A stretch of DNA of 64,000 bases from Thainema sp. (lineage in GTDB: Bacteria > Cyanobacteriota > Cyanobacteriia > Phormidesmidales > Phormidesmidaceae), in assembly GCA_052168235.1 (NCBI GenBank), contig JBQLZK010000030.1, positions 1 to 64,000 of the forward strand. Reading direction: 5' to 3'. A model generated the notes under the pieces. It did not search any database and was not told the DNA's origin. It saw only the letters and a program-made list of their open reading frames with translations. Positions 1 through 64,000 of this stretch are shown in pieces. The translations under genes and the position numbers were made by a program. Within the stretch, counting starts at the first letter, position 1, and every line of letters starts with the position of its first letter.

Positions 1-117
1 CTTCGCTCACCTGCATTTCAGCCTTAGCGACCAAAATTTCTCCGATTCTATACATAGGCCTACCTGCACGTTCGCACATTAATGTGCGAACTGCGACATT
101 TAATGTGCGAATGTACA
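1..117 (-). mobile_element. Probable terminus of a Tn7-like / type V-K CAST-type transposon extending left out of the window
   Basis: Minus strand from 117 reads TGTACA-TTCGCACATTAAATGTCGC-AG-TTCGCACATTAATGTGCGAA: a TGTACA terminus followed by repeated TnsB-site-like motifs. It lies 13 bp beyond the 3' end of the tRNA-Thr fragment. No tns or cas genes are inside the window. Confidence 0.62.
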
Positions 118-129
118 GTAAAACAACAA

Positions 130-180
130 AAGCCGATGGCGGGATTTGAACCCGCGACCGCTCGATTACGAATCGAGTGC
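130..180 (-). repeat. att direct repeat (duplicated 3' portion of tRNA-Thr)
   Basis: AAGCCGATGG...GAATCGAGTGC is identical to 28151-28201 and lacks the first 22 nt of the tRNA. Confidence 0.95.
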
Positions 181-222
181 GAAATCTTATTTTACAAGGC
201 TTTCAGGTATCTAAAACTTTTT

Positions 223-242
223 TGATACCCATTTGATACCCA
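223..242 (+). promoter_or_regulatory. Putative integrase arm-type sites (2x TGATACCCA, 11-bp period)
   Basis: TGATACCCA at 223 and 234; the same motif occurs three times at 28001-28031. Confidence 0.7.
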
Positions 243-298
243 AAATCAATCGCTTCATATTGACTTCACAATGCAGAAGACCCAAAGGGAGACTGTGA

Positions 299-472
299 TT
301 AATCCTCTTCACTCTTCAGCAATCCTTTCGCTTTTGCCTCATCAACAGCTTTCTGAGCCAGCGTTACCAACATATTCGACATCGAACGATTTTCAATTTG
401 GCATAGTCGCTCAAAATCGTTTTTGAGGTCTGCTGGCATAACTACATTAATCCGTGGATTCTTCGCTGGCAT
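299..472 (-). CDS. Ribbon-helix-helix (CopG/Arc-like) DNA-binding protein
   Basis: From ATG 472: MPAKNPRINVVMPADLKNDFERLCQIENRSMSNMLVTL, a beta-strand plus two helices with the RS-S turn. Confidence 0.7.
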   Translation of the reverse strand: MPAKNPRINVVMPADLKNDFERLCQIENRSMSNMLVTLAQKAVDEAKAKGLLKSEED

Positions 473-661
473 CAGACAGTAACATTGCTCAACTTCATCA
501 TTCTGCCACTCCACCATACTTTTGGATTTAAGTGACGTTACCGTGACGTTACTGCTGTGTTATTCTGCATTTTGAGGGTTGTTTACCCTCTCAAAATGCA
601 AAGCCAGCCCCCGTAGTTTGCAGGCTTCAAGGGCTGGCACCCCTTACGGAGTAAAACCATC

Positions 662-913
662 ATGACAGATAACACATCTAGTGCGGTTATTGTTCCTTCT
701 GAGCAGCCGTTTATCGATTTGCGCGATCGCATTCCACCAGATATTTTGCGGGTATTAGCAATTGGTAGCCCTCAAGTGGTGGAAGATTGTGTGATGACGT
801 TGTTTCGGCTAGGCTATGCTCGACCGGAAGAATGGTCACAGCAGTTGCCAACGGCGAATCCGGGTGAAGTGATGCGGATTCTAACGAAGCGGGTAATGCT
901 GACGGAGCAGTGA
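662..913 (+). CDS. Small hypothetical protein of a cyanobacterial-type family
   Basis: 83-aa ORF with GGAG RBS; motif LGYARPEEWS..LPT.NPGEVMRIL; followed by a hairpin. Confidence 0.65.
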   Translation: MTDNTSSAVIVPSEQPFIDLRDRIPPDILRVLAIGSPQVVEDCVMTLFRLGYARPEEWSQQLPTANPGEVMRILTKRVMLTEQ

Positions 914-941
914 TAGATATTTTTCAATGTAAGAATTGATT

Positions 942-970
942 AAACCCGGTAATTCTATCGGGTTTTCTTT
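942..970 (+). terminator. Probable intrinsic terminator
   Basis: AAACCCGGTA-attc-TATCGGGTTT followed by a T-rich run. Confidence 0.5.
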
Positions 971-1069
971 TGGTCTGTAGAGTAAATGAACTGTAACGGT
1001 CATCAGGGGTTGAGGCTTTTATACTTGTGAAACTGTCTAATTTTTGTTGAACGTTATCCGGCTAGGCTT

Positions 1070-3307
1070 GTGACTCCAGATGAACTCAAACAGCTTGAAA
1101 ATGACCTTTGGAAGAGTGCTGATGATTTACGTGCCAATTCGTCGCTAAAGTCCAGTGAGTATGCAACACCTGTATTAGGTTTGATCTTTTTGAGGTTTGT
1201 CGATAACAAGTTTCGCCAGTATAAGGCAGAGATTCAGCAAGAATATGAAGCCTTGCAAGGGGGTAGACGAGAAAAGCCTATTCATGAAATAGCTCTTGCC
1301 AAATGTGGCTTCTATTTGCCGGATCATGCTCGGTATGACTATCTGCTGACGCTGCCAGGGAAAGAGGATATTGCTCAAGCGATCAAGAGGGCAATGGCAA
1401 CCATCGAGGAATATAAGCCGGAGTTGGCAGGTGTATTGCCACAAGATGAATATTTTCGGCTGGCGGGTAAGCGGGATGATGGTCTTTTAAGTGGTGATCA
1501 ATCCGATGGTAGTAACACCCTGCTGCAAAGACTGTTGAAAAATTTCTCAGATATTCCCGTTGATGCCACTGGGGATATGTTTGGGCAAATCTATCAGTAT
1601 TTCCTGCGAAACTTTGCTCTGGCAGAGGGACAAGGTGGCGGAGAGTTTTTCACGCCGGATTCTGTCGTGCGGCTGATGGTTGAAATTGTGGAGCCAAGGC
1701 CAGGGAAGTTGTTTGATCCGGCTTGTGGGTCGGGTGGAATGTTCGTTTGGTCGGGTAAGTACATCCAAGACCATGCGGAGGAAGACGGGACAAACCCCAA
1801 TGATTTTGTGGTGTATGGACAGGAAAAAACGCTAGAGACGGTAAAGCTAGCAAAGATGAATATTGCCATCAATGGCATTCGTGGGCATATTCAACAGGCG
1901 AATACTTACTATGAGGATGTTTTCAACAGCTTTGAAGCGTTCAATAATGTCCTAGCCAATCCACCGTTCAATGTAGATGATGTGAATCTAAGTCGGGTCA
2001 AGGCAGATCGGCGGTTCAATACTTATGGTGTGCCGCAAAAGAAAACGAAGACGAAGAAAAAAGATGAGGGAAAAGAAACCGTTCCCAATGCCAATTATCT
2101 CTGGATTAACCTGTTTGCAACTTCATTGATGCCAGAGGATAACAGAGCAGGTTTAGTCATGGCGAATTCGGCATCGGATGCGCGGCATTCTGAGGCGGAT
2201 ATTCGGCAAACGCTGATTGAGCAGAATTTGATTTACGCAATGCTGACGTTGCCGTCGAATATGTTCTATACGGTGACGCTACCAGCAACGCTATGGTTCT
2301 TCGACAAGGGAAAGGTAGACGAAAAAATTCTGTTTATTGATGCCCGCAATGTGTTTACCCAGATAGACCGTGCTCATCGCGAGTTTATAGAGGAGCAGGT
2401 ACTTAATCTGGGCATGATTAGCCATTTGCGACGAGGTAAACGGCATCGGTTTGTGAATCTAGTTGCCCGCTATTTTCGGCAGGGGATGGAAAGGCTTTGG
2501 GAGAATCAAGAGCAGGTGAAGCCTGTTTCGGCTCAACTGATTGCGGTGCTAGATGAGGATGGCGATCGCACTAAAGGCAAGGAAGCAGCGGTCAATTTTT
2601 TGCAGCGTTGGGACGGTTTTCAGGATTTAGAGACGCAATATCGAGGGTATGCGCAGCAACACATTGCCAAGGTTAATCCGTCTCGCGATGTTCCTTCAGA
2701 TGCTGACTCTTCAGACAGCGGAGAGGATAGGAGTTTTAGAGATTTGCCTGCGTTGAAGGGCAGTGAAGAGAATGAAGCCAGTGTTGATGAGTTGAACCAA
2801 GCACAGCATGAGCTGAGTCAGGCGTTTGAGCCGTTTTTTGCTCAACTGCATAAGGGATTGAAACAGTTAGATAAAACGATCCGTGCCCATGAGACGGCGC
2901 TGATTGAAAAGGCTAAGCAAGAGAGCGGTGGCAAGCGTACTCAAATTGATCGACAGGTTAAGGAACTGAAGGCAACGCTGGAAGAACTGCATCGGGATGT
3001 GAAGTCGGCAGAGTCATATTTTGGGCATATTCGCTGGCTGCAAGAGCGGTTTCCAGCAGCACGGTATGAGGATGTGACTGGGCTGTGCAAGCTGGCAACA
3101 ACCGATGAGGTGAAGGAGCAGGATTATTCGCTGAATCCGGGGCGTTATGTGGGGGTAGTGATTGAGGAGGATGGTAAGACGGAGGAGGAGTTTATCGACG
3201 AAATCTTAGACTTGAATCAGCAGTTGGAAAAGCTGAATCGAGAAGCACACCAGTTGGAACGGGTGATTGCGCATAATGTGAAACAGATATCTGGAGAGGG
3301 AGACTAA
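1070..3307 (+). CDS. hsdM: Type I R-M methyltransferase subunit M
   Basis: LWKSADDLRANS N-terminus, GEFFTP, FDPACGSGG (SAM binding), ANPPFN (catalytic), YSLNPGRYV C-terminus. Confidence 0.93.
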   Translation: MTPDELKQLENDLWKSADDLRANSSLKSSEYATPVLGLIFLRFVDNKFRQYKAEIQQEYEALQGGRREKPIHEIALAKCGFYLPDHARYDYLLTLPGKEDIAQAIKRAMATIEEYKPELAGVLPQDEYFRLAGKRDDGLLSGDQSDGSNTLLQRLLKNFSDIPVDATGDMFGQIYQYFLRNFALAEGQGGGEFFTPDSVVRLMVEIVEPRPGKLFDPACGSGGMFVWSGKYIQDHAEEDGTNPNDFVVYGQEKTLETVKLAKMNIAINGIRGHIQQANTYYEDVFNSFEAFNNVLANPPFNVDDVNLSRVKADRRFNTYGVPQKKTKTKKKDEGKETVPNANYLWINLFATSLMPEDNRAGLVMANSASDARHSEADIRQTLIEQNLIYAMLTLPSNMFYTVTLPATLWFFDKGKVDEKILFIDARNVFTQIDRAHREFIEEQVLNLGMISHLRRGKRHRFVNLVARYFRQGMERLWENQEQVKPVSAQLIAVLDEDGDRTKGKEAAVNFLQRWDGFQDLETQYRGYAQQHIAKVNPSRDVPSDADSSDSGEDRSFRDLPALKGSEENEASVDELNQAQHELSQAFEPFFAQLHKGLKQLDKTIRAHETALIEKAKQESGGKRTQIDRQVKELKATLEELHRDVKSAESYFGHIRWLQERFPAARYEDVTGLCKLATTDEVKEQDYSLNPGRYVGVVIEEDGKTEEEFIDEILDLNQQLEKLNREAHQLERVIAHNVKQISGEGD

Positions 3308-3310
3308 AGG

Positions 3311-3610
3311 ATGCAAACGATTCATGCCAAGGTGCAGGTTGGGACAGATCGCACCCTGCAAGTACAGTTACCAAATGATGTTCCGGTTGGTGAATATGAA
3401 GTTGTGTTGGTGCTGAATGAGGCTCATTCGGCACAGCAGGCATCTGATCCTGCGGATATGTCTCCCACGCAATTGGACGATGACATCGCCACTCGTTGGG
3501 AGCAATGGGTAGCTGAGGTTGAGCAACTTCCCCTATCACCGCAGCCTCCAGAGGGTGATTTTCAGCAGTACTTGGTTGAAAAGTATCGTCAGCAAGGATT
3601 GGACTTGTGA
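3311..3610 (+). CDS. Putative antitoxin of the PIN toxin
   Basis: 99 aa, acidic; LPNDVPVGEYEVVLVL N-terminus; overlaps the PIN gene start (GTGA). Confidence 0.65.
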   Translation: MQTIHAKVQVGTDRTLQVQLPNDVPVGEYEVVLVLNEAHSAQQASDPADMSPTQLDDDIATRWEQWVAEVEQLPLSPQPPEGDFQQYLVEKYRQQGLDL

Positions 3611-4017
3611 TCCTATGTGACACCGGAGTAATGCTTTGTTTGGTAGATCGCCATCAACCCCAACACCAAGCATACATTCGTGCGGTTGGACAACTTGAAA
3701 AGCCGCTCATGACAACTTGGGCCTGTCTGACCGAGGCGATGTATCTGGCGTTCAGCCGTGGTGGATGGCGGATGCAAAGGCAGCTAGCAAAGCTCTTGCT
3801 CAATAATTTTTTGGCGATTTACGACATTCAGCAGGAAGATTACGATCGCCTGTTTGCGCTAATGGAGCAGTATCAAGATCGACCGATGGATTTGGCCGAT
3901 GCCACGCTTGTCTTGACGGCTGAAAGAATGGCAGAAAATCGTATTTTGACCCTCGATTCTGATTTTCTGTTTTACCGTATTGCTGATCAGCAAAGTTTTG
4001 ATGTGATTCAGGTGTAG
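3607..4017 (+). CDS. PIN-domain (VapC-like) toxin
   Basis: ILCDTG, TWACLTEAMYL, MDLADATLV, ILTLDSDF: the PIN acidic residues. Confidence 0.88.
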   Translation: MILCDTGVMLCLVDRHQPQHQAYIRAVGQLEKPLMTTWACLTEAMYLAFSRGGWRMQRQLAKLLLNNFLAIYDIQQEDYDRLFALMEQYQDRPMDLADATLVLTAERMAENRILTLDSDFLFYRIADQQSFDVIQV

Positions 4018-4095
4018 AGAGTTTGGGACTACATTAGGAAGCACGTTAGCTAGAAGGGGTTATTGGAATAACGTAAATGCGATCGCAGGTGACTC

Positions 4096-5349
4096 ATGGG
4101 CAAATGGAAAAATAAGCAAATCCAGGAATTAGGTAGAGTCATCACTGGCAAGACGCCACCCAAAAGCGAAGAAAAATATTTTGATGGTGTGCATCTGTTC
4201 GTGTCTCCAAAGGATTTAGATTGGGACAAAACTTACGTATCAGAAACAGAAACAAGAATATCTAGGCAGGCACTTGATAAGTTCAAAAATCAGGTTATTC
4301 CTGCCAAATCTATTATGTATACGAGCTTAAGCTTTGCTTTTGGCAAGGTCGGGATTGCTAGTGAATCACTACTAACTAATCAGCAAATCAACTCAATAAT
4401 TGTCAACTCTGAACACGATTTTAGATTTGTCTATTATTTACTGCGTGCTAGCCGTCCAATCATTTTCTCCTTTAATTCTGGAATTGATACACCTATTGTT
4501 CCAAAATCAGTTTTTGAGCAAATCAAACTAAAATGTCCCCCACTCCCCATCCAAAAAAAGATCGCGGCGATTCTTTCTGCTTATGATGACCTGATTGAAA
4601 ACAACAATCGCCGCATTGCCCTACTGGAAAAAATGGCAGAGGAAATCTACCGCGAATGGTTTGTGCGGCTGCGCTTTCCGGGGCATGAGCAGGTCACATT
4701 TCACAAAGGCATTCCCGAAGGCTGGGAAATCAAACCATTTAGCCAGCTTGTTCTAATTAATCCACGCGAGAAATTGAATAAGTATGAGTCCAAGCCTTTT
4801 GTAGGTATGGGAGATTTATCATTGACATCAATGTTTTTTTCTTATAGTGAACATCGGCAAGGAAATTCTGGCTCAAAATTTAGAAATAATGATGTCCTTT
4901 TGCCTCGAATAACACCCTCTTTGGAAAATGGAAAACGTGGTTATGTCATGTGTTTGGAAGATAACCAGGTTGCGTTTGGATCAACTGAATTCATTGTGAT
5001 TAGAGCAAAAAATTTATGCTCTGAATATATCTACTTCTTGACTTGCCTAGCTGAGTTTAGAACACATGCGGAACAAAGTATGGTTGGTGCTTCCGGTCGG
5101 CAAAGAGTACATGAAGGTTGTTTCGATTGTTTCTTCGTTAAAGTTCCGCCACAAGGTTTAATGCAGCAGTTCTCAGAAATTATTAAACCATTTTTCTCGA
5201 AAATAAAAGCTCTCTACAGCTCGAATGAAAATCTACAACAGACCCGCGATCGCTTCCTTACTCGTCTCATCTCCGGCAAACTCTCCGTCGAAGACCTCGA
5301 TATCCAATTTCCGCCCAGCATGACAGCAGAGGTATCCCATGACGGATAA
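4096..5349 (+). CDS. hsdS: Type I R-M specificity subunit S
   Basis: Two TRDs; conserved PPLPIQKKIAAILSAYDDLIENN and RDRFLTRLISG segments. Confidence 0.92.
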   Translation: MGKWKNKQIQELGRVITGKTPPKSEEKYFDGVHLFVSPKDLDWDKTYVSETETRISRQALDKFKNQVIPAKSIMYTSLSFAFGKVGIASESLLTNQQINSIIVNSEHDFRFVYYLLRASRPIIFSFNSGIDTPIVPKSVFEQIKLKCPPLPIQKKIAAILSAYDDLIENNNRRIALLEKMAEEIYREWFVRLRFPGHEQVTFHKGIPEGWEIKPFSQLVLINPREKLNKYESKPFVGMGDLSLTSMFFSYSEHRQGNSGSKFRNNDVLLPRITPSLENGKRGYVMCLEDNQVAFGSTEFIVIRAKNLCSEYIYFLTCLAEFRTHAEQSMVGASGRQRVHEGCFDCFFVKVPPQGLMQQFSEIIKPFFSKIKALYSSNENLQQTRDRFLTRLISGKLSVEDLDIQFPPSMTAEVSHDG

Positions 5350-6346
5350 CCTCCAGCCCCAATTCACCGAAGTCCTCACCCTGATTCAAACCTCACAAAC
5401 CCAAGTCATCACCACTGCCAACCAAGCCCTGATCCAGCTTTACTGGGCCATTGGCCAATACATCAGCCAGCGGATGCAAACCGCCGAATGGGGACAAAAG
5501 ACCATTGAACAACTGGCAACCTTCATTCAAACCCAGGAACCCGGCATCAAAGGATTTGAGCGGCGCAATCTCTACCGGATGCGTCAGTTTTATGAGACCT
5601 ATCCCGATGCCGAATTTGTGTCATCACTGCTGACACAATTAAGCTGGACGCATCACTGCATCCTCATGTCTCGCTGCAAATCGCCGGAAGAAAGACAGTT
5701 TTATCTGCAACTTGCCACCAAAGAACGCTACAGCACCCGCGAACTAGATCGCCAAATCAACAGCGGCATCTTTGAACGAACTCGGCTTGCTGATGTCAAA
5801 CTCTCCTCAACCTTACAAACCCGATCTCAGCCCATTTCCGGCGTTTTCCGCGATAGCTACGTTCTCGACTTCCTCAACTTACCCCCTAGCCATTCTGAAA
5901 ACGACCTCAAGACCGCATTGATCTACTGCCTCAAAGACTTCATTCTCGAACTGGGGCGCGATTTCACCTTTCTCGGCGAAGAATATCGAATTCAAGTCGG
6001 CAACAGCGATTTCTTTATTGACCTGCTCTTTTACCATCGCGAACTCCAGAGCCTCGTTGCCTTTGAGCTGAAAATCGACAAATTCAAACCTGAATACCTG
6101 GGGCAACTCGAATTTTATTTGGAAGCCCTCGATCGCGACATCAAGAAACCCCACGAAAACCCCAGTATCGGCGTTTTACTCTGTCGTGACAAAGATGACG
6201 AAGTCGTGGAATACGCCACCAGCCGCTCTCTCAGCCCCACCGTTGTTGCTGAGTACGAAATCAAGCTTATCCCCAAAGAAACCCTGCGACGTAAACTCAA
6301 CGAATTCTATGAGCTTTTAGCTACTAATGATAATGATGTGGATTGA
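5339..6346 (+). CDS. YhcG/DUF1016-family PD-(D/E)xK nuclease-domain protein
   Basis: LYWAIG, RNLYRMRQFY, LSWTHH, FIDLLFYHR..LVAFELK, YLGQLEFYL motifs. Confidence 0.88.
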   Translation: MTDNLQPQFTEVLTLIQTSQTQVITTANQALIQLYWAIGQYISQRMQTAEWGQKTIEQLATFIQTQEPGIKGFERRNLYRMRQFYETYPDAEFVSSLLTQLSWTHHCILMSRCKSPEERQFYLQLATKERYSTRELDRQINSGIFERTRLADVKLSSTLQTRSQPISGVFRDSYVLDFLNLPPSHSENDLKTALIYCLKDFILELGRDFTFLGEEYRIQVGNSDFFIDLLFYHRELQSLVAFELKIDKFKPEYLGQLEFYLEALDRDIKKPHENPSIGVLLCRDKDDEVVEYATSRSLSPTVVAEYEIKLIPKETLRRKLNEFYELLATNDNDVD

Positions 6347-6487
6347 CGCTTCCCTAGCCATTCCCCTACGGAGATTAGAGAACATAAAGATTGGGTTATT
6401 TCAGGGCATTTTGCGGAAACTATTGCCAGAGTTGGGAAAGATAAAACAGTCAGCTCCCGTCTGTCCAGCCCTGACAGCATTTCCCCC

Positions 6488-9400
6488 ATGCCTAATTTCA
6501 TCACCGAAGACGACATCGAACAGGCAACCTTGCGAAAGCTCAACGCCTACGGCTTCCAACAGCTCAACTGCAACACTGCCAACCCAGACGACCTCAACGA
6601 TGGCTCAAATCGGAGTAACAAACGCGATGTCATCCTCAGCGATCGCCTCAAAGCCGCTGCATTGCGCCTCAATCCCGACATTCCCGAAACCGCCATCGAC
6701 CAAGCGCTGGCTGTACTGACCAAAAATCGGTCAGCCATGACTGCGATCGCCGCTAACCGTGAACTCGATGGACTGATCCGAGACGGCATCCAAGTCGAAT
6801 ATGAAAACGCCGAAGGTCGCACCGAATACGGACGAGTGCGCGTCATCGACTTCAATGATCCAAGTCCAACAGGCAACAACGAGTTTCTTGCCGTCTCCCA
6901 ATTGTGGATTCAAGGCGACATCTATCGCCGTCCCGATATTCTGCTCTATATCAACGGCTTACCGATTGTCTTTATCGAGTTGAAAAACTCCAACATCAGC
7001 GTCAGAGCTGCTTTTGACAAAAATCTAAACGACTATAAACGCGACATCCCCCAACTGTTCCACACCAACGCCGTTTGCATCTTGTCCAATGCCCTCGAAA
7101 CCAAAATCGGCAGCTTCACTGCCACCTGGGACTACTTCTTTAACTGGCTGAGAGTCGAAGACGAAAAGGAAAAAGTTGACCGAGCGCAAATCAAAGGCAG
7201 TGGCACGAGCCTCGAACGGGCGATCGATGGTCTGTGCCAACCTGCCAAACTACTGGATTACATCGAAAATTTCGTCATTTTTCACAAAGAAACCCAGAAA
7301 ATCATTGCTCAAAATCACCAGTTCATCGGCGTGAATCGAGCTATCGAGTCATTTATTCACCGTCAGGATAAAGACGGCAAACTAGGGGTTTTCTGGCATA
7401 CCCAAGGCTCTGGTAAGAGCTTTTCAATGATTTTCTATGTCCGCAAAATCTTTCGCAAACTGACGGGTAATTTCACCTTCGTCGTTGTCACTGACCGAGA
7501 CGACCTGGATCGGCAGATTTACAACAACTTTCTCAATACCCAAACCGTTGATAAAACCGAAGCCGCTCAACCCAGTAGCAGTCAAGACTTACGCGACACT
7601 TTGGCGAAGAATAAACGCATCGTCTTTACCCTGATCCACAAATTCCGCTACGACAAAGGCAAAAAGTATCCCGTATTGTGCGATCGCGATGACATCATCG
7701 TAATTGTGGATGAGGCCCACCGCACCCAATACAAATCCCTAGCGGAAAACATGCGGGCAGGCTTGCCCAATGCCAACTATCTGGCGTTTACAGGTACTCC
7801 TCTGCTTGGCAAAGATCGCAAGACTAACGCTTGGTTTGGCGATTACGTCAGCGAATACAATTTCTCTCAATCAATGGACGATGGCGCAACCGTGCCCTTG
7901 TTCTACGAAAAGCGCGTGCCAGAGGTGCTAATCCAGAACGAGGACTTGAGCGAAGAGTTCTATCAAATCCTGGAAGACGAAAACCTCGACGATACCCAGC
8001 AGGCCAAACTAGAGCGCAAATTTTCCAGCGAACTGGAAGTCATCAAACGCGATGATCGACTCAAACGGATTGCCGAAGATATCGTTTATCACTTTCCCCG
8101 TCGTGGCTATCTGGGCAAAGGCTTAGTCGTCTCCGTCGATAAGTTCACCGCCGTCAAGATGTACGAGAAGGTTCAACGTCGCTGGAAAGAAGAAATCAAG
8201 CATCTGGTTGGACGGATCAAGCAATCCAAAAACGACATCGAAAAAGCCCGACTCAAGAAGATCCTCAACTTCATGCGTGAAACTGAGATGGCGGTCGTCA
8301 TCAGTTTTGAAAATAGCGAAAAAGAAGTCGAGCGCTTTGCTAAAGAGGGTTTAGACATCAAACCTCATCGAGATCGCTATAACACCGTCGATGCTCAAGG
8401 TCATGGGGTTGAAGATCAGTTCAAAAATAACGAACATCCCCTACGCTTAGTTTTTGTTTGTGCCATGTGGCTCACTGGGTTTGACGTGCCCAGTTTGTCC
8501 ACGGTCTATCTCGACAAACCGATGAAAGACCATACCTTGATGCAAACCATCACCCGTGCCAATCGCGTTTGCGCCTACACCATCAATAGCGTCACCAAAA
8601 AGAACGGCGAAATCATCGACTATTACAACGTCTTCCGTAATATGCGGCGGGCACTCAAAGACTATGCCTTGGGCGATGACGGCAACACCGACGAAACCGA
8701 TCTCGACTCCCCCATCCAACAAAAAGCTAACCTGTTTGACCTGCTCGATGATGCGATCGCGCAAGGGTTAAGCTTTTGCCGCTCTCACGATATCGACTTG
8801 GAAAGCCTATCTAAACAAGATGACATCTTTCAGAACTTGAGCCAGTTCAACGATTTTGCAGATATTCTCTTGAGTCGGGATGAATGGCGTAAAGAATTCG
8901 CGGTATACGAAAATACCATCACCTCACTCTATGAAGCCTGCAAACCCGAAATTCTCAGTCAGCCAAGGCCATTAGTTAACGTCTTCCAATACCTACGCGG
9001 TATCATCGACAGCATTCTAGATCGACAAAATACCGATGCTGTCAGCCTGAAAATTGCTGACCTGCTGGACGAAAGCGTTATCACTGAAGAACAAGACTTT
9101 AGAGAAAAAGAGTACGGGGCAGAATACAAGATTGTCCAAACAGGTAAAACGTGGGATTTGAGCCATACTGACTTTGAGAAGCTCAAAACAGACTTCAAAG
9201 CCGCAAAACATAAGCACATTGAGATTGCCCACCTGCGAAGCTTCATTGAGGACAAACTCAAGAAGATGCTGCAACAGAACGTCACCCGTGTCGATTTTGC
9301 CCAACGCTTCCAAACCATTATTGATCGATATAACTCTGGTGCATCGGCCACTGAAAACGATTTCGAGGCACTGGTCAACTTTGCCGAAAATCTAAAAGAG

Positions 9401-9736
9401 GAAGATGAGCGGCATATTCGAGAAGGCTTAACCGAAGAAGAACTCGAACTGTTTGATTTACTGCAAAAGGACAAAATGACCGCTGCCGAAACGCAACAAA
9501 TCAAACTAGCTGCCAAATCTCTGCTCACTCGCCTAACAGAGGAACAGCCAAAAGTTCTCATTCAAGACTGGCATCGAGACGAGCAAAGCAAACTCAAGGT
9601 CAAATCTGCTGTTGAGGAAGTCCTCGACCAAAACTTACCCGATAGCTACACTCGCACCATTTTTGCCGCCAAGTGCAGCGAAATTTTTAACCTCATCTAT
9701 GACCGTGCCAATACAGGCAAAAAATGGGTGATGTAG
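6488..9736 (+). CDS. hsdR: Type I R-M restriction subunit R
   Basis: RPD..IELK nuclease motif, HTQGSGKS Walker A, DEAH, FTGTP, LTGFD helicase motifs. Confidence 0.94.
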   Translation: MPNFITEDDIEQATLRKLNAYGFQQLNCNTANPDDLNDGSNRSNKRDVILSDRLKAAALRLNPDIPETAIDQALAVLTKNRSAMTAIAANRELDGLIRDGIQVEYENAEGRTEYGRVRVIDFNDPSPTGNNEFLAVSQLWIQGDIYRRPDILLYINGLPIVFIELKNSNISVRAAFDKNLNDYKRDIPQLFHTNAVCILSNALETKIGSFTATWDYFFNWLRVEDEKEKVDRAQIKGSGTSLERAIDGLCQPAKLLDYIENFVIFHKETQKIIAQNHQFIGVNRAIESFIHRQDKDGKLGVFWHTQGSGKSFSMIFYVRKIFRKLTGNFTFVVVTDRDDLDRQIYNNFLNTQTVDKTEAAQPSSSQDLRDTLAKNKRIVFTLIHKFRYDKGKKYPVLCDRDDIIVIVDEAHRTQYKSLAENMRAGLPNANYLAFTGTPLLGKDRKTNAWFGDYVSEYNFSQSMDDGATVPLFYEKRVPEVLIQNEDLSEEFYQILEDENLDDTQQAKLERKFSSELEVIKRDDRLKRIAEDIVYHFPRRGYLGKGLVVSVDKFTAVKMYEKVQRRWKEEIKHLVGRIKQSKNDIEKARLKKILNFMRETEMAVVISFENSEKEVERFAKEGLDIKPHRDRYNTVDAQGHGVEDQFKNNEHPLRLVFVCAMWLTGFDVPSLSTVYLDKPMKDHTLMQTITRANRVCAYTINSVTKKNGEIIDYYNVFRNMRRALKDYALGDDGNTDETDLDSPIQQKANLFDLLDDAIAQGLSFCRSHDIDLESLSKQDDIFQNLSQFNDFADILLSRDEWRKEFAVYENTITSLYEACKPEILSQPRPLVNVFQYLRGIIDSILDRQNTDAVSLKIADLLDESVITEEQDFREKEYGAEYKIVQTGKTWDLSHTDFEKLKTDFKAAKHKHIEIAHLRSFIEDKLKKMLQQNVTRVDFAQRFQTIIDRYNSGASATENDFEALVNFAENLKEEDERHIREGLTEEELELFDLLQKDKMTAAETQQIKLAAKSLLTRLTEEQPKVLIQDWHRDEQSKLKVKSAVEEVLDQNLPDSYTRTIFAAKCSEIFNLIYDRANTGKKWVM

Positions 9737-9802
9737 TAGTGGATCTCATAACGAAGATGGAAAACTAATCCTAACGATCTAGATGAGTCCAGTATCTAAA
9801 AC

Positions 9803-10093
9803 TCAATCCAAGTTGATTCCTTGTTCTTTCAGTTTAATTTCGTACTCTTCTCTACTTAGCGGGCAGTCGATTAAATTCAGAAATGCTTTCTTACTCAATT
9901 TACATTGCTTTGCCATCTGAGTTAGTAGGTTTTCGGGAATATCCTTCATCTTCGGTGTATGACTGGTTTTCGTTCTGATAGCAGTTTTCTTGCCTTCAGT
10001 GGTTATATATGCAAAAAAATGATGATCTCCCTCAGTTTGCTGAAATCCTTTCTCTCTTAGGCTAGACTCAACTTTGGTTTTCTTACGCGGCAT
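9803..10093 (-). CDS. HicA-like toxin
   Basis: From ATG 10093: basic 96 aa, LREKGFQQTEGDHHFF...TSH...LLTQMAKQCKLS, a HicA-like pattern. Overlaps the upstream gene by 11 bp. Confidence 0.6.
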   Translation of the reverse strand: MPRKKTKVESSLREKGFQQTEGDHHFFAYITTEGKKTAIRTKTSHTPKMKDIPENLLTQMAKQCKLSKKAFLNLIDCPLSREEYEIKLKEQGINLD

Positions 10094-11159
10094 CCCTGCT
10101 AATTTCCTCACCAAATTCTAATAGCCGATGCTTTAGAGCTAGTGCATCCGTCGCCAATGTTTCATCCTGAGCCTTGACATAGGCATCCCACATAAATGCA
10201 ATCTGCTCACTGATCTCATGAAGTAACTGCTCACGAGTTTGGGCATATGCCAACAGCGTTAAGTCCGAATTTTCCACCACGTAAAGCTGTGAGCTTTCCT
10301 CATCCAGTGCTGGCTGCAAAATGATTGGTTTATTAAAGCGAAACTCGCGATCGCCCCAATAGACGACCTTAAGTGTAATGGGAGAGAGATCTACAGGTTG
10401 AAGTTGAGTGACATTGATCAGCTGAATCGGGTGCTGACCTTCAGGGTCAAGAGTGAATTGCCCTGTAGCCTGAATTAACCCTCGTCGATTTTCAATCATC
10501 GTTTCTTCGACCTCTTCCACATATACACATTCAATCTCAGTACGTGTTGGAGGATAACGTAAAACGACTGTTCGATGGTCAAAGTCAATCCGGATAAGTT
10601 CACCTGTAACAGTCATTACCGTATCTTCTGGACTGTCTTGTGTTAGCTCCCGATCTATAGTTGCGATCGCATTCGCTGGATTCAGTAAAACTTCGGTGCT
10701 ATCTGAGTTTTGAAACCCAAACTGCCAACCCTCACCCGGTTTCGGCAATAGTTTCCGAACTTCCCTCAATGCCCGATTTCTCAGCTTGCTGTCAGGAATC
10801 AAATCCAATAATCTATCTAAGCTACCGTGTTGAATAGCACTTAAAAATCCTTCTACATTACCCAACAAATCGAAATAGTTAGTGAACAGTGAAGGATCTA
10901 CATAATCAGAACCTAGAGCAATTGGCATTGCATAGCTACCTGGCTGGGGAATCTGGCAACTCAGGCTGTATCGTTGCTGAATCTCTTGAGAGATCCGAAA
11001 TCGATTCTTGAATGTTTTTTGCTCTTGAGCTGTAGCAAGGACATAAACTAGCTGCTGCATACCCGATAACGTCCGTGCCAACATATCAGCCGGAACTTCA
11101 TGGATTCCATCGGCATCATTAGTGAGTCGAATAGTAGCTAGCGCTTTATCGGAAGCCAT
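10083..11159 (-). CDS. Hypothetical protein with a C-terminal HicB-like domain
   Basis: 358 aa; C-terminus YVVENSDLTLLAYAQTREQLLHEISEQIAFMWDAY resembles a HicB domain. Confidence 0.55.
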   Translation of the reverse strand: MASDKALATIRLTNDADGIHEVPADMLARTLSGMQQLVYVLATAQEQKTFKNRFRISQEIQQRYSLSCQIPQPGSYAMPIALGSDYVDPSLFTNYFDLLGNVEGFLSAIQHGSLDRLLDLIPDSKLRNRALREVRKLLPKPGEGWQFGFQNSDSTEVLLNPANAIATIDRELTQDSPEDTVMTVTGELIRIDFDHRTVVLRYPPTRTEIECVYVEEVEETMIENRRGLIQATGQFTLDPEGQHPIQLINVTQLQPVDLSPITLKVVYWGDREFRFNKPIILQPALDEESSQLYVVENSDLTLLAYAQTREQLLHEISEQIAFMWDAYVKAQDETLATDALALKHRLLEFGEEISRDAA

Positions 11160-11303
11160 ATGAGCCAGATTTGCCCAGTGAGTGCTTATGATTCATTACA
11201 CTTAATTATCTCTAATTTCAGTACGACATCAAGCAAATTCAAAACAGATTGGAACTTCACAGCTTAGTTTTGATCACTTCGTCTCCCGTTCACAGTCAAA
11301 TCA

Positions 11304-12064
11304 ATGTCAAAGCCCTTTCTCATCACGATCTGGTTCCTAGCAGCAGCTTTACCAGGCTGTAGCCAAGCTGATATTCTGTCTAGCTCTGCAAATACTTCAC
11401 AGGCTGACAGCTCCCAGATACGAGTATCACAAGCCAGCAATCTACCAACCGTGATCAGCACAGGTGACGGTGACACCTTACGCATCAGCCGCAACGGACA
11501 ATAAGAAACTATCCGCCTCGCCTGCGTGGACGCTCCAGAAAGTAATCAACCTGGCGGCCAAGTGTCTGCCAACCGCCTGAGCGAGTTATTGCCTCGTGGT
11601 CAGCTGTGCAAGTGCGAACCGTAGACCGCGATCGCTATGGTCGAGAAGTGGCAGAACTCTACTTAGGCAACCAATCTGTTAACCTGCAACTGGTTCAAGA
11701 CGGCATGGCGGTTGTCTATCACCAATACCTTGACGGCTGTAGCGATACTCAAGATCTGTATCTGCAAGCCGAACAGCAAGCGCGATCGCAACGTCGAGGA
11801 TTTTGGAGCCAACCAGATCCGGTCATGCCGTGGGACTGGCGAAACGGCAACACAACATCGGCTCCATCTTCACCTGTGCCCACTTCTCAACCGCCTAATC
11901 TACCTTCCACTGGCGACAACTTACCCGCTTGCATCAATTCAGACTGTGACTGCTCAGACTTCTCAACCCAGGCAGAAGCGCAACGAGTTCTAGAAGCCTT
12001 TCCAGGCGATCCACATAGGCTTGATGGCGATGATGATGGACAAGCCTGCGAAAGCTTGCCTTAA
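11304..12064 (+). pseudogene. Thermonuclease (SNase) lipoprotein with Excalibur Ca-binding domain, disrupted
   Basis: LPGC lipobox, GDGDTL, IRLACVDAPE, DRYGR, LVQDGMA and [10 protein letters not shown] motifs. In-frame TAA at 11502-11504 and a 1-nt frameshift near 11604. Confidence 0.85.
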
Positions 12065-12373
12065 GGGATAAGGACTGAGTTTTATCCAGGCAATCTTCTA
12101 TATTCACGTAAATAGAACTTAACTTGCCGAGAGGGAGGTCTGCGTATTTGTGCAAGAAGGCACCCTAACGGGTGATGTCATCGTTTCTTAGTAAGCCTCA
12201 TTCTGACAGCAAGGAGTCAGGATTCATACAAACCCATAGATCGCCGTTAATTTTTAATACATCTACACTTGTAGTAAATTTGAACTATAATAGATTTAAT
12301 GTAAAGTCTATGCATCTCGGATTGCAAACTTTGCAAAGTAACGAGAGAATCGTAATGTAGATTAATAACCTAT

Positions 12374-12877
12374 GTGAATTCTGAGGCATCAGTCATGCTA
12401 GATATCAATATTGTGGCTGATTACATATGCCATTTTCTTTTATCGTTGGATCAGTCTCCAACTCCGCTCCAGCTACAAAAGCTTTTGTATTATGTTCAAG
12501 CTTGGCATTTAGCTTTTTATAAAACAGCTCTGTTTGAGGGTAAATTCCAGGCATGGGCACATGGCCCTGTTAATGTTGAAATATATAATCGATACAAAGA
12601 TCAAAAAAGCATATTTTCTTTAATAGAATCAGAAGACATTTCGGGTGATTTCGACTCTTTGAGTGAAGAAAATAGATATCACATAGAAGCGGTTTTGGAA
12701 AGTTACGGGCATCTAAGCGGTACTCAGCTTGAAGAATTGAGCCATCGAGAAGCGCCCTGGTTAAAAGCACGCGGAAATCTTGGGCCGTATGCAAGATCTA
12801 ACAAGGAAATTTCTGAGAATGATATGATGAATTTCTACGGAAGAATGAAAGAGCCCGATGTAAGCAATGCTTCCTAG
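12374..12877 (+). CDS. Panacea (DUF4065/SocA-like) antitoxin
   Basis: TPLQLQKLLYYVQAW, FQAWAHGPV, LEELSHREAPW motifs. Confidence 0.88.
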   Translation: MNSEASVMLDINIVADYICHFLLSLDQSPTPLQLQKLLYYVQAWHLAFYKTALFEGKFQAWAHGPVNVEIYNRYKDQKSIFSLIESEDISGDFDSLSEENRYHIEAVLESYGHLSGTQLEELSHREAPWLKARGNLGPYARSNKEISENDMMNFYGRMKEPDVSNAS

Positions 12878-12883
12878 CAGTCG

Positions 12884-13675
12884 ATGGCAAAACGAAACAA
12901 CAAGCCCCCTAAACAGTCAGCGTTTAACGCCAAGAACCCTCTACCCAGCAACATCCAGCCCTCTTCTAATAAAATCCCACGCCCCTCAGTGCAATCAGGC
13001 AAAAGATGGGCGTTTTCGTTTAAATACTGGGATCAAATCGAGCATTTTGGGCTAGATAATGATGTTGTCAGAATTAACTGGTTCATCTCTTTCTTGGAGA
13101 AGCTTAAAGAGCTTTCCAGAGAACCTATTGAGCGAGTCATGAATGATCAAATTCAAGCAAAAGCTTATAGGTTTCACATTGTCAATTGGAATCAGAGAAA
13201 TATCCCGATATCCAAAAATGATTTAGACTGGATACCTTCTGAGATTAGAGAATCGGAAGAATTTGACTTTTATCAGTTTCAACTGTCAACCTCAACAGGT
13301 AGAATCATTGGTTATTTTGACGTTGATTATGTCTTTCAGATTGTACTTTTAGACCCCAAACACAATCTTCAACCATCCAGAAATTTTGGCTATAAAGTTG
13401 ACAGAACCAGAGAGTTGAATAGTGATTACCAAATTTTACAAGAAAAACTAGTTGATCTTGATGAAACGGCTAAGTCCATTTGTGATGAAGAGTGTGGCGT
13501 TAGATCTAAGATCGCTGATTTAGCGTCAGAACAAGAAATAGGTAGATACGTATTTTTAGAGGACATTCTTTGCGAAAAGATAGAAGAGTTATGCAACAAG
13601 AAAGGCTATGACTATGTATCTCATCTTTTGCTTGATGCGATTATAACTTTAGAGAGCGAAATGGTTTCTGAGTAG
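12884..13675 (+). CDS. Putative toxin partner of Panacea (possibly RelE-like core plus C-terminal extension)
   Basis: Starts 6 bp after the Panacea gene; FSFKYW...YQFQLS..GRIIGY...FQIVLLDPKHNL. Confidence 0.55.
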   Translation: MAKRNNKPPKQSAFNAKNPLPSNIQPSSNKIPRPSVQSGKRWAFSFKYWDQIEHFGLDNDVVRINWFISFLEKLKELSREPIERVMNDQIQAKAYRFHIVNWNQRNIPISKNDLDWIPSEIRESEEFDFYQFQLSTSTGRIIGYFDVDYVFQIVLLDPKHNLQPSRNFGYKVDRTRELNSDYQILQEKLVDLDETAKSICDEECGVRSKIADLASEQEIGRYVFLEDILCEKIEELCNKKGYDYVSHLLLDAIITLESEMVSE

Positions 13676-14872
13676 CACTGATATCCTTGCGCCCTCCCGT
13701 CCATTTTGGCTTGGTAGTGGCTTTCGTTGGAGATTTGAGAGAGGCTTCACAAATCAGGCTCTTACAAAAAAGCATAAACAGTTCAAGATTTGGCAAGCAC
13801 TTGCTGTTTCCTTTCGCAATCGCAAGATGACATATGCGTCTTGTTGTGCTTGGGAGATGAGAGCTGCAATCGGCTTTATCGTTTTTAAGAGAATCCCAAC
13901 GAGAACATTTTGCTGATCAGCCAGAGATAGAAAGTGCGATCGCACTTTCATAAAGAGAGAAATTCGTTACGCCAACATGAACTCATCTAGCTCATCCGTT
14001 GTGTGAATAATTTCATCCTCTGCCACACCATAAGCTCTAGCTAGATCAATGCTGGCCTGTAGCCGTAGGGTTGTATTCTTGCTTTCATCAAAGGCCGCTT
14101 CCATCAAATCACCCAGCTTGTTGAACTCCGTTGTGATCGTGGCAATCACATTTTGATAGGTGGCATCAATCTGCTTTGTCCAATAAGCAGAGTAACCATC
14201 TAGCCAAGCTTCCAACTCGGTTGCTTTGCCTGATAGATATTGCTTGCCAAAATTCAGCACCATCCGGCTGGCAATTGTGCCAATCACTGCCCCCATAACG
14301 GGCATTGGAATAACTGCTTGACCGATCGCAGCTCCAATTGCCACCATTGCCGACTCAGCACAGGCTAATTGTCCCAGATCAAAAAACTCATCTAGATCAA
14401 TCTCACCTTTGCTGTATCGGTTCGCGAGACTGGCAACCGAGTAGCCAGCGCTGACAATCGCTCCTGCCAACGGTGCGGATAGATTAGCGAAATTGGTCAT
14501 GGCATAGATGGCTGATCCGGAGAAGCCACCCATCGAGCCACCCTTAACCGCTGACATGCCAACATCTTGCCAATCTTCGAGCGAGAATTCTCCCTTAAAG
14601 GGATTTTTCCCTTGCCTAACTTTTTCAATCAGCTTGAAAGTGACCTGCAATCCTGCACCAATTGCTGCACCCTTGAGTGCGACCTGGGCCATTTCATTCA
14701 GGCTAGGCTGATGTTCTAACTCAATGCGGGTTCGGTGTTCAGCATCTCGCTCTTGAATTTCCTTCTCATGGCGATCCAAGGTCTGATCAATTTCACCCTT
14801 CTGGACTTCTGCGTAAGAAGAGACACCAGGCTTCACAACTGTGTCAAACGATTGCCCCGTGGTTTTCTCAAT

Positions 14873-16265
14873 GAGCTATGTTTATTTGTGGTGTACGGTA
14901 AGGAGAAAGAAAGGGCGTATCCTGCTGGATAAGGAAAAAAAGACCAGACGAGGATACACCATGAGTAAGGACAATCTTATTGCATTTCAAGCAGGAGAAT
15001 CATCGGCATCGTTTCGAGATGCCTTGACGGAACTGGTTCGTAACGGTGCTCGCCAGATCATTGCCGAAGCCGTGGAGGCAGAGTTGCAAGAGTTTTTAGC
15101 TCAATACAAAGACCTCAAGGACGAGCAGGGACGCAAGGCTGTAGTTCGCAACGGCTATCTGCCAGAACGCACAATTGTGACCGGGATGGGTGACGTTGAA
15201 ATTCAGGTGCCGAAAGTGCGAGATCGCACCCATAGTGGCATCAAATTCAATTCCTCATTGTTGCCGCCGTACCTGAAACGCGCTCAAAGCGTGGAAGAGG
15301 TGTTACCTTGGCTGTACCTTAAAGGCATATCCAGCGGGGATTTTTCAGAGGCCCTGGCATCATTGCTTGGTGCCCAAGCTAAAGGGCTATCAGCCAGTAC
15401 GATTAGTCGCCTCAAAGCGAAATGGATTGAAGACCATCAACAATGGCAAAAGCGATCTTTAGCGGGTAAGCGGTATGTGTATCTGTGGGCGGACGGCATC
15501 TACTTCAACATCCGCAATGAAAATGACCGTCAGTGTATTTTGGTGATCATCGCGGTGACGGACACTGGAGTTAAGGAATTACTGGGGCTGGAAGCAGGCT
15601 TCCGTGAATCCGAGTTAAGTTGGAAGCCGTTATTGCTGCGCTTGCAAGACCAGGGACTCAAAGTGGCACCGGAACTGGCAGTTGGGGATGGCGCATTAGG
15701 GTTTTGGAAAGCATTGGCACAGGTGTTTCCCACGACTAAACCCCAACGCTGCTGGGTGCATAAAACTGCTAATGTGCTTAACAAACTGCCCAAAACGCAG
15801 CAACCGCAGGCGAAATCTGCCCTACACGAAATCTATCTTGCCGCGACGAAGGACGAGGCAAATAAGGCGTTCGACCGTTTTGTCAAAACCTATGAAGCCA
15901 AGTACCCCAAAGCCGTGGACTGTTTAGTCAAAGACCGGGAGGCACTGTTGGCGTTCTATGATTTTCCGGCTGAGCATTGGGTGCATCTTCGCACCACCAA
16001 TCCAATCGAATCGACCTTTGCCACTGTCCGGTTAAGAACCGATAAGACACGAGGCTGTGTTTCCCAAGACAGCATCTTGTCGTTGGTGTTCAAGCTGGTA
16101 CAGAGTGCTCAGAAGCGATGGTTACGCATTCGTGGATTCAAACGATTAGGGGAGGTGATGAGTGGGGTGAAATTCAAAGATGGCATTCGGGTTGATCCAT
16201 CAGAGAATTCACAACTGAGCCAGGACGCCGCTTAATTCTTCATACACCACACTTGCAAATATCTC
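14873..16265 (+). mobile_element. IS256-family insertion sequence (1393 bp)
   Basis: Imperfect IRs GAGCTATGTTTATTTGTGGTGTACG / GAGATATTTGCAAGTGTGGTGTATG; 8-bp TSD TTCTCAAT at 14865-14872 and 16266-16273. Confidence 0.93.
14961..16235 (+). CDS. IS256-family transposase
   Basis: RNGY..R, PKVRDR, YLWADG, VGDGALGFW, QRCWVHK, RTTNPIES. Confidence 0.95.
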   Translation: MSKDNLIAFQAGESSASFRDALTELVRNGARQIIAEAVEAELQEFLAQYKDLKDEQGRKAVVRNGYLPERTIVTGMGDVEIQVPKVRDRTHSGIKFNSSLLPPYLKRAQSVEEVLPWLYLKGISSGDFSEALASLLGAQAKGLSASTISRLKAKWIEDHQQWQKRSLAGKRYVYLWADGIYFNIRNENDRQCILVIIAVTDTGVKELLGLEAGFRESELSWKPLLLRLQDQGLKVAPELAVGDGALGFWKALAQVFPTTKPQRCWVHKTANVLNKLPKTQQPQAKSALHEIYLAATKDEANKAFDRFVKTYEAKYPKAVDCLVKDREALLAFYDFPAEHWVHLRTTNPIESTFATVRLRTDKTRGCVSQDSILSLVFKLVQSAQKRWLRIRGFKRLGEVMSGVKFKDGIRVDPSENSQLSQDAA

Positions 16266-16821
16266 TTCTCAATCTCTTGAATCTTTGCCTGAATTTTGCG
16301 TACCGTCTTATCGGCTAAGCCATCAACTGATTCTCCGTTCAAAACCTTCTTGATCACCTCGTAATGGTCGCAAGGGATGTGATAGTAAGATCCATCTCGG
16401 CCAAAACGTTGATACTTATCCATGTGTTTCAACACATGATCAAGGTTTTTAGTCACGCCATTAACGAACTTGGACTGAACCTCATTCCCATCTATCAAGT
16501 AATCGGCTGGGGCTGTTCGTCCTACGCCTTCAAAAGTTGCGCTAGGCGGTCGCTGATCGACTAAATCGCGGGCATTCCGAACACCGACTTCAACTTGCTC
16601 AGCAATTTCACCATGTTTGGTTGATACGTTGCCAAGGATATTTTCTGGCTTCCCAATGAAGTCACGAACCTTTTGAATTTGCTGTAATGCATCGGCTAGA
16701 GCTTGATCCTGATTTCCCAAAGATGCCCGAAGATCTGTCCATCGCTGTTGGTTCTGAGCCGCAACAACTCCACCAATGATTTGAGTTGTCTGGTGATGGT
16801 TTTCTTGCACAGCGTTCACTC

Positions 16822-17688
16822 CTAAGCAATCTTTTTCTTGAGGAGTGCAGAAAGGGCTTGAATATTGTTGATCAATGCGCCTAACAGTTCTTTCTGATCT
16901 GGAGAGAATAGGCGGTAATCGTCTGGAGCATGATCATGCAGTTTTGCCAAACATGATCGAACTCCATCAGCATGTTGATGAGTCAGTTGCTTTAGGCTTT
17001 CAATTTCCTTATCAGCCGCTTGTAATTTTCTAATTCCAGTTTGAATCTGAGTCGTATGGTGAGCGGCTTCTTTCGTTGCCTTCGTATTTTGGCTAGTAGC
17101 CCATAATGCCCCACCTGCGATCGCAACACCGCCAATCGCCCAGCCAACTGGCCCTGCTAGAGCTAATAACGCTTGACCGCCTGCCATGCCACTGCCACCT
17201 GCTACCAGTGCTCCACCTCCTAGCCATGCCAAAGCAGCATTTGTTGCTGCAACACCCGATAAAGCTGAAATGGCTGTCCCTGTTGAAGCGGTTCCGAATG
17301 TCGTCGCAATTGCCATTGCTGCCGAAGGAGCAAACGCAGCAACTCCTGCACCTGCCACGACTCCTGCACCCGTGGCAGATTTACGAACCGTGGCTTGCTT
17401 CCGAACCTCAATTTCAATCTGTCGGCTCAAGTCATTGAACTGTTGATACTCAACCTTATATTCAGCCACCGACTTATCAAATTCTTTGGGAGAATTGGCC
17501 AGAGTGTTGATGTAGTTTTCACAGGCTTGAATGACTTCTTCTGCTACGGAGATCCGCAAATCATAAAGCTCTTGGGCATGTTGAGTAACCTTTTGGGCTT
17601 GCTTTTCATAAGCTTTTTGCTCAACTTTGAGTTGTCTGATTGCCCGTTTTTTGGTGTTATGGTTCAGCATCGAAGATAGGACTTGCAT
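16822..17688 (-). CDS. Coiled-coil protein with a long Gly/Ala-rich hydrophobic (glycine-zipper) hairpin
   Basis: FGTASTGTAISALSGVAATNAALAWLGGG...LAGPVGWAIGG; ends 2 bp before the next gene. Confidence 0.75.
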   Translation of the reverse strand: MQVLSSMLNHNTKKRAIRQLKVEQKAYEKQAQKVTQHAQELYDLRISVAEEVIQACENYINTLANSPKEFDKSVAEYKVEYQQFNDLSRQIEIEVRKQATVRKSATGAGVVAGAGVAAFAPSAAMAIATTFGTASTGTAISALSGVAATNAALAWLGGGALVAGGSGMAGGQALLALAGPVGWAIGGVAIAGGALWATSQNTKATKEAAHHTTQIQTGIRKLQAADKEIESLKQLTHQHADGVRSCLAKLHDHAPDDYRLFSPDQKELLGALINNIQALSALLKKKIA

Positions 17689-18104
17689 GGTGATGATTAG
17701 TTGACAGAGTCAAAGCACCCAAAGTTCTTGGTAGTAGAGGGCAAGCCTTAACTGAGAAAAGCTAGTAGCGGCCTTTACCAATATTGCCCAACTCATAAAT
17801 CTACTAACGACAGTAACAATCCCTTATTCAACGTTGGGATGTTTGATCAGGGAACTAAATCGACACCTCATGAATGCGCTGTTGTATGCCAGCCATGTCT
17901 TTATATCTATTTTCTTGCTGAACTAATGCAGCCTGACCTTAATTGAGATCTGCGATCGCACTTCCGATCATCATCCAAATGTCCGCGATCGCATTTTCTC
18001 CTAACCGCGATCGCACTTTGCCCCCACATCGGAGATCGCACCTTTCGCTAATCTCCCCTACGAAACCAAATCCAAAATCCAAAATCGCCAATCCAAAATT
18101 CCCA

Positions 18105-21100
18105 TCACTCCCATTGCTTGCTGCGGGCTTGGTCGATGATTTGTTGGGCTTCTTCGGTGGTGTAGCTGTATCTGTCAGTGAGAAATTGTGCCAAATCTGG
18201 ATTGTCGCAGTCGCGATTAGGTTTGATGTTGATATTTGAAGGTAAACCTGTTCCGCAAAGATAAGGCTGATTTTCTCCAGTTAATTGCTTGGAGTTTAAA
18301 TTTTCACTTTCATGTAGGTTAGTTGCAATTAGCAACGCATAGCTGAAGTCGGCAGAGCTGAGGTCGGTATTGACAAGGATGGCATAGCTGAGGTCGGCAT
18401 TGCTGAGGTTGGCCTCGCGGAGGTCGGCATAGCTGAGGTCGGCAGAGCTGAAGTCGGCAGAGCTGAGGTTGGCCTCGCGGAGGATGGCCTCGCGGAGGTC
18501 GGCATAGCTGAGGTCGGCATCGAAGAGGTAGGCATCGAAGAGGATGGCCCCGCTGAGTTTGGCCCCGCTGAAGTCGGCAAAGCTGAGGTCAGCAGAGCTG
18601 AGGTAGGCCTCGCTGAGGATGGCCTCGCTGAGGTTGGCCTTGCCGAGGATGGCCTTGCTGAGGTGAGCCTCACTGAGGACGGCCTTGCTGAGGTCGGCAT
18701 CGAAGAGGTGAGCCTCAATGAGAACGGCATAGCTGAGGTCGGCATAGCTGAGTTTGGCATAGCTGAGTTTGGCATAGCTGAGGTCGGCATAGCTGAGTTT
18801 GGCATTGCTGAGGTCGGCATTGCTGAGGTCGGCCTTCGGAAGTGGCGCTCTAATCAAAGAACGGCAGTTTCCAAACAATCGCTCTGTAATATATCTATCT
18901 AACCAGGCCAATCCTTGACGAACTTTAACTTGTTTATCGCATCCTGAAACTCGCTCTATAACAGCTTTTCTTTCTGCCTGAGTGCCTTCTTGTTCTATGA
19001 TGCGATCATAGTCATTGCTAAGACTAATTTCGCGCAAACGATACTCAGCTATACAGCCAATAAGTAAGGCAGGAACAATGAGCCAACTCGCTGTTTTCAG
19101 CCGATTCCATCGCCGTTGCCATATACTCTTTTGAATAAAAGTCCTTGCTGGATCAGATAGCGGAAACCGCTCCGCCTGTTTCTTCTGAAACTGCTTCGCT
19201 TCAATCAACGGTAAACCCTGCAACAAATATCCTTTCGACCGTCCCTGTTCCTGCCACGCTACCGCACTGGCTTCGATCCGTCGCTGCTGTCGCAGCAAAT
19301 CTCGATTTTGTTCAATCCACTGTCGCAGCAGTTGCCAATGGCGAATCAACGCCTCATGTGCCACATCTACAATTGCCATCCGTTCAGCATCGTTGCCTTT
19401 ACTGACCACTTCACTCGTTACCAATAGCCGATTCTCTGGTGCGGCTAGCGTCGCGATCACCTGGTTTACCCGTGCCGCTGGATGCTGTGGTTCAGCAATC
19501 AGATTGTCGAGAAATACCCGTCGCCGCGTGTCTTCCGTGCCTTCGCCTAACTGGGTCAACTGCTGAAAGATATGCTGCACTGTGCGTTGTTCAGCAGCAT
19601 CAAAGCTGTTGTAAATTGTCGTGGCGCGTTTGTTCAGCGTGCCATCAATGCCGCCTAGCTTTTGATAGGCCGAGAACACTAGTTGATTATCCTGGCGCTG
19701 CTGCCAGAGTTCCTTCAGCGTGTATTGCAACAGCGGCAGATAACCGGGAGAGCCTTTGATATCGTTGAGCATCTGCGTCACCAGTGCCGCTTCCACCTGG
19801 AGGCCAACCTGTTCAGCGGGTTTGCAGATTGCCGCTTTTAGCTCCTCCGGGTTCATCGGCAACACGCTGATCATGTGCTGCTGTACCTGCTGCGCCAAAC
19901 CGCTGTAGTCTCGCTCCAGACACTTGCCGACAAAGTCCGATCGCATAGCCAGGATTAGACAGAGTTTGTTGTCTGTTTCCGATAATGCCCCCATCAGACA
20001 GGCAAAGAACTGCTCTCGTTCTGTAATATCTTCACAGCGCGTAAACACCTCCTCAAACTGATCGATGACTAGCACCACACGAGAAGAAGTGGCCGCTTCT
20101 ACTAAACGAATCAGCCCTATTGCACCATCGCTGAGATGCTTCAGTACATCAGCTCGCTCTAACTGGGAACCGTCTTTTGGTAAAAAAGCTGTAGCCAGAT
20201 TTTTCATAGGTTGAGCATCAGGCCGCATAATTAAAATTTGCCACTGGTCACTCCCAGGAAGCCGTCCTTCTTGAAGCTGATGTAATAGACCTGCCCGCAA
20301 AACAGAAGATTTTCCATTCCCTGAGGCTCCCACCAGCGCCATAAAATTTTCTGTACGTACATGATCGAGCAGTTGATCCGTCAACTTCTCCCGACCAAAG
20401 AAGTACTTTGGATCTTCGGTATTTAAATCAAAAAATTCCAAGCCTTTGTAAGGACAGATTCCCGCATCAATAGTTACTTTTGCCTCTGCCACCTTGACTT
20501 GCTCAGAGCGAGTTAGATTAATCGCTTGACCGAAGTAGTAGCAAACTGGTGATTGCAGTTCTCCCCTTATTGCTTCTTTGATGTGGTTGACCAACGTTTG
20601 GGTATCTATCCAGCTTTCTGGTGATCGTGTAGGATCTAGACCATCCAATAAAGCTTTGGTCAGTACACTATAGGGACTATTCAAGTCCTGCCAAGATGTT
20701 TCGTATTCGAGAGACGAGGCGATAAAACAACGGTTTCTACGAGAGTTTTGTCCAGGATTAGCAGCATCAATATCGATTAAGAGGCCACCGCTATGGCAGC
20801 AGTCCAACCAAATAATTTGATTTTCGATTGGGCTTCGAGACACCAAATTCCGTAACCAAGCAAGCGAGATTCCAGACCTTGATCGATTTGGATCAGTATC
20901 GCTGGTTGCTAGATAGCCTTTATCCAGTCCATAGCCTCCGTCAGGATCACGTAAACCATGTCCAGAGAAATAAAACAATGCTATATCTGGGCATTGAGGA
21001 CTGTCTGGATCAAAAAATAGCCGTAGTTGCTTCTCCAAATCTACTTGAGTGACAGATAGGGTTTTGCCAACAGTAGGTATCAGTTGATCATGCTGTTGAG

Positions 21101-21245
21101 TAATTGCTTCCGGCACACGAATCACCCCAAAATCGCCATCCTGCTCTAATCGATCTGCGATCGCATTTGCATCTGCTGCTGGAGCATTCAAACTGTGTAA
21201 GTGGGTATAAGTGTTGATGCCAACAACGAGTGCCTTACGATTCAT
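18105..21245 (-). CDS. Caspase-like protease - STAND (nSTAND1-type) NTPase - TM - pentapeptide repeat protein
   Basis: ALVVGIN, FYFSGHG and WLDCCHSG (His/Cys dyad); CPYKGL, FFGRE, GASGNGKS, VLVIDQFEE, LPLLQY, AHEAL; hydrophobic WLIVPALLIGCIA; A(D/N)LSx repeats. Confidence 0.88.
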   Translation of the reverse strand: MNRKALVVGINTYTHLHSLNAPAADANAIADRLEQDGDFGVIRVPEAITQQHDQLIPTVGKTLSVTQVDLEKQLRLFFDPDSPQCPDIALFYFSGHGLRDPDGGYGLDKGYLATSDTDPNRSRSGISLAWLRNLVSRSPIENQIIWLDCCHSGGLLIDIDAANPGQNSRRNRCFIASSLEYETSWQDLNSPYSVLTKALLDGLDPTRSPESWIDTQTLVNHIKEAIRGELQSPVCYYFGQAINLTRSEQVKVAEAKVTIDAGICPYKGLEFFDLNTEDPKYFFGREKLTDQLLDHVRTENFMALVGASGNGKSSVLRAGLLHQLQEGRLPGSDQWQILIMRPDAQPMKNLATAFLPKDGSQLERADVLKHLSDGAIGLIRLVEAATSSRVVLVIDQFEEVFTRCEDITEREQFFACLMGALSETDNKLCLILAMRSDFVGKCLERDYSGLAQQVQQHMISVLPMNPEELKAAICKPAEQVGLQVEAALVTQMLNDIKGSPGYLPLLQYTLKELWQQRQDNQLVFSAYQKLGGIDGTLNKRATTIYNSFDAAEQRTVQHIFQQLTQLGEGTEDTRRRVFLDNLIAEPQHPAARVNQVIATLAAPENRLLVTSEVVSKGNDAERMAIVDVAHEALIRHWQLLRQWIEQNRDLLRQQRRIEASAVAWQEQGRSKGYLLQGLPLIEAKQFQKKQAERFPLSDPARTFIQKSIWQRRWNRLKTASWLIVPALLIGCIAEYRLREISLSNDYDRIIEQEGTQAERKAVIERVSGCDKQVKVRQGLAWLDRYITERLFGNCRSLIRAPLPKADLSNADLSNAKLSYADLSYAKLSYAKLSYADLSYAVLIEAHLFDADLSKAVLSEAHLSKAILGKANLSEAILSEAYLSSADLSFADFSGAKLSGAILFDAYLFDADLSYADLREAILREANLSSADFSSADLSYADLREANLSNADLSYAILVNTDLSSADFSYALLIATNLHESENLNSKQLTGENQPYLCGTGLPSNINIKPNRDCDNPDLAQFLTDRYSYTTEEAQQIIDQARSKQWE
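18335..18835 (-). repeat. 15-bp tandem DNA repeats encoding the pentapeptide array
   Basis: About 30 GC-rich units of the form GCC(G/A)AC CTC AGC NNN. Confidence 0.85.
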
Positions 21246-21351
21246 GAGGATGAGTCAAACAGGTGAGGGTTCAGTAGCTACTATGGCCAGAGTCACCGCA
21301 TCTTGGCGACCCTGAGTAACTTTTATTAACGCTATCGCCAGAGCCGAACCA

Positions 21352-21753
21352 ATGAAGCACCTCACCCGCATCCAGCTTGACCCCGACACCGTTATTTATG
21401 TAGAAGCAGAGGAAGAAGTCGCTATTCCGCAACCACCCATCACATCAACATCGGGAGAAGCGACCCGCGAAACGCTGGGACTTGACGAAAAAGGTGTCGC
21501 AGAAGTGGCAGCGGAACAGGCCATGCAGCGGTTCTTAGCATTAGAAAACACCTTACAGACCTACACTAAACGCACCCTCAAGGCATTCAAAGAAATGAGT
21601 GACGCCAGCGTTGATAAGGTAACGCTAGAGTTTGGCATCAACATGGGCGGCGAGGCCGGAGTCCCCTATGTCACAAAGGGCACCGCTGAATGCAGCCTCA
21701 AAGTCACCGTTGAGAGTTCATTTTCCAAGTCATCCACTGAGTCTAAAGAGTAA
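21352..21753 (+). CDS. Trypco1/CU044_2847-like protein
   Basis: IQLDPDTVIYVE...VDKVTLEFGINMGGEAGVPYVTKGTAECSLKVTV. Confidence 0.7.
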   Translation: MKHLTRIQLDPDTVIYVEAEEEVAIPQPPITSTSGEATRETLGLDEKGVAEVAAEQAMQRFLALENTLQTYTKRTLKAFKEMSDASVDKVTLEFGINMGGEAGVPYVTKGTAECSLKVTVESSFSKSSTESKE

Positions 21754-21932
21754 TCGAGGTTTGGGATCTTCAAGCTGTAATCGTAACTAGAACGTTGTGT
21801 AGCTCGATTTAGAATATGCAATCGTACTTTTAACCAGCTCTTTCACCTCTGAGATCGCAACTAAAGCATCTTGCATTTGAGATATCTGGTGAAAAAAGTG
21901 AATAGTTCGTTTTTGAGTTTTCTTCAAATTTT

Positions 21933-22163
21933 TCAAAATTCTCCAGAGTATCCATCCAAGGTTGTCTGTCGTATTTTTTGCAACTGAAATATAATCTGTC
22001 GCATCTGTCGAATCTCGGCAGAGTGCCAGCCCGTTTTCAACGCATTCTGGCTGCTAACTGCTTTACCGTCACTCGTTGTCGGGCCTGTGGAGGCTTTCCA
22101 CGGTTTCCATGTCTGAATCAGTTCTCGTTGCCGCTGTTTTGCTTCTGGTGTCCATCGGGGCAT
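21933..22163 (-). CDS. Small basic protein with an STGP motif (HGGxSTG-like)
   Basis: WTPEAKQRQRELIQTWKPWKASTGPTTSDGKAVSSQNALKTG. Confidence 0.6.
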   Translation of the reverse strand: MPRWTPEAKQRQRELIQTWKPWKASTGPTTSDGKAVSSQNALKTGWHSAEIRQMRQIIFQLQKIRQTTLDGYSGEF

Positions 22164-22713
22164 AAGGTGAAGCCTCCATTGCTTGAGTATTGAAAGATTG
22201 GGAAGTTTCTTGGGCATTGCCAAAATCTGGCTCAGTCATCGGTGGCTGTGACTGTTCGACCTTAAGCTGATTCAATTGCTTGTCCACATAATTTTTGATG
22301 AGCTGGGTGGGTTTTTTAGGATTTTTGATTTCTGACAGTGATACCAACGTTTTACGGCATTGTTCCTGTGCTCGTAATCCAAGGGAAATGTAGCGATCGC
22401 ATTGTTCTGGGTTTGTCATCATGTATCCTGCCAACGTAAACATACGATGGAACAATGCCTGTAAAACCTCTGCTTGGCTCAAGAGAATACGCTCAGCTTC
22501 CTGTAAGTCCCCTTTTTGAAGCTGGGTCGCATTATCTGTCAAGGTTGGTATCAAAGCAGTTGCCTTCTCAATGGAATACCCTCGCTTAGAGTAGAGAATC
22601 CATGCAATCGTTTGAGCGGCTGCCAATTCTGGGTGTTCTATCGATAGCTTGTACAAATCAATAAGGTGAGATTTTTCAGTCTTGGAAGTTTTTGGACTTT
22701 TTTTAGGTGCCAT
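22069..22713 (-). CDS. Hypothetical protein of the element backbone
   Basis: ATG 22713 directly after the primase stop; ERILLSQAEVLQALF...LRAQEQCRKTL..IKNP. Confidence 0.65.
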   Translation of the reverse strand: MAPKKSPKTSKTEKSHLIDLYKLSIEHPELAAAQTIAWILYSKRGYSIEKATALIPTLTDNATQLQKGDLQEAERILLSQAEVLQALFHRMFTLAGYMMTNPEQCDRYISLGLRAQEQCRKTLVSLSEIKNPKKPTQLIKNYVDKQLNQLKVEQSQPPMTEPDFGNAQETSQSFNTQAMEASPYAPMDTRSKTAATRTDSDMETVESLHRPDNE

Positions 22714-22717
22714 ATTT

Positions 22718-25354
22718 TTAATCTGATTGAGATTGACGATTACTGATTGGTCGAATTTTGCAAGCGTCTGGAATCCATGTTTTTGATCCGTCCTCAAACT
22801 CTACTTGCCACATTGAAAGGCGCTTCCGGGGATCTGGATCGTCATTGGGCAGAGTGGTAAAAGTCGCAAGCTTCCAGCAGTCATCATGTAACACTTCACC
22901 GCGATCGCCAACTTGGATATTGGCGTGATAGACCGATGAGACAGTTGGAGACGGTTGAGAGACAGTTTGAGAGACAATTGAATCCCTTGCTAGATAAGGC
23001 TTAGGGACAGTTGGAGACACTTGAAGCCATAACTCTTCTTGTATGGGCGTTTTGTCTGATTGATCTTGATCCTCTTCAATGTTTATTGAAGTTTTAGAGT
23101 CTAACTGTCTACAACTGTCCCTATCGATTGCTGTGTCTGGGTTTGAACTGTCTCGAAAACTGTCCCTAGACTGTCCCTCAACTATCCCTAAATGATCGGC
23201 AACGTCAAACTCTGACATTTTGGGAATGGTGTAGTAATAACAGCCGTTGAGTTTGCCTGATGAGCGTTCACAGCCGAGAGATTTGATCGCAGCGCTGAAC
23301 TTGACGTTGCTTTTTTTCTTCTCAATGCCGTTTTCCACGCACCATGCAATATACTGCTTGTACAAATCACCTGCTTTGATGCTGACAGCTCCATTCGGAA
23401 ATCCTTCGCATAAGAACCGAAATTCAGGATTATCGGCTTCAAAGCGTTCCATATTTGACTGTGCGATCGCTTGAATTTTGCCCGCATTCATAATGCGCTG
23501 ACGCATCACGCCATGACTCAGGCGATAACACCACATGAAAATACCAGGTAGCTCAGCTTCTAGCTTCTTGGATAAATCGTTGTCCACTTTTTCAGGACGA
23601 TGACGAAATGGAATTACCGTTAACCGTCGATCCAAGCCCTCAGAGCCATCTGGCACAGCGACATGCTCGTTATACGCTCGAATGATCGTGATTCCCAATC
23701 GAACTGAGCACGTGTCCTTGTATAGCTTTTTGACAACAACGGGTTCATTGCTAACGACACGGTTGAAGTCACCCACATTGCTCAGATAACCCATCGCATC
23801 GTAATCAATGGCAATGAGCTTATCGACCATCATGGCTAATCCCTGAGCAGATTTGAAGGAATCAACTTTTATGCCAGCAATATTCTCCTCACCAGCCAAT
23901 TTGGAGAGTACGTCCAGGGTTGTCCCTTTACCTGTTCCCTTTTTGCCATGTAAATCAAACGACTTCTCAATTTCAGCCTTTTGATTTTTAGGACGGGGCA
24001 ACAGTGCATAACGAAACATCGCCTGAACGAGATTGACTCGTTCGATATCTTCCTCCATCGCTTCACGGATGAACGTGAGCCAAGTGGGACAGTCTGCCTC
24101 TCGATCAAAGGCATAGGGTCGAACTTGAACTAGCCGATCTAGTGGATTATGCTTGGCAACAAATACCTCAGTTTTGAGATTGAGTGTCCCATTCGTAAAG
24201 CCAATTTTCTCTGATGAACCCCAGCATTTTTCTTTAACCAACAGCCGAGATTTCAATTCGCTAGAAATCGATTTGATATGCCCAATACTACGGTTGTCCC
24301 ATTGCTGAGCATCCATAAATCGCATTAGTTCAGCATTAAATTCATCTTCAGCAACAAGCGACCAATGTGTTCCTTGCCATTGATACCAACCTAAACCGGG
24401 ACGATAGGCCCATACTTCTTTGAGTACCGACCAAGCCATCAATGCCTTGTATCGGATGCTGGGTTCTTTCAGATTGAGGACAACCGAAACTGCTTCATCA
24501 TCTCCATCACCTTCAATTTCAGCCTTGAAAGAGGTTGGCTTGGCAGCCTCAGCAAGGGCTTTCAGTGCTTCTACACCATGCCTGACGATGAAATCATCCA
24601 GCCCATTTTTGTCACCGTCAGTTTCATTTGGCAGCAAGACTAGATAGGGCGATGCCCCTAGCTTGGTCAGTTCGTAAGCACGTTTGGCCAATGCCGTCTG
24701 AACACCAATCTTTTCAATGATGTCGGAATCAAAGCATTGATTCACTCGTCTATTTCGCCAGTTGATAACATCCAATTCAGGCAGAACGCGAGATTTTTCT
24801 AATTTCTCACCTGAGCTGCGATCGCAACTATCAACCCAGCTATCTACGCCACCAAAAGCAAGGACAGCTAAACCCCTAGCGCAACCACAATCTCCTTTCT
24901 TTTCGCCTTCAGTTTCCCAAAGGTCGATCTTGGTTGATTTGATTGTAGTTTCCCAATTGGGATAAAGCTTGGAAAAGTAAGGACGACAGCCTTGACCTTT
25001 TGGGCTGAGATATTTAGGCTTGTCAGTTGGATCATCCCAATCTGGTTTGATCCGATAAAAGGGCTGATCGTCTGATCTCAGATATGGTTTACCTTCCGGA
25101 TCACAGTATTGAAAAACTAGGCCACCTAGAGAAACACCTAGTAATGACTCGGCAGTTTCCGGATCAGCGTAGAAATGACCTGTTTGCTTGATTTGGTCAT
25201 CTGTCAAACCGCTTGCTCGTAAATCTTTGAGATGAGCACTCCTTAATTTTTTAGGCGTTCTTTCAGTAGAATGGTTACAAGAAATATCAACGTCAATGTC
25301 AGGGCGATCGCAGTGATTCATATTGCGATCGTTCGCAGTATTTTCATCCATCAA
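22718..25354 (-). CDS. Primase-helicase (DUF3854/Toprim-like plus D5/P4-type SF3 helicase)
   Basis: KYLSP, TEGEKK, FDSD and GLDD Toprim-like motifs; IGFTNGTLNL; GKKGTGKGT Walker A; DRRLTVIPF. Confidence 0.88.
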   Translation of the reverse strand: MMDENTANDRNMNHCDRPDIDVDISCNHSTERTPKKLRSAHLKDLRASGLTDDQIKQTGHFYADPETAESLLGVSLGGLVFQYCDPEGKPYLRSDDQPFYRIKPDWDDPTDKPKYLSPKGQGCRPYFSKLYPNWETTIKSTKIDLWETEGEKKGDCGCARGLAVLAFGGVDSWVDSCDRSSGEKLEKSRVLPELDVINWRNRRVNQCFDSDIIEKIGVQTALAKRAYELTKLGASPYLVLLPNETDGDKNGLDDFIVRHGVEALKALAEAAKPTSFKAEIEGDGDDEAVSVVLNLKEPSIRYKALMAWSVLKEVWAYRPGLGWYQWQGTHWSLVAEDEFNAELMRFMDAQQWDNRSIGHIKSISSELKSRLLVKEKCWGSSEKIGFTNGTLNLKTEVFVAKHNPLDRLVQVRPYAFDREADCPTWLTFIREAMEEDIERVNLVQAMFRYALLPRPKNQKAEIEKSFDLHGKKGTGKGTTLDVLSKLAGEENIAGIKVDSFKSAQGLAMMVDKLIAIDYDAMGYLSNVGDFNRVVSNEPVVVKKLYKDTCSVRLGITIIRAYNEHVAVPDGSEGLDRRLTVIPFRHRPEKVDNDLSKKLEAELPGIFMWCYRLSHGVMRQRIMNAGKIQAIAQSNMERFEADNPEFRFLCEGFPNGAVSIKAGDLYKQYIAWCVENGIEKKKSNVKFSAAIKSLGCERSSGKLNGCYYYTIPKMSEFDVADHLGIVEGQSRDSFRDSSNPDTAIDRDSCRQLDSKTSINIEEDQDQSDKTPIQEELWLQVSPTVPKPYLARDSIVSQTVSQPSPTVSSVYHANIQVGDRGEVLHDDCWKLATFTTLPNDDPDPRKRLSMWQVEFEDGSKTWIPDACKIRPISNRQSQSD
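22938..23188. repeat. Mirror-symmetric array of 12 iteron-like 9-mers (putative origin)
   Basis: G(A/G)GACAGTT-like at 22938, 22948, 22959, 22971, 23004, 23014; inverted copies at 23103, 23113, 23146, 23158, 23169, 23180. Confidence 0.75.
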
Positions 25355-25620
25355 CCAGCCCTCCGACCTCGTTTCTTCGGTTGGTTAGAGGGCAGAGATG
25401 CTAGATAATGATCAATTGCGCGTTGATGAGCATCTGGATTAGCTCGATTCGCAACCCAATCCAGAATGAGCGATAGATTGTATAAAATGCATCGAGAATT
25501 GATCCGTTGCCAGTGAATACCTTCATGCCATTTGCCTGAAAGACGGTATTTTTTGAATGTTTCAGGGGATAACCCTGTTAGTTCTGCTAGGCGATGTTTA
25601 TTACAAAATTGGGTGTTCAT
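25351..25620 (-). CDS. Excisionase-like small HTH protein
   Basis: KHRLAELTGLSPETFKKYR..WHEGIHW...YNL; lies between integrase and primase and overlaps the primase start. Confidence 0.7.
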   Translation of the reverse strand: MNTQFCNKHRLAELTGLSPETFKKYRLSGKWHEGIHWQRINSRCILYNLSLILDWVANRANPDAHQRAIDHYLASLPSNQPKKRGRRAG

Positions 25621-25769
25621 GGGGTAGTTTGAACGATTACCCCATCATCGAAATCCATGCCACCCTAACTTACAAGAATGTCCTAATGCAAAGAAATATT
25701 AAGGGCTAGCTCAGGGACATGCTGTAACTACCAAACTGGTTTTCCCTAGATATGTTTAAGAAATAGATG

Positions 25770-26693
25770 CTAAATGTTCCAGTACGATGAATCTTTGATG
25801 TATTTGCCTTTCTCCCAAATATGTGAAGGAGTCCTATATTTACCCCTCAAATCAGGTGAACACTCTCGCTGAATCTGCAACTTGGAAAGTTCATCTATTC
25901 CTTTCCTATAATTTTCTATATACCGCTTTATTGATGCGTTTTTCTCGCTTAGGAAGTCTGCAACAATTAATACGCGATTTAGCCAAGTCGCAAAAGGTCG
26001 ATTTCCGTCAATGAGGCTATAAAGCCTATTTATATCAGCATCCGAAGCTTTTGAACGATGATCTCTTCTTTTGAGTATTGCCATTTCTTTAATGTGAGAA
26101 GCCGTGTATATATAGCGCCTTTGCAAACAAGCACAAAATTCATCCTCAATATCTTCTCTCATGATTTCCACAAAAAGAGAGCGTATAGAATCGAAGGGAA
26201 ATCCCCAGTTGTTTTCGAGGTTTTTTATAATATTTAACTCACCTACTTTGATGAGATTCCAAAGACTCTTAAATACTTTTGTTACTGCTAGCTTATAGTC
26301 ATACGAAAACTGATCGATGTTCCCCTTTTCTAGCTCGCTGTTTAACCAAGGCGAATCACTGTCTGCCCAGAAGCAGAGTGCTAGTTCTACCGCACTATCT
26401 CTGTAAGCAATCCAGTGCCAAACCTGATCAAAGCTTGTGAAATTGATGAAGAGATCTGTATTCGGTAAGTTAGAGATACGGTTGGCTATCCATTCCTCAT
26501 CCGTCTCTGGAGAGAACGTTCTTCCGACAGGAATACAATCAGGTGAGAAGAACCACGATACACGTTTGCCGTCCTTCGCCAATTGATGGCAAGCTACAGA
26601 ACAATGTCTTCCCTCAAGAACTCGATCCGGCTCGCCAACAAGCGCTAATTCGGCAAACTGTAATTTGCCTGCAAAAAACTGATTGAGGCTCAT
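25770..26693 (-). CDS. Hypothetical protein
   Basis: 307-aa AT-rich ORF downstream of the integrase; no motif recognised. Confidence 0.6.
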   Translation of the reverse strand: MSLNQFFAGKLQFAELALVGEPDRVLEGRHCSVACHQLAKDGKRVSWFFSPDCIPVGRTFSPETDEEWIANRISNLPNTDLFINFTSFDQVWHWIAYRDSAVELALCFWADSDSPWLNSELEKGNIDQFSYDYKLAVTKVFKSLWNLIKVGELNIIKNLENNWGFPFDSIRSLFVEIMREDIEDEFCACLQRRYIYTASHIKEMAILKRRDHRSKASDADINRLYSLIDGNRPFATWLNRVLIVADFLSEKNASIKRYIENYRKGIDELSKLQIQRECSPDLRGKYRTPSHIWEKGKYIKDSSYWNI

Positions 26694-26751
26694 AACTTAG
26701 GAAAGTAAGCATGTACTCTTCTAAGTTACCTAAACTTCCCTAAAAAGATGC

Positions 26752-27975
26752 CTAAATCTCCGTAGGTCTTAATTGCTCAAGTCTAAGCTTATCTAGATAT
26801 TTTTCCTCGATTACCTTGCTTGAGTTGCCTACCCATCGAGCGATAGTAGTCGAGGAGTTACCAGGTCGTCCGTCAACAGGCATGGCTTGTAAGGTAATGA
26901 ACGTATCACGACAGTTGTAGGGAGTCATTTTCACTCCGTCCTTCGTATCTAGCCCTAAACCCGTGAGAATCGTTTTCCACGCGCGATCGCTAAAGTTAGA
27001 CTCGCCGATCGCACCTCCTTTCGGAGAAGGAAATACCAAATCCTCTGGATTGGGAGACTCAGGTTTAATCGATTGTAGTAGTGCTTGCAATTTGGGAGTA
27101 CACGCAAACCAGCGTCTTACACCTGTTTTCGTGGTTTTCCGTCTAACTAACCTACCTGATACCTCAACGATACTTTCGTGAAAGTGGACTCTACTGCAAT
27201 CAGGAGTAACGCTTCCCCACCGTAAACCGATCGCTTCACAGGGTCTACAGCCAGTCCAAAAGAGGAATTTGACAAATGGTGAATAGAACCGATAATTCAT
27301 CCCTGGTCTGACATCATTTTCAAACGCTTCGATGATCCGATCTCGCTCTTCAACCGAGAAGGACATTGGAGGAGCAGGTTTAGTGGGTTCCAGTTCCTTA
27401 TACATTCCCTCGAACGGGTTCGCCTCAATCATCCCGTGCTTAACTGCCCAGTTGCAGCAAGCAGATAACTGCATCAAAGCCCGTCGAGCTTGAGACTGAG
27501 TTGTAACTTGTAATAGTTCCATACGGAATTTCAAAGCGTCTTGCAACCCATCTGTTGAACACTTCTCTAGATAGCTTGTTACTGGCTGATAAGTTCCATT
27601 AATCGTTTTTGGAGAAACATGCGGGCTTTTGTAATCAAAATACTCTGCCCATAACGCCTTAAGTTTTGGGATAGGTTTCGGTGCGATGTCTGGGTCAGCT
27701 ACCGACAAAGATGTTTCTGGTTTGTATTTAGCAAGGGTTGGGTCGAAGTAGTCTCCACCGTGAGCTAGTTGTAAACGCATATCGTCTTCAATCTGCCTAG
27801 CTCGTGCTTCTGCGGCTCTCCGATTTGCTTTGGTATCCGGTAAGCCTAATCCGAGAGAGTAGCGTTGCCCATTGAATCGAAAGCGCAACCGCAACCGCCC
27901 CCGAAAGGTTTCTATGCTTACAGTGCCCTTTGGATTCTTGCCTGATGGGGTTTTATCGCTATCACTGTTAAACAT
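26752..27975 (-). CDS. Tyrosine recombinase/integrase with N-terminal arm-binding domain
   Basis: GRLRLRFRFNGQRYSLGLGL arm domain; TGCRPCEA, TKT, YNCRDTF, WVGNS, terminal Tyr; likely start ATG 27975. Confidence 0.92.
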   Translation of the reverse strand: MFNSDSDKTPSGKNPKGTVSIETFRGRLRLRFRFNGQRYSLGLGLPDTKANRRAAEARARQIEDDMRLQLAHGGDYFDPTLAKYKPETSLSVADPDIAPKPIPKLKALWAEYFDYKSPHVSPKTINGTYQPVTSYLEKCSTDGLQDALKFRMELLQVTTQSQARRALMQLSACCNWAVKHGMIEANPFEGMYKELEPTKPAPPMSFSVEERDRIIEAFENDVRPGMNYRFYSPFVKFLFWTGCRPCEAIGLRWGSVTPDCSRVHFHESIVEVSGRLVRRKTTKTGVRRWFACTPKLQALLQSIKPESPNPEDLVFPSPKGGAIGESNFSDRAWKTILTGLGLDTKDGVKMTPYNCRDTFITLQAMPVDGRPGNSSTTIARWVGNSSKVIEEKYLDKLRLEQLRPTEI

Positions 27976-28000
27976 GGTTTTCACCTGGAACGCTTGTTCT

Positions 28001-28031
28001 TGATACCCAGATGATACCCAAGTGATACCCA
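28001..28031 (+). promoter_or_regulatory. Putative integrase arm-type sites (3x TGATACCCA, 11-bp period)
   Basis: TGATACCCA at 28001, 28012 and 28023, between the integrase start and att. Confidence 0.7.
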
Positions 28032-28110
28032 AAACGGTCTAATCTACCCCAATCTTTACCCCATTTTTAGAACAATCGTATTGTCAACATGTAATATCCC
28101 TTAATCAAGG

Positions 28111-28143
28111 AAACCCCAGAAGCCTCGTGGTTTCTGGGGTTTT
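28111..28143 (-). terminator. Hairpin immediately downstream of the tRNA
   Basis: AAACCCCAGAAGCC-tcgt-GGTTTCTGGGGTTT. Confidence 0.6.
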
Positions 28144-28151
28144 GACTTGTA

Positions 28152-28223
28152 AGCCGATGGCGGGATTTGAACCCGCGACCGCTCGATTACGAATCGAGTG
28201 CTCTACCACTGAGCCACATCGGC
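28152..28223 (-). tRNA. trnT: tRNA-Thr(CGT)
   Basis: GCCGATG...CATCGGC acceptor stem, CTCGA-TTCGTAA-TCGAG anticodon arm, GGTTCAAATCC T-arm; CCA not encoded. Confidence 0.96.
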
Positions 28224-28425
28224 AAGATGACAACGATATAGCAGTTTAATGCAATACCGGAAGTATAGTATAGCAGGCTGAACCTGTGTTTAAGCAAGGG
28301 CGCGATCGCAATTTGGGGATACTTTCATCCTGAACCTGCGGCGCAAACCGCTATGTGATAAAGCTGTGCAGCGATTTGGGCTTTGACTCAAGCCTTTTGC
28401 AGGCAATTTCTTGTTTCTGATCTGG

Positions 28426-28465
28426 AGGTAGATTTTGCCACGCATTGCAACGGCAAAATCTACCT
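28426..28465. repeat. Palindromic repeat (related copy at 53846-53884)
   Basis: AGGTAGATTTTGCC...GGCAAAATCTACCT. Confidence 0.55.
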
Positions 28466-28541
28466 TTGAGTTTTTAGAAAAAAGGGTGCGGAATAGAAAG
28501 TCCTTACAATGATGGTGAAAACCAACAGTAAGAGGTCATCA

Positions 28542-28835
28542 ATGGTCAAGCAAACTCCCAAACCCTATCATCAGCGCCCTGAAGCTGCTCGGAATATACC
28601 CCCCGATAAATATGCGCGCCTGCGAGCCGAAGCTCAAGCCCCTTACCGAGGATTGCGAAAATTTATCTACAGTGCGATCGCAGCATCGGGTGCGATTGGT
28701 GCCTTCGTATTTCTCACCCAGCTTCTGGCTGGACGTGATGTCGGTTCGGCTGCCCCAAACTTGATGATCCAGATTGGCGTGGTTGCGCTGATGGTTTGGC
28801 TATTCCGCATTGATCGGCAAAAGGATAAAGAATAA
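28542..28835 (+). CDS. DUF3493-like small membrane protein
   Basis: RLRAEAQAPYRGLRKFIY followed by two TM helices. Confidence 0.75.
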   Translation: MVKQTPKPYHQRPEAARNIPPDKYARLRAEAQAPYRGLRKFIYSAIAASGAIGAFVFLTQLLAGRDVGSAAPNLMIQIGVVALMVWLFRIDRQKDKE

Positions 28836-29235
28836 CCTTAAGTCCGTTTAGAGTTCAGCTAACGCTTGATATCGAAACCATAGCCTCAACCAGGCGCTGG
28901 GCGAATTTGGCACTTTTGACTTGTGCAATTCGTCTAGAGAACAAATGCTGTGGTATAAGTCCTGTTGATGCATTGCACTGACTGGGAATACTTAAAAAGT
29001 AGCGGATGGTTGCAAGCTGCGGATTTGACATTCCGTCAAAACACAAGTTAAATCTCCGATCAGCTGCCGCGATCGTAAAATTTTACATATTTCTGACGAT
29101 TAGCTCAGCGTTTTCGTCATTCATAGAATGTCTGAAACGTGATAAAGCTGATGTGTGGGAGCAATGGCACGTAAGAAACGAGATTAGGCCGCACCTCTAA
29201 CGATCAAATAGCTGAATTTCTATCAGGGATATCAG

Positions 29236-30798
29236 ATGGATACATCAGGTTTAGTTGAACAGGTTGCGCAAGTCCTGCAACAACATCCCGATCAGCTACG
29301 GATTAAGAAGCTGGCATTTGGCGTTTGTGAAAAACGCTGGGAAAACGATCCGGTCGTGCTGAATCGGCGAGATTTTATTAGCCTGATTAACCGTTTGTTA
29401 GCAGCCTATCGCTGTATTGATGATCTGCGCCAAGCTGTCCTCAAAGTAGTAGCCCGGTTGAATCGCCAGACCCGCTACTTACCCTTGGCTTATTTTTTGT
29501 TGGATCAGGTTGAGCCGCTATATGTTCGTGCCGCAACTGCAGATGATGAAGCGGGAATTACTCAGTTTGGTGAATTTTCAGCAGAAGAACCGACGCATTT
29601 AGATGCGGCTCCAGTGCCAGCGGGAGCGCCTGCAGCAGGCCGTATGGGCGTGGATAATGAGGAAACGGCTTTTGCGTCGTCAGCTCCTGCTGGATCGGGG
29701 TCTTCTGAGCAAACGGTAGGTTGGGGGGGGGCCGCGATCGCAACTCATCCTGCGTCCCCAGCGGAACTCACTGTAAATGTGCAGCCGAGTCCAGCCACTG
29801 CATCAGCTCCGAGGCAGGCTGCTTTCAATGGCATGACGGAAGCCAGCCTTTCTCCCTATGCGGCTATTGCTCGCAATCTTGAACGCCATGCCGAAGCCCA
29901 TCGCATTCACAAGCTGATCTACGGGGTATGTCACCAAACTTGGGAAAACGACATGCTGAGGCTCCAGTCCCATCCGCTCCTCGATCTGCTGGAGCTTCTG
30001 CACCATAAGGCTCCTTCCCTGGCTCACCTTGCCGTGATGCTGAACCAAAAAGCCGCAACTCTGAATCGCAAACTGGTCTACATGCAAATTGCTCATGTGA
30101 TTTGCGAACTCATGCGCCCCGTTTACAATGGCCAACCATCTGCTGCAGCGGTGTCACCTGGACAGGCTGCGATCGCAACGCCACCGTCTCCTGATTCCTC
30201 TCCGGCTACCGCTGCGATCTCAGCTGATATGACCTCTGATATGACTGCTCCGATATCGCCGATCACGGATTCTATCAGTCCGGCTGATAACGGCTGGGAT
30301 GCCATCGTTGAAGGCGTTACCCAGGCTGAATGGGAACCCGCCATGAATTCTCTCAATCAGCATCCTGAGATGACAATACCCGAAATTCACAGCGAGCTAT
30401 TGGCTGAGGGATTGCAGGAGCAGCCTCTATTGGGCTATGCCACGGGTGTTGATGACGAACAGACGCAGCCCTTCAGAGATCGGTCAGATTTATTTGAGCT
30501 ACGGCTGCAAATCATTCGCTATGCCAATCCTTTACGAGCCAAGCTGATTTTGTTTTCGAGCCTGCAGCATACGTTCGATTTTAGTAGCCAAGATTGGTTG
30601 CTGCTGAAGGATGTCACGCTAGAAGATTTGCTGCGGCAACTGTTTAGGACGTATCACAGCATGGACGAAGTGGATGTCAATCTGACGCGGGCGGCCTATG
30701 CCTTGCCAAATATCTATCAGCAAGATGCAACCGTTACCAGTTTGATGCGTGCGATCGCGCCCTATTATCCCGCTGACTCATCGGTTAATGTTGCATAG
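29236..30798 (+). CDS. Hypothetical protein with an internally repeated helical domain
   Basis: RIKKLAFGVCEKRWEND / RIHKLIYGVCHQTWEND repeats separated by low-complexity linkers. Confidence 0.75.
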   Translation: MDTSGLVEQVAQVLQQHPDQLRIKKLAFGVCEKRWENDPVVLNRRDFISLINRLLAAYRCIDDLRQAVLKVVARLNRQTRYLPLAYFLLDQVEPLYVRAATADDEAGITQFGEFSAEEPTHLDAAPVPAGAPAAGRMGVDNEETAFASSAPAGSGSSEQTVGWGGAAIATHPASPAELTVNVQPSPATASAPRQAAFNGMTEASLSPYAAIARNLERHAEAHRIHKLIYGVCHQTWENDMLRLQSHPLLDLLELLHHKAPSLAHLAVMLNQKAATLNRKLVYMQIAHVICELMRPVYNGQPSAAAVSPGQAAIATPPSPDSSPATAAISADMTSDMTAPISPITDSISPADNGWDAIVEGVTQAEWEPAMNSLNQHPEMTIPEIHSELLAEGLQEQPLLGYATGVDDEQTQPFRDRSDLFELRLQIIRYANPLRAKLILFSSLQHTFDFSSQDWLLLKDVTLEDLLRQLFRTYHSMDEVDVNLTRAAYALPNIYQQDATVTSLMRAIAPYYPADSSVNVA

Positions 30799-30855
30799 TC
30801 CCTTTCACAGAACACTGGCTCTCGATTTCGATTTACGTAGGACGGCTGCACCCGC

Positions 30856-31851
30856 ATGAACGCTGATGAACTGCTCGCTCACTATGCTGGTGGCTACACC
30901 AATTACCAACAGTGGAGTTTGGCCAAAATCGATTTGGCCCATGCCGATTTGATCGGGGCTGATTTTTCTAAAGCCGACCTGGGCTATGCTAACTTTTTGC
31001 TGGCGTTTCTCAATCGAGTCAACTTTTCTCAAGCTAATCTCAGTCATGCCTGCCTGAGTGGAGCTAACTTGAGTCAGGCCAATTTTATTCAGGCCAACCT
31101 GAGTGATGCAGATCTACATGGGGCTACCTTGGAAGGGGCAGATCTCCGCAGTGCTGACTTAACCCTGGCTGATTTACTCGATGCCAATCTGGTTAACGCC
31201 GATTTGCGCAATGCCGATTTGAATGGGGCCAATCTCACTGGAGCCTGCCTGCGAGGAGCCAATTTGCGGCAGGAAAACCGCAAGTATTCTGCTCAACTGC
31301 GAGGGGCGCGGCTGCATCAGTCTGATTTACGAGGAGCTAACCTCACCGGAGCCGATCTGGCCCGAGTTGATCTGAGTGAAGCGAACTTGGGTGAAGCCAC
31401 CCTCCGAGGCGTTGATTTACGGGGTGCTAATTTGCAGGGCGCAACGTTGAAAGGAGCCTTTCTGACGGAGGCCAATCTTGAAGGAGCCAATTTAAGGGGC
31501 GCAAATCTATACAATGTCAAGCTGGAGCGAGCGAACTTAGCCACGGCAGATTTGCGGCAGGCCAATTTGACCCTCGCCATCATGCCAGGTACATGTCTGC
31601 ATGAGGCCAATCTAGAGGAGGCAGTGCTGACGTCGGTGCGGCTCAGCAATGCTGATTTAAGCCGGGCAGTGCTGGTGCGAGCCAATCTCACGGGGGCTGC
31701 TTTGGTGGAAGCCTATCTAGCCAAAGCCAATTTGACCGAAGCCAATTTAACGGATGCCACACTGCTGCGAGCCGAGGCCAGTAGCGCCAATTTAAGCGGC
31801 GTGACGTTCCGCAATACCACCATGCCAGATGGTCAGATTTTTGATCATTAA
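30856..31851 (+). CDS. Pentapeptide repeat protein
   Basis: Continuous A(D/N)Lxx repeats; TMPDG C-terminus. Confidence 0.92.
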   Translation: MNADELLAHYAGGYTNYQQWSLAKIDLAHADLIGADFSKADLGYANFLLAFLNRVNFSQANLSHACLSGANLSQANFIQANLSDADLHGATLEGADLRSADLTLADLLDANLVNADLRNADLNGANLTGACLRGANLRQENRKYSAQLRGARLHQSDLRGANLTGADLARVDLSEANLGEATLRGVDLRGANLQGATLKGAFLTEANLEGANLRGANLYNVKLERANLATADLRQANLTLAIMPGTCLHEANLEEAVLTSVRLSNADLSRAVLVRANLTGAALVEAYLAKANLTEANLTDATLLRAEASSANLSGVTFRNTTMPDGQIFDH

Positions 31852-31896
31852 TTTCGGAACGGTCGAAATTATAGTGATTCCAGTTAAGAGTGAGAA

Positions 31897-31938
31897 AACG
31901 AGAGAGAGTGCCTCATCCTGAGGCACTCTCTCTCGTTC
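31897..31938. terminator. Long hairpin between convergent genes
   Basis: AACGAGAGAGAGTGCCTCA-tcc-TGAGGCACTCTCTCTCGTT. Confidence 0.6.
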
Positions 31939-31988
31939 TTACCTAGAACCGCTATAGCTGTTGAAATCAACTGTCGAATTTATTAGAT

Positions 31989-33038
31989 CTAACGGATTTT
32001 GGGTGAACTGAGCGCGACTAACATCAGCAACCACCAGGGAATCTGGAAATCGGGAATCCAGCCTGCGTTTTTGCGTAAAGCGGGCAGGGCAAATGGCAGA
32101 ATGAACCGCAGCGATCGCAACGAGACGGGTCGCTTGCCGTCCTGATCGACTACACCGTAGCGCCGCGCTACTTCCGCCACAATTTGTAGATGTCCGGTGT
32201 AGCGCATTCGATCAGGATCAGCGGCGAGAGCTGCGATCGCACGTCCAGCCAGTAGCGGAGTTTCCCAGTTGAAGCGGTCTTTGAGCAAGGCGCTACGGGT
32301 GTTGAGAGCTGGATTTAGAACTGCTTCATCGGTTGTTTCACTCGTTTGCTCAGACGGCTCAGACGGCTCAGTCGCTGCATTGAGTTCGTCTACAAATTGC
32401 GAGATATGCTCTGTACCGACGATGCCGGGCCACAGGGACAGCGACGTGACATTGTAGGGTTTGAGTTCAAGTGCCATGTCTGCCGCCATGCGATCGCAGG
32501 CTGACTTTCCGGCACCGTAGGCGACGCCAAAGATGTAAGACAGGCCGCCCCAGGAGGACAGCGTACAGATCAAGCCTTGTTTGCGAGCCGTCATCAACCG
32601 CGCCGCGTACACGCTAGCGATGTAGTGACTGCGTAAACCCACATTGTTACAAGCATCCCAAAGGCTCGGCTCACTTTTCCAGAAGGGTTGACCGTTGGCA
32701 TTGCGCAGGGCACGAACTCCGGCGTAGACGTTGTTGACCAGGATATCGAGCTGGCCGTTTTGCTCAGTTTCAATCTGCTCAAATAGCGATCGCACTTGCT
32801 CATCATCGGCATGATCGACCTGCACGGGAATGCAAACGCCGCCGACCTTTTCAATCGCGGCCTGCGTTTCCAGCAAACTGCCGGAAACGCCTTCATCACT
32901 ATCGTCTGGCTGTAGACTGCGTCCGGTAATATAAACTGCTGCGCCTGCTTCAGCTAAACCGACGGCAATCCCTTTGCCCAGTCCTCGCGTGGCCCCCGTC
33001 ACCAGGGCCACTTTATTGATGAGTGGCTTTGAACCCAT
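31989..33038 (-). CDS. SDR oxidoreductase (DHRS1-like)
   Basis: VTGATRGLG, LDILVNN, YGAGK; likely start ATG 33038. Confidence 0.88.
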   Translation of the reverse strand: MGSKPLINKVALVTGATRGLGKGIAVGLAEAGAAVYITGRSLQPDDSDEGVSGSLLETQAAIEKVGGVCIPVQVDHADDEQVRSLFEQIETEQNGQLDILVNNVYAGVRALRNANGQPFWKSEPSLWDACNNVGLRSHYIASVYAARLMTARKQGLICTLSSWGGLSYIFGVAYGAGKSACDRMAADMALELKPYNVTSLSLWPGIVGTEHISQFVDELNAATEPSEPSEQTSETTDEAVLNPALNTRSALLKDRFNWETPLLAGRAIAALAADPDRMRYTGHLQIVAEVARRYGVVDQDGKRPVSLRSLRFILPFALPALRKNAGWIPDFQIPWWLLMLVALSSPKIR

Positions 33039-33118
33039 TTCGATCCCGTATTCAACTTCTTTATTGTGGGCTATGTTGCGGTATAGCGTTAAGAAGATTG
33101 CCTTTCTTTGATGTCTCT

Positions 33119-33958
33119 TTAGCGAGTCTGCCAAAACGTACGGTGGAAGAAGCGGTTGAGAAGGCGGTGGCGGATTGCAGCAGGAAGAAGGCTTTGCAGC
33201 CAATGGGTTGCGATCGCATCCTGCCCAATCCTAATCCGTAGGCCGGAACGTTGTCCCTCGGCCAGGTCAGCGGTTACAGCCGCAACGCGAGCGGTATTGT
33301 CGGTGGCCGTAGCGCTGAGCTTTTCTTTGAAGCGATGAAAATTCTGGGTTTGGCGGCTGTAGGCATCTACGGCGGATTCAGCCCAGACTGCATTTTTGCC
33401 AAAGTTGGTGCGACTAGCACCGGGCTCCAGGATAGCGATGCGGACGCTATGGGGTTGCAGTTCGTAATAGAGGCTTTCGGCTAAGCCTTCAATGGCAAAT
33501 TTGCTGGCGCAGTAGGCTGAGGTGAGGGGAAAGCCTAGAACGCCAAATGTAGATGAGAGAAAGATGACAGAGCCTCGGCTGTCTCGCAGATAGGGCAATA
33601 GCGATCGCGTTAGAGTCGCTGTGCCAAAGAAATTGGTTTCAAACTGTTGGCGCAGTTGGTCGTCACTCAGATCTTCAAATGCGCCCAGGTAGCAATTTCC
33701 AGCGTTGTTGACCAGGCAATCTAGGCGACCGTGAGTTCGCACAAACTCCCCAACTGCCTGACATTCGGCAGCATCGGTGACATCCAAGCTCAGCACCACA
33801 AGCTGCTGGTCGTACTGATTGAGCAGATCGGCAAAAATATGCGATCGCGCTTCTGCCTCTCGCATGGTGGCAATTACAGACCAGCCACGCCGCAGAAACT
33901 CGTCCACCATGCCGCGCCCAAAACCGGATGAGCAACCCGTGATCAGCACTGTTTTCAT
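33119..33958 (-). CDS. SDR oxidoreductase
   Basis: ITGCSSGFG, LVNNAG, YCASK. Confidence 0.92.
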   Translation of the reverse strand: MKTVLITGCSSGFGRGMVDEFLRRGWSVIATMREAEARSHIFADLLNQYDQQLVVLSLDVTDAAECQAVGEFVRTHGRLDCLVNNAGNCYLGAFEDLSDDQLRQQFETNFFGTATLTRSLLPYLRDSRGSVIFLSSTFGVLGFPLTSAYCASKFAIEGLAESLYYELQPHSVRIAILEPGASRTNFGKNAVWAESAVDAYSRQTQNFHRFKEKLSATATDNTARVAAVTADLAEGQRSGLRIRIGQDAIATHWLQSLLPAAIRHRLLNRFFHRTFWQTR

Positions 33959-35148
33959 GGCTTCGGTTCCGTTGCATTTAGATGGCTGGGTGTGAGATGA
34001 GGTTCATGGGGCCGTAGATTATGAGTCGAGTTTAAAACCGGCGATGGATTGATGGTAGATGGGTGGACGGGTAGATGATTACACCCTAGCCCCCCTGCTC
34101 CCTTTCTCTCCCCTGCCTCCTTCGCTCCTGCTGCTCCCACATTAACCGCTCGCCAATCACCCCACGTCAGCGCCACCTGCTCCTCCACATGCTGAACGAA
34201 CTGAATAATCGACCTGTCTGCCTCGGTTGGGGTTTGAAAATTGAATTTAATCGTTTGAAAAATCTGGGTGTCGCCCTTGGCAAAATAGTTGCCCACCTGC
34301 GCCGTTAGCCAGAGAAGGAGTCGGTTAAACAGCCAGCCGCTCAGACCCCGTCGCTTCTTCGTCAGCAGTACCGTCTGCCCCTCGGTACGGCCATCGGCCA
34401 GCATCCGCAGCGTAAACATAATGTAGAAATGCAGAAAATCTGGGCCGACCGTCACCGTGCCCGTGCTGCCAAACCAGTAGCACATGCTGTAGGTCACTGC
34501 GTTCTTGTAAAACGGGCGAATCAGCTTCACAAACCAGGAGTCCTCACCGCCGCGCGTCGTATTGTGAAATGCGATCGCATTTTCACTTTTTACCTCTTTG
34601 GTAAACACCACATCTAGCGGCAGATTATGCACCGTGTTGAAGTGATGGGCATCAATGGCGTTGATCATCACCACGTTGGGATGGCAGTTTTTCTCAAATC
34701 GTCGCCCAAACGCCGCATCACACTCCACCTCTTCCAGCTCCGGCGGAAAGGGCACAGGTGCCTTCGCCTCATCCCCCGTCCATACCCAGATCAGGCCATA
34801 CTGCTCCGCTGTCGGGAAGGAACGCACACAGGCCGCAGCGGGTTTCCGCAATGCTGGACTATCAACACACTGCCCCGTCGTGTCAAATTTCCAGTTATGA
34901 AAAAAGCAGCGCAAGCCTTCCCCCTCCACTTTCCCCTCCGCCAGATGCGCCCCCATATGAGGACAGTAGGCATCTAGAGCAGTGACGTGTCCGTTGCGAT
35001 CTCGATAAATCGCCAAATCGCGACCCTGCACCGTCACCGCTTTCACTTGGTTGGCTTTGAGTCGATGCGATCGCAGCGCCCAATACCAGCCTTCAATAAA
35101 GCGGTCGGGGTGGTTAAAGATATGGGGATGGAGGAGGGACAGGGACAT
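33955..35148 (-). CDS. Rieske non-heme iron oxygenase alpha subunit
   Basis: CPHMG...CFFHNW Rieske motif; NAIDAHHFNTVH mononuclear-iron motif. Confidence 0.9.
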   Translation of the reverse strand: MSLSLLHPHIFNHPDRFIEGWYWALRSHRLKANQVKAVTVQGRDLAIYRDRNGHVTALDAYCPHMGAHLAEGKVEGEGLRCFFHNWKFDTTGQCVDSPALRKPAAACVRSFPTAEQYGLIWVWTGDEAKAPVPFPPELEEVECDAAFGRRFEKNCHPNVVMINAIDAHHFNTVHNLPLDVVFTKEVKSENAIAFHNTTRGGEDSWFVKLIRPFYKNAVTYSMCYWFGSTGTVTVGPDFLHFYIMFTLRMLADGRTEGQTVLLTKKRRGLSGWLFNRLLLWLTAQVGNYFAKGDTQIFQTIKFNFQTPTEADRSIIQFVQHVEEQVALTWGDWRAVNVGAAGAKEAGERKGAGGLGCNHLPVHPSTINPSPVLNSTHNLRPHEPHLTPSHLNATEPKP

Positions 35149-35196
35149 AGGAGCTTAATATCAGAAAAGTTTTTAGTCGTGTGGGTTGAGCGACGC

Positions 35197-35928
35197 TCAA
35201 CCCACACGACTAAAAACTTTTTGATGTTTACTAAACCACATTCTTCTCCCTGCTCTGGTCAAATTATCCTCACAGATTTCCGTCAAGCACACCAGTTCGT
35301 CGCCGTTGATATGGCCGGGATTGTGCTGATTGAAAAATTGAATGTGAGGATCGCTGAGGCGTTCCGTTGGAATACCGGATAGTTCTCCTTTCAGCCGATG
35401 GGGATGGGGAAAGCGAACAACGCCGCTGAGCGGATTGTAATACTGACCAAACTGCTGATTGGCTAGATGCTGCATTAGAGCGGCTGTATAAGTAGGGGTC
35501 GGCTGATCGTAGCGGGGGTAGAACTCGTTCCAAAAGACGGGCAGAAAGCGATAGGTGCGATAGCCAGAGGAAATTAGCAGCCAGTAGAGCTTACCAAAAG
35601 GGTAGATGTCGCGCAGGGTATTCACCGACTCGATCCAGGCACGGGAGAGGGTAGAGCTATTCCAGGCACTGGGATCCATGATCGTATCGCCAGAGTATAC
35701 GACGCTGATTGGTTCTCCCTCAAACTCGGTTTGATACATCAGCAGCGTGGAAAACCCCTTGAGTTCTCCGGACTCCATATCGCTGAGCAGAATTACCCAG
35801 TTTTTCTGACACAAATCGGCGTTAAAAACGTCAATTCGCACACCAGCAAAGTGAGTGTTGAGCAGTTGGAACATAGAAGCGCGATCGCAACTGGCTAATT
35901 CTTCAACCCGAACGAGTCGATAATGCAT
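35197..35928 (-). CDS. Hypothetical protein, possibly GNAT-fold
   Basis: 243 aa; LKGFST, VVYSGDTI, YWLLISSGYRTYRFLP; co-oriented upstream of the Rieske gene. Confidence 0.65.
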   Translation of the reverse strand: MHYRLVRVEELASCDRASMFQLLNTHFAGVRIDVFNADLCQKNWVILLSDMESGELKGFSTLLMYQTEFEGEPISVVYSGDTIMDPSAWNSSTLSRAWIESVNTLRDIYPFGKLYWLLISSGYRTYRFLPVFWNEFYPRYDQPTPTYTAALMQHLANQQFGQYYNPLSGVVRFPHPHRLKGELSGIPTERLSDPHIQFFNQHNPGHINGDELVCLTEICEDNLTRAGRRMWFSKHQKVFSRVG

Positions 35929-36187
35929 AGTTTAAAAACATAAGACGGAAGTTATTCAAACTCTAGCGAAATCATTCTTTGCTTGATGGCATTCGTATCC
36001 AAATCGTCATCTGTCACAGGTGTCACAAGTGCCACAGGTGTGACGGTACGCGACCTGAAGATGGCATCGCTCAAGGCAACAACTGATTTTCAAGTAGAAA
36101 GCCCCGTTATTGTGAGGCAATAACGAGGCTTTCTGCATAGCTCCAAAATTTGGGTCAACCGCGCCAACGCACGTGATGCTGATTTGT

Positions 36188-36619
36188 TTAGCGGCGTACT
36201 CGTCCAGCAAAACCAGAGGCTTTGAACTGCTCTAGCTTCAGCGGAGTTGGCTGATTGGCCGCGACCGAAATACGGATTTGAAAATCGCGGGTGCCGGGTT
36301 CGATATCGCCAATCGAGCCGAGGCGCGTCCGGTTCTGCATCACCGGATTCATGTTGGCATCGTAAACCCGACCAAACACATCGACGTTGTAGACGGACTT
36401 GCCAGAATCATTGTGTGCTTTGCCTTCAATCAAAAAGCAGTTGGCATCGCTGATGCTGCCAGCAGTGACCATGCCTTCTGCAAGTTCCGGGGGACATTCT
36501 CGGTAGGATAAATCCGTTAAGTTAATTGGGGTCAATGCCTGGGCCACTGGCGAAACCACACAGCTCACCACCCAAAAGCAAACTGACAAAGCCGCGATCG
36601 CAAAAACTCGAAAACGCAT
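36188..36619 (-). CDS. Secreted hypothetical protein
   Basis: Signal peptide ending AQA; VYNVDVFGRVYDAN; FKASGF. Confidence 0.7.
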   Translation of the reverse strand: MRFRVFAIAALSVCFWVVSCVVSPVAQALTPINLTDLSYRECPPELAEGMVTAGSISDANCFLIEGKAHNDSGKSVYNVDVFGRVYDANMNPVMQNRTRLGSIGDIEPGTRDFQIRISVAANQPTPLKLEQFKASGFAGRVRR

Positions 36620-36741
36620 ACCATCAACCGTAAAGAACTTGCAACTATATTATCTAAGTAAGTTGGCACAAATAAACGCATCTACAAAACCGAGGGAGCG
36701 CCCTGCTGAAGTGCTCCCTCGGTTTTGTAGATTATGCATTA

Positions 36742-36826
36742 GACTTTTTGGAAATTGTTGTGTAGCGCGGCGGAGCCGCGCTACACAACAATTTCCAAAC
36801 CCAAAAACTTTATTTCCAATAAAGTC
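36742..36826. repeat. MITE-like element with TA flanks and a central hairpin
   Basis: TA-GACTTTTTGGAAAT...ATTTCCAATAAAGTC-TA; internal long hairpin centred on GCGGAGC. Confidence 0.6.
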
Positions 36827-36924
36827 TATTATGTTGTGATTCGTTTCACACCGATGCAGAACGGCAACTCGCTATGCTGAAAGAGCATCAGGGTTGGTGG
36901 TTCAAACACCTCAGTCATGGCGTT

Positions 36925-37004
36925 GGCGTTGCTTAATCTGGGTCTGAATTGAGATGTGGGGGCGGTGCCCCCACATCTCAATTCAGACTTAAAATCAGCA
37001 ATCC
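36925..37004 (+). repeat. MITE-like repeat (inverted copy at 56311-56390)
   Basis: GGCG(T/C)TGCTTAATCTGGG...AATTCAGACTTAAAATCAGCAAT is shared by both copies. Confidence 0.7.
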
Positions 37005-37290
37005 CTTTGGGGCAGTCTGCTTCCAGTCGGCTAAATGGGTAAGTTATTTTAGATAGGTAGTATTGACTCTCGATACCAGGGTGATATTTACCGTCTATTT
37101 GCCATCTACGTGAGGATAACGCTGGAGATCTGGCCTGTTCGGCTTTAAATCTGCGAACTTATCCCACCATCTATCCGTCACATTTGGAGTGACCTGATTC
37201 AATATGAGCCACAGATGACGGGCTAACCGGAGCAGGTGGTTCTGGCTGAGTAGAGAGAAATGGGTATTTTAAGTTAAGGCATCGGTTGAA

Positions 37291-38790
37291 ATGAATAGTA
37301 AGTTCTTGCGTCAAACAACCTCCGGATTTGTCGTTTTCGGAACAGCATTAGGCATGGCGGTCTGTGATGCGATCGCACCTTCTGCGGGGGCCATCCCATT
37401 CAACATTGGCCCCCAAGCCGCGCTGGCGCAAAGCTATGACGAAGAAGTCAGCGTTCGCGTCTATGAGCAGGCCAGTCCAGCGGTGATCTCCATCCGCACC
37501 GAAGACGGCACAGGCAGCGGCAGCATCATCAGTCCCGATGGTTTGGTGCTGACCAATGCTCACGTGGTTGGCCGCAACCGCAACTTGACCGTGCTGCTAG
37601 CCGATGGTCGGCAGGTAAATGGTCGAGTGGTGGGTTATGCCGATGATCGCCTTGACCTAGCGGCTATTCAGCTACAGGGAGTTAGCAATCTTCCCTATAT
37701 TCCACTCGCTAGCAACAACTCTGTCCGGGTTGGCCAACGAGCCTACGCAATTGGCAACCCCTTTGGCCAGTTTCAAGGCACATTTACCACAGGCATCGTT
37801 AGCCGGATTGACGCTGAGCGTGGACTGATTCAAACCGATGCGGCGATTAATCCCGGCAACTCCGGTGGCCCACTGCTAAACAGTCAGGGCGAACTGATTG
37901 GCGTAAATACATCGATTTTTACCATTGGCCGAGATGCTGGCAATATCGGCATTGGTTTTGCGATCGCAACCGATCAAGTGCAGCCATTTTTAACCGCAGT
38001 TCGGGAAGGTCGTGCTGCCCAAGAACCCGCCGCATCGCCGTTTGATCTGGAGCAAGCTAAACCGATTGCCCTGAATGGGCCAGCCGTCGAAGGGCAACTG
38101 GGACGTGAAAGCAGTGTCCTCCCTGCCGATAACAGCTACTTTGATCTGTATGCCTTTGAAGGACAGGCTGGTCAACAGGTCATCATCGAAATGACCAGTA
38201 GTGAAGTAGATGCCTATTTGATTCTGCTTGGCCCAAATGGTCAAGATGTAGCTCAAGATGATGACAGCGGTGGCCGCACCGATGCCCGCTTAGCGACGAC
38301 CCTACCGGAAAATGGCACCTACACGGTTTTAGCGAACTCCTACGCACCAGGCGAACTGGGACGCTACAGCATTCGACTGGCCTCTTCCCAAGGCAGCACT
38401 TCCTCCGTTAGTCCCTCGCAAACTCCTAATCCTGGCTCTCGGCCTAACAACAGCGCTACCGCACCCTCCTCTGGCGACTACATTCTGCAAGAACAGGGCA
38501 CGCTAGCCAGCGGCGGGCCAGTCTTACAAGACGGCAGCCTTTACCAGGAATATCAATTCGAAGGAGAATCTGGTCAGTCGGTCACGATCACGCTAGAAAG
38601 CACCGATTTTGATACGTACTTGATGCTGATTGATCCCAATGGTGACGTGTTGCAGTACAACGACGACATGGGCGACGATACCTACAACTCTCAAATCACG
38701 ACGGTGCTGCCAGCGAACGGAACCTATCGCGTGATCGCCAACTCCTACGATCCGGCTGGGCAAGGCGATTACGAAATCACGGTGCGATAG
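37291..38790 (+). CDS. Trypsin-like (HtrA-related) serine protease with two C-terminal PPC-like domains
   Basis: LTNAHVV, DLA, IQTDAAINPGNSGGPL; two DxYLxLxxPNG..DD repeats. Confidence 0.9.
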   Translation: MNSKFLRQTTSGFVVFGTALGMAVCDAIAPSAGAIPFNIGPQAALAQSYDEEVSVRVYEQASPAVISIRTEDGTGSGSIISPDGLVLTNAHVVGRNRNLTVLLADGRQVNGRVVGYADDRLDLAAIQLQGVSNLPYIPLASNNSVRVGQRAYAIGNPFGQFQGTFTTGIVSRIDAERGLIQTDAAINPGNSGGPLLNSQGELIGVNTSIFTIGRDAGNIGIGFAIATDQVQPFLTAVREGRAAQEPAASPFDLEQAKPIALNGPAVEGQLGRESSVLPADNSYFDLYAFEGQAGQQVIIEMTSSEVDAYLILLGPNGQDVAQDDDSGGRTDARLATTLPENGTYTVLANSYAPGELGRYSIRLASSQGSTSSVSPSQTPNPGSRPNNSATAPSSGDYILQEQGTLASGGPVLQDGSLYQEYQFEGESGQSVTITLESTDFDTYLMLIDPNGDVLQYNDDMGDDTYNSQITTVLPANGTYRVIANSYDPAGQGDYEITVR

Positions 38791-38801
38791 CTCTTTACTC
38801 A

Positions 38802-38862
38802 GTAGGACACGGCAATGCCGTGTCTCTACCCAAAGGTTTAACCTTGTTAGATCCGCGTTCCT
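38802..38862 (+). repeat. GTAG-type REP-like palindrome (second copy 47296-47358)
   Basis: GTAGG(G)ACACGGCAATGCCGT(G/A)TC(T/C)CTAC plus a shared downstream tail. Confidence 0.7.
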
Positions 38863-38966
38863 CAACACTCAGCACTAATCAATCACGACCTCACTTTGTA
38901 GAACTGGTACGAGATAGACAGTAAGCTGGATGAAGAAGTCATTTAGCCTAGCCTGATTATTAGCTC

Positions 38967-39305
38967 ATGAGTAACCAAGTTCTTTCCATTACCGATCAAG
39001 ACTTTGACGCTGAGGTAGTCCAGGCTGATCGACCTGTTTTAGTTTATTTTTGGGCAGGTTGGTGTGGCCCTTGTCGGCTGATGTCTCCTATCATCGAGTC
39101 CGTTGCGGAAGCCTATGCCGAGCGCCTGAAGGTTGTCAAAGTCGAGGTTGATCCCAATCCCGAATCCGTTGCTACGTACAAAGTAGAAGGTGTACCTGCG
39201 CTACGCTTGATTCATAACCAAGAAGTTTTGGCCGCAGAAGAAGGTGCAATGAACAAGCAGAAAGTCGAAGATCTGCTCAATGCCAATCTTTCGGCTGCCA
39301 TATAA
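38967..39305 (+). CDS. Thioredoxin
   Basis: WAGWCGPC active site; 112 aa. Confidence 0.93.
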   Translation: MSNQVLSITDQDFDAEVVQADRPVLVYFWAGWCGPCRLMSPIIESVAEAYAERLKVVKVEVDPNPESVATYKVEGVPALRLIHNQEVLAAEEGAMNKQKVEDLLNANLSAAI

Positions 39306-39444
39306 ATTCCGTTTATGCTGAGAATCTCTGTGTTCGATGGCAATACAGAGATTCTCAAGATAGATTTAGTTTACGAATGCTAACCCAAAGCCCATAGCTT
39401 TCAGACCATCAGCAGAACAGTAGTCTCCTCATTCTCTAGCTGCC

Positions 39445-40608
39445 ATGCAACTTGCTAACCGCCTCCAACCGCTGAGCACAAATGTGTTTGCTGATATGGA
39501 TCAGGCAAAGGCGGACGCGATCGCAGCGGGGCAAACCTTAATTGATTTGTCATTGGGTTCCTCGGATTTACCGACCGCTAAGCCTGTGCTCGATGTAATT
39601 GCGGAATCGCTGTATGATCCGTCAACCCACGGCTATCTGTTGTTTCACGGCACCCGCAATTTTCGGCAGGCAGCGGCAGACTGGTACACGCGCAAGTACG
39701 GCGTTGCCGTCGATCCGGAAACGGAAGTCTTACCGCTAATTGGTTCCCAGGAAGGCACCGGGCATTTGCCGCTAGTGGTGCTCAATCCGGGCGATTTTGC
39801 GCTGCTGCTCGATCCGGGCTACCCCTCCCATGTCGGTGGCGTTTATTTAGCCGATGGACAAATCTACACGATGCCGCTGCTGGAGGAGCGGGGATTTCTG
39901 CCCGATTTCTCAGCGATTCCGGAAGCCGTCTTGGCCCAGTCGCGCCTGATGGTGCTGAGCTATCCCCACAATCCGACAACTGCGATCGCATCCCTATCGT
40001 TTTTCCAAGAAGCCGTCGCCTTTTGCCAACAGCACAATATTGTCTTAGTGCATGATTTCCCCTACGGCGACATGGTATTCGAGGATGTTGAAATTCCTTC
40101 CGTCCTACAAGCCGATCCGGAGAAGTCCTGCTCCATTGAGTTTTTCACCCTATCCAAGTCCTACAACATGGGCGGTTTTCGGGTTGGCTACGCCATTGGT
40201 AATGCGGAGCTAATTCGCGCTCTACGGCGTTTAAAGGCGGTGATTGATTTTAACCAGTATCGCGGCATCTTGAACGGTGCGATCGCAGCTTTGGAGGGTT
40301 CCCAAGATCACATTCCCTCGGTGGTGGCGACCTTCAAAGAGCGACGCGACGCATTCGTGCAGGCACTACACGACATCGGCTGGTCGGTGCCGACGCCTCC
40401 CGCCACTATGTACATTTGGGCTAAGCTGCCGCCTCAGTGGGCCAATGATTCGGTGCGTTTCTGTGTGGACTTGGTGAAAGCGACTGGCGTCGCGGTATCC
40501 CCCGGTGCTGGATTTGGCAAATCGGGTGAAGGCTATGTTCGGTTCGCGCTGGTTCACAATCCAGACGTTCTGCGAGAAGCAGTCCAGCGCATTGCGTCGT
40601 TTTTATAA
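39445..40608 (+). CDS. PLP-dependent aminotransferase class I/II (LL-DAP aminotransferase-like)
   Basis: SYPHNPT, HDFPY, TLSKSYNMGGFRVG. Confidence 0.88.
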   Translation: MQLANRLQPLSTNVFADMDQAKADAIAAGQTLIDLSLGSSDLPTAKPVLDVIAESLYDPSTHGYLLFHGTRNFRQAAADWYTRKYGVAVDPETEVLPLIGSQEGTGHLPLVVLNPGDFALLLDPGYPSHVGGVYLADGQIYTMPLLEERGFLPDFSAIPEAVLAQSRLMVLSYPHNPTTAIASLSFFQEAVAFCQQHNIVLVHDFPYGDMVFEDVEIPSVLQADPEKSCSIEFFTLSKSYNMGGFRVGYAIGNAELIRALRRLKAVIDFNQYRGILNGAIAALEGSQDHIPSVVATFKERRDAFVQALHDIGWSVPTPPATMYIWAKLPPQWANDSVRFCVDLVKATGVAVSPGAGFGKSGEGYVRFALVHNPDVLREAVQRIASFL

Positions 40609-40878
40609 CGATTTCATGAAGCTTGCTGATAGCGAGACAATCTTCTCTTTGCAACGCTTGAACATATGCTTTACTAAAATATGTGAAGCTATAAAATCTA
40701 ACGCTATAGACAGATGCTTACTGCCGTATCTTCAGGCAGCAAAATCATTTAATTAAGTGATCGCGTCATCCATAATTAATCGCGCGATCGACTGATCAGG
40801 TGCTTAAGAAGGTCAAGCTTCGACAAAGGGTGTATACGTGAGTCAATTTACATAGCCTTGGTTACTACGCCGATTTCA

Positions 40879-41271
40879 ATGCTTAGCCTAAAATCTCAGT
40901 CCGAACAGAGCAGTAGGCGACTGCTGCTGTTAGAGGATCATCCACTGAATCGGGCGCTGTTTGCCGAGTATCTTTGTCATCACGGCTTTGACGTTCATGC
41001 GATCGCAGATGGTGAGCATTTGTTCGAAACGCTAGAGCAGTTTCAACCACAGCTCATTCTCCTAGATCTGAAGCTGCCTTATATTGACGGATTCACCCTA
41101 CTTGAGCAAATCCGTCAATCAACGAAATGGCAGCATGTTCCAGTTCTGGTGGTTTCCGCGCTATCGTTTAACCTTGATCGGCAGCGCGCCCTGAACTTGG
41201 GAGCATGCGATTATTTTGTCAAACCCGTGGATTTGAGATCCTTACTCGACACGATTAATCAGCACTTCTAA
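40879..41271 (+). CDS. Single-domain response regulator
   Basis: LLLED, LILLDLKLP..DG, VSA, FVKP. Confidence 0.9.
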   Translation: MLSLKSQSEQSSRRLLLLEDHPLNRALFAEYLCHHGFDVHAIADGEHLFETLEQFQPQLILLDLKLPYIDGFTLLEQIRQSTKWQHVPVLVVSALSFNLDRQRALNLGACDYFVKPVDLRSLLDTINQHF

Positions 41272-41305
41272 AAGTACTTTTATACAGTATTTTTACTCGG
41301 TACTG

Positions 41306-41503
41306 TTAACGTTCGGACGACCCAATGTCTCGCCGGGACTCGTTCAGAAAACGTTCTACAACTTCAGTGAGCTGCTGCATTGAATGAGCAATTTCCGCTG
41401 CTTCAGCTTCAATTCGCTGATTGAGCAGCGTTACACTTTGGAGACGATTGAGAATCGAATCCAGCTGGTCACGATAGTTTGACTCAAATTCATCTAGCTT
41501 CAT
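41306..41503 (-). CDS. Small coiled-coil hypothetical protein
   Basis: MKLDEFESNYRDQLDSILNRLQ...; 65 aa. Confidence 0.55.
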   Translation of the reverse strand: MKLDEFESNYRDQLDSILNRLQSVTLLNQRIEAEAAEIAHSMQQLTEVVERFLNESRRDIGSSER

Positions 41504-42106
41504 ATCAGGGTTCACCAACTGCCTCAAGACAACGATAGTTCAGGAACATTTCAGGATAAATTTTCAGTCGATGCACACCTGCATTGTAGTTAAAATCACT
41601 TCGATTGAGGCGGAATACGGATGCTCGTATCAAACTCTTACACAATCTCAGAGTTGATTAAATGATTCCTAAATCGTGATCAATAAATCCGGAAAACGGG
41701 TATGAGAGAGTGTGGTTTAGACTTTGCTATTCTGCTTCCACGCATTGGGGCTTTTACCCAATTGATCGTTGAATTTGCTTAGATAATCCAGTTTTATCAG
41801 CTATGATGCCTGCTTTTCTGGTTCTAGATTCTATGTCTTAGATGATGTTCTATATTTTGGAATATTAAGTATAAAGAAAGACAAAGTGCTCATTTATACG
41901 CAGCCGCCAAGGTGGACGTAGCGCCTAAGTTGGCTAGCCCTTGATCTGAAATTTATTTAACACTAGTGGGTTAGAAAAAATCTGCAGGCATTTCTCCTAA
42001 AAAGGAAGACTAAAGATCAGCAACCCTGCGCATTGTGCAATTTGCTTGTACGAATTAATTAGGGTAGGATATCCGTTCCCACAAGCTGCCCACAACCTGA
42101 TGGAGA

Positions 42107-44080
42107 TTGCTATATCCTAGTCTGTACGGTCGTTGCTGCAACTCTCGGCTGTGTAGATTCGTCAATCGTCATGCTGTGTCTATCCCTGCTGAAACGCCAA
42201 CTCTGGTCAAAGAGCCTGAACGCCTCGAAGCTCGCCTGAAGGAGATCCCGCTGGAGCCGGGGGTCTACTTTATGCGTGATGCTAGCGACAATATTCTTTA
42301 CATCGGCAAATCCAAAAAGTTGCGATCGCGGGTGCGTTCCTACTTTCGCAACTCCCATACGCTGCCGCCTCGGCTGGCGCTGATGGTGATGCAGGTGGCG
42401 GAAATTGAGTTTATCGTCACCGATACCGAGGCTGAAGCGCTGGCGCTGGAAGCCAATCTGATTAAGCAGCACCAGCCCCACTTCAACGTGCTGCTGAAGG
42501 ACGATAAGAAGTATCCCTATCTCTGCATTACCTGGTCAGAGGACTATCCCCGCATTTTTATTACCCGGCGGCGACGCATGGGCAAAGCTCGAGATCGCTA
42601 CTATGGGCCTTATGTGGACGTGGGGACGCTGCGCCGGACGCTGCACTTGGTGAAGCGGATTTTCCCCCTGCGCCAGCGGCCCCAGCCGCTGTTTAAAGAT
42701 CGTCCCTGCCTCAATTACGACATTGGTCGCTGCCCTGGCGTCTGCCAGCAGCTGATTTCCCCGGAAGAGTACCGCAAGATTGTGCAGCGGGTGGCGATGG
42801 TGTTCCAGGGTCGTACCGAGGAGCTGGTGAAGGTGCTAACCGTCCAGATGCAGGAGGCGGCAGAGAAGCTGAATTTTGAGTACGCGGCTCGCCTGCGCGA
42901 TCAGATTACGGCGCTGGAGCATCTCAACGCCGATCAGAAAGTGGCCTCTGCTAGTGATACTGTCTCGCGAGATGCGATCGCACTCGCTGCCGATGAGCAC
43001 CATGCTTGTATTCAGCTTTTCCAGCTTCGAGCAGGTCGCCTGGTCGGTCGCCTCGGCTTCCTAGCCGAAGCGCAATCCGGTGAGCCGGGAGCCATCTTGC
43101 AGCGGGTGCTGGAAGAACATTATCAAACCGTTGATCCGGTCGAGATTCCTACCGAAATTTTGGTACAGCATGATTTGCCGGATGCGGATTTATTGGCAGC
43201 GTATTTAAGCGATCGCAAAGGTCGCAAAGTGACCGTTTTCAATCCCCAGCGGCAGTCTAAGGCCGAACTGATTGAAATGGTGGAGCGCAATGCCGAGTAT
43301 GAACTGGCTCGCACCCAGCGCTTTGCCGATCGCAATGCTCAGTCGCTCCAGGATTTAGCTGAGGTGCTGGACTTGCCTGCTCTGCCGCGCCGGATCGAAG
43401 GCTACGATATTTCCCACGTGCAAGGCTCCGATGCCGTCGGTTCCCAGGTCGTGTTTATCGACGGTCTGCCTGCCAAGCAGCACTATCGCCATTACAAAAT
43501 CCGCAATCCCAAAGTGACCAGCGGGCGCTCCGACGACTTTGCTAGCCTTGCCGAGGTGATTCAGCGCCGCTTCCGTCGCTATGCCGAAAATCTTGACATC
43601 CAGCGATTTGGCAATCCCGACTGGCCCGATCTGGTGATGATTGACGGTGGTAAGGGACAGCTTTCAGCCGTTATCAGCGTTCTGCAAGAGATGAATCTGC
43701 TGGCCGACTTGAACGTGATCAGCTTAGCCAAAAAGCGGGAGGAGATTTTCCAGCCCGGTGAATCGTTGCCACTGGCGACTGACTCGGAACAAGCAGGTGT
43801 TCAACTCCTGCGCCGTTTGCGGGATGAAGCCCACCGCTTCGCCATCACCTTCCACCGCAAGCGCCGTAGCGATCGAATGCGGCGGTCACGACTCGATGAC
43901 ATTCCGGGACTCGGTCATCATCGGCGCAAACAGCTCCTGGCGGCGTTTCGCTCGATCGACTACATTCGCGAGGCTTCGCCAGAGCAACTTCAGACGGTGG
44001 AAGGGATTGGGCCACAGCTGGCCCAGCAAATTTATGACTACTTCCATCCCCAAGCTGATCCCGTTACGCCCGGAAATTAA
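42107..44080 (+). CDS. uvrC: Excinuclease ABC subunit C (true start probably ~42176)
   Basis: [40 protein letters not shown], HhH. Confidence 0.96.
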
Positions 44081-44499
44081 AAGATCCTGCCGTCAAATTG
44101 ACTTTTATAACGATTGGTTGGCGGTTTGAATACGGCTCGATACACTGAGTCGGACTTAAGGATAAATCGCCCCAAGTCCCCTTCAGTTCTCAATGAAAAG
44201 CTCCTCAGCGATCTGCCGAGGAGCCAGTGGAGTGTGAGTCTTTTTCCCACGATACTCAAAACTCAAGCAGATGCAAAAGCTGCTTTAGAGATCTTGAGGT
44301 TCTTTCATCGTAGAGTGTAGTTCTGAAGGAGCGCTATAGGCAAAGGGAAATACCTTTGTCTATAGCGTTTTCTGTTTGATATCTCTTTTGGGCCGTAGGA
44401 CTGTGGATGGATAACTGTAGGCGTCGGGGCAGGGGGCAAGGGAGATTGATAGGTTAGCTGTAACCGAAAAAAGATTTTGGGTGAGGTTCATCAACGGAT

Positions 44500-45078
44500 T
44501 TAAGATGGCCTGCTGTCGAGGTTGAGAATGTTATGAATAAATTGAGCTGCGGAGACGCGATTCTCTTCAAAACCGCGCCGCCGTACGCCCTTCTCTCCGT
44601 CGGATGCGACCACTTGTCCCATTGCCTGATCCGGTGCCTGCCACAGTTTCAGATGGCCTACGGCAGGATCAGCGTAAAAATTTAATTCTCCCGCTCCTAA
44701 CAGCGCAGAACTCCAGTGGGTGAAGTGATCGTGGCTCATGCGGAAAATCGGAAAATCTGCCGCTAGCGGCACTCCCCAGCCGTCAATCGCAATAAAATTT
44801 GCGATCGCAATACCGCGATGGTGCCAATACTGCGCTGCTGCGATCGCACCTACAACGCCTGCACTGAAGGCAATAATGCTGACTGGATGATCCTGTAACC
44901 CCTGAGCTTGAAGTACCTCATTCATGAACTGCCGACAGTGAAAACCGGAATAGGGCGGATGGGCTTCAGTCGGAAAGATGGCATATTGGGGGCTGTTCAT
45001 CTCATTCGTTAAACCTAAACCAGCGAGAAACCGATTGGTTAACGTCACGGGATGAACACCGGGGTAGATCAAAATCAA
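44500..45078 (-). CDS. Hypothetical alpha/beta-hydrolase-like protein
   Basis: IAFSAGVVGA nucleophile-elbow-like motif; IDGWGVPL; SHDHFTH. Confidence 0.65.
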   Translation of the reverse strand: MILIYPGVHPVTLTNRFLAGLGLTNEMNSPQYAIFPTEAHPPYSGFHCRQFMNEVLQAQGLQDHPVSIIAFSAGVVGAIAAAQYWHHRGIAIANFIAIDGWGVPLAADFPIFRMSHDHFTHWSSALLGAGELNFYADPAVGHLKLWQAPDQAMGQVVASDGEKGVRRRGFEENRVSAAQFIHNILNLDSRPS

Positions 45079-45125
45079 AGCACTCTATCTTGAACGCGCC
45101 AGTAAACTCAGTAATCCCAGGATTA

Positions 45126-45307
45126 TTTGATTGGATAGCGTCCCACGCTAGTACTTGTTTAGCGAAACACTCTGACAGATCCCCCTAAATTCCCCTTAAT
45201 AAGGGGGACTTTGGGCTAGCGGTGGGATAGCCCCTTTTTCAAGGGGGCGGCGACAGCGGGGGATCGGATAACTACGTTAAACACATACGGAGCGCTATCC
45301 AATCAAA
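45126..45307. repeat. 182-bp MITE-like element
   Basis: Perfect 15-bp terminal IR TTTGATTGGATAGCG; internal CCCCTTAATAAGGGGG and CCCCCTTTTTCAAGGGGG hairpins. Confidence 0.65.
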
Positions 45308-45328
45308 CTGTTGAGGTTTATATTGCTT

Positions 45329-45886
45329 CTATGCAGTGAATTGCTGGCGAATCGCTTCAATCCGCTTGCGGTTAACACCCAAATCCGACTGGCCGAGCCG
45401 CGAGGCTGAACGTACTTGAATCACGCCATTAGCTGCGTCAGCGTAAAACTCAACATCATCCACAAACCCCATCAGGTTGCTGGTGAATTCAGCGTAAATG
45501 TAGTCGTCACTCGATTCAATAATCTGCGTGCGCTCCATGCCGTTGATGATGCCTTTGAGCTGCGCGATCGCACCTGCGGCATCGCCACTGTAGACAATAG
45601 GTTCGATGTAGTGTTCGCCATCGGCTTTGTTCGCTTGGCTAGAGACGCAGTTAGGCGAACTGGGACAAGTGGCAAGTTGACCGTCTTTCACGCCTAACGT
45701 GGCGGGACGCTTGCCAGAAAAGAGCCGAGCGAAACCAGGTAGAGCAGCAATCATAGGATTAATTGAGGAATTAATTGAAGAATTAAATACCGGAGTGGCC
45801 AATGCGGGAGTGACAGGTGCCCAAAGTGCGATCGCAATTAGACCGACCACTCCCCAAACTTTGAATCTCGATAAGATTGAAGACAT
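45329..45886 (-). CDS. DUF1499-family protein
   Basis: CPSSPNCVSSQ, GFVDDVEF, VRSASRLGQSDLGVNRKR. Confidence 0.88.
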   Translation of the reverse strand: MSSILSRFKVWGVVGLIAIALWAPVTPALATPVFNSSINSSINPMIAALPGFARLFSGKRPATLGVKDGQLATCPSSPNCVSSQANKADGEHYIEPIVYSGDAAGAIAQLKGIINGMERTQIIESSDDYIYAEFTSNLMGFVDDVEFYADAANGVIQVRSASRLGQSDLGVNRKRIEAIRQQFTA

Positions 45887-45984
45887 CGTTAACAATAGCT
45901 CTAGCAACAGGATGTTGTACCGTTCAGCATACTGTATTACTTTTACAAAAGTTCACGAACCCCGCTGCTTCTTCAATCTCGCTT

Positions 45985-46497
45985 ATGACTTCGCCCAACC
46001 TGCCGCCCACCACACCCGATACGGATGCCAGCCCAGCGCCAACGGATTATTCTTCCGGCGTGACACCAGTTCTGGAACTTAGTGATTCTGAGCCGATCAA
46101 CTACGTGTTGACCAAGTTGGCCAACGAACTGCCGACGCTATTTGAGAAAGACCTCACCTACGACATCTATACGTCAGATATCTATTTCAAAGATCCGGTC
46201 AACACGTTCAAGTACAAATTCAATTACCGGATCATTTTCTGGACGCTGCGGTTTCACGGCCAGCTTTTCTTCTCGGATTTGCACTTTGACCTGCATCGCG
46301 TGTGGCAGGATCAGCCGGATCTAATCTTGGCCGATTGGACGGTGCGGGGGACGCTGCGACTACCGTGGAAGCCTGATTTACTCTTCAACGGGCGCTCCCA
46401 TTACCATCTCAATGAAGAAGATAAGATTTACAAGCACATCGACGTGTGGGATCGGTCGCCCAAAGAAATTTTGAAGCAGTTCTGGCGGCGAAAATAA
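45985..46497 (+). CDS. DUF2358 (NTF2-like) protein
   Basis: YDIYTSDIYFKDPVN, WTVRG.LRLPWKP, IYKHIDVWD. Confidence 0.8.
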   Translation: MTSPNLPPTTPDTDASPAPTDYSSGVTPVLELSDSEPINYVLTKLANELPTLFEKDLTYDIYTSDIYFKDPVNTFKYKFNYRIIFWTLRFHGQLFFSDLHFDLHRVWQDQPDLILADWTVRGTLRLPWKPDLLFNGRSHYHLNEEDKIYKHIDVWDRSPKEILKQFWRRK

Positions 46498-46698
46498 GTA
46501 GCGAAATACTCGTGGAATTTGCGATCGCACTTCCAACAAATCGGCAGCTCTTTTGTTTTGGTAAAGCAAGGCTCAGAAAAATAAAATCCCCAGTGCGAGA
46601 CTGGGGACTGACCAGGGTGCATCTACCACTTCTCTCTTCTGAATGAGGAACCTAAATCCGGAACAATATCCACAATTTTGGAAGTTTCTGCGGAAAAG

Positions 46699-47202
46699 TT
46701 ACTGTGCATGAGTGTCTAACGCCTGCTGTAAGGCGGGTGGTAAACGCCGCAAGACCTTCCGAGTATTTGGATCGAGTGGCACCAGTGAGACCTCAGCTGT
46801 AACGTACAGAATCTCTTCGTCAGGTGACTGGATTTGAAAGTCCCAAACCAGCCGCACACCTTGACGGGGCAGCATGCGAGTTTTGACAATTGCCTCACTG
46901 CCCATGACCATCCACTGGTGATAACGCAGCGACAAGTCAACAACTGGCAGTTCGCAGCCCATTTCCAGTACGTCTTTATAACTCAGACCGCTGGTTTTTA
47001 AATAAGCAATGCGGGCTTCTTCTAACCACTGGACATAGGTGCCATGCCAAACTACACCAGCATAGTCCGTATGATGGGGATGAACCTGGATCGGATAGTG
47101 GAACCAAGTCGGTTCGCTTGTCGCTGCAACAAGCTTGTCGGGTTTGACGGACTTATCTTTCGATGCTGACTTACCTTTAGAAGCCGACTTATCTTTTGGC
47201 AT
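46699..47202 (-). CDS. Acyl-CoA thioesterase (4HBT/YbgC family)
   Basis: HTDYAGVVWHGTYVQWLEEAR. Confidence 0.88.
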   Translation of the reverse strand: MPKDKSASKGKSASKDKSVKPDKLVAATSEPTWFHYPIQVHPHHTDYAGVVWHGTYVQWLEEARIAYLKTSGLSYKDVLEMGCELPVVDLSLRYHQWMVMGSEAIVKTRMLPRQGVRLVWDFQIQSPDEEILYVTAEVSLVPLDPNTRKVLRRLPPALQQALDTHAQ

Positions 47203-47295
47203 TGCTGGAGCAGATTGATACAAGGATGAGCAATCTTAGAATACTGGATTATGCTCTAAGGATTGTGGATTAAATAACCTGTAAACCGTTACACC

Positions 47296-47358
47296 GTAGG
47301 GACACGGCAATGCCGTATCCCTACCCCAAAGATTTCACCTGATTAAGTCCGCATTCCT
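47296..47358 (+). repeat. GTAG-type REP-like palindrome
   Basis: Copy of 38802-38862. Confidence 0.7.
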
Positions 47359-48925
47359 AAGTGCCTGTATTGGAATTTTGGGCATCCCGATTCAGCACTT
47401 CCTCAGCGGTCACGCCCTCGTTTTGATTACCAATTCGCCACAGCACTGCCGCTGCTTCAGCACGGGTCGCCGCTTTTTCCGGTTGCAGCAGCGTTGTGTA
47501 GCCAAACGCGCGTGGAATATTGGCAAAATCGCCATTTTGATGATCCGCCAACACCGCCCGCAGTGCAGCCGGATTAATCTTACTCGCATCCTGGAAGCCC
47601 CAGGCTTCCTGCACGGCTTCCACACTGGCGCTAGGGAGTGCCTGTCGCGTATCCAGCGGCACTTTCCACAGCAGCAAGTCTTGCCGAGTTAGCGGCGCAT
47701 CGGGTCGGAAGTTAACAGCCGTCGCATTGCCTGCCAGCGCACTGGGCACGAGTCCAACTTCCGCTAAGCCTTGAATTACGGCAAAATCTGGATCAGATTT
47801 AGGCACATCCTCAAAGGTTGGATTAGCGGATTCAACCGCCAGTCGAATCCGCTCCTTCGCTTCGTCGGCGTAAATAGTGTTGTTGGCCTCCACCAGCCAG
47901 CGAGCAAATTCGCGGCGAGTAATGACTTGATTTGGCTGAAACTGATTGGCTGCTGGCTGACCTTCACTTTCTTTCTCGCCTGCTGGAGCAGCCGTCACAA
48001 TGTCCAATTCCGCCAGATCGCGAATGTAAGGCCGTAAATCTGTCGGAGCCTGATTCAGATCAGTAAACGTACCCGTACTCGTACTGTCCTGATTTTGCGG
48101 ACTAGCTGTGCTGCGATTTTGCTCCGGCGAGTTCACTGGCCGAATCGAAAATCCCTCAGCAGCATCAGACGCAGCGCTATCGGTTGCCTGTGAGTCCCGC
48201 TGATACTGAATCGTAAACGCCGTTTGTTCTGGATTGGCCGCATCCGGTTGAATCTCTACGCGCACCGTCAAATCCTGATTGCGAGCTGCGATCGCAGTCG
48301 GTTGATCTGCCTGAGCGTCAGCCGCCTCAGTTTCATCAGTGGCCTCGGCGGATTCTGGCGCTGGTGCTGCGTCCTGTGAGCCGTTTGCAGGATTGCTCGA
48401 CTGAGCGCTACCCAACGGCTGCAAGGTAGCTGTATTTGAAGTATCCGCAGTCGTTGAGCCAGTGTCACTATTCTCCGCTGCGTCTGAACTGGGTACAGTT
48501 TCCTCAGCCGCTTCCTCTAACTCGATTTGCCAACCGTTGCTGCTCAACTCGTCGCGGTAAAACTGCTCAACATGCTCGGCTGAGTCAGCCGTAGTGAAGT
48601 AGGTAAGGCGACCATACTGCTCGTCTGCATTGGCCTTAACGTCTGCTGGAGCCTCTTGTTCCTCGGCTTCTGGATAGATGGGGATTTCTGGGGGCAAATC
48701 GGCTAATGCACTAGTGTCTGAGCCTCCCAACGTAGTGTCGTTCTGTAGCTGTGGATCAGCTTCTAAGGATTGCTGCATCTGTGCGCCCCAAGGCGTGTTG
48801 GCACAAGAGGATAGGGTCAGTAACCCCAGCAATAGTCCTCCAACCCACCAGCGTCGGGGTGTTTGTCTCTGAGGTTGAGGTTGTGGTCGTACTGGCTGAT
48901 GATGTTCAGACTCCGCTTCAAACAT
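47357..48925 (-). CDS. S-layer homology (SLH) domain lipoprotein
   Basis: LSSC lipobox; FTDL, FQPNQVITRREFA, FRPDAPLTR, TRAEAA SLH motifs. Confidence 0.85.
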   Translation of the reverse strand: MFEAESEHHQPVRPQPQPQRQTPRRWWVGGLLLGLLTLSSCANTPWGAQMQQSLEADPQLQNDTTLGGSDTSALADLPPEIPIYPEAEEQEAPADVKANADEQYGRLTYFTTADSAEHVEQFYRDELSSNGWQIELEEAAEETVPSSDAAENSDTGSTTADTSNTATLQPLGSAQSSNPANGSQDAAPAPESAEATDETEAADAQADQPTAIAARNQDLTVRVEIQPDAANPEQTAFTIQYQRDSQATDSAASDAAEGFSIRPVNSPEQNRSTASPQNQDSTSTGTFTDLNQAPTDLRPYIRDLAELDIVTAAPAGEKESEGQPAANQFQPNQVITRREFARWLVEANNTIYADEAKERIRLAVESANPTFEDVPKSDPDFAVIQGLAEVGLVPSALAGNATAVNFRPDAPLTRQDLLLWKVPLDTRQALPSASVEAVQEAWGFQDASKINPAALRAVLADHQNGDFANIPRAFGYTTLLQPEKAATRAEAAAVLWRIGNQNEGVTAEEVLNRDAQNSNTGT

Positions 48926-49253
48926 GCCGTTTCTCGATTCAAATATGATTAAGGGGACGTTCCTTTACGCTAGCGCTGCCGTTCCCTAAACGTCTAACGA
49001 TTGATGTCATTTTAGTTGGGTAAATACCGTACGAGTTGTCAAGATGTTCATGCAGCCTTAGCGTATTACTCCGATCATCTGGATGAAATTCGGCAAGCTG
49101 TCCGTGAGAGTGAAGCTCTAGCCAATCAGTTTGCGGTTCAAACGCCATCTATTTTTGGGTGCAAACTGTGAGAACCAAATACCATCGCAGATGAAGTTGC
49201 ACTTTGCCCCAGACATGCAAAACCATCTCTGATCGACGATAGACCCCAGTGGC

Positions 49254-49321
49254 AAGGGCGGGTTTAGCCGATAGTAGGTGTGACGCTTCTGTAAGAATTG
49301 ATCAACAAAAACCGTCCCTAC
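49254..49321 (+). repeat. REPIN-like repeat (inverted copy 57292-57358)
   Basis: GGGCGGGTTTAGCCGA...AATTG(A/G)TCAAC..AAA.CCG.CC.TAC is shared. Confidence 0.6.
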
Positions 49322-49341
49322 CGAGATTTTGGGGATATGTC

Positions 49342-50103
49342 TTACAACGTGGCAAAGAGTTGTTTGACTTGCTCCCAAGCAGCGGCAGCGGCTTTGGCAT
49401 TGTAGCTGGCTCTGCGATCGCAAAAGAATCCATGCTCAGCGCCGTCATAGCGGAAAATTTTGTGATCAATATTGTATTGATTGAAAGCTTGCTCAATTTC
49501 CTCAACATGTTCGGGCGGAATGCTGCCGTCCTCGTTGCCGAAAAAGGCGTAGATTGTGCCACTGATATCTTTTGTTCGGCTGACCGTTGGTTCTTCCTCT
49601 CCCGGTTGCCAGGTGGGAATGCCAGCACCATAGAACGAAGCCGTCGCTTGAATATCCGGTAAGGTCGCAGTTAAGTACACCACATGTCCGCCAAAGCAGA
49701 AGCCGATAGAACCCAGGCCACCCGATTTCACCTGCGGTAGTGATTTTAAGTAATCCGCTGCGGCCTGCACGTCTTGCAGTAGCTCTGTGGCTTTGGTTTT
49801 TTCCTTGTACACCCGGCCAATCTTGACATCTTCAGCGGTGTAGCCCACTTCAAAGCCGGGAGCTTGGCGCTGATAAATCGGTGGTGCGATCGCAACATAA
49901 CCCTCTTTGGCGATACGTTCAGTGACATCGCGAATGTGCTCATTCACGCCAAAGATTTCCTGAATAACAATAATGCCCGGAAAAATGCCCGGAAACGACT
50001 GCGTAGACTGACTATCAACATCGGGCTGAGCAAGGTAACAGGGCAGGGTAACATCCCCACTCTGGACATGAACAGTCTGAGTTTTAATAGCGGATACGGT
50101 CAT
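49342..50103 (-). CDS. Dienelactone hydrolase family protein
   Basis: QEIFGVN, GFCFGG, HGFFCD. Confidence 0.92.
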   Translation of the reverse strand: MTVSAIKTQTVHVQSGDVTLPCYLAQPDVDSQSTQSFPGIFPGIIVIQEIFGVNEHIRDVTERIAKEGYVAIAPPIYQRQAPGFEVGYTAEDVKIGRVYKEKTKATELLQDVQAAADYLKSLPQVKSGGLGSIGFCFGGHVVYLTATLPDIQATASFYGAGIPTWQPGEEEPTVSRTKDISGTIYAFFGNEDGSIPPEHVEEIEQAFNQYNIDHKIFRYDGAEHGFFCDRRASYNAKAAAAAWEQVKQLFATL

Positions 50104-50427
50104 AGTTCAGGTGCGTAGACGACTGCAACAGGATTGACATCGGTTACGAGTGCATTATGGAGCATTATGGATAACTGGTGTAGGCAACGAGGAGATGAAT
50201 CGTCTGGATTGTCTGGATCGGCTTTGGTGGGGACGGCTGTGGGCAACTGTCATCCTCCGTACATATTCTGTTGTGACAAAGTATTAAATCCTGTGACAAT
50301 TTGGCTGGGCTTACGTCATGAACTCTAAGAGCGTCGCTATGGAGTCATAAGGTTAAAATCAATGAGTTCCAGCCTATTGTCTGACCGTTCACACACCAGA
50401 ACGCTCAATTCGGAGGTTTACCGCGTG

Positions 50428-51411
50428 GTGCAGTTTCACATCCAGCCGGATAGCGAAATTCCGGCTTCTGCTCAGCTTTATAATCAAATTCGCTTTGCGA
50501 TCGCATCACGGCAGTATCCACCCGGAAAGCGCCTGCCCAGCACCCGACAGCTTGCCATGCAAACGGGGCTGCACCGCAACACCATCAGCAAAGTCTATCG
50601 GCAACTGGAAGAAGCTGGCTTTGTCGAAGCATTACCCGGCTCCGGTATTTATGTCCGCGATTCTGGCAATGGTGAAAATCTACAGGCCCCTTCGCCACTG
50701 CTGAGAGAATATCCCCAAGCCCGTAAGCTGATTCAGCGCAATTTGGACGAACTACTGCGGGAAGGCTTTTCGCTCAATCAAGCCCGCGAACTGTTTTTAG
50801 CCGAAGTAGACTGGCGGTTGCGCTGTAGTGCCCAGGTTCTCGTCACCACGCCCGCACAGGACATCGGCGCAGGTGAACTGATGGTGCGGGAACTAGAGCA
50901 AGAGCTGAAGATTCCGGTACAGCTTGTGCCGCTAGAAAGCCTAGAGCAAACGCTGTCCCAAACTCGCTCCGGGACGGTCGTGACCAGCCGTTACTTTATT
51001 GCCGAAGCCGAAGCGATCGCAGCTCCCAAGTCAGTTCGAGTCATCCCAATTGATATCTACGACTATGCTCAAGAGCTGAGCCTGCTGAAGGATTTACCGA
51101 AAGAAACCTGTCTGGGTCTAGTCAGCTTGAGTTCGGGAATTCTACGCGCGGCTGAGGTGATTATTCACAGTCTGCGGGGTGACGAACTGCTGGTGATGAC
51201 GGCGCAAACCAATGATGCCTATAAGCTCAATGCCATTGTGCGCAGTGCCCAGACCATCTTTGCGTTCGATCAGGCCAGTTTCCCAGTCGTCAAGCGAGCT
51301 ATCTCGGAAGCCCGTGAAGATCTGATTCGTCCACCCGAAGTGATCACCACCGATAACTATATTGGCAGCAAGTCTATTAGTCTCTTAAAGCGAGAACTCG
51401 GCTTAGAGTAG
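50428..51411 (+). CDS. plmA: GntR-family regulator PlmA
   Basis: QFHIQPDSEIPASAQLYNQIRFAIASRQ..LPSTRQLA; C-terminal LLKRELGL; GGAGG RBS. Confidence 0.85.
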   Translation: MQFHIQPDSEIPASAQLYNQIRFAIASRQYPPGKRLPSTRQLAMQTGLHRNTISKVYRQLEEAGFVEALPGSGIYVRDSGNGENLQAPSPLLREYPQARKLIQRNLDELLREGFSLNQARELFLAEVDWRLRCSAQVLVTTPAQDIGAGELMVRELEQELKIPVQLVPLESLEQTLSQTRSGTVVTSRYFIAEAEAIAAPKSVRVIPIDIYDYAQELSLLKDLPKETCLGLVSLSSGILRAAEVIIHSLRGDELLVMTAQTNDAYKLNAIVRSAQTIFAFDQASFPVVKRAISEAREDLIRPPEVITTDNYIGSKSISLLKRELGLE

Positions 51412-51504
51412 GAGGTGCGATCGCAGTTATCGCGCTATTCTGGAACGGAATCTGTCTGAAAAATTGACAAAACGATTCTGTGCCAACCGTTTGGGCGTTA
51501 TTTT

Positions 51505-52173
51505 ATGACCATTGAAGCTCAGCCCTCCATGGGGCTGCAAGATGCCATCCGTCTGCGTCGAGCATCGCGGGCGTTTAATCCCGATCCGATTCCAGATGTG
51601 CTGCTGGAAAAGATTTTGGAGCTGAGTATTCAGGCTCCGTCGGGGTACAATTTGCAGCCTTGGCGCTTCATTGTGCTGCGCGATCAGGCCAGTAAAGAAA
51701 AACTACAGCCCTGCGCCTTTGGTCAAGCTCAAGTGGTGCAAGCTCCAGTGGTTTTGATTTGCTGTGGCGATCGCAATGTTGGCAGTCCCGACTATATCGA
51801 GCAGGTAATTGAGCTAGGCGAAGCCAACGACGCGATTGATGAGAACTACGCCAATATCATGCGTAAGCAAATTCCGCTGGGTTTTGAGCAGCAGCCGAGC
51901 TACGGTTCGATGGAGGTTTGGACGAACCGCCACGTTATGCTGGCAGTTACCCACATGATGATTGTGGCGAAAAGCTATGGGGTTGATAGCTGCCCGATGG
52001 AAGGTTTCTCTTCTGAACAGGTCAAAGAAGCGTTCAATATTCCCGATCACGTCGATGTCTGCTGCTTGCTGTGTTTAGGTTTTGCGACCGAACCTCACAA
52101 AAAATATAGCGGACGATTCGACCTGTCCAAGCTGTTTTATGGTGAGTCCTACGGTGAGATGTTTTCACTGTAG
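51505..52173 (+). CDS. Nitroreductase family protein
   Basis: RRASRAF, APSGYNLQPWRF, SCPMEGF. Confidence 0.92.
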   Translation: MTIEAQPSMGLQDAIRLRRASRAFNPDPIPDVLLEKILELSIQAPSGYNLQPWRFIVLRDQASKEKLQPCAFGQAQVVQAPVVLICCGDRNVGSPDYIEQVIELGEANDAIDENYANIMRKQIPLGFEQQPSYGSMEVWTNRHVMLAVTHMMIVAKSYGVDSCPMEGFSSEQVKEAFNIPDHVDVCCLLCLGFATEPHKKYSGRFDLSKLFYGESYGEMFSL

Positions 52174-52479
52174 GATGCTCTATTAAACACATCAGAATTT
52201 CCGTGAACGCATCATAGGGCATCATAGAAACCTATTTCCTTTCGCCATGATAGGTAGGGTGACGGCTATAGTTGCTAAACCTGCCCTGGCAAAACGTTTT
52301 GAGGCTTAAAGAAACAAGCGGGAGCGCAATACGTTCCCGCCTGTTTCTTTCAAAGTTGATTCATACAAAGCTGGCTCATAAAACCAGTTTTGTTTTGTTT
52401 TGTTGTGAACGTCGGGTTGTGCCCGACGCTCACAACAAAACTGTTTTTTTCCTAGTCGGATGCGGTGTCAGAATTGAGC

Positions 52480-53529
52480 CTATTTTAGTTTCGCAGCGCG
52501 GAACGTTTGATAAGCCTGCTCAGGATGATAGAGATGGCAGTAGTCAACAATATCCTTCATTAATGCCCAAGAGAACTTACGTTCCTTCAGATAAGGCTGC
52601 CAGTTTTCTTTCAGGCTGCTGTGGGCTAACCGCAGATTGTACGAGGGGATGGCGACAGACAAGTGATGCGGCACATGCACATTGATGTCGTGGCAGAGAA
52701 TCTCAACCCAGCGGGGATAACTACAGTGAATGGTGCCTTCAAGTTGGGCAACCGCTTCGTTCCAAGAATCGACGGGTTGAAATGGTACGTCCATCGTGGT
52801 GTGATGCACGATGGTGAACGTGCTCATCCAGAAGTGATAAACCATCCAGGGCAGCAGCCAAAACTTGACGAAGCCCCACAGCCCGGTGGTTGCAATCAAA
52901 ACGGGGAAGAAAATCGCCGCGAATACGAGTACGACGGTGATTGAGAGTTTCACCTTTTTGCGATCGCGCTCAGCAAACTGCGACGGGTCAAAGTGAATGC
53001 CTGCCCAGTGAGCAATGGAACCCATCCACCACAGCCGACCCCGCAGCACTTCATACAGCTTGCGCATCACGATAGGGGTGTTGCGGTACTCTTCTACTTT
53101 CCAGGGTTGCCACGCATTGTCTACGTCCAGCTTGTTGGTGTGGATATGGTGATAGTCATGTCCCAAACGCCAGCAGTGAAAGGGATAAATCAGTGGCAGC
53201 ATGGCAACATGACCGACTAAATCATTCACCCAGCGGCGCTTAGCAAACGAGCGATGGCCGCAGTCATGCCCAACAACGAAAAAGCCTGTTAAAGCAGTAC
53301 CCGTGAAAATCCACGCAATCGGTAACAAGAACCAGGGGGAATATGCGATCGCAACATAACCTAGAGTGACTGCCGCGACGCTGAGTAACGCTTGACTCCA
53401 AGCTTTGCGGCGGTTCTTCTGGAAACATTCCCGTGGCAGGGTTTTGATGATGTCCTTCAGTGTGACGTTGTTGCGTGCCAGTTCTGACAGCTCGTTATCA
53501 AGTTCAAATTTTTCAGTCGTAGCAACCAT
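52480..53529 (-). CDS. desA: Delta-12 acyl-lipid desaturase
   Basis: His boxes GHDCGH, HDYHH, HVPHH; IPSYNLR. Confidence 0.88.
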
Positions 53530-54037
53530 GAATTCGATCAATTCTCCATAATTGGCCAAGATAGCGCCTGCCACACCAAATCCGCTAGAACATAAGAAGA
53601 GAACAGTTTTTACCGTCCTAAATCTATACGTGATTTATGTCTAGTGTTGTGTTCCAGCTAAATCGCGACCGTGCCCAGCCAGTTATTGAGATGGATTCGA
53701 GACGTATCCCTTCAAAGGTTCCCTTTCGACCATGACAAATCACCAACTGAACGGGGTTAGGTATGACGCTGATAAATGGGTGGTTCTTTCACAGCTAGCT
53801 CATCAAAACACTGCCTAACGTCAAACCTTGCACCACAACCGGAAGAGGTGATTTCGCTGCCGCAGTGCGGCGGCAAAATCACCTTTGGGGTTCCAGTTAT
53901 AGAAAGTACAAGATCTGAGCCAACGTACACTGCTAAAACCTGAGAGCCGTTAAAAAACCTTAACATTTATACCATGCTCGTCGGCCATTGTTGCCGGACA
54001 AAATCGCAGATCTGTCAAGAGCAGTAATGATTTTGTG

Positions 54038-56020
54038 CTAATTACCACCTGATGACGGCGGGGATGGAAAGTATTGCCAGATTTTCACGGTTTTATCGAG
54101 GCTGCCGCTGACCACAATGCTGGCGTTAGGGGTTACGGCAACCGATTTTACGGCGTTGGCGTGATTGCTCAAGGTATGCATGAGCTGTCCAGACTGGAGA
54201 TTCCAAATGCGGACCGTTGCGTCACTGCCGCCGCTGACCAAAATTTTGCCACTGCTGCTGATGGCGACAGCGTTGACCTCGCGAGTATGGTCAGTCAGGG
54301 TATGCAGCAAATTCCCCGATGCCACATCCCAGAGCCGAATGGTTTTATCTTTGCTGGCGCTGGCGATGATTTTGCTGTCGGGACTAATGGCCACGCTGTT
54401 GATCGAGTTGAAGTGGCCGGAGAACACCTGCGTCATTTCGCCCGTTTGCAGATTCCACAGGCGCACTTTATTGTCTAAACCGCCGCTGACCAGAAGCTGG
54501 TTTAGCGGATCAAGTGCGATCGCTTTAATCATGCCTACCGAACCCGTCAGGGTTTGCATCAGCTCTCCACGCTGTATGTTCCAAATTCGAATGGTTTTAT
54601 CTTCACTGCCGCTGGCGACAAAGCGGCTGTCTTGGCTGATTACGACCGTGTTCACATCGCGTGTGTGTTCGGTGAGCGTGTAGACTAAAGCACCTGTGCT
54701 AAAATCCCAGAGTTTGACCGTATCGTCATCGCTACAGCTCGCCACGATGCGACCGTCGGGACTGACCGCCACATCATTCACGCCCCGCGAATGGCCCTTG
54801 AGCGTATGAATATTTTGACCCGTGCGGGCATTCCACACCTTGACTGTGTCGTCCATGCCGCCACTGACAATGGATGGCGGCTTTAAACATAAATCAACCG
54901 CCATCACCCAAGAGCCATGCCCTTCTAGCGTACGAATGCAGTTCCAACCCGTACGGCGACCCGAAGTCGGTGGACGTAAGGGGCGCGATCGCGGCGGCGA
55001 GGTGGGCGGTGAAGTCGGTGGAGAAGAGACAGCACCAGGCGGAGAAGACGAAGGTGAAGATTGTGACTCTTTACGAGACGGCAAGGCCGAACGCGCCTCA
55101 GAAGAATATGTATTAGCGTCTCCTCCAGCCGATGCATTGAGATCCTTCAGTACCTCATCGACTGACTGGTATCGCTGACTGACCAAATCTTCCACCAGCT
55201 TGTTCAACACGTTGGCCAGGGCATCGCTGACATAAATTTTGCGTCGTTCTAGCTTCTCGCGCCACAGCCACTTACCGTCCAGGGGATTGTAAAGCTCATC
55301 CGGACGAGTCAGCGTCATCAGGTACAGGCACGTCGCTCCCAGGCTGTACAGATCGCTGGATGGATAGACCTTGCCGCTGCGCAGTTGCTCAATTGGCGAG
55401 TACCCTTCGGTGCCAATTTTGGTTCCCGGTTGCGACAACCCCTCTGCCGTCAACTGTTTCGCCACGCCAAAGTCAATCAGCACTACCTTCTGGTCAATGC
55501 TGCGCCGAATAATATTAGACGGCGTGATATCGCGATGCACCACTTGCCGCTGATGCACAAACCTCAGAATCGGCAGTAGATCATTTAGGACAGCGCGAAT
55601 TTCGACCTCGTTAAATCCCTGTTTCTCCTGTGCTTCCTGAGTCAGTGTTGGCCCTTCAATAAACTGCTGGACTAAATAGAGATACTCATCTTGCTCAAAA
55701 TAGGCCAGCAGCGCCGGGATCTGCGGATGTTCGCCCAGTTCATGCAGCCGCACCGCTTCTTGGTTGAACAAACGGATCGCTTTTTCGAGCGACTTCGTGC
55801 CCTGGGTCTGAGGCGCAAACTGTTTGATGACGCACTTTGTCTGGAGGCGATCTTCATCCAGCGCCAGATATGTCCGCCCGAATCCGCCCTGACCAATCAG
55901 TTGCACAGGCCGATAGCGTCCCCGTAGCGTCGGCATCAATCTCTCACCACAGTGCTGGCAGAAGTCTTGATCATCCGGATTCTGGGGTCGCTGGCATTTA
56001 GGGTTCAGGCAGCAGATCAT
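54038..56020 (-). CDS. Ser/Thr protein kinase with WD40 repeats
   Basis: N-terminal Cys ribbon, GQGGFG, HRDI, DFG; seven GH...W repeats. Confidence 0.93.
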   Translation of the reverse strand: MICCLNPKCQRPQNPDDQDFCQHCGERLMPTLRGRYRPVQLIGQGGFGRTYLALDEDRLQTKCVIKQFAPQTQGTKSLEKAIRLFNQEAVRLHELGEHPQIPALLAYFEQDEYLYLVQQFIEGPTLTQEAQEKQGFNEVEIRAVLNDLLPILRFVHQRQVVHRDITPSNIIRRSIDQKVVLIDFGVAKQLTAEGLSQPGTKIGTEGYSPIEQLRSGKVYPSSDLYSLGATCLYLMTLTRPDELYNPLDGKWLWREKLERRKIYVSDALANVLNKLVEDLVSQRYQSVDEVLKDLNASAGGDANTYSSEARSALPSRKESQSSPSSSPPGAVSSPPTSPPTSPPRSRPLRPPTSGRRTGWNCIRTLEGHGSWVMAVDLCLKPPSIVSGGMDDTVKVWNARTGQNIHTLKGHSRGVNDVAVSPDGRIVASCSDDDTVKLWDFSTGALVYTLTEHTRDVNTVVISQDSRFVASGSEDKTIRIWNIQRGELMQTLTGSVGMIKAIALDPLNQLLVSGGLDNKVRLWNLQTGEMTQVFSGHFNSINSVAISPDSKIIASASKDKTIRLWDVASGNLLHTLTDHTREVNAVAISSSGKILVSGGSDATVRIWNLQSGQLMHTLSNHANAVKSVAVTPNASIVVSGSLDKTVKIWQYFPSPPSSGGN

Positions 56021-56196
56021 CGATGGGTAGAAGCACTAAACGGCAATTGGCAGGGCAGCGATCGCAAATGGCAAACCATTCAACGACACTATGCGATGAT
56101 TCTCTAAAGCTTATCCCAGAGCCTTCCGTTTAATAGCGACAAGATTCACAATTCAGAATCTTTCGGATCACAGGTTTGAGACGTTTCGGTCACTTA

Positions 56197-56300
56197 ATAT
56201 GAAGTCCGGTTAAAAACCTATAATTTATTTTTTGTGAAACGCTTGCGGAGCAAGCGTTTCACAAAAAATAAATTGGGTTCTTATACACAGACTTGACATA
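56197..56300. repeat. MITE-like element with a long central hairpin
   Basis: AATTTATTTTTTGTGAAACGCTTGC-gga-GCAAGCGTTTCACAAAAAATAAATT; imperfect TATG..AAGTC ends. Confidence 0.55.
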
Positions 56301-56310
56301 ACAATGTGGT

Positions 56311-56390
56311 GGAATTGCTGATTTTAAGTCTGAATTGCGATGTAGGGTTGGTGTCCCTACATCACCATTCATCCCAGATTAAGCAGCGCC
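56311..56390 (-). repeat. MITE-like repeat, copy of 36925-37004
   Basis: Reverse-complement similarity with a different hairpin core. Confidence 0.7.
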
Positions 56391-56550
56391 GCGAGAAGAA
56401 CTCTAGATATTTCTCAGATAGATTCAGTGTTCCCACGCAAATGGTTTTCCTGTCAGTCGGGGAATAGATTCCTTACAATCGGTATTCAGGTGATAACCCA
56501 ACCTAGAGATAGCGCATTTATAGACAGTTTAGAGAGATCTGCGATCGCAC

Positions 56551-57243
56551 ATGGATATTAGCCAACTTCGCAAAGAGTATACCCAGGCTGGACTGACCCA
56601 AGACACAATTAATCCCAATCCCTTTCAGCAGTTTGAGCTGTGGTTTAAGCAAGCCTGCGATGCAGATTTACTGGAACCGAACGCAATGGTGATCGCCACG
56701 GTATCCGCGACGGGACAGCCCACCCAGCGCACCGTGCTGCTGAAGTATTTTGACACCAACGGCTTTGTCTTTTTCACCAACTACGAAAGCCGCAAAGCCC
56801 AGCAGATTGCCGAGAATGATCAGGTCTCGCTCCTGTTCCCCTGGTATGCCTTAGAACGGCAGGTTCACATCACGGGCACAGCAGCAAAAATCCCTACGGC
56901 TGAATCGCTGAAGTACTTCCTAACGCGGCCCCGTGGCAGCCAGTTGGGCGCGTGGACATCGCAGCAAAGCTCGGTGATTTCGAATCGTCAGCTTTTAGAG
57001 ATGCAGTTCGAATCGATGAGGCGCAAGTTCCAAGATGGCGAGGTGCCGCTGCCGCCATTCTGGGGTGGTTTTCGAGTGCGACCAACGAGCTTCGAGTTTT
57101 GGCAAGGTCGCCCCAGTCGATTACACGATCGGTTTCTATATACGCTGACAACCTCGGCTAGCGCGGCATCATCGCATGAATCCACGAAGCAGCCTGATTT
57201 AGCCAATCCAGAACTCTGGGATATTAACCGCCTGTCGCCATAG
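56551..57243 (+). CDS. pdxH: Pyridoxamine 5'-phosphate oxidase
   Basis: RTVLLK, FFTNYESRK, FEFWQGRPSRLHDR, RLSP. Confidence 0.95.
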   Translation: MDISQLRKEYTQAGLTQDTINPNPFQQFELWFKQACDADLLEPNAMVIATVSATGQPTQRTVLLKYFDTNGFVFFTNYESRKAQQIAENDQVSLLFPWYALERQVHITGTAAKIPTAESLKYFLTRPRGSQLGAWTSQQSSVISNRQLLEMQFESMRRKFQDGEVPLPPFWGGFRVRPTSFEFWQGRPSRLHDRFLYTLTTSASAASSHESTKQPDLANPELWDINRLSP

Positions 57244-57365
57244 AACAAGGCTATTCTTTCACCTGAATCAGAATTCAACCGCAGACATTGTGTAAGGGCG
57301 GGTTTCGTTGACCAATTTGATCTTGAAACCGCAATTCGTCGGCTAAACCCGCCCCTACAGAAGGT

Positions 57366-58214
57366 TTAGGATTTTGTAGAATTTTCAATCGAACGCAGAC
57401 CAAAGCGACGCTGTAGGATCTGATCCAGCCAGGGACGGGGCAAAACGGTTTTCAAAAACGGCAACAGTCTGCTTTTCTTACCGATACGTAGCACAGCAGG
57501 CGGATTTGGCCGCAGGGCCGCTTGAACCAAACGGGTAGCAAAATCCTGAGTCGGTGTCGCATCAACTTGAGACAGTTCAGCTCTAGCGCGAATCGTATCC
57601 TTGATACCGGAATACCAGGACTGATCGGTTAAGTTCGCCTCCGTGCGCTGACGAGCCGCAGTGCCGAAGTCTGACTGAATGGCTCCGGGCTGTACCGTCA
57701 TCACTCGAATACCAAACGGTGCTAGCTCCATTCGTAGCGCATCCGATAAACAGTGCAGGGCAGCTTTAGACGAAGCATAGGCACCGGAAAACGGCGTAGG
57801 CATGATGCCGGAAATGCTGCCGATGTTGATGATCAGGCCAGATTGTTGCGATCGCATCATTGGTGCAGCAGCCTGAATCAACTGCAATGGCGCAAACAGA
57901 TTGGTTTCAAACTGCTGTGCGAGCTGATCAACAGACACATCAAGCAACGGTGTAAACAGACCATATCCGGCATTATTGACCAGCACGTCTAACCGCTGCT
58001 CCTCCCGCTGAATCTCGGTGAAGACAGACCGAATCTGGTCAGGGTTAGTCACGTCCAGCTCTTTGGTCAGCATTCCAGCCTCTTGCAAGGGCCGCAGTGT
58101 CTCCAGCCGCCGGGCCGTTGCGATGACGCCATACCCAAAGCGGTGAAATTCGTATGCCAACGCACGACCAATTCCAGATGAGCAACCTGTAATCAGAACA
58201 ACTTTTTGACGCAT
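57366..58214 (-). CDS. SDR oxidoreductase
   Basis: ITGCSSGIG, LVNNAG, YASSK. Confidence 0.92.
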   Translation of the reverse strand: MRQKVVLITGCSSGIGRALAYEFHRFGYGVIATARRLETLRPLQEAGMLTKELDVTNPDQIRSVFTEIQREEQRLDVLVNNAGYGLFTPLLDVSVDQLAQQFETNLFAPLQLIQAAAPMMRSQQSGLIINIGSISGIMPTPFSGAYASSKAALHCLSDALRMELAPFGIRVMTVQPGAIQSDFGTAARQRTEANLTDQSWYSGIKDTIRARAELSQVDATPTQDFATRLVQAALRPNPPAVLRIGKKSRLLPFLKTVLPRPWLDQILQRRFGLRSIENSTKS

Positions 58215-58395
58215 TTTGCGTTTTTTATTCCATCATCCATCCACGCTATCACTCATCCACCCCCATCACTCAGGACTCAAAACATGAGGTGAATGAATAG
58301 ATAATCAAACTGTGGCAACCGCTACAAATAGCGAAACCTTATTATTACTATTGGTACATTTTGGCAAGTTTTGTTGCTGAATCGTAATACTCCGT

Positions 58396-58413
58396 GTTAA
58401 GTTAGTTTACAAG
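58396..58413 (+). promoter_or_regulatory. HLR1-like (RpaB) direct repeat upstream of nblA
   Basis: GTTAAGTT-AG-TTTACAAG resembles (G/T)TTACA(T/A)(T/A)-N2 repeats. Confidence 0.45.
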
Positions 58414-58512
58414 AAGATATGTAACGCCGCAGCTATACAGATACGAGCAGGTTTGCTAGTTGGGTGTTGCTCAATCTCGGTAACCCCTTCACTTCGTGTT
58501 AAGGAGACGGAC

Positions 58513-58710
58513 ATGGACAGTTCTGCGCAATTATCTCTCGAACAGCAATTTAACTTACGGACATTCTCTGATCAGGTTCAGCGGATGTCCCGCGAACAGG
58601 CTCAGGAGTTCTTGATTAAGCTGCAAGAGCAAATGATGCTGCGGGAAAACATGTACCAAGCCTTCTTGCGTAAGGATTGGGGACTAGATTCTGACGCAAT
58701 GTCAATCTAG
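58513..58710 (+). CDS. nblA: Phycobilisome degradation protein NblA
   Basis: LSLEQQF.L..F..QVQRMSREQAQEFL...QMM.REN; AAGGAG RBS. Confidence 0.92.
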   Translation: MDSSAQLSLEQQFNLRTFSDQVQRMSREQAQEFLIKLQEQMMLRENMYQAFLRKDWGLDSDAMSI

Positions 58711-58778
58711 CTTGCTTTAGCTGAACGGTTCGCGGTCTTTGGAATCATTGTTCATTACTGATAGCAGAGGTAACTTTC

Positions 58779-58922
58779 ATGGATAACCAAGAGCAAAAGT
58801 TCGGTTTTACAGAATTCGCAGAAAACTGGAATGGCCGTTTGGCTATGCTCGGTTTCGTTATTGGTTTGGCAACTGAATATCTAACTGGACAAGGCATCCT
58901 GTCTCAGCTAGGCCTAATGTAA
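58779..58922 (+). CDS. High-light-inducible protein (HLIP/SCP), 47 aa, absent from the ORF track
   Basis: MDNQEQKFGFTEFAENWNGRLAMLGFVIGLATEYLTGQGILSQLGLM with the ExxNGRxAMxG motif; GAGG RBS. Confidence 0.93.
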   Translation: MDNQEQKFGFTEFAENWNGRLAMLGFVIGLATEYLTGQGILSQLGLM

Positions 58923-59055
58923 GGTGCTTTGATATTTGATGAAACAGGCCTCGGTGCAGTGCATCGAGGCCTGTTTGCTTGGCATTCAAAACGTGAGGCG
59001 AAAGGAGTAAGGAGTGAGCGCGATTCAGCACTTAGTCTTAATCATCGCTGTATGG

Positions 59056-60948
59056 CTAGTTTGCGACGATCGCAGTTTGAGCTTGATTCGACGGGGCTAG
59101 AGGAAGTTGAATTGTAATGATCAAGGTGCGATCGCGATTGGTGGCAGTGATGGTACCGTTTAGGCTTTGAACGAAGCGTTTAACTAACGCTAAGCCTAAG
59201 CCGGTACCGCGATGCTGCCAGCGATCGGATTGGGGCAATCGATAGAACCGATCAAAGATGTGATTCAGCTCTTGCGGCGGAATGTGAATGCCAGAGTTGC
59301 TGACTTGAATCAAAACAGTATCCTGCAGCCGACGGGCAGAAATCTGAATTGTTTCACCCGCTGGTGTGTATTTAATAGCGTTTTCCAGAAGTTCCCGCGT
59401 AATTCGCTGGATTCGCTGACCGTTGAGGGCCAGATTGTTGAGATCCGCTGCAAGATTGACGTGTAAAACACGAGCATGCTGCTGTAATTGATCCTGATAT
59501 TCACTCAGCAGTTGCTGGATCAGCTCCTCTAAATCTAGCTGTTCTCCCCATCTAATAGGCAGAACGGATATGGCCGTGTTGTCTGAGACGGACTGCCGCA
59601 GATCGCTATCATCAAGCGAAAAATCCAGCAAATCGTTGATCAGATCAACTTCCCGCTGACATTCGGTTTGTAGAATATCGAGATACTGCTGTAAGCGGGG
59701 CTTGATGTGTAACGGCACGATAGTAGTTGTTATCTGTGCCGAATCTACCGGATTTAATAGTGTCGGATCAAGCTGAGCCAACATAATGCTGAGCATTTGG
59801 GTGGCCATTTTAATGCTGGCCATCGGCGTTCGCAATTCATGGGAAATTGTGCTTAAGAAATCATCTTTAATCTGATTTAAGCGTTCGAGTTCTTTTACCT
59901 GAGCTTGGGCAGCCTGATAGAGCTTGGCTTGGCGTAGCGCAATCACGCACTGATTGGCCACCTGCTGCACTAAGCGAATGTCTTCTGCTTTAAAGCCGTA
60001 GTAGCTCTGATTAATCAGCCAAATGTCGCCAATGACCTGATCTTGGTCAATCAGCGGTACAGCCAGCAGTGCTGAGCGGCCTCGTTCGGGGTGGGGCAGC
60101 AGGGAGCAAAATTGAAATGACGTACCCTGTAGCAGCTGATTATAAAGTTCCGGAAATTTTTCCATCTGTGCCACTCGGCCTTGTCTCGATCCTGCCGAAT
60201 GGGTAGACTCGTACACCACTTTTGAAACATTCTGATCTAAATCATAGAGTGCTGCATTGCAGCCATATACACCAACTGCGATCGCAAGTTCCTCAACCGC
60301 TGTTTGTAAAATTTGCTGCTCGTTTAGGCTGTCACGAACCTTATCGGTAATTCGTTTCAGAGTCGCTTCAAACTGATTTGCTAGCTCCAGCTGCACCGTC
60401 CGCAGCTTCACCTGCCGCTCTAGGGACTGATTGAGGTGCCGCAAATTATTCTCGGACTGTATCGCATCGGCGGCTTCCATAGAGGCAGAAACCGACGCCA
60501 GCACCGATGATGATTCCGCCACATTCAGGATCTGGACAATGCTAAGCGGGTCGATCTGCGAGTCGTCCACTGGTAGCAGTGCTTCTTTAAGCAAAACAGG
60601 ATAAGTTTGGCCATCGGCAGGGCGATAGGTATAGACCATCTCAATCTGCTCAATTTTGCCAGTCCACAACTGATGGTGAAGCGCCGCATAAGTTGGCTGA
60701 TCGGGTGCTTGAATGAGTTCTACCAAAGATGACCACTGCGCTTTCTGCACGCTCATCTCAAACGTCATGCAGAACGCTGGATTGACATAGACAAAGGTTC
60801 CGTTGCGTTGCACAATAGCGGTTCCGATGGGAGCAAAATCAAGAATTTTTTGCCACGATGCCGTCTGCGTCAGCCAATCGCGTAAGCCGCTCGCTTGATT
60901 TCCTCGCGGGTAGCACTGTAAACGATCGAAAGGTGACGGCTTATCCAT
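59056..60948 (-). CDS. PAS-GAF sensor histidine kinase
   Basis: VYVNPAF PAS, GAF, SHELRTP, ENAIKY, FDRFYR, GTGLGL. Confidence 0.92.
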   Translation of the reverse strand: MDKPSPFDRLQCYPRGNQASGLRDWLTQTASWQKILDFAPIGTAIVQRNGTFVYVNPAFCMTFEMSVQKAQWSSLVELIQAPDQPTYAALHHQLWTGKIEQIEMVYTYRPADGQTYPVLLKEALLPVDDSQIDPLSIVQILNVAESSSVLASVSASMEAADAIQSENNLRHLNQSLERQVKLRTVQLELANQFEATLKRITDKVRDSLNEQQILQTAVEELAIAVGVYGCNAALYDLDQNVSKVVYESTHSAGSRQGRVAQMEKFPELYNQLLQGTSFQFCSLLPHPERGRSALLAVPLIDQDQVIGDIWLINQSYYGFKAEDIRLVQQVANQCVIALRQAKLYQAAQAQVKELERLNQIKDDFLSTISHELRTPMASIKMATQMLSIMLAQLDPTLLNPVDSAQITTTIVPLHIKPRLQQYLDILQTECQREVDLINDLLDFSLDDSDLRQSVSDNTAISVLPIRWGEQLDLEELIQQLLSEYQDQLQQHARVLHVNLAADLNNLALNGQRIQRITRELLENAIKYTPAGETIQISARRLQDTVLIQVSNSGIHIPPQELNHIFDRFYRLPQSDRWQHRGTGLGLALVKRFVQSLNGTITATNRDRTLIITIQLPLAPSNQAQTAIVAN

Positions 60949-61297
60949 AGAGTGTGAACGCTTTATCGTCCGTGAAGGCTGCTAGTGGTGTGTAGAAATC
61001 CTGATTTGAGATTCCGTCAATTCGATAGCGATGGCTCATGACGACTCGAAAAACAGCTAGAGAGCAGATACCTAAGGCTATTGTCTGTATAGATTTTTCA
61101 TTTAGTGTCCCCATATAACAGGCCTAGATCCCATCCCAAACCTAAAGAAGACATTTAATTTCATTAAACTGGTATAGATGAACTAAAAACAAGATTGAAT
61201 AATCCCCGGTCGGGACTCCCTCTTAATTTTTCGAATTTGAGTGGTCTTATGTTTAGCGACCTTTAAAGCCTGCAGCCGTTACTTTATCGATTGACAC

Positions 61298-62752
61298 ATG
61301 ACAAAAAAAATTATCTTTTGGCATCGCCGTGACCTGCGCTTCTCCGATAATCGGGGGCTGGCGTCTGCCCGGCAGGAGAGCGCCAAGGTGATTGGCGTCT
61401 TCTGTCTCGATCCCAAAATTTTGGATCGTGATGATGTGGCTCCGGCGCGCGTTACATATATGTTGGGTTGTTTGGAGGAATTGCAGCAGCGATATCGAGC
61501 CGCAGGCGGACAACTGCTGATTGTACAAGCTGATCCCACAATTGGATTGCCGAAACTGGCTAGGACACTGCAAGTCGATGCTGTGCATTGGAATCAGGAC
61601 GTTGAACCCTACGCTCAAAGTCGCGATCGCACCGTTGCCGATGCCTTAGAAAAAGAGAACATCACGGTCAAAACTGGCTGGGATCAGCTGCTTCACGCTC
61701 CCGGCGAGATCCTGACCAAGACATCGGATCAGCCCTACACGGTCTACACCCCCTTTTGGCGCAACTGGAATAGTCAGCCAAAAGGGGCTCCCTATGCGGC
61801 ACCGACCGGACTGGAATCGCTGACAGAAGCGGAGCAGAAAGCGGCCCAGGCAGCGGGTGTGATCGAACTGCCCAAGCCGGAAGATTTAGGATTTCGCTGG
61901 GACGGAATTATCCCGCTCAATCCGGGTGAAACGGCGGCTCAAGAACGACTGGACGCATTTTGTGACGGTGACCAGCAATCAGCCCGAGATCGCGGTTTGT
62001 GGGAATATGACGAACAGCGCAACTTTCCTGCTCATCCCGGTACCTCCCAGCTCAGCGCAGCCTTAAAATTTGGTGCAATCGGCATTCGCCAGGTTTGGCA
62101 GGCGACTCAGGGCGCTTACAGCCGTGCCCGCAGCGATGACAGCCGCGCCAATATTCAATCCTGGCAGCAAGAGCTAGCTTGGCGCGAGTTTTATCAGCAT
62201 TCCCTCTATTTCTTCCCCCGTCTAGCCGAGGAACCATACCGCGACGAGTTTCGCGATTTTCCTTGGGACAACAACGAAGAACATTTCCAAGCCTGGTGCG
62301 AGGGACGAACGGGCTACCCTATTGTCGATGCTGCCATGCGGCAGCTCAACACCATCGGCTGGATGCACAATCGCTGCCGCATGATTGTGGCTAGTTTCTT
62401 AACCAAGGATTTAATCATCGACTGGCGCTGGGGCGAAAAATACTTTATGCAGAAGCTGTACGACGGTGATTTGGCCTCTAACAACGGTGGTTGGCAGTGG
62501 AGCGCTTCCTGCGGGCTTGACCCAAAACCGCTACGGATTTTTAATCCGGCTAGTCAGGCGCAGAAGTACGATCCCGAAGCGGAGTATATTCGGGCCTGGC
62601 TACCGGAACTCCGCAGCGTTGATACCGAAGCACTGGTTACAGGTAAAATTTCTCCGTTGGAGTGTGCTCGCTGTGATTATCCCACTGCTATTGTGGATCA
62701 CAAGCAGCAGCAGCGAGAATTTAAGGCCCGCTATCAGGCCCAAAAGGGCTAA
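61298..62752 (+). CDS. phrA: CPD photolyase (deoxyribodipyrimidine photolyase)
   Basis: [48 protein letters not shown]. Confidence 0.9.
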
Positions 62753-62770
62753 CGTTCAGTGGTGTGAAGC

Positions 62771-62800
62771 AAAAAAAAATCCAGGTCGAAAGACCTGGAT
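62771..62800 (-). terminator. Intrinsic terminator between convergent genes
   Basis: A9-TCCAGGTC-gaaa-GACCTGGA. Confidence 0.65.
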
Positions 62801-62843
62801 AAGCAGAAGCATATTCTCCCTATGTGTCTAGACTCACAGATGC

Positions 62844-63233
62844 CTAAGCAAGTGTTTCCGGACAGTAACCGAGTCCCGATACAAACTGCTTGCGAAATTC
62901 TTCAATTTCACTGCCGTTCGGATTACCATGAGACACAATTGCCACCTGATAGCGACGCATAATATCCACTGGAGACTGGCCGATTTCCAATCCCCATAGC
63001 GCCATCCGAACGCGATCGCTGGGTTCGAAGGGAACCCCAACCTCATTGAGGAAAGCCCTCATATCTGCCTCGTCTTCTGGATCTAGCAGATGGCCAAGCT
63101 TAATCTTAATGATCCATCCATCGATTTGATGAATTACTGTCACAAAACGAACGGGCAACCATTTCATGTTGTGTAGGTATTCCACCACCCGAAGTGTTAG
63201 ACTCGCATTCGCAAGGTAGTAAATGTATTCCAT
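62844..63233 (-). CDS. Conserved-looking cyanobacterial hypothetical protein
   Basis: 129 aa; YYLANASLTLRVV...VIHQIDGW...GLGYCPETLA. Confidence 0.75.
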   Translation of the reverse strand: MEYIYYLANASLTLRVVEYLHNMKWLPVRFVTVIHQIDGWIIKIKLGHLLDPEDEADMRAFLNEVGVPFEPSDRVRMALWGLEIGQSPVDIMRRYQVAIVSHGNPNGSEIEEFRKQFVSGLGYCPETLA

Positions 63234-63424
63234 AGCGCCAAACGGGTAGTTTGTCTGAATTCTCTACCTGTATTGTCGCAACTTAGACCAATGTCTAACA
63301 GGGGAGATGCACCCGACCTCCATAAGGGGTTCCCCCCAATCCCCCAAATGTGATCCCGGTCGCGATTTCAATACTTCCAGCAGTTTGAATGAGGAACCAA
63401 CTGTCTTCTCCTTAGCTTCTACTT

Positions 63425-64000
63425 ATGACTAATTCATCGCCCAACATGAATCATCCTGAAGACCTTACTCTCGCGGCCTATCAGTATGATTTACCAGACG
63501 GCAAAATCGCCCAGAACCCAGCCATGCCACGGGATCAGTCACGGTTGCTGGTTGTAGAGTCATTGACTCAACATCAGCACTGTATTTTCCGGGACATTAC
63601 CCAGTTTCTCCAGCCTGGGGATTTGCTGGTGCTCAACGATACGCGGGTAATTCCAGCTCGCCTCTATGGGCGTAAGGTCGGGGGAGCCACCATAGAAATC
63701 TTGCTCTTGGAAGAACAAGCTCCGCTGCAGTGGTTGGCGCTGGTGAAGCCTGGACGCCGTCTCAAACCGGGGGCCGTGATTCAGTTTGCTTTACCGGAAC
63801 AGCTAGCCAGCGTCGATCCGCAGGCTGAAACGTTACCCAGTCCGATACTGAGCGCTACGGTATTGAGTACAGATGAGGCCACGGGAGGCCGCATTCTCCG
63901 GTTTGAGCTGCATACTGATGAACCGTTGGTGACAGTCATCGAAAAACTGGGACAGGTGCCGCTGCCGCCCTATATTACTCAGTCCCAAGCGCCAGCCGAA
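63425..64000 (+). CDS. queA: tRNA preQ1 SAM ribosyltransferase-isomerase (5' part, runs off the window; not in the ORF track)
   Basis: YDLP...IAQNP..PRDQSRLL, LVLNDTRVIPARL, GQVPLPPYI. Confidence 0.92.
   Translation, partial: MTNSSPNMNHPEDLTLAAYQYDLPDGKIAQNPAMPRDQSRLLVVESLTQHQHCIFRDITQFLQPGDLLVLNDTRVIPARLYGRKVGGATIEILLLEEQAPLQWLALVKPGRRLKPGAVIQFALPEQLASVDPQAETLPSPILSATVLSTDEATGGRILRFELHTDEPLVTVIEKLGQVPLPPYITQSQAPAE

Follow-up and report, generated by a model that had tools for sequence, protein, structure and literature searches.

A probable CAST end next to a displaced part of tRNA-Thr

Positions 66 to 117 of the window, i.e., of the whole stretch of DNA analyzed here, which covers the initial 64 kb of contig C30 of genome G000, are very probably an inert fossil consisting of the outermost 42 to 52 bp of a type V-K CAST end, namely, the end on the side of the tRNA and the CRISPR array. 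As read directly from the window sequence, TGTACA is located at 112 to 117 and repeats of TTCGCACATTA follow inside this terminus. On the minus strand, the elements are arranged in the order TGTACA (117-112), TTCGCACATTAAATGTCGCA (repeat 1, 111-92), a single G, and TTCGCACATTAATGTGCGAA (repeat 2, 90-71), the latter being a perfect 20-nt palindrome. The displaced tRNA has its 3′ end at position 131, leaving a gap of 13 nt to TGTACA (118-130, base 130 counted); residues 118 to 129, between the relic and the att copy described below, represent the original tRNA-Thr 3′ trailer. Both the window sequence and the 51-nt repeat that defines the att copies thus confirm an earlier note, in which a TGTACA end with repeats had been placed 13 nt past the tRNA 3′ end. 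The pentamer GTAAA at 118 to 122 is the putative 5-bp target duplication of the CAST insertion.

The relic possesses a TGTAC(A/G) terminus and direct repeats of the TnsB-binding type, and it matches the intact CAST end of the related genome G103. The local alignment of the two covers only nucleotides 1 to 42, stopping near window position 76; the relic comprises the terminus and two repeats, and the later repeats of the intact end are missing. For searches, a 26-mer was used with up to three mismatches allowed. It had one match in the window and none in 100 shuffles of the window (0/100), and the reversed 26-mer, serving as a control, gave 0 matches, versus 19 for the real one, in 173 genomes of the family. 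A short 11-mer alone was not significant, with 5 matches versus 2.9 expected and 18 of 100 shuffles reaching 5.

Homing geometry at tRNA-Thr(CGT)

The one tRNA gene identified in the window, an intact tRNA-Thr(CGT), is located on the minus strand at 28152 to 28223, its 3′ 50 nt being supplied by the integrase island. Its D-loop contains a GTA PAM (28206-28204) followed by the 17-nt protospacer GAGCACTCGATTCGTAA (28203-28187; PAM and protospacer together 28187 to 28206, minus strand), for which matching spacers are present in relatives. When the island was removed in silico and the tRNA parts were joined by reference, this GTA, with GAGCACTCGATTCGTAA directly after it, was positioned 65 nt from TGTACA, which is a homing distance of V-K CASTs and agrees with the count given in the earlier note. 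At all 13 related loci with an intact tRNA (13/13), the D-loop GTA is likewise the PAM, at 56 to 68 nt from the end.

The att copy at 130 to 180 is the displaced original 3′ part of tRNA-Thr(CGT). It reads ...TTTC followed by GCACTCGATTCG, and the protospacer 17-mer matches it at position 166 with two mismatches. The proposal that this left copy lacks a GTN motif proved correct, and the first two protospacer bases are missing as well. Downstream of the intact tRNA-Thr, the window sequence contains no TGTACA, in line with the further proposal that the rebuilt gene is an unoccupied homing site.

The same end in related genomes

When the 173 family genomes, G000 among them, were scanned with the 26-mer (at most three mismatches), 19 copies were detected in 14 genomes; the other 159 of the 173 are devoid of it. 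As many as 17 of the 19 copies are abutted by a tRNA gene or a tRNA fragment. Specifically, 13 are preceded, at a distance of 3 to 16 nt, by a complete tRNA gene oriented towards the copy (Thr-CGT in six cases, Ala-CGC in three, Val-TAC in two, and Phe and Cys in one each), and four abut a tRNA 3′ fragment, i.e., the window copy, L009, L011, and L010 (the last recognized by eye only); the fragments at L009 and L011 correspond to nucleotides 21 to 72 of tRNA-Thr. The two copies without a tRNA, L024 and L025, are far inverted ends, and the opposite end is in each case found at a tRNA (G169, G091).

Relatives also reveal to which kind of element the end belongs. In G103, the copy follows tRNA-Ala, and further inward there are more repeats of the same type, a truncated repeat with a spacer, four CRISPR repeats, and cas12k. 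The spacer beside the truncated repeat matches tRNA-Ala with one mismatch, and Cas12k (661 aa; NF038191, 736 bits, E 2e-221) is encoded 1.07 kb inside the copy, reading towards the end. A full cas12k gene is also present in G055, 1.1 kb from its 26-mer copy. A truncated repeat plus a 17-nt spacer for the adjoining tRNA was detected by a scripted search at 5 of the 13 intact-tRNA loci and, in addition, in G015 and G019. The Thr spacer GAGCACTCGATTCGTAA occurs with 0 mismatches in three genomes, i.e., in G052, where it lies at tRNA-Thr, and in G015 and G019; the short tRNA spacer that had been predicted thus exists in relatives, but G000 has no homing spacer.

According to passages in PMC9938897 (see also PMC11406308), V-K CASTs of cyanobacteria have their left end downstream of a tRNA gene with the array pointing at the tRNA, and employ a 17-nt anchor spacer, a GTN PAM, and a distance of 46 to 82 nt. 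Because cas12k, a CRISPR array, and a truncated repeat with a 17-nt tRNA spacer accompany the same end in relatives, and in view of this published architecture, the end is assigned to the tRNA-proximal, array-side ("left") type of V-K CASTs, as had been proposed for it. We regard it as extremely improbable that the end derives from a CRISPR-less Tn7/Tn5053-like element or, without any transposon, from a hairpin of the tRNA trailer. It is true that G000 has tns genes and no cas12k and that the palindrome at 71 to 90 could fold within a tRNA trailer, yet the same end adjoins cas12k, arrays, and tRNA-matching spacers in relatives, it follows five tRNA species while being absent from 159 of the 173 family genomes, and inverted second copies mark the far ends of elements in G169 and G091.

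The occurrence of far ends bears on another reading, according to which positions 65 to 117 constitute a two-ended miniature of 53 bp with one terminal TnsB site per end, the two sites facing each other and being left by an internal deletion. On the plus strand, 65 to 90 read TGCACG-TTCGCACATTAATGTGCGAA, which by eye resembles TGTAC(A/G)-TTCGCACATTAAATGTCGCA apart from one gap and a few differing bases, and the far ends of complete elements (L024, L025) share their first 37 to 43 nt with tRNA-side ends. However, no 5-bp duplication borders the segment (TTACC or CTACC to the left, GTAAA to the right), none of the other 16 tRNA-side copies has such a form, and repeat 2 can equally be taken for a regular direct repeat, the second or third, that has changed at two positions. 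A miniature therefore appears unlikely, and we retain the interpretation of 66 to 117 as the remnant of a single CAST end.

Overall, the relics form a series leading from complete elements via ends with a homing spacer to bare stretches of 25 to 57 nt. Among the 17 tRNA-side copies, seven have kept the homing spacer, and a full cas12k gene is found alongside only two. In the family as a whole, 35 of the 173 genomes contain cas12k; neither genome of the genus to which G000 belongs does.

Absence of the CAST body from G000

Neither HMM nor tblastn searches detected cas12k in G000, whose assembly of 205 contigs is 99.99% complete as judged by marker genes. The Thr 17-mer is present in G000 only in the tRNA and in the att copy, and neither an exact truncated repeat nor an anchor spacer was found there; a scan for half CRISPR repeats at four mismatches returned noise only, this threshold being too loose. 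A fuzzy search with the end repeats revealed no second matching end in G000. The other copies in this genome are two further relics, one of approximately 45 nt after tRNA-Phe (C27:70212-70237) and one of 26 nt after tRNA-Cys (C4:7553-7578), located 11 and 13 nt, respectively, past their tRNA 3′ ends. In no end copy of G000 is GTAAA found beside TGTACA, and hence a second inverted end with the 5-bp duplication is lacking in this genome, as are, for the window element, cas12k, a CRISPR array with an anchor spacer, and a tnsB-tnsC-tniQ set at a far end.

Two tnsB-tnsC-tniQ sets are nevertheless encoded in G000, as identified with TniQ and Mu-transposase HMMs, both unlinked to the window. The set at C136:773-3973 encodes proteins of 585, 301, and 179 aa; upstream of its tnsB lie repeats that differ from those of the relic (TGTCGTGTGCCACGG...). 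The set at C117:4342-7183 is truncated (501, 278, and 186 aa), its tnsB being cut off beside fragments of another Tn3-type transposase; since tnsB is truncated, the ends of this set are unreadable, and it may be related to the relic end. The TnsB proteins of C117 and C136 share only 38 to 57% identity with those of relatives, and in G103 tnsB is located on another contig. As a separate observation, both sets have V-K-like sizes although the genome is devoid of cas12k, and an ORF that by eye resembles IS630 lies at the start of contig C117.

A Tn3-family repeat at the start of the contig

The earlier note had placed a CAST to the left of the window. Instead, positions 1 to 60 represent the terminal inverted repeat of a Tn3-family element, 98% identical to C123:3197-3138, and it is because of this repeat that contig C30 starts at position 1. 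A complete copy of 3.49 kb is located at C123:3138-6625. It encodes a transposase of 994 aa with DUF4158 and DDE_Tnp_Tn3 domains (913 bits on NF033527) as its only ORF of 80 aa or more and is bordered by inverted repeats of approximately 45 bp. The 40-nt core of the inverted repeat was found at only four places in G000: two are the ends of the C123 copy, and the other two are the C30 start and the C40 end.

A target duplication of 5 bp is typical of the Tn3 family. The pentamer TACCT at 61 to 65 is such a duplication, with its second copy immediately preceding the inverted repeat at the C40 end; no duplication results when the four flanks are paired otherwise. Consequently, the window probably continues through one copy of the Tn3-family element into the end of C40, whose last 20 kb carry housekeeping genes (psiE-like, a MerR-CbiC fusion, and pentapeptide, Na/H exchanger, and arginase genes). 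This arrangement of C40, the Tn3-family element, and C30 appears the most likely one and is deduced from the contig ends and the 5-bp duplication rather than from a read across the 3.5-kb repeat. All hallmarks of the family, i.e., a DDE_Tn3 transposase, inverted repeats, and a 5-bp duplication, were thus found, with the duplication at the C40/C30 copy and not at the C123 copy. The latter is flanked by TGCCC (3133-3137) and GCTTT (6626-6630), so it lacks a 5-bp duplication, possibly because copies recombined or because the assembly was routed through the repeat.

These data can be set against the reading that an intact or largely intact V-K CAST lies to the left of the window and is masked by the contig break. 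The window does begin at a contig end inside a repeat, tnsB-tnsC-tniQ genes are present on small contigs of G000, and a CAST may be hidden in unassembled repeats of the 205-contig assembly. However, the searches of G000 revealed neither cas12k (HMM, tblastn) nor an anchor spacer, an exact truncated repeat, or another matching end; the likeness of the relic to the intact end is limited to 42 nt and ceases ahead of the Tn3-family repeat; the TACCT duplication ties the window to the housekeeping contig C40; and the C136 set ends in other repeats (TGTCGTGTGCCACGG...). A masked element of this type is therefore very unlikely. Measured by what the earlier note itself had named as speaking against its proposal, the CAST is absent, and only the fossil end remains.

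The integrase island

The island is delimited by a perfect direct repeat of 51 nt (130-180 and 28151-28201) and has a size of 28,021 bp from repeat to repeat. Its interior, at 181 to 28150, carries defence cargo as annotated by profiles, including a type I restriction-modification (R-M) system (hsdM/S/R), PIN, YhcG, and SocA/Panacea genes, an IS256-type transposase, a protein combining caspase, nSTAND1, and pentapeptide parts, a P4-type primase, and an excisionase-like gene. The gene for a divergent tyrosine integrase (26752 to 28032, minus strand; Arm-DNA-bind_2, E 4e-10) is located beside the rebuilt tRNA, and its product has weak matches to XerC/XerD (E 1e-5, below the curated cut-off). Thus, direct repeats of the tRNA 3′ part and a tyrosine recombinase with a weak XerC/D match next to the intact tRNA identify the segment as a tRNA-targeting integrase island.

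Two minor features of the island were observed. Direct repeats of the form TGATACCCA(N2)TGATACCCAA at 223 to 245, 28001 to 28023, and 28012 to 28034, just inside both island ends, are candidate arm-type binding sites of the integrase. Furthermore, the type I R-M operon accommodates at 3311 to 6346 a PIN-domain gene, with a small ORF upstream of it, and a YhcG/DUF1016 nuclease gene, both positioned between or beside hsdM, hsdS, and hsdR.

Order of events

The relic is located outside the att repeats of the island and remains joined to the former 3′ part of the tRNA. Had a CAST homed once the island was in place, it would have landed inside the island, past the rebuilt tRNA, where no such end is present; moreover, the old tRNA copy has no PAM and could not be targeted. 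Both arguments indicate that the CAST inserted first, and with this good support we infer that its insertion preceded the island. The sister genome G171, having an intact tRNA-Thr followed by a relic of 37 nt and no island, also conforms to the order suggested earlier, in which the integrase element came later. The weight of G171 for the timing is reduced, since the tRNA-to-end spacing (13 nt in G000 versus 6 nt in G171) and the breakpoints differ, and the relics of the two genomes may therefore be independent insertions. In G171, the relic is followed by an SDR gene, the orthologue of which is located on C111 in G000. Collinearity of G000 and G171 ends at the relic, so that the join to C40 finds no confirmation in G171. 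This synteny break inside the relic hints that the CAST body may have been lost in a rearrangement. C40 was also considered as the ancestral neighbour and was rejected on the basis of the G171 synteny, with the SDR gene coming after the relic.

The following sequence of four steps would account for the present arrangement. In step 1, by analogy with relatives, Cas12k and a truncated-repeat crRNA with GAGCACTCGATTCGTAA would have recognized tRNA-Thr(CGT) at the D-loop GTA, and TnsB, TnsC, and TniQ would have inserted the element 65 bp downstream. In step 2, the CAST body would have been lost, i.e., the spacer unit, array, tracrRNA, cas12k, cargo, tniQ-tnsC-tnsB, and the far end, all of which are absent today. 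In step 3, evident from the anatomy of the locus, the tyrosine-integrase island entered by recombination at the 3′-terminal 50 nt of the tRNA, rebuilding the tRNA at the integrase end and moving the old 3′ part together with the relic 28 kb away. In step 4, evident from the target duplication, a Tn3-family transposon inserted at TACCT, a copy of which is kept at 61 to 65 beside the relic. Good support exists for the order of step 1 before step 3, and steps 2 and 4 may each have come before or after step 3.

Relation to known systems

Work on V-K CASTs reportedly includes that of Saito et al. (2021) and Strecker et al. (2019). The window end resembles these elements in its TGTAC(A/G) terminus, its direct repeats of approximately 20 bp, and the D-loop GTA PAM at 65 nt, and its close relatives carry cas12k, an array, and an anchor spacer. 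It differs from them in that only 42 to 52 bp of one end are kept, whereas cas12k, tracrRNA, the array, the anchor spacer, cognate tnsB/C/tniQ genes, the far end, and its target duplication are missing. Tyrosine-integrase genomic islands target tRNA genes, and the island of the window conforms to this type with respect to the 51-nt repeat of the tRNA 3′ part, the integrase beside the rebuilt tRNA, the excisionase-like gene, and the defence cargo. It is otherwise ordinary but landed between a CAST end and its PAM. Similarly, the Tn3-family element agrees with its family in the 994-aa transposase with DUF4158 and DDE_Tn3 domains, the inverted repeats of approximately 45 bp, and the 5-bp target duplication, but at 3.49 kb it has the transposase as the only ORF among those of at least 80 aa.

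V-K CASTs are also covered in the preprint 10.1101/2021.02.06.429022. Degraded V-K CASTs have appeared in print, e.g., with "degenerated" cas12k in a passage of PMC9938897 and with a tracrRNA broken by an IS in a passage of PMC12416283. The relics described here share with them the decay of CASTs in cyanobacterial genomes, which in the passages concerned often proceeds via IS insertions; however, the cases in these passages are broken genes in recognizable elements and not solitary ends of 25 to 57 bp. A narrow literature search retrieved no description of solitary CAST ends, and the supplementary tables of PMC9938897 (118 CAST ends) may already list ends of this 26-mer family.

The present analysis leaves known mechanisms unchanged, as both modes of insertion and their preference for tRNA genes are already well known. 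What emerges is that homing sites hold a readable record of past occupancy, that V-K CASTs frequently decay until a few dozen bases are left, and that one tRNA gene is used in turn by two unrelated modes of insertion, RNA-guided transposition and tyrosine-integrase recombination, in at least two genera. For annotation purposes, the 26-mer is a handy marker of CAST scars.

Recurrence of the split and traces of repeated homing

Two other genomes, G015 and G019, belonging to another genus, likewise have a CAST end that an integrase island has separated from its PAM. In G015, an intact tRNA-Thr lies beside an integrase with 64% identity on one contig, and on another contig a tRNA-Thr fragment (nucleotides 21 to 72) abuts the CAST end, which is accompanied approximately 200 nt inside by a truncated repeat and a perfect Thr spacer; no cas12k was found within 19.8 kb of this end. 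G019 shows the same tRNA-Thr fragment, end, and spacer as G015. The notion of a hotspot served by two mechanisms thus gained support from recurrence, with the G015 integrase at an intact tRNA-Thr and the CAST end at a tRNA fragment.

At four further loci, C4 (L027) and C27 (L021) of G000, L019 (G109), and L013 (G023), stretches of 5 to 11 nt resembling the start of an older end are located between the tRNA and the current end; as judged by eye, these vestiges read TGTACATT, TGTAC, TGTACGTT, and CGTACGTTTGC. They suggest that a newcomer inserted a few base pairs inside a resident end, i.e., serial homing into the same site. A functional role of solitary ends can be imagined as well: located at homing distance, their one or two remaining TnsB-binding repeats might serve as target-immunity decoys that close a tRNA to cognate CASTs, in which case the island would have reopened the site through the clean tRNA-Thr 28 kb away. 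The context for this idea is given by the three relics of G000 (at tRNA-Thr, -Phe, and -Cys) in a genome without cas12k and by the older-end vestiges at four loci; we consider it a long shot.

Two elements with both ends present deserve mention. In G169, two inverted copies of the end (L028, L029; G169:C35:17684-38988) are located 21.3 kb apart, the first of them 12 nt after tRNA-Thr. The interval contains a BREX-2 set (PglW, PglX, PglY, PglZ), a pair consisting of a caspase and an AAA ATPase, and IS5 copies, and it has no tns gene and no cas12k, and its flanks lack a 5-bp duplication (AGAGA versus AAAGT); it may be a nonautonomous or decayed CAST shell with defence cargo. In G091, the outer flanks of L016, on the tRNA-Ala side, and of L024, at the far end, share 9 bp (CAAACCATC) instead of the usual 5.

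Follow-up and report, generated by a model that had tools for sequence, protein, structure and literature searches.

A putative caspase receptor gene lies head to head with a Trypco1 gene

What does the caspase-like receptor encoded on contig JBQLZK010000030.1 of the cyanobacterium Thainema sp. act on, and on which side of the membrane does its pentapeptide domain sit? The receptor gene occupies positions 18105..21245 (reverse strand) of the 64,000-nucleotide stretch analyzed here, hereafter the window. By ORF calling and profile matches, it encodes a 1046-aa caspase-nSTAND1-TM-pentapeptide protein. A domain search recovered a Peptidase_C14 domain (aa 3–227; 20565..21239, reverse strand; E 6e-17) and an nSTAND1 NTPase (aa 265–671; 19233..20453, reverse strand; E 3e-124), in agreement with the NLR-like caspase-STAND architecture proposed in the initial annotation. 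The His/Cys dyad described there as intact was located at H96 and C150, and both residues are near-universal: in an alignment of 120 homologs, 111 retain H96 (with eight gaps and one Tyr in the others) and 115 retain C150 (five gaps). Residues D25, S94, and D148 each align with the equivalent residue in the Trypanosoma metacaspase MCA2. Walker A (GASGNGKS, aa 306–313) and Walker B (ending in DQFEE, aa 395–399) are likewise intact, as had been claimed, with the Walker A lysine K312 kept in 120/120 homologs. Pentapeptide repeats flanked on either side by helical caps follow at aa 800–979 (18309..18848, reverse strand); the repeats reported earlier are present, but they number 36, all in register, rather than about 30. 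Caspase-nSTAND1-pentapeptide proteins are common, making up the majority of the best 120 homolog matches. The receptor also matches NF047832, the EACC1-system caspase profile (E 3e-27; 95 bits, under the cut-off of 140).

On the opposite strand, a gene at 21352..21753 (forward strand) encodes a 133-aa Trypco1, or Pepco, protein (PF19493, E 5e-19; NF041216, E 6e-23). The two genes diverge from a gap of exactly 106 bp (21246..21351), confirming the head-to-head arrangement first described. The predicted layout of the protein is an N-terminal β-hairpin (residues 3–19), a variable loop, a long amphipathic helix (46–82; hydrophobic moment up to 0.51 at 64–84) ahead of β strands (89–123), and a C-terminal tail of nine residues. 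With the low-confidence monomer model (pLDDT 60), Foldseek returned nothing at E < 0.001 and VIA-align nothing clear (best Z 4.7). The gap is equally long and similar in sequence in a genome of the same genus; no 6-mer was common to more than nine of the 30 caspase-Trypco1 gaps compared, and a promoter and terminator scan of the gap gave no promoter and no excess over shuffled sequences. Decay of the Trypco1 gene was considered and rejected, because its Cys122-to-Ser change is shared by three close relatives and the ending ESSF occurs in 4/120 sequences.

Trypco1 is a recurrent partner of the caspase

Co-occurrence of the two genes had been proposed as a check on their association, and linkage was found in 24 of the 43 closest caspase relatives, where Trypco1 adjoins the caspase gene. 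These pairs are divergent in 23 cases (one truncated, one with genes 702 bp apart) and co-oriented in one. At one further locus Trypco1 lies 3.6 kb away, and 18 loci (one at a contig edge) have none in the fetched region. The initial annotation regarded this Trypco1 as lacking its trypsin partner; given its position beside 24/43 close caspases, the lack of a trypsin is not anomalous. Its partner is the caspase, and Pepcos with cysteine proteases are already in print in the available text of a recent preprint (Evans et al., bioRxiv 10.1101/2025.11.14.688446). Trypco1 remains constant while the caspase sensors swap between NB-ARC, TPR, VMAP-C, FGE, WD40, and EAD9. Two Streptomyces loci (L231, L232) carry Trypco1 directly 5′ of a trypsin-nSTAND1 gene, i.e., the same effector and ATPase with another protease.

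Surveyed from the Trypco1 side, 81 genes in 80 loci included just 11 beside a caspase and one beside a trypsin; most flank housekeeping genes such as amidase, clpP, cobD, and uvrA, with 83 of 114 unlabelled neighbors scanned. The Trypco1 of the window falls in an 11-row set that is entirely caspase-linked (quick tree, SH-aLRT 98). Caspase and Trypco1 identities correlate across 31 linked pairs (Mantel rho 0.55); as the homologs are kin, both the tree clustering and the Mantel test overstate independence, and co-inheritance of the cassette alone suffices to explain the correlation. The same genome contains a second divergent Trypco1/caspase pair (C61), a Pepco-like gene directly upstream of a caspase-FGE gene (C14), and, on another contig, an EACC1-like/caspase pair (C2, labelled by eye). 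In a genome contig scan, a divergent Trypco1 was found at one (L001, 50% identity) of 27 mostly distant loci among the matches listed. Both families were present in 69 of 250 genomes, with Trypco1 only in 30, caspase only in eight, and neither in 143, counts in which kin are not independent; 69 of the 77 caspase-bearing genomes hold a Trypco1 somewhere.

A loop Lys-Gly pair is the likely cut site

We predict cleavage at Lys47-Gly48 (21490..21495, forward strand), a conserved pair within the hypervariable loop. Lys-Gly occurs in 89 of 102 Trypco1 loops vs 14.2 expected from shuffles (maximum 26 in 1000 shuffles), and K47 and G48 are kept in 64/71 and 63/71 Trypco1 proteins, respectively, with variable columns next to them. 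The aligned position in actinobacterial Trypco1 proteins holds an Arg/Gly motif. The loop Lys-Gly is missing from two of 32 caspase-linked Trypco1 proteins and from two copies encoded in the same genome (C61 and C33). Judged from these alignments, a caspase of the Arg/Lys type would probably cut at Lys47-Gly48. A basic P1 specificity has been proposed for cyanobacterial orthocaspases in the available text of PMC8283722. It is not certain here, because KrAvs12 carries the same Asp-Cys-Cys motif as the receptor caspase, with Asp49 as its modelled cut site (Evans et al., available text).

Two other sites were considered. Removal of the C-terminal tail was rejected as a clade-wide trigger: the Trypco1 clade has no conserved C-terminal Ile, its members ending in ECSF or ESSF plus a variable tail that is merely two residues long after the last Phe in L206, L210, L215, L218, and L227. 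Lys109-Gly110, although invariant, is placed within the core strands, and its SsPepco counterpart is uncut, so it was not preferred. The receptor probably switches Trypco1 on by a cut that differs from that of the tested Pepco.

The locus would extend a published kind of protease-effector system

The available text of Evans et al. (bioRxiv 10.1101/2025.11.14.688446) describes SsPepco, paired with SsAvs4, as a β-barrel toxin activated by cleavage after Ile97, with its C-terminal tail dropped; Pepcos (Trypco1/2) accompany serine or cysteine proteases, pair with transmembrane STAND ATPases, and are common in cyanobacteria. As in SsPepco-SsAvs4, the window places a small Pepco/Trypco gene beside one for a STAND sensor with a fused protease, and several features of a Pepco module were found: a PF19493/NF041216 gene, an adjacent sensor-fused protease with intact catalytic residues, recurring pairing, and a predicted amphipathic helix preceding the strands that would form the barrel. 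Whereas SsPepco is Trypco2-like (by eye; helix first) and co-oriented with a trypsin-type protease that has a cytoplasmic portal sensor, the gene studied here is divergent and encodes a Trypco1 with an extra N-terminal hairpin, no conserved C-terminal Ile, and a predicted cut at loop Lys47. Its receptor differs from SsAvs4 in having a C14 caspase, an nSTAND1 domain, and, by inferred topology, an extracytoplasmic pentapeptide domain.

Related caspases occur in EACC1-caspase systems, which according to the available text of Kaur et al. (2020; PMC7159879) and, for KrEACC1-KrAvs12, of Evans et al. combine a C14 caspase with variable sensors, including TM types, and free the EACC1 effector by loss of an N-terminal inhibitory part; the same may apply to Trypco1, although the locus has no EACC1 gene and the gene 5′ of the caspase is Trypco1. 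The same text ties Trypco to trypsin and caspase to α/β-hydrolase. The Trypco1-trypsin pairs of VMAP ternary systems share the PF19493 domain, but here Trypco1 accompanies a caspase, and the element ORFs scanned included neither a MoxR nor a vWA gene. Cyanobacterial orthocaspases with C14 fused to AAA-type, WD40, pentapeptide, and TM modules have been catalogued, with no linked substrate named in the available text (PMC8283722).

Like Avs and other antiviral STAND proteins, the receptor is a STAND NTPase with an N-terminal effector and invariant Walker A/B motifs. Avs proteins sense phage structural proteins through cytoplasmic TPR domains; the sensor here is instead a pentapeptide β-helix behind a hydrophobic helix, and no PADLOC Avs model matched the receptor. 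Bacterial gasdermins are pores gated by caspase-like proteases that cause abortive death. The effector here is unrelated to them in sequence, and sequence profiles gave no gasdermin match among the neighbors (PDC-M09A, PDC-M09B, and Trypco1). Because systems of this general kind have been published before, surprise is limited; the Trypco1 hairpin, the loop Lys-Gly, and the absent C-terminal Ile are new. A literature search outside most subscription journals found no experimental Trypco1-caspase pair or N-terminal Pepco cut, although Fig. 5A or the supplement of Evans et al. may show the architecture; the main text of Kaur 2021 mentions neither "Pepco" nor "Trypco".

On balance, and with moderate confidence, we consider the two genes a Pepco-kind protease-effector defense cassette on an integrated mobile element, in which the caspase receptor would trigger a lethal Trypco1 pore. 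We infer cleavage, pore formation, and anti-phage activity as follows. The caspase and nSTAND1 domains would sit in the cytoplasm and the disulfide-capped β-helix in the periplasm or thylakoid lumen, where receptor clustering could be induced by a ligand or by a sign of damage, phage attack being the most plausible source. By analogy with STAND and caspase biology, nSTAND1 would then oligomerize and bring caspase domains together as dimers, which would cut Trypco1, most likely after Lys47, and remove its hairpin. The amphipathic helix and β strands left behind, laid out as in activated SsPepco, could form a membrane β-barrel pore, and the resulting cell death might protect neighboring cells. 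The observations of the initial annotation are confirmed and its interpretation is partly supported: Trypco1 as a substrate with pore logic is likely, in line with what Evans et al. showed, in the available text, for another Pepco. If correct, the 2025 Pepco mechanism would reach the Trypco1/caspase branch. Cyanobacterial orthocaspases, long linked to programmed death, would gain a candidate substrate (Trypco1) with a candidate cut (Lys47-Gly48), and pentapeptide repeats a candidate role in extracytoplasmic sensing.

A wider generalization is doubtful, though conceivable: Trypco1-type Pepcos may be pro-pores licensed oppositely to Trypco2-type ones, by a hairpin cut at a basic-Gly site under a death-receptor-like trigger, with orphan core-genome copies acting in trans in one common pathway. 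The Trypco1 hairpin would then be removed by a protease specific for Arg/Lys, namely trypsin in actinobacteria and an orthocaspase in cyanobacteria. A pentapeptide signal relayed by a single helix to a STAND of the NLR type would be a bacterial counterpart of cell-surface death receptors, and orphan Trypco1 and caspase-nSTAND1-WD40 would be the sought substrate and executioner of cyanobacterial caspase-dependent death.

The cassette is carried by an integrated mobile element

The module lies in an integrated element of approximately 28 kb (130..28201), bounded by 51-bp direct repeats (130–180 and 28151–28201) that correspond to the 3′ part of a tRNA-Thr gene. Its mobility genes include an integrase, an excisionase-like gene, and a P4-type primase, and its cargo comprises type I RM, YhcG/PDC-S02, HicA-like, PIN, and Panacea genes. 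This setting bears on whether the same module might serve a purpose other than phage defense, e.g., sensing of envelope, lumen, or redox state that leads to stress-related or developmental death or to limited proteolysis by way of a caspase/Trypco1 pathway common to cyanobacteria, with its core-genome members encoded apart. Consistent with such a role, Trypco1 orphans with a stable place among housekeeping genes are widespread, as are orphan caspase-nSTAND1-WD40 genes (44–49% identity), both families occurring in 69/250 genomes; extracytoplasmic sensors such as CHASE2 are typical of signaling, and cyanobacterial pentapeptide proteins are almost without known function in the available text of PMC8145042. 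We nevertheless consider it unlikely, given that a mobile element carries the cassette alongside RM, TA, and PADLOC-candidate genes, that the same-genus copy adjoins other mobile-type genes, and that the close caspase clade is patchy (28/173 family genomes) and exchanges its sensors in the manner of conflict systems.

Our preferred reading also takes Trypco1 to be the effector. Trypco1 could instead be an adaptor, scaffold, or inhibitor of a caspase that kills by cleavage of host proteins or by self-cleavage, as suggested by the 18/43 close caspases without an adjacent Trypco1 and by Dore et al. (bioRxiv), who in the available text term trypco1 an adapter domain. The assignment of pore formation rests on the equation of Trypco1 with Trypco2 by Evans et al. 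(available text), because our own hhalign comparison of Trypco1 with a five-sequence Trypco2 alignment was weak (probabilities of 5% and 15%, strands in register), which also favors an adaptor. SsPepco, however, is both cut and itself the toxin (Evans et al., available text), a protease-type motif is conserved within the otherwise variable Trypco1 loop, and 69/77 caspase genomes hold a Trypco1, making a non-effector role rather improbable.

The pentapeptide domain probably lies outside the cytoplasm

The single TM helix of the initial annotation corresponds to a hydrophobic segment at aa 716–733 (19047..19100, reverse strand), which follows a basic stretch and falls within one unbroken predicted helix spanning residues 698–751. 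In the receptor alone the helix is weak: its best 19-residue Kyte-Doolittle mean is 1.53 (aa 715–734), lower than the 1.58 of a soluble stretch of the same protein (aa 376–394), and its hydrophobic core is 15–16 residues long with a central Pro. The assignment leans on homologs because the helix is borderline here, and they back it: the 19-residue mean is at least 1.6 at the helix in 81 of 110 homologs, and net charge is +5 before the helix vs 0 after it. The uncharged run has a median length of 16 in these homologs, reaching at least 19 in just 12/110 and only 12 residues in some.

Cysteine counts behind the helix are even in 102, zero in two, and odd in none of 104 homologs, vs odd in 60 and even in 44 ahead of it; these homologs are kin, so parity overstates independence. 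Conserved pairs occur in the caps flanking the repeats (C769/C794 and C997/C1013), the second being present in 96/100 and missing altogether in 4/100. In the available text of PMC8145042, lumenal pentapeptide proteins have caps stabilized by disulfides, and both pairs here may form such bonds. In one relative (L226), a CHASE2 domain replaces the repeats behind an equivalent hydrophobic segment. Hydropathy and homologs together indicate that aa 716–733 is a probable single membrane span with the N-terminus inside. Because of the paired cysteines behind the helix and CHASE2 at the equal position, the pentapeptide domain would be an extracytoplasmic sensor, its topology read from homologs; these two features and the positive-inside charge bias support the earlier claim that the repeats lie across the membrane from the protease.

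Were there no span, the pentapeptides could act in the cytoplasm, in the manner of soluble Avs-like sensors, as a DNA mimic or decoy that binds DNA-binding proteins of phages. The low hydropathy, the short Pro-containing core, and fold matches of the domain, among them MfpA and Qnr, which mimic DNA in the cytoplasm, are compatible with this; strict cysteine pairing only behind the helix, the charge bias, and the CHASE2 swap make it quite improbable.

The downstream gene pair is a separate system

The glycine-zipper pair that the initial annotation offered as a substrate or adaptor is the candidate defense system PDC-M09, comprising PDC-M09A (16822..17688) and PDC-M09B (13967..16819), both on the reverse strand and outside the module. 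Gasdermin-fashion activation of this pair by the caspase is highly improbable: it is co-oriented with the caspase gene, 417 bp downstream, and has hydrophobic glycine-rich segments, but it occurs in 0/43 caspase loci and 0/80 Trypco1 loci, 13 other M09A loci have no caspase, STAND, pentapeptide, or Trypco1 gene within 1.5 kb, and M09B is interrupted here. PDC-M09 is a separate, broken neighbor. The insertion, which the initial annotation had missed, is an IS256/Mutator-family element (14873..16265, forward strand) with 23-nt imperfect inverted repeats and an 8-bp target duplication, and it splits the second gene of the pair; M09B is present at five of the 13 other M09A loci.

The receptor and its divergent Trypco1 neighbor

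The receptor ORF (18105–21245, minus strand) encodes 1046 amino acids, with Pfam assigning Peptidase_C14 (residues 3–227), nSTAND1 (265–671), and pentapeptide repeats, 36 of which lie in register (800–979). Catalytic residues H96 and C150 are both present, as are Walker A (306–313) and Walker B (ending at 399). These positions are kept in 111–120 of 120 aligned homologs; the remaining cases are gaps, bar one tyrosine at H96. The AlphaFold2 model (mean pLDDT 90) connects the domains by a single helix (698–751), and its fold matches include pentapeptide solenoids, Cdc6/ORC-type AAA+ domains, MALT1, and a plant NLR. Using residues 1–800 as query, we obtained 4370 matches among 7998 scored candidates; most of the best 120 also contain pentapeptides, and this architecture is common in cyanobacteria. 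The Trypco1 gene (21352–21753, plus strand; 133 amino acids; Pfam and NCBIfam) is divergent from the receptor gene across a 106 bp gap. The initial annotation described both the caspase-STAND-pentapeptide protein and its head-to-head neighbor correctly.

Their co-occurrence, also raised in that annotation, is a conserved linkage. Among 43 other caspase loci (E at most 1e-64), Trypco1 adjoins the caspase in 24. It is divergent in 23 of these, among them a truncated copy and one at a distance of 702 bp, and co-oriented in one; the distance is 82 bp in locus L225. Another locus has Trypco1 3.6 kb away, and the other 18, of which one ends at a contig edge, showed none. Linked caspases swap pentapeptides for NB-ARC, TPR, VMAP-C, FGE, WD40, or EAD9 (16 proteins scanned). 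A search of 250 genomes gave 139 non-self Trypco1 matches; of the 81 ranked highest, ten are divergent from a caspase, one is co-oriented with a caspase, and one is convergent with a trypsin; most are orphans next to amidase, clpP, cobD, or uvrA (83 of 114 unlabeled neighbors scanned against Pfam). A quick tree of 102 rows, excluding fragments under 90 amino acids, placed the window Trypco1 within a supported 11-row set in which every row is caspase-linked. Caspase and Trypco1 identities correlate across 31 linked pairs (rho 0.55), as cassette co-inheritance alone could produce. In Streptomyces, two Trypco1 genes lie directly upstream of trypsin-nSTAND1, which argues that the caspase has taken trypsin's place beside Trypco1. 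At one locus (L064:9345–14901), two caspase-nSTAND1 genes follow a single Trypco1 in tandem, which suggests that two sensors share one effector.

Receptor topology

The hydrophobic stretch is marginal in the window protein (best 19-residue Kyte-Doolittle mean 1.53). In the 110 of 120 homologs covering it, the median is 1.77 (at least 1.6 in 81), the stretch free of charged residues is short (median 16), and net charge drops from +5 ahead of it to 0 behind it. Among 104 sufficiently long homologs, cysteine number behind the helix is even in 102, zero in two, and odd in none; ahead of the helix, 60 have an odd number and 44 an even one. Control segments were mixed, with the caspase domain tending to even (82 of 114). 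C769 and C794 are co-present in 90 of 93 homologs, and C997 and C1013 are both present in 96 of 100 and both absent in four. CHASE2 is an extracellular sensor domain; in a close caspase-nSTAND1 relative without an adjoining Trypco1 (L226:4412–7738), a TM-flanked CHASE2 replaces the pentapeptides at the equivalent position, behind a hydrophobic segment like the receptor's. Disulfide-stabilized helical caps are known in lumenal pentapeptide proteins (PMC8145042). Although the homologs compared are kin rather than independent trials, the best reading, for which these patterns argue fairly strongly, is that the sensor part is extracytoplasmic.

Relation to Pepco systems and a candidate cleavage site

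Kaur et al. (2020; PMC7159879) named Trypco1/2 as trypsin neighbors, and Evans et al. (2025; bioRxiv 10.1101/2025.11.14.688446) equated them with Pepco, which is prevalent in cyanobacteria. This kind of system is already known, since the latter describe Pepco with serine or cysteine protease partners and transmembrane STANDs, and SsPepco forming 9–10-mer beta-barrels that are lethal after a cut at Ile97. We interpret the module as a Pepco-type protease-effector cassette in Trypco1/caspase form, with a predicted extracytoplasmic sensor and a putative anti-phage role.

SsPepco starts with an amphipathic helix, as do Pfam Trypco2 members (compared by eye), whereas in the window Trypco1 an extra N-terminal hairpin (3–19) and a disordered loop are predicted to precede the helix; hhalign matched Trypco1 to Trypco2 weakly (probability 5% and 15%). 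In contrast to the SsPepco cut, no conserved C-terminal isoleucine was found in the Trypco1 clade, and the C-terminal tail is two residues in five caspase-linked copies; tail removal is therefore ruled out as a general trigger.

Although neither the length nor the sequence of the loop is constant, it contains Lys-Gly in 89 of 102 proteins (14.2 in shuffles); K47 aligns in 64 of 71 and G48 in 63 of 71, and the motif lines up with an Arg/Gly motif of actinobacterial Trypco1s. Lys-Gly is missing in two of 32 caspase-linked copies and in two further copies of the window's own genome (contigs C61 and C33). Receptor residues D25, S94, and D148 match the same residues in Trypanosoma MCA2 (weak match, E 0.27), residues with a role in an acidic S1 pocket. 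Orthocaspases are reported to cleave after basic residues (PMC6426788; PMC8283722). The caspase may cut Trypco1 after K47, which would leave the helix and strands, as in active SsPepco, and parallel the described loss of an N-terminal inhibitor by EACC1. Pores might then form. Counting against this reading are the weak match of Trypco1 to Trypco2, the copies that lack Lys-Gly, and KrAvs12, which has the same DCC motif as the receptor caspase and was modeled to cut at Asp (Evans et al., 2025).

Genomic setting

The downstream glycine-zipper pair proposed as a partner in the initial annotation (13967–17688) corresponds to PDC-M09A/B, which PADLOC carries as a candidate system (E 9e-117 and 2e-114); the one paper that names PDC-M09 lists it as a candidate and no more. 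We rejected it as a module part: it occurred in none of 80 Trypco1 and 43 caspase loci, and an IS256-family element (14873–16265; 8-bp target duplication) interrupts M09B. None of thirteen other M09A loci, five of them with M09B, has a caspase, STAND, pentapeptide, or Trypco1 gene closer than 1.5 kb. The module is independent of PDC-M09.

By its homologs, the host is a cyanobacterium. An integrated element of about 28 kb (130–28201) carries the module, bounded by a 51-bp att repeat (130–180 and 28151–28201) that is the 3′ part of tRNA-Thr. It encodes an integrase, an excisionase-like gene, and a P4-type primase (DUF3854/D5), with type I RM, YhcG/PDC-S02 nuclease, HicA-like, PIN, and Panacea TA genes as cargo. 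A PIN-type TA pair is inserted between hsdM and hsdS, and a SNase-Excalibur nuclease is also present. Four sizeable ORFs (10083–11159, 12884–13675, 22069–22797, and 25770–26693) matched no significant Pfam, NCBIfam, or PADLOC family; the best was a weak MAG6450 match for the 263-amino-acid ORF beside the Panacea antitoxin.

Orphan Trypco1 genes stand at housekeeping positions in many cyanobacteria (own-genome C53:46282–46860; loci L060–L137), and many likewise keep an orphan caspase-nSTAND1-WD40 (C18:14130–19946). Across 250 genomes, 69 contain both families, 30 Trypco1 only, eight caspase only, and 143 neither, a co-occurrence inflated by kinship and genome size and mostly involving orphan core genes. 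On this pattern, the window cassette may be a mobile, linked form of a core pathway whose genes are otherwise unlinked, and the orphans might work together in trans as protease and effector.

The window's own genome carries several protease-effector modules. In a second divergent Trypco1/caspase pair (C61:33975–41003), Trypco1 is the C61 copy without loop Lys-Gly; two ATPase genes come next that look like AAA_35 and have TM-like tails (all labeled by eye). A Pepco-like small gene lies upstream of a caspase-FGE (C14:15611–17844), and an EACC1-like gene with loop motif SKG upstream of a caspase-GUN4-like gene (C2:40798–42971), both again labeled by eye. Contig C33 (38735–47669) has, co-oriented, ATPase-WD40, Trypco1, two peptidoglycan-binding/lysozyme-like genes, and a caspase-like gene (by eye).
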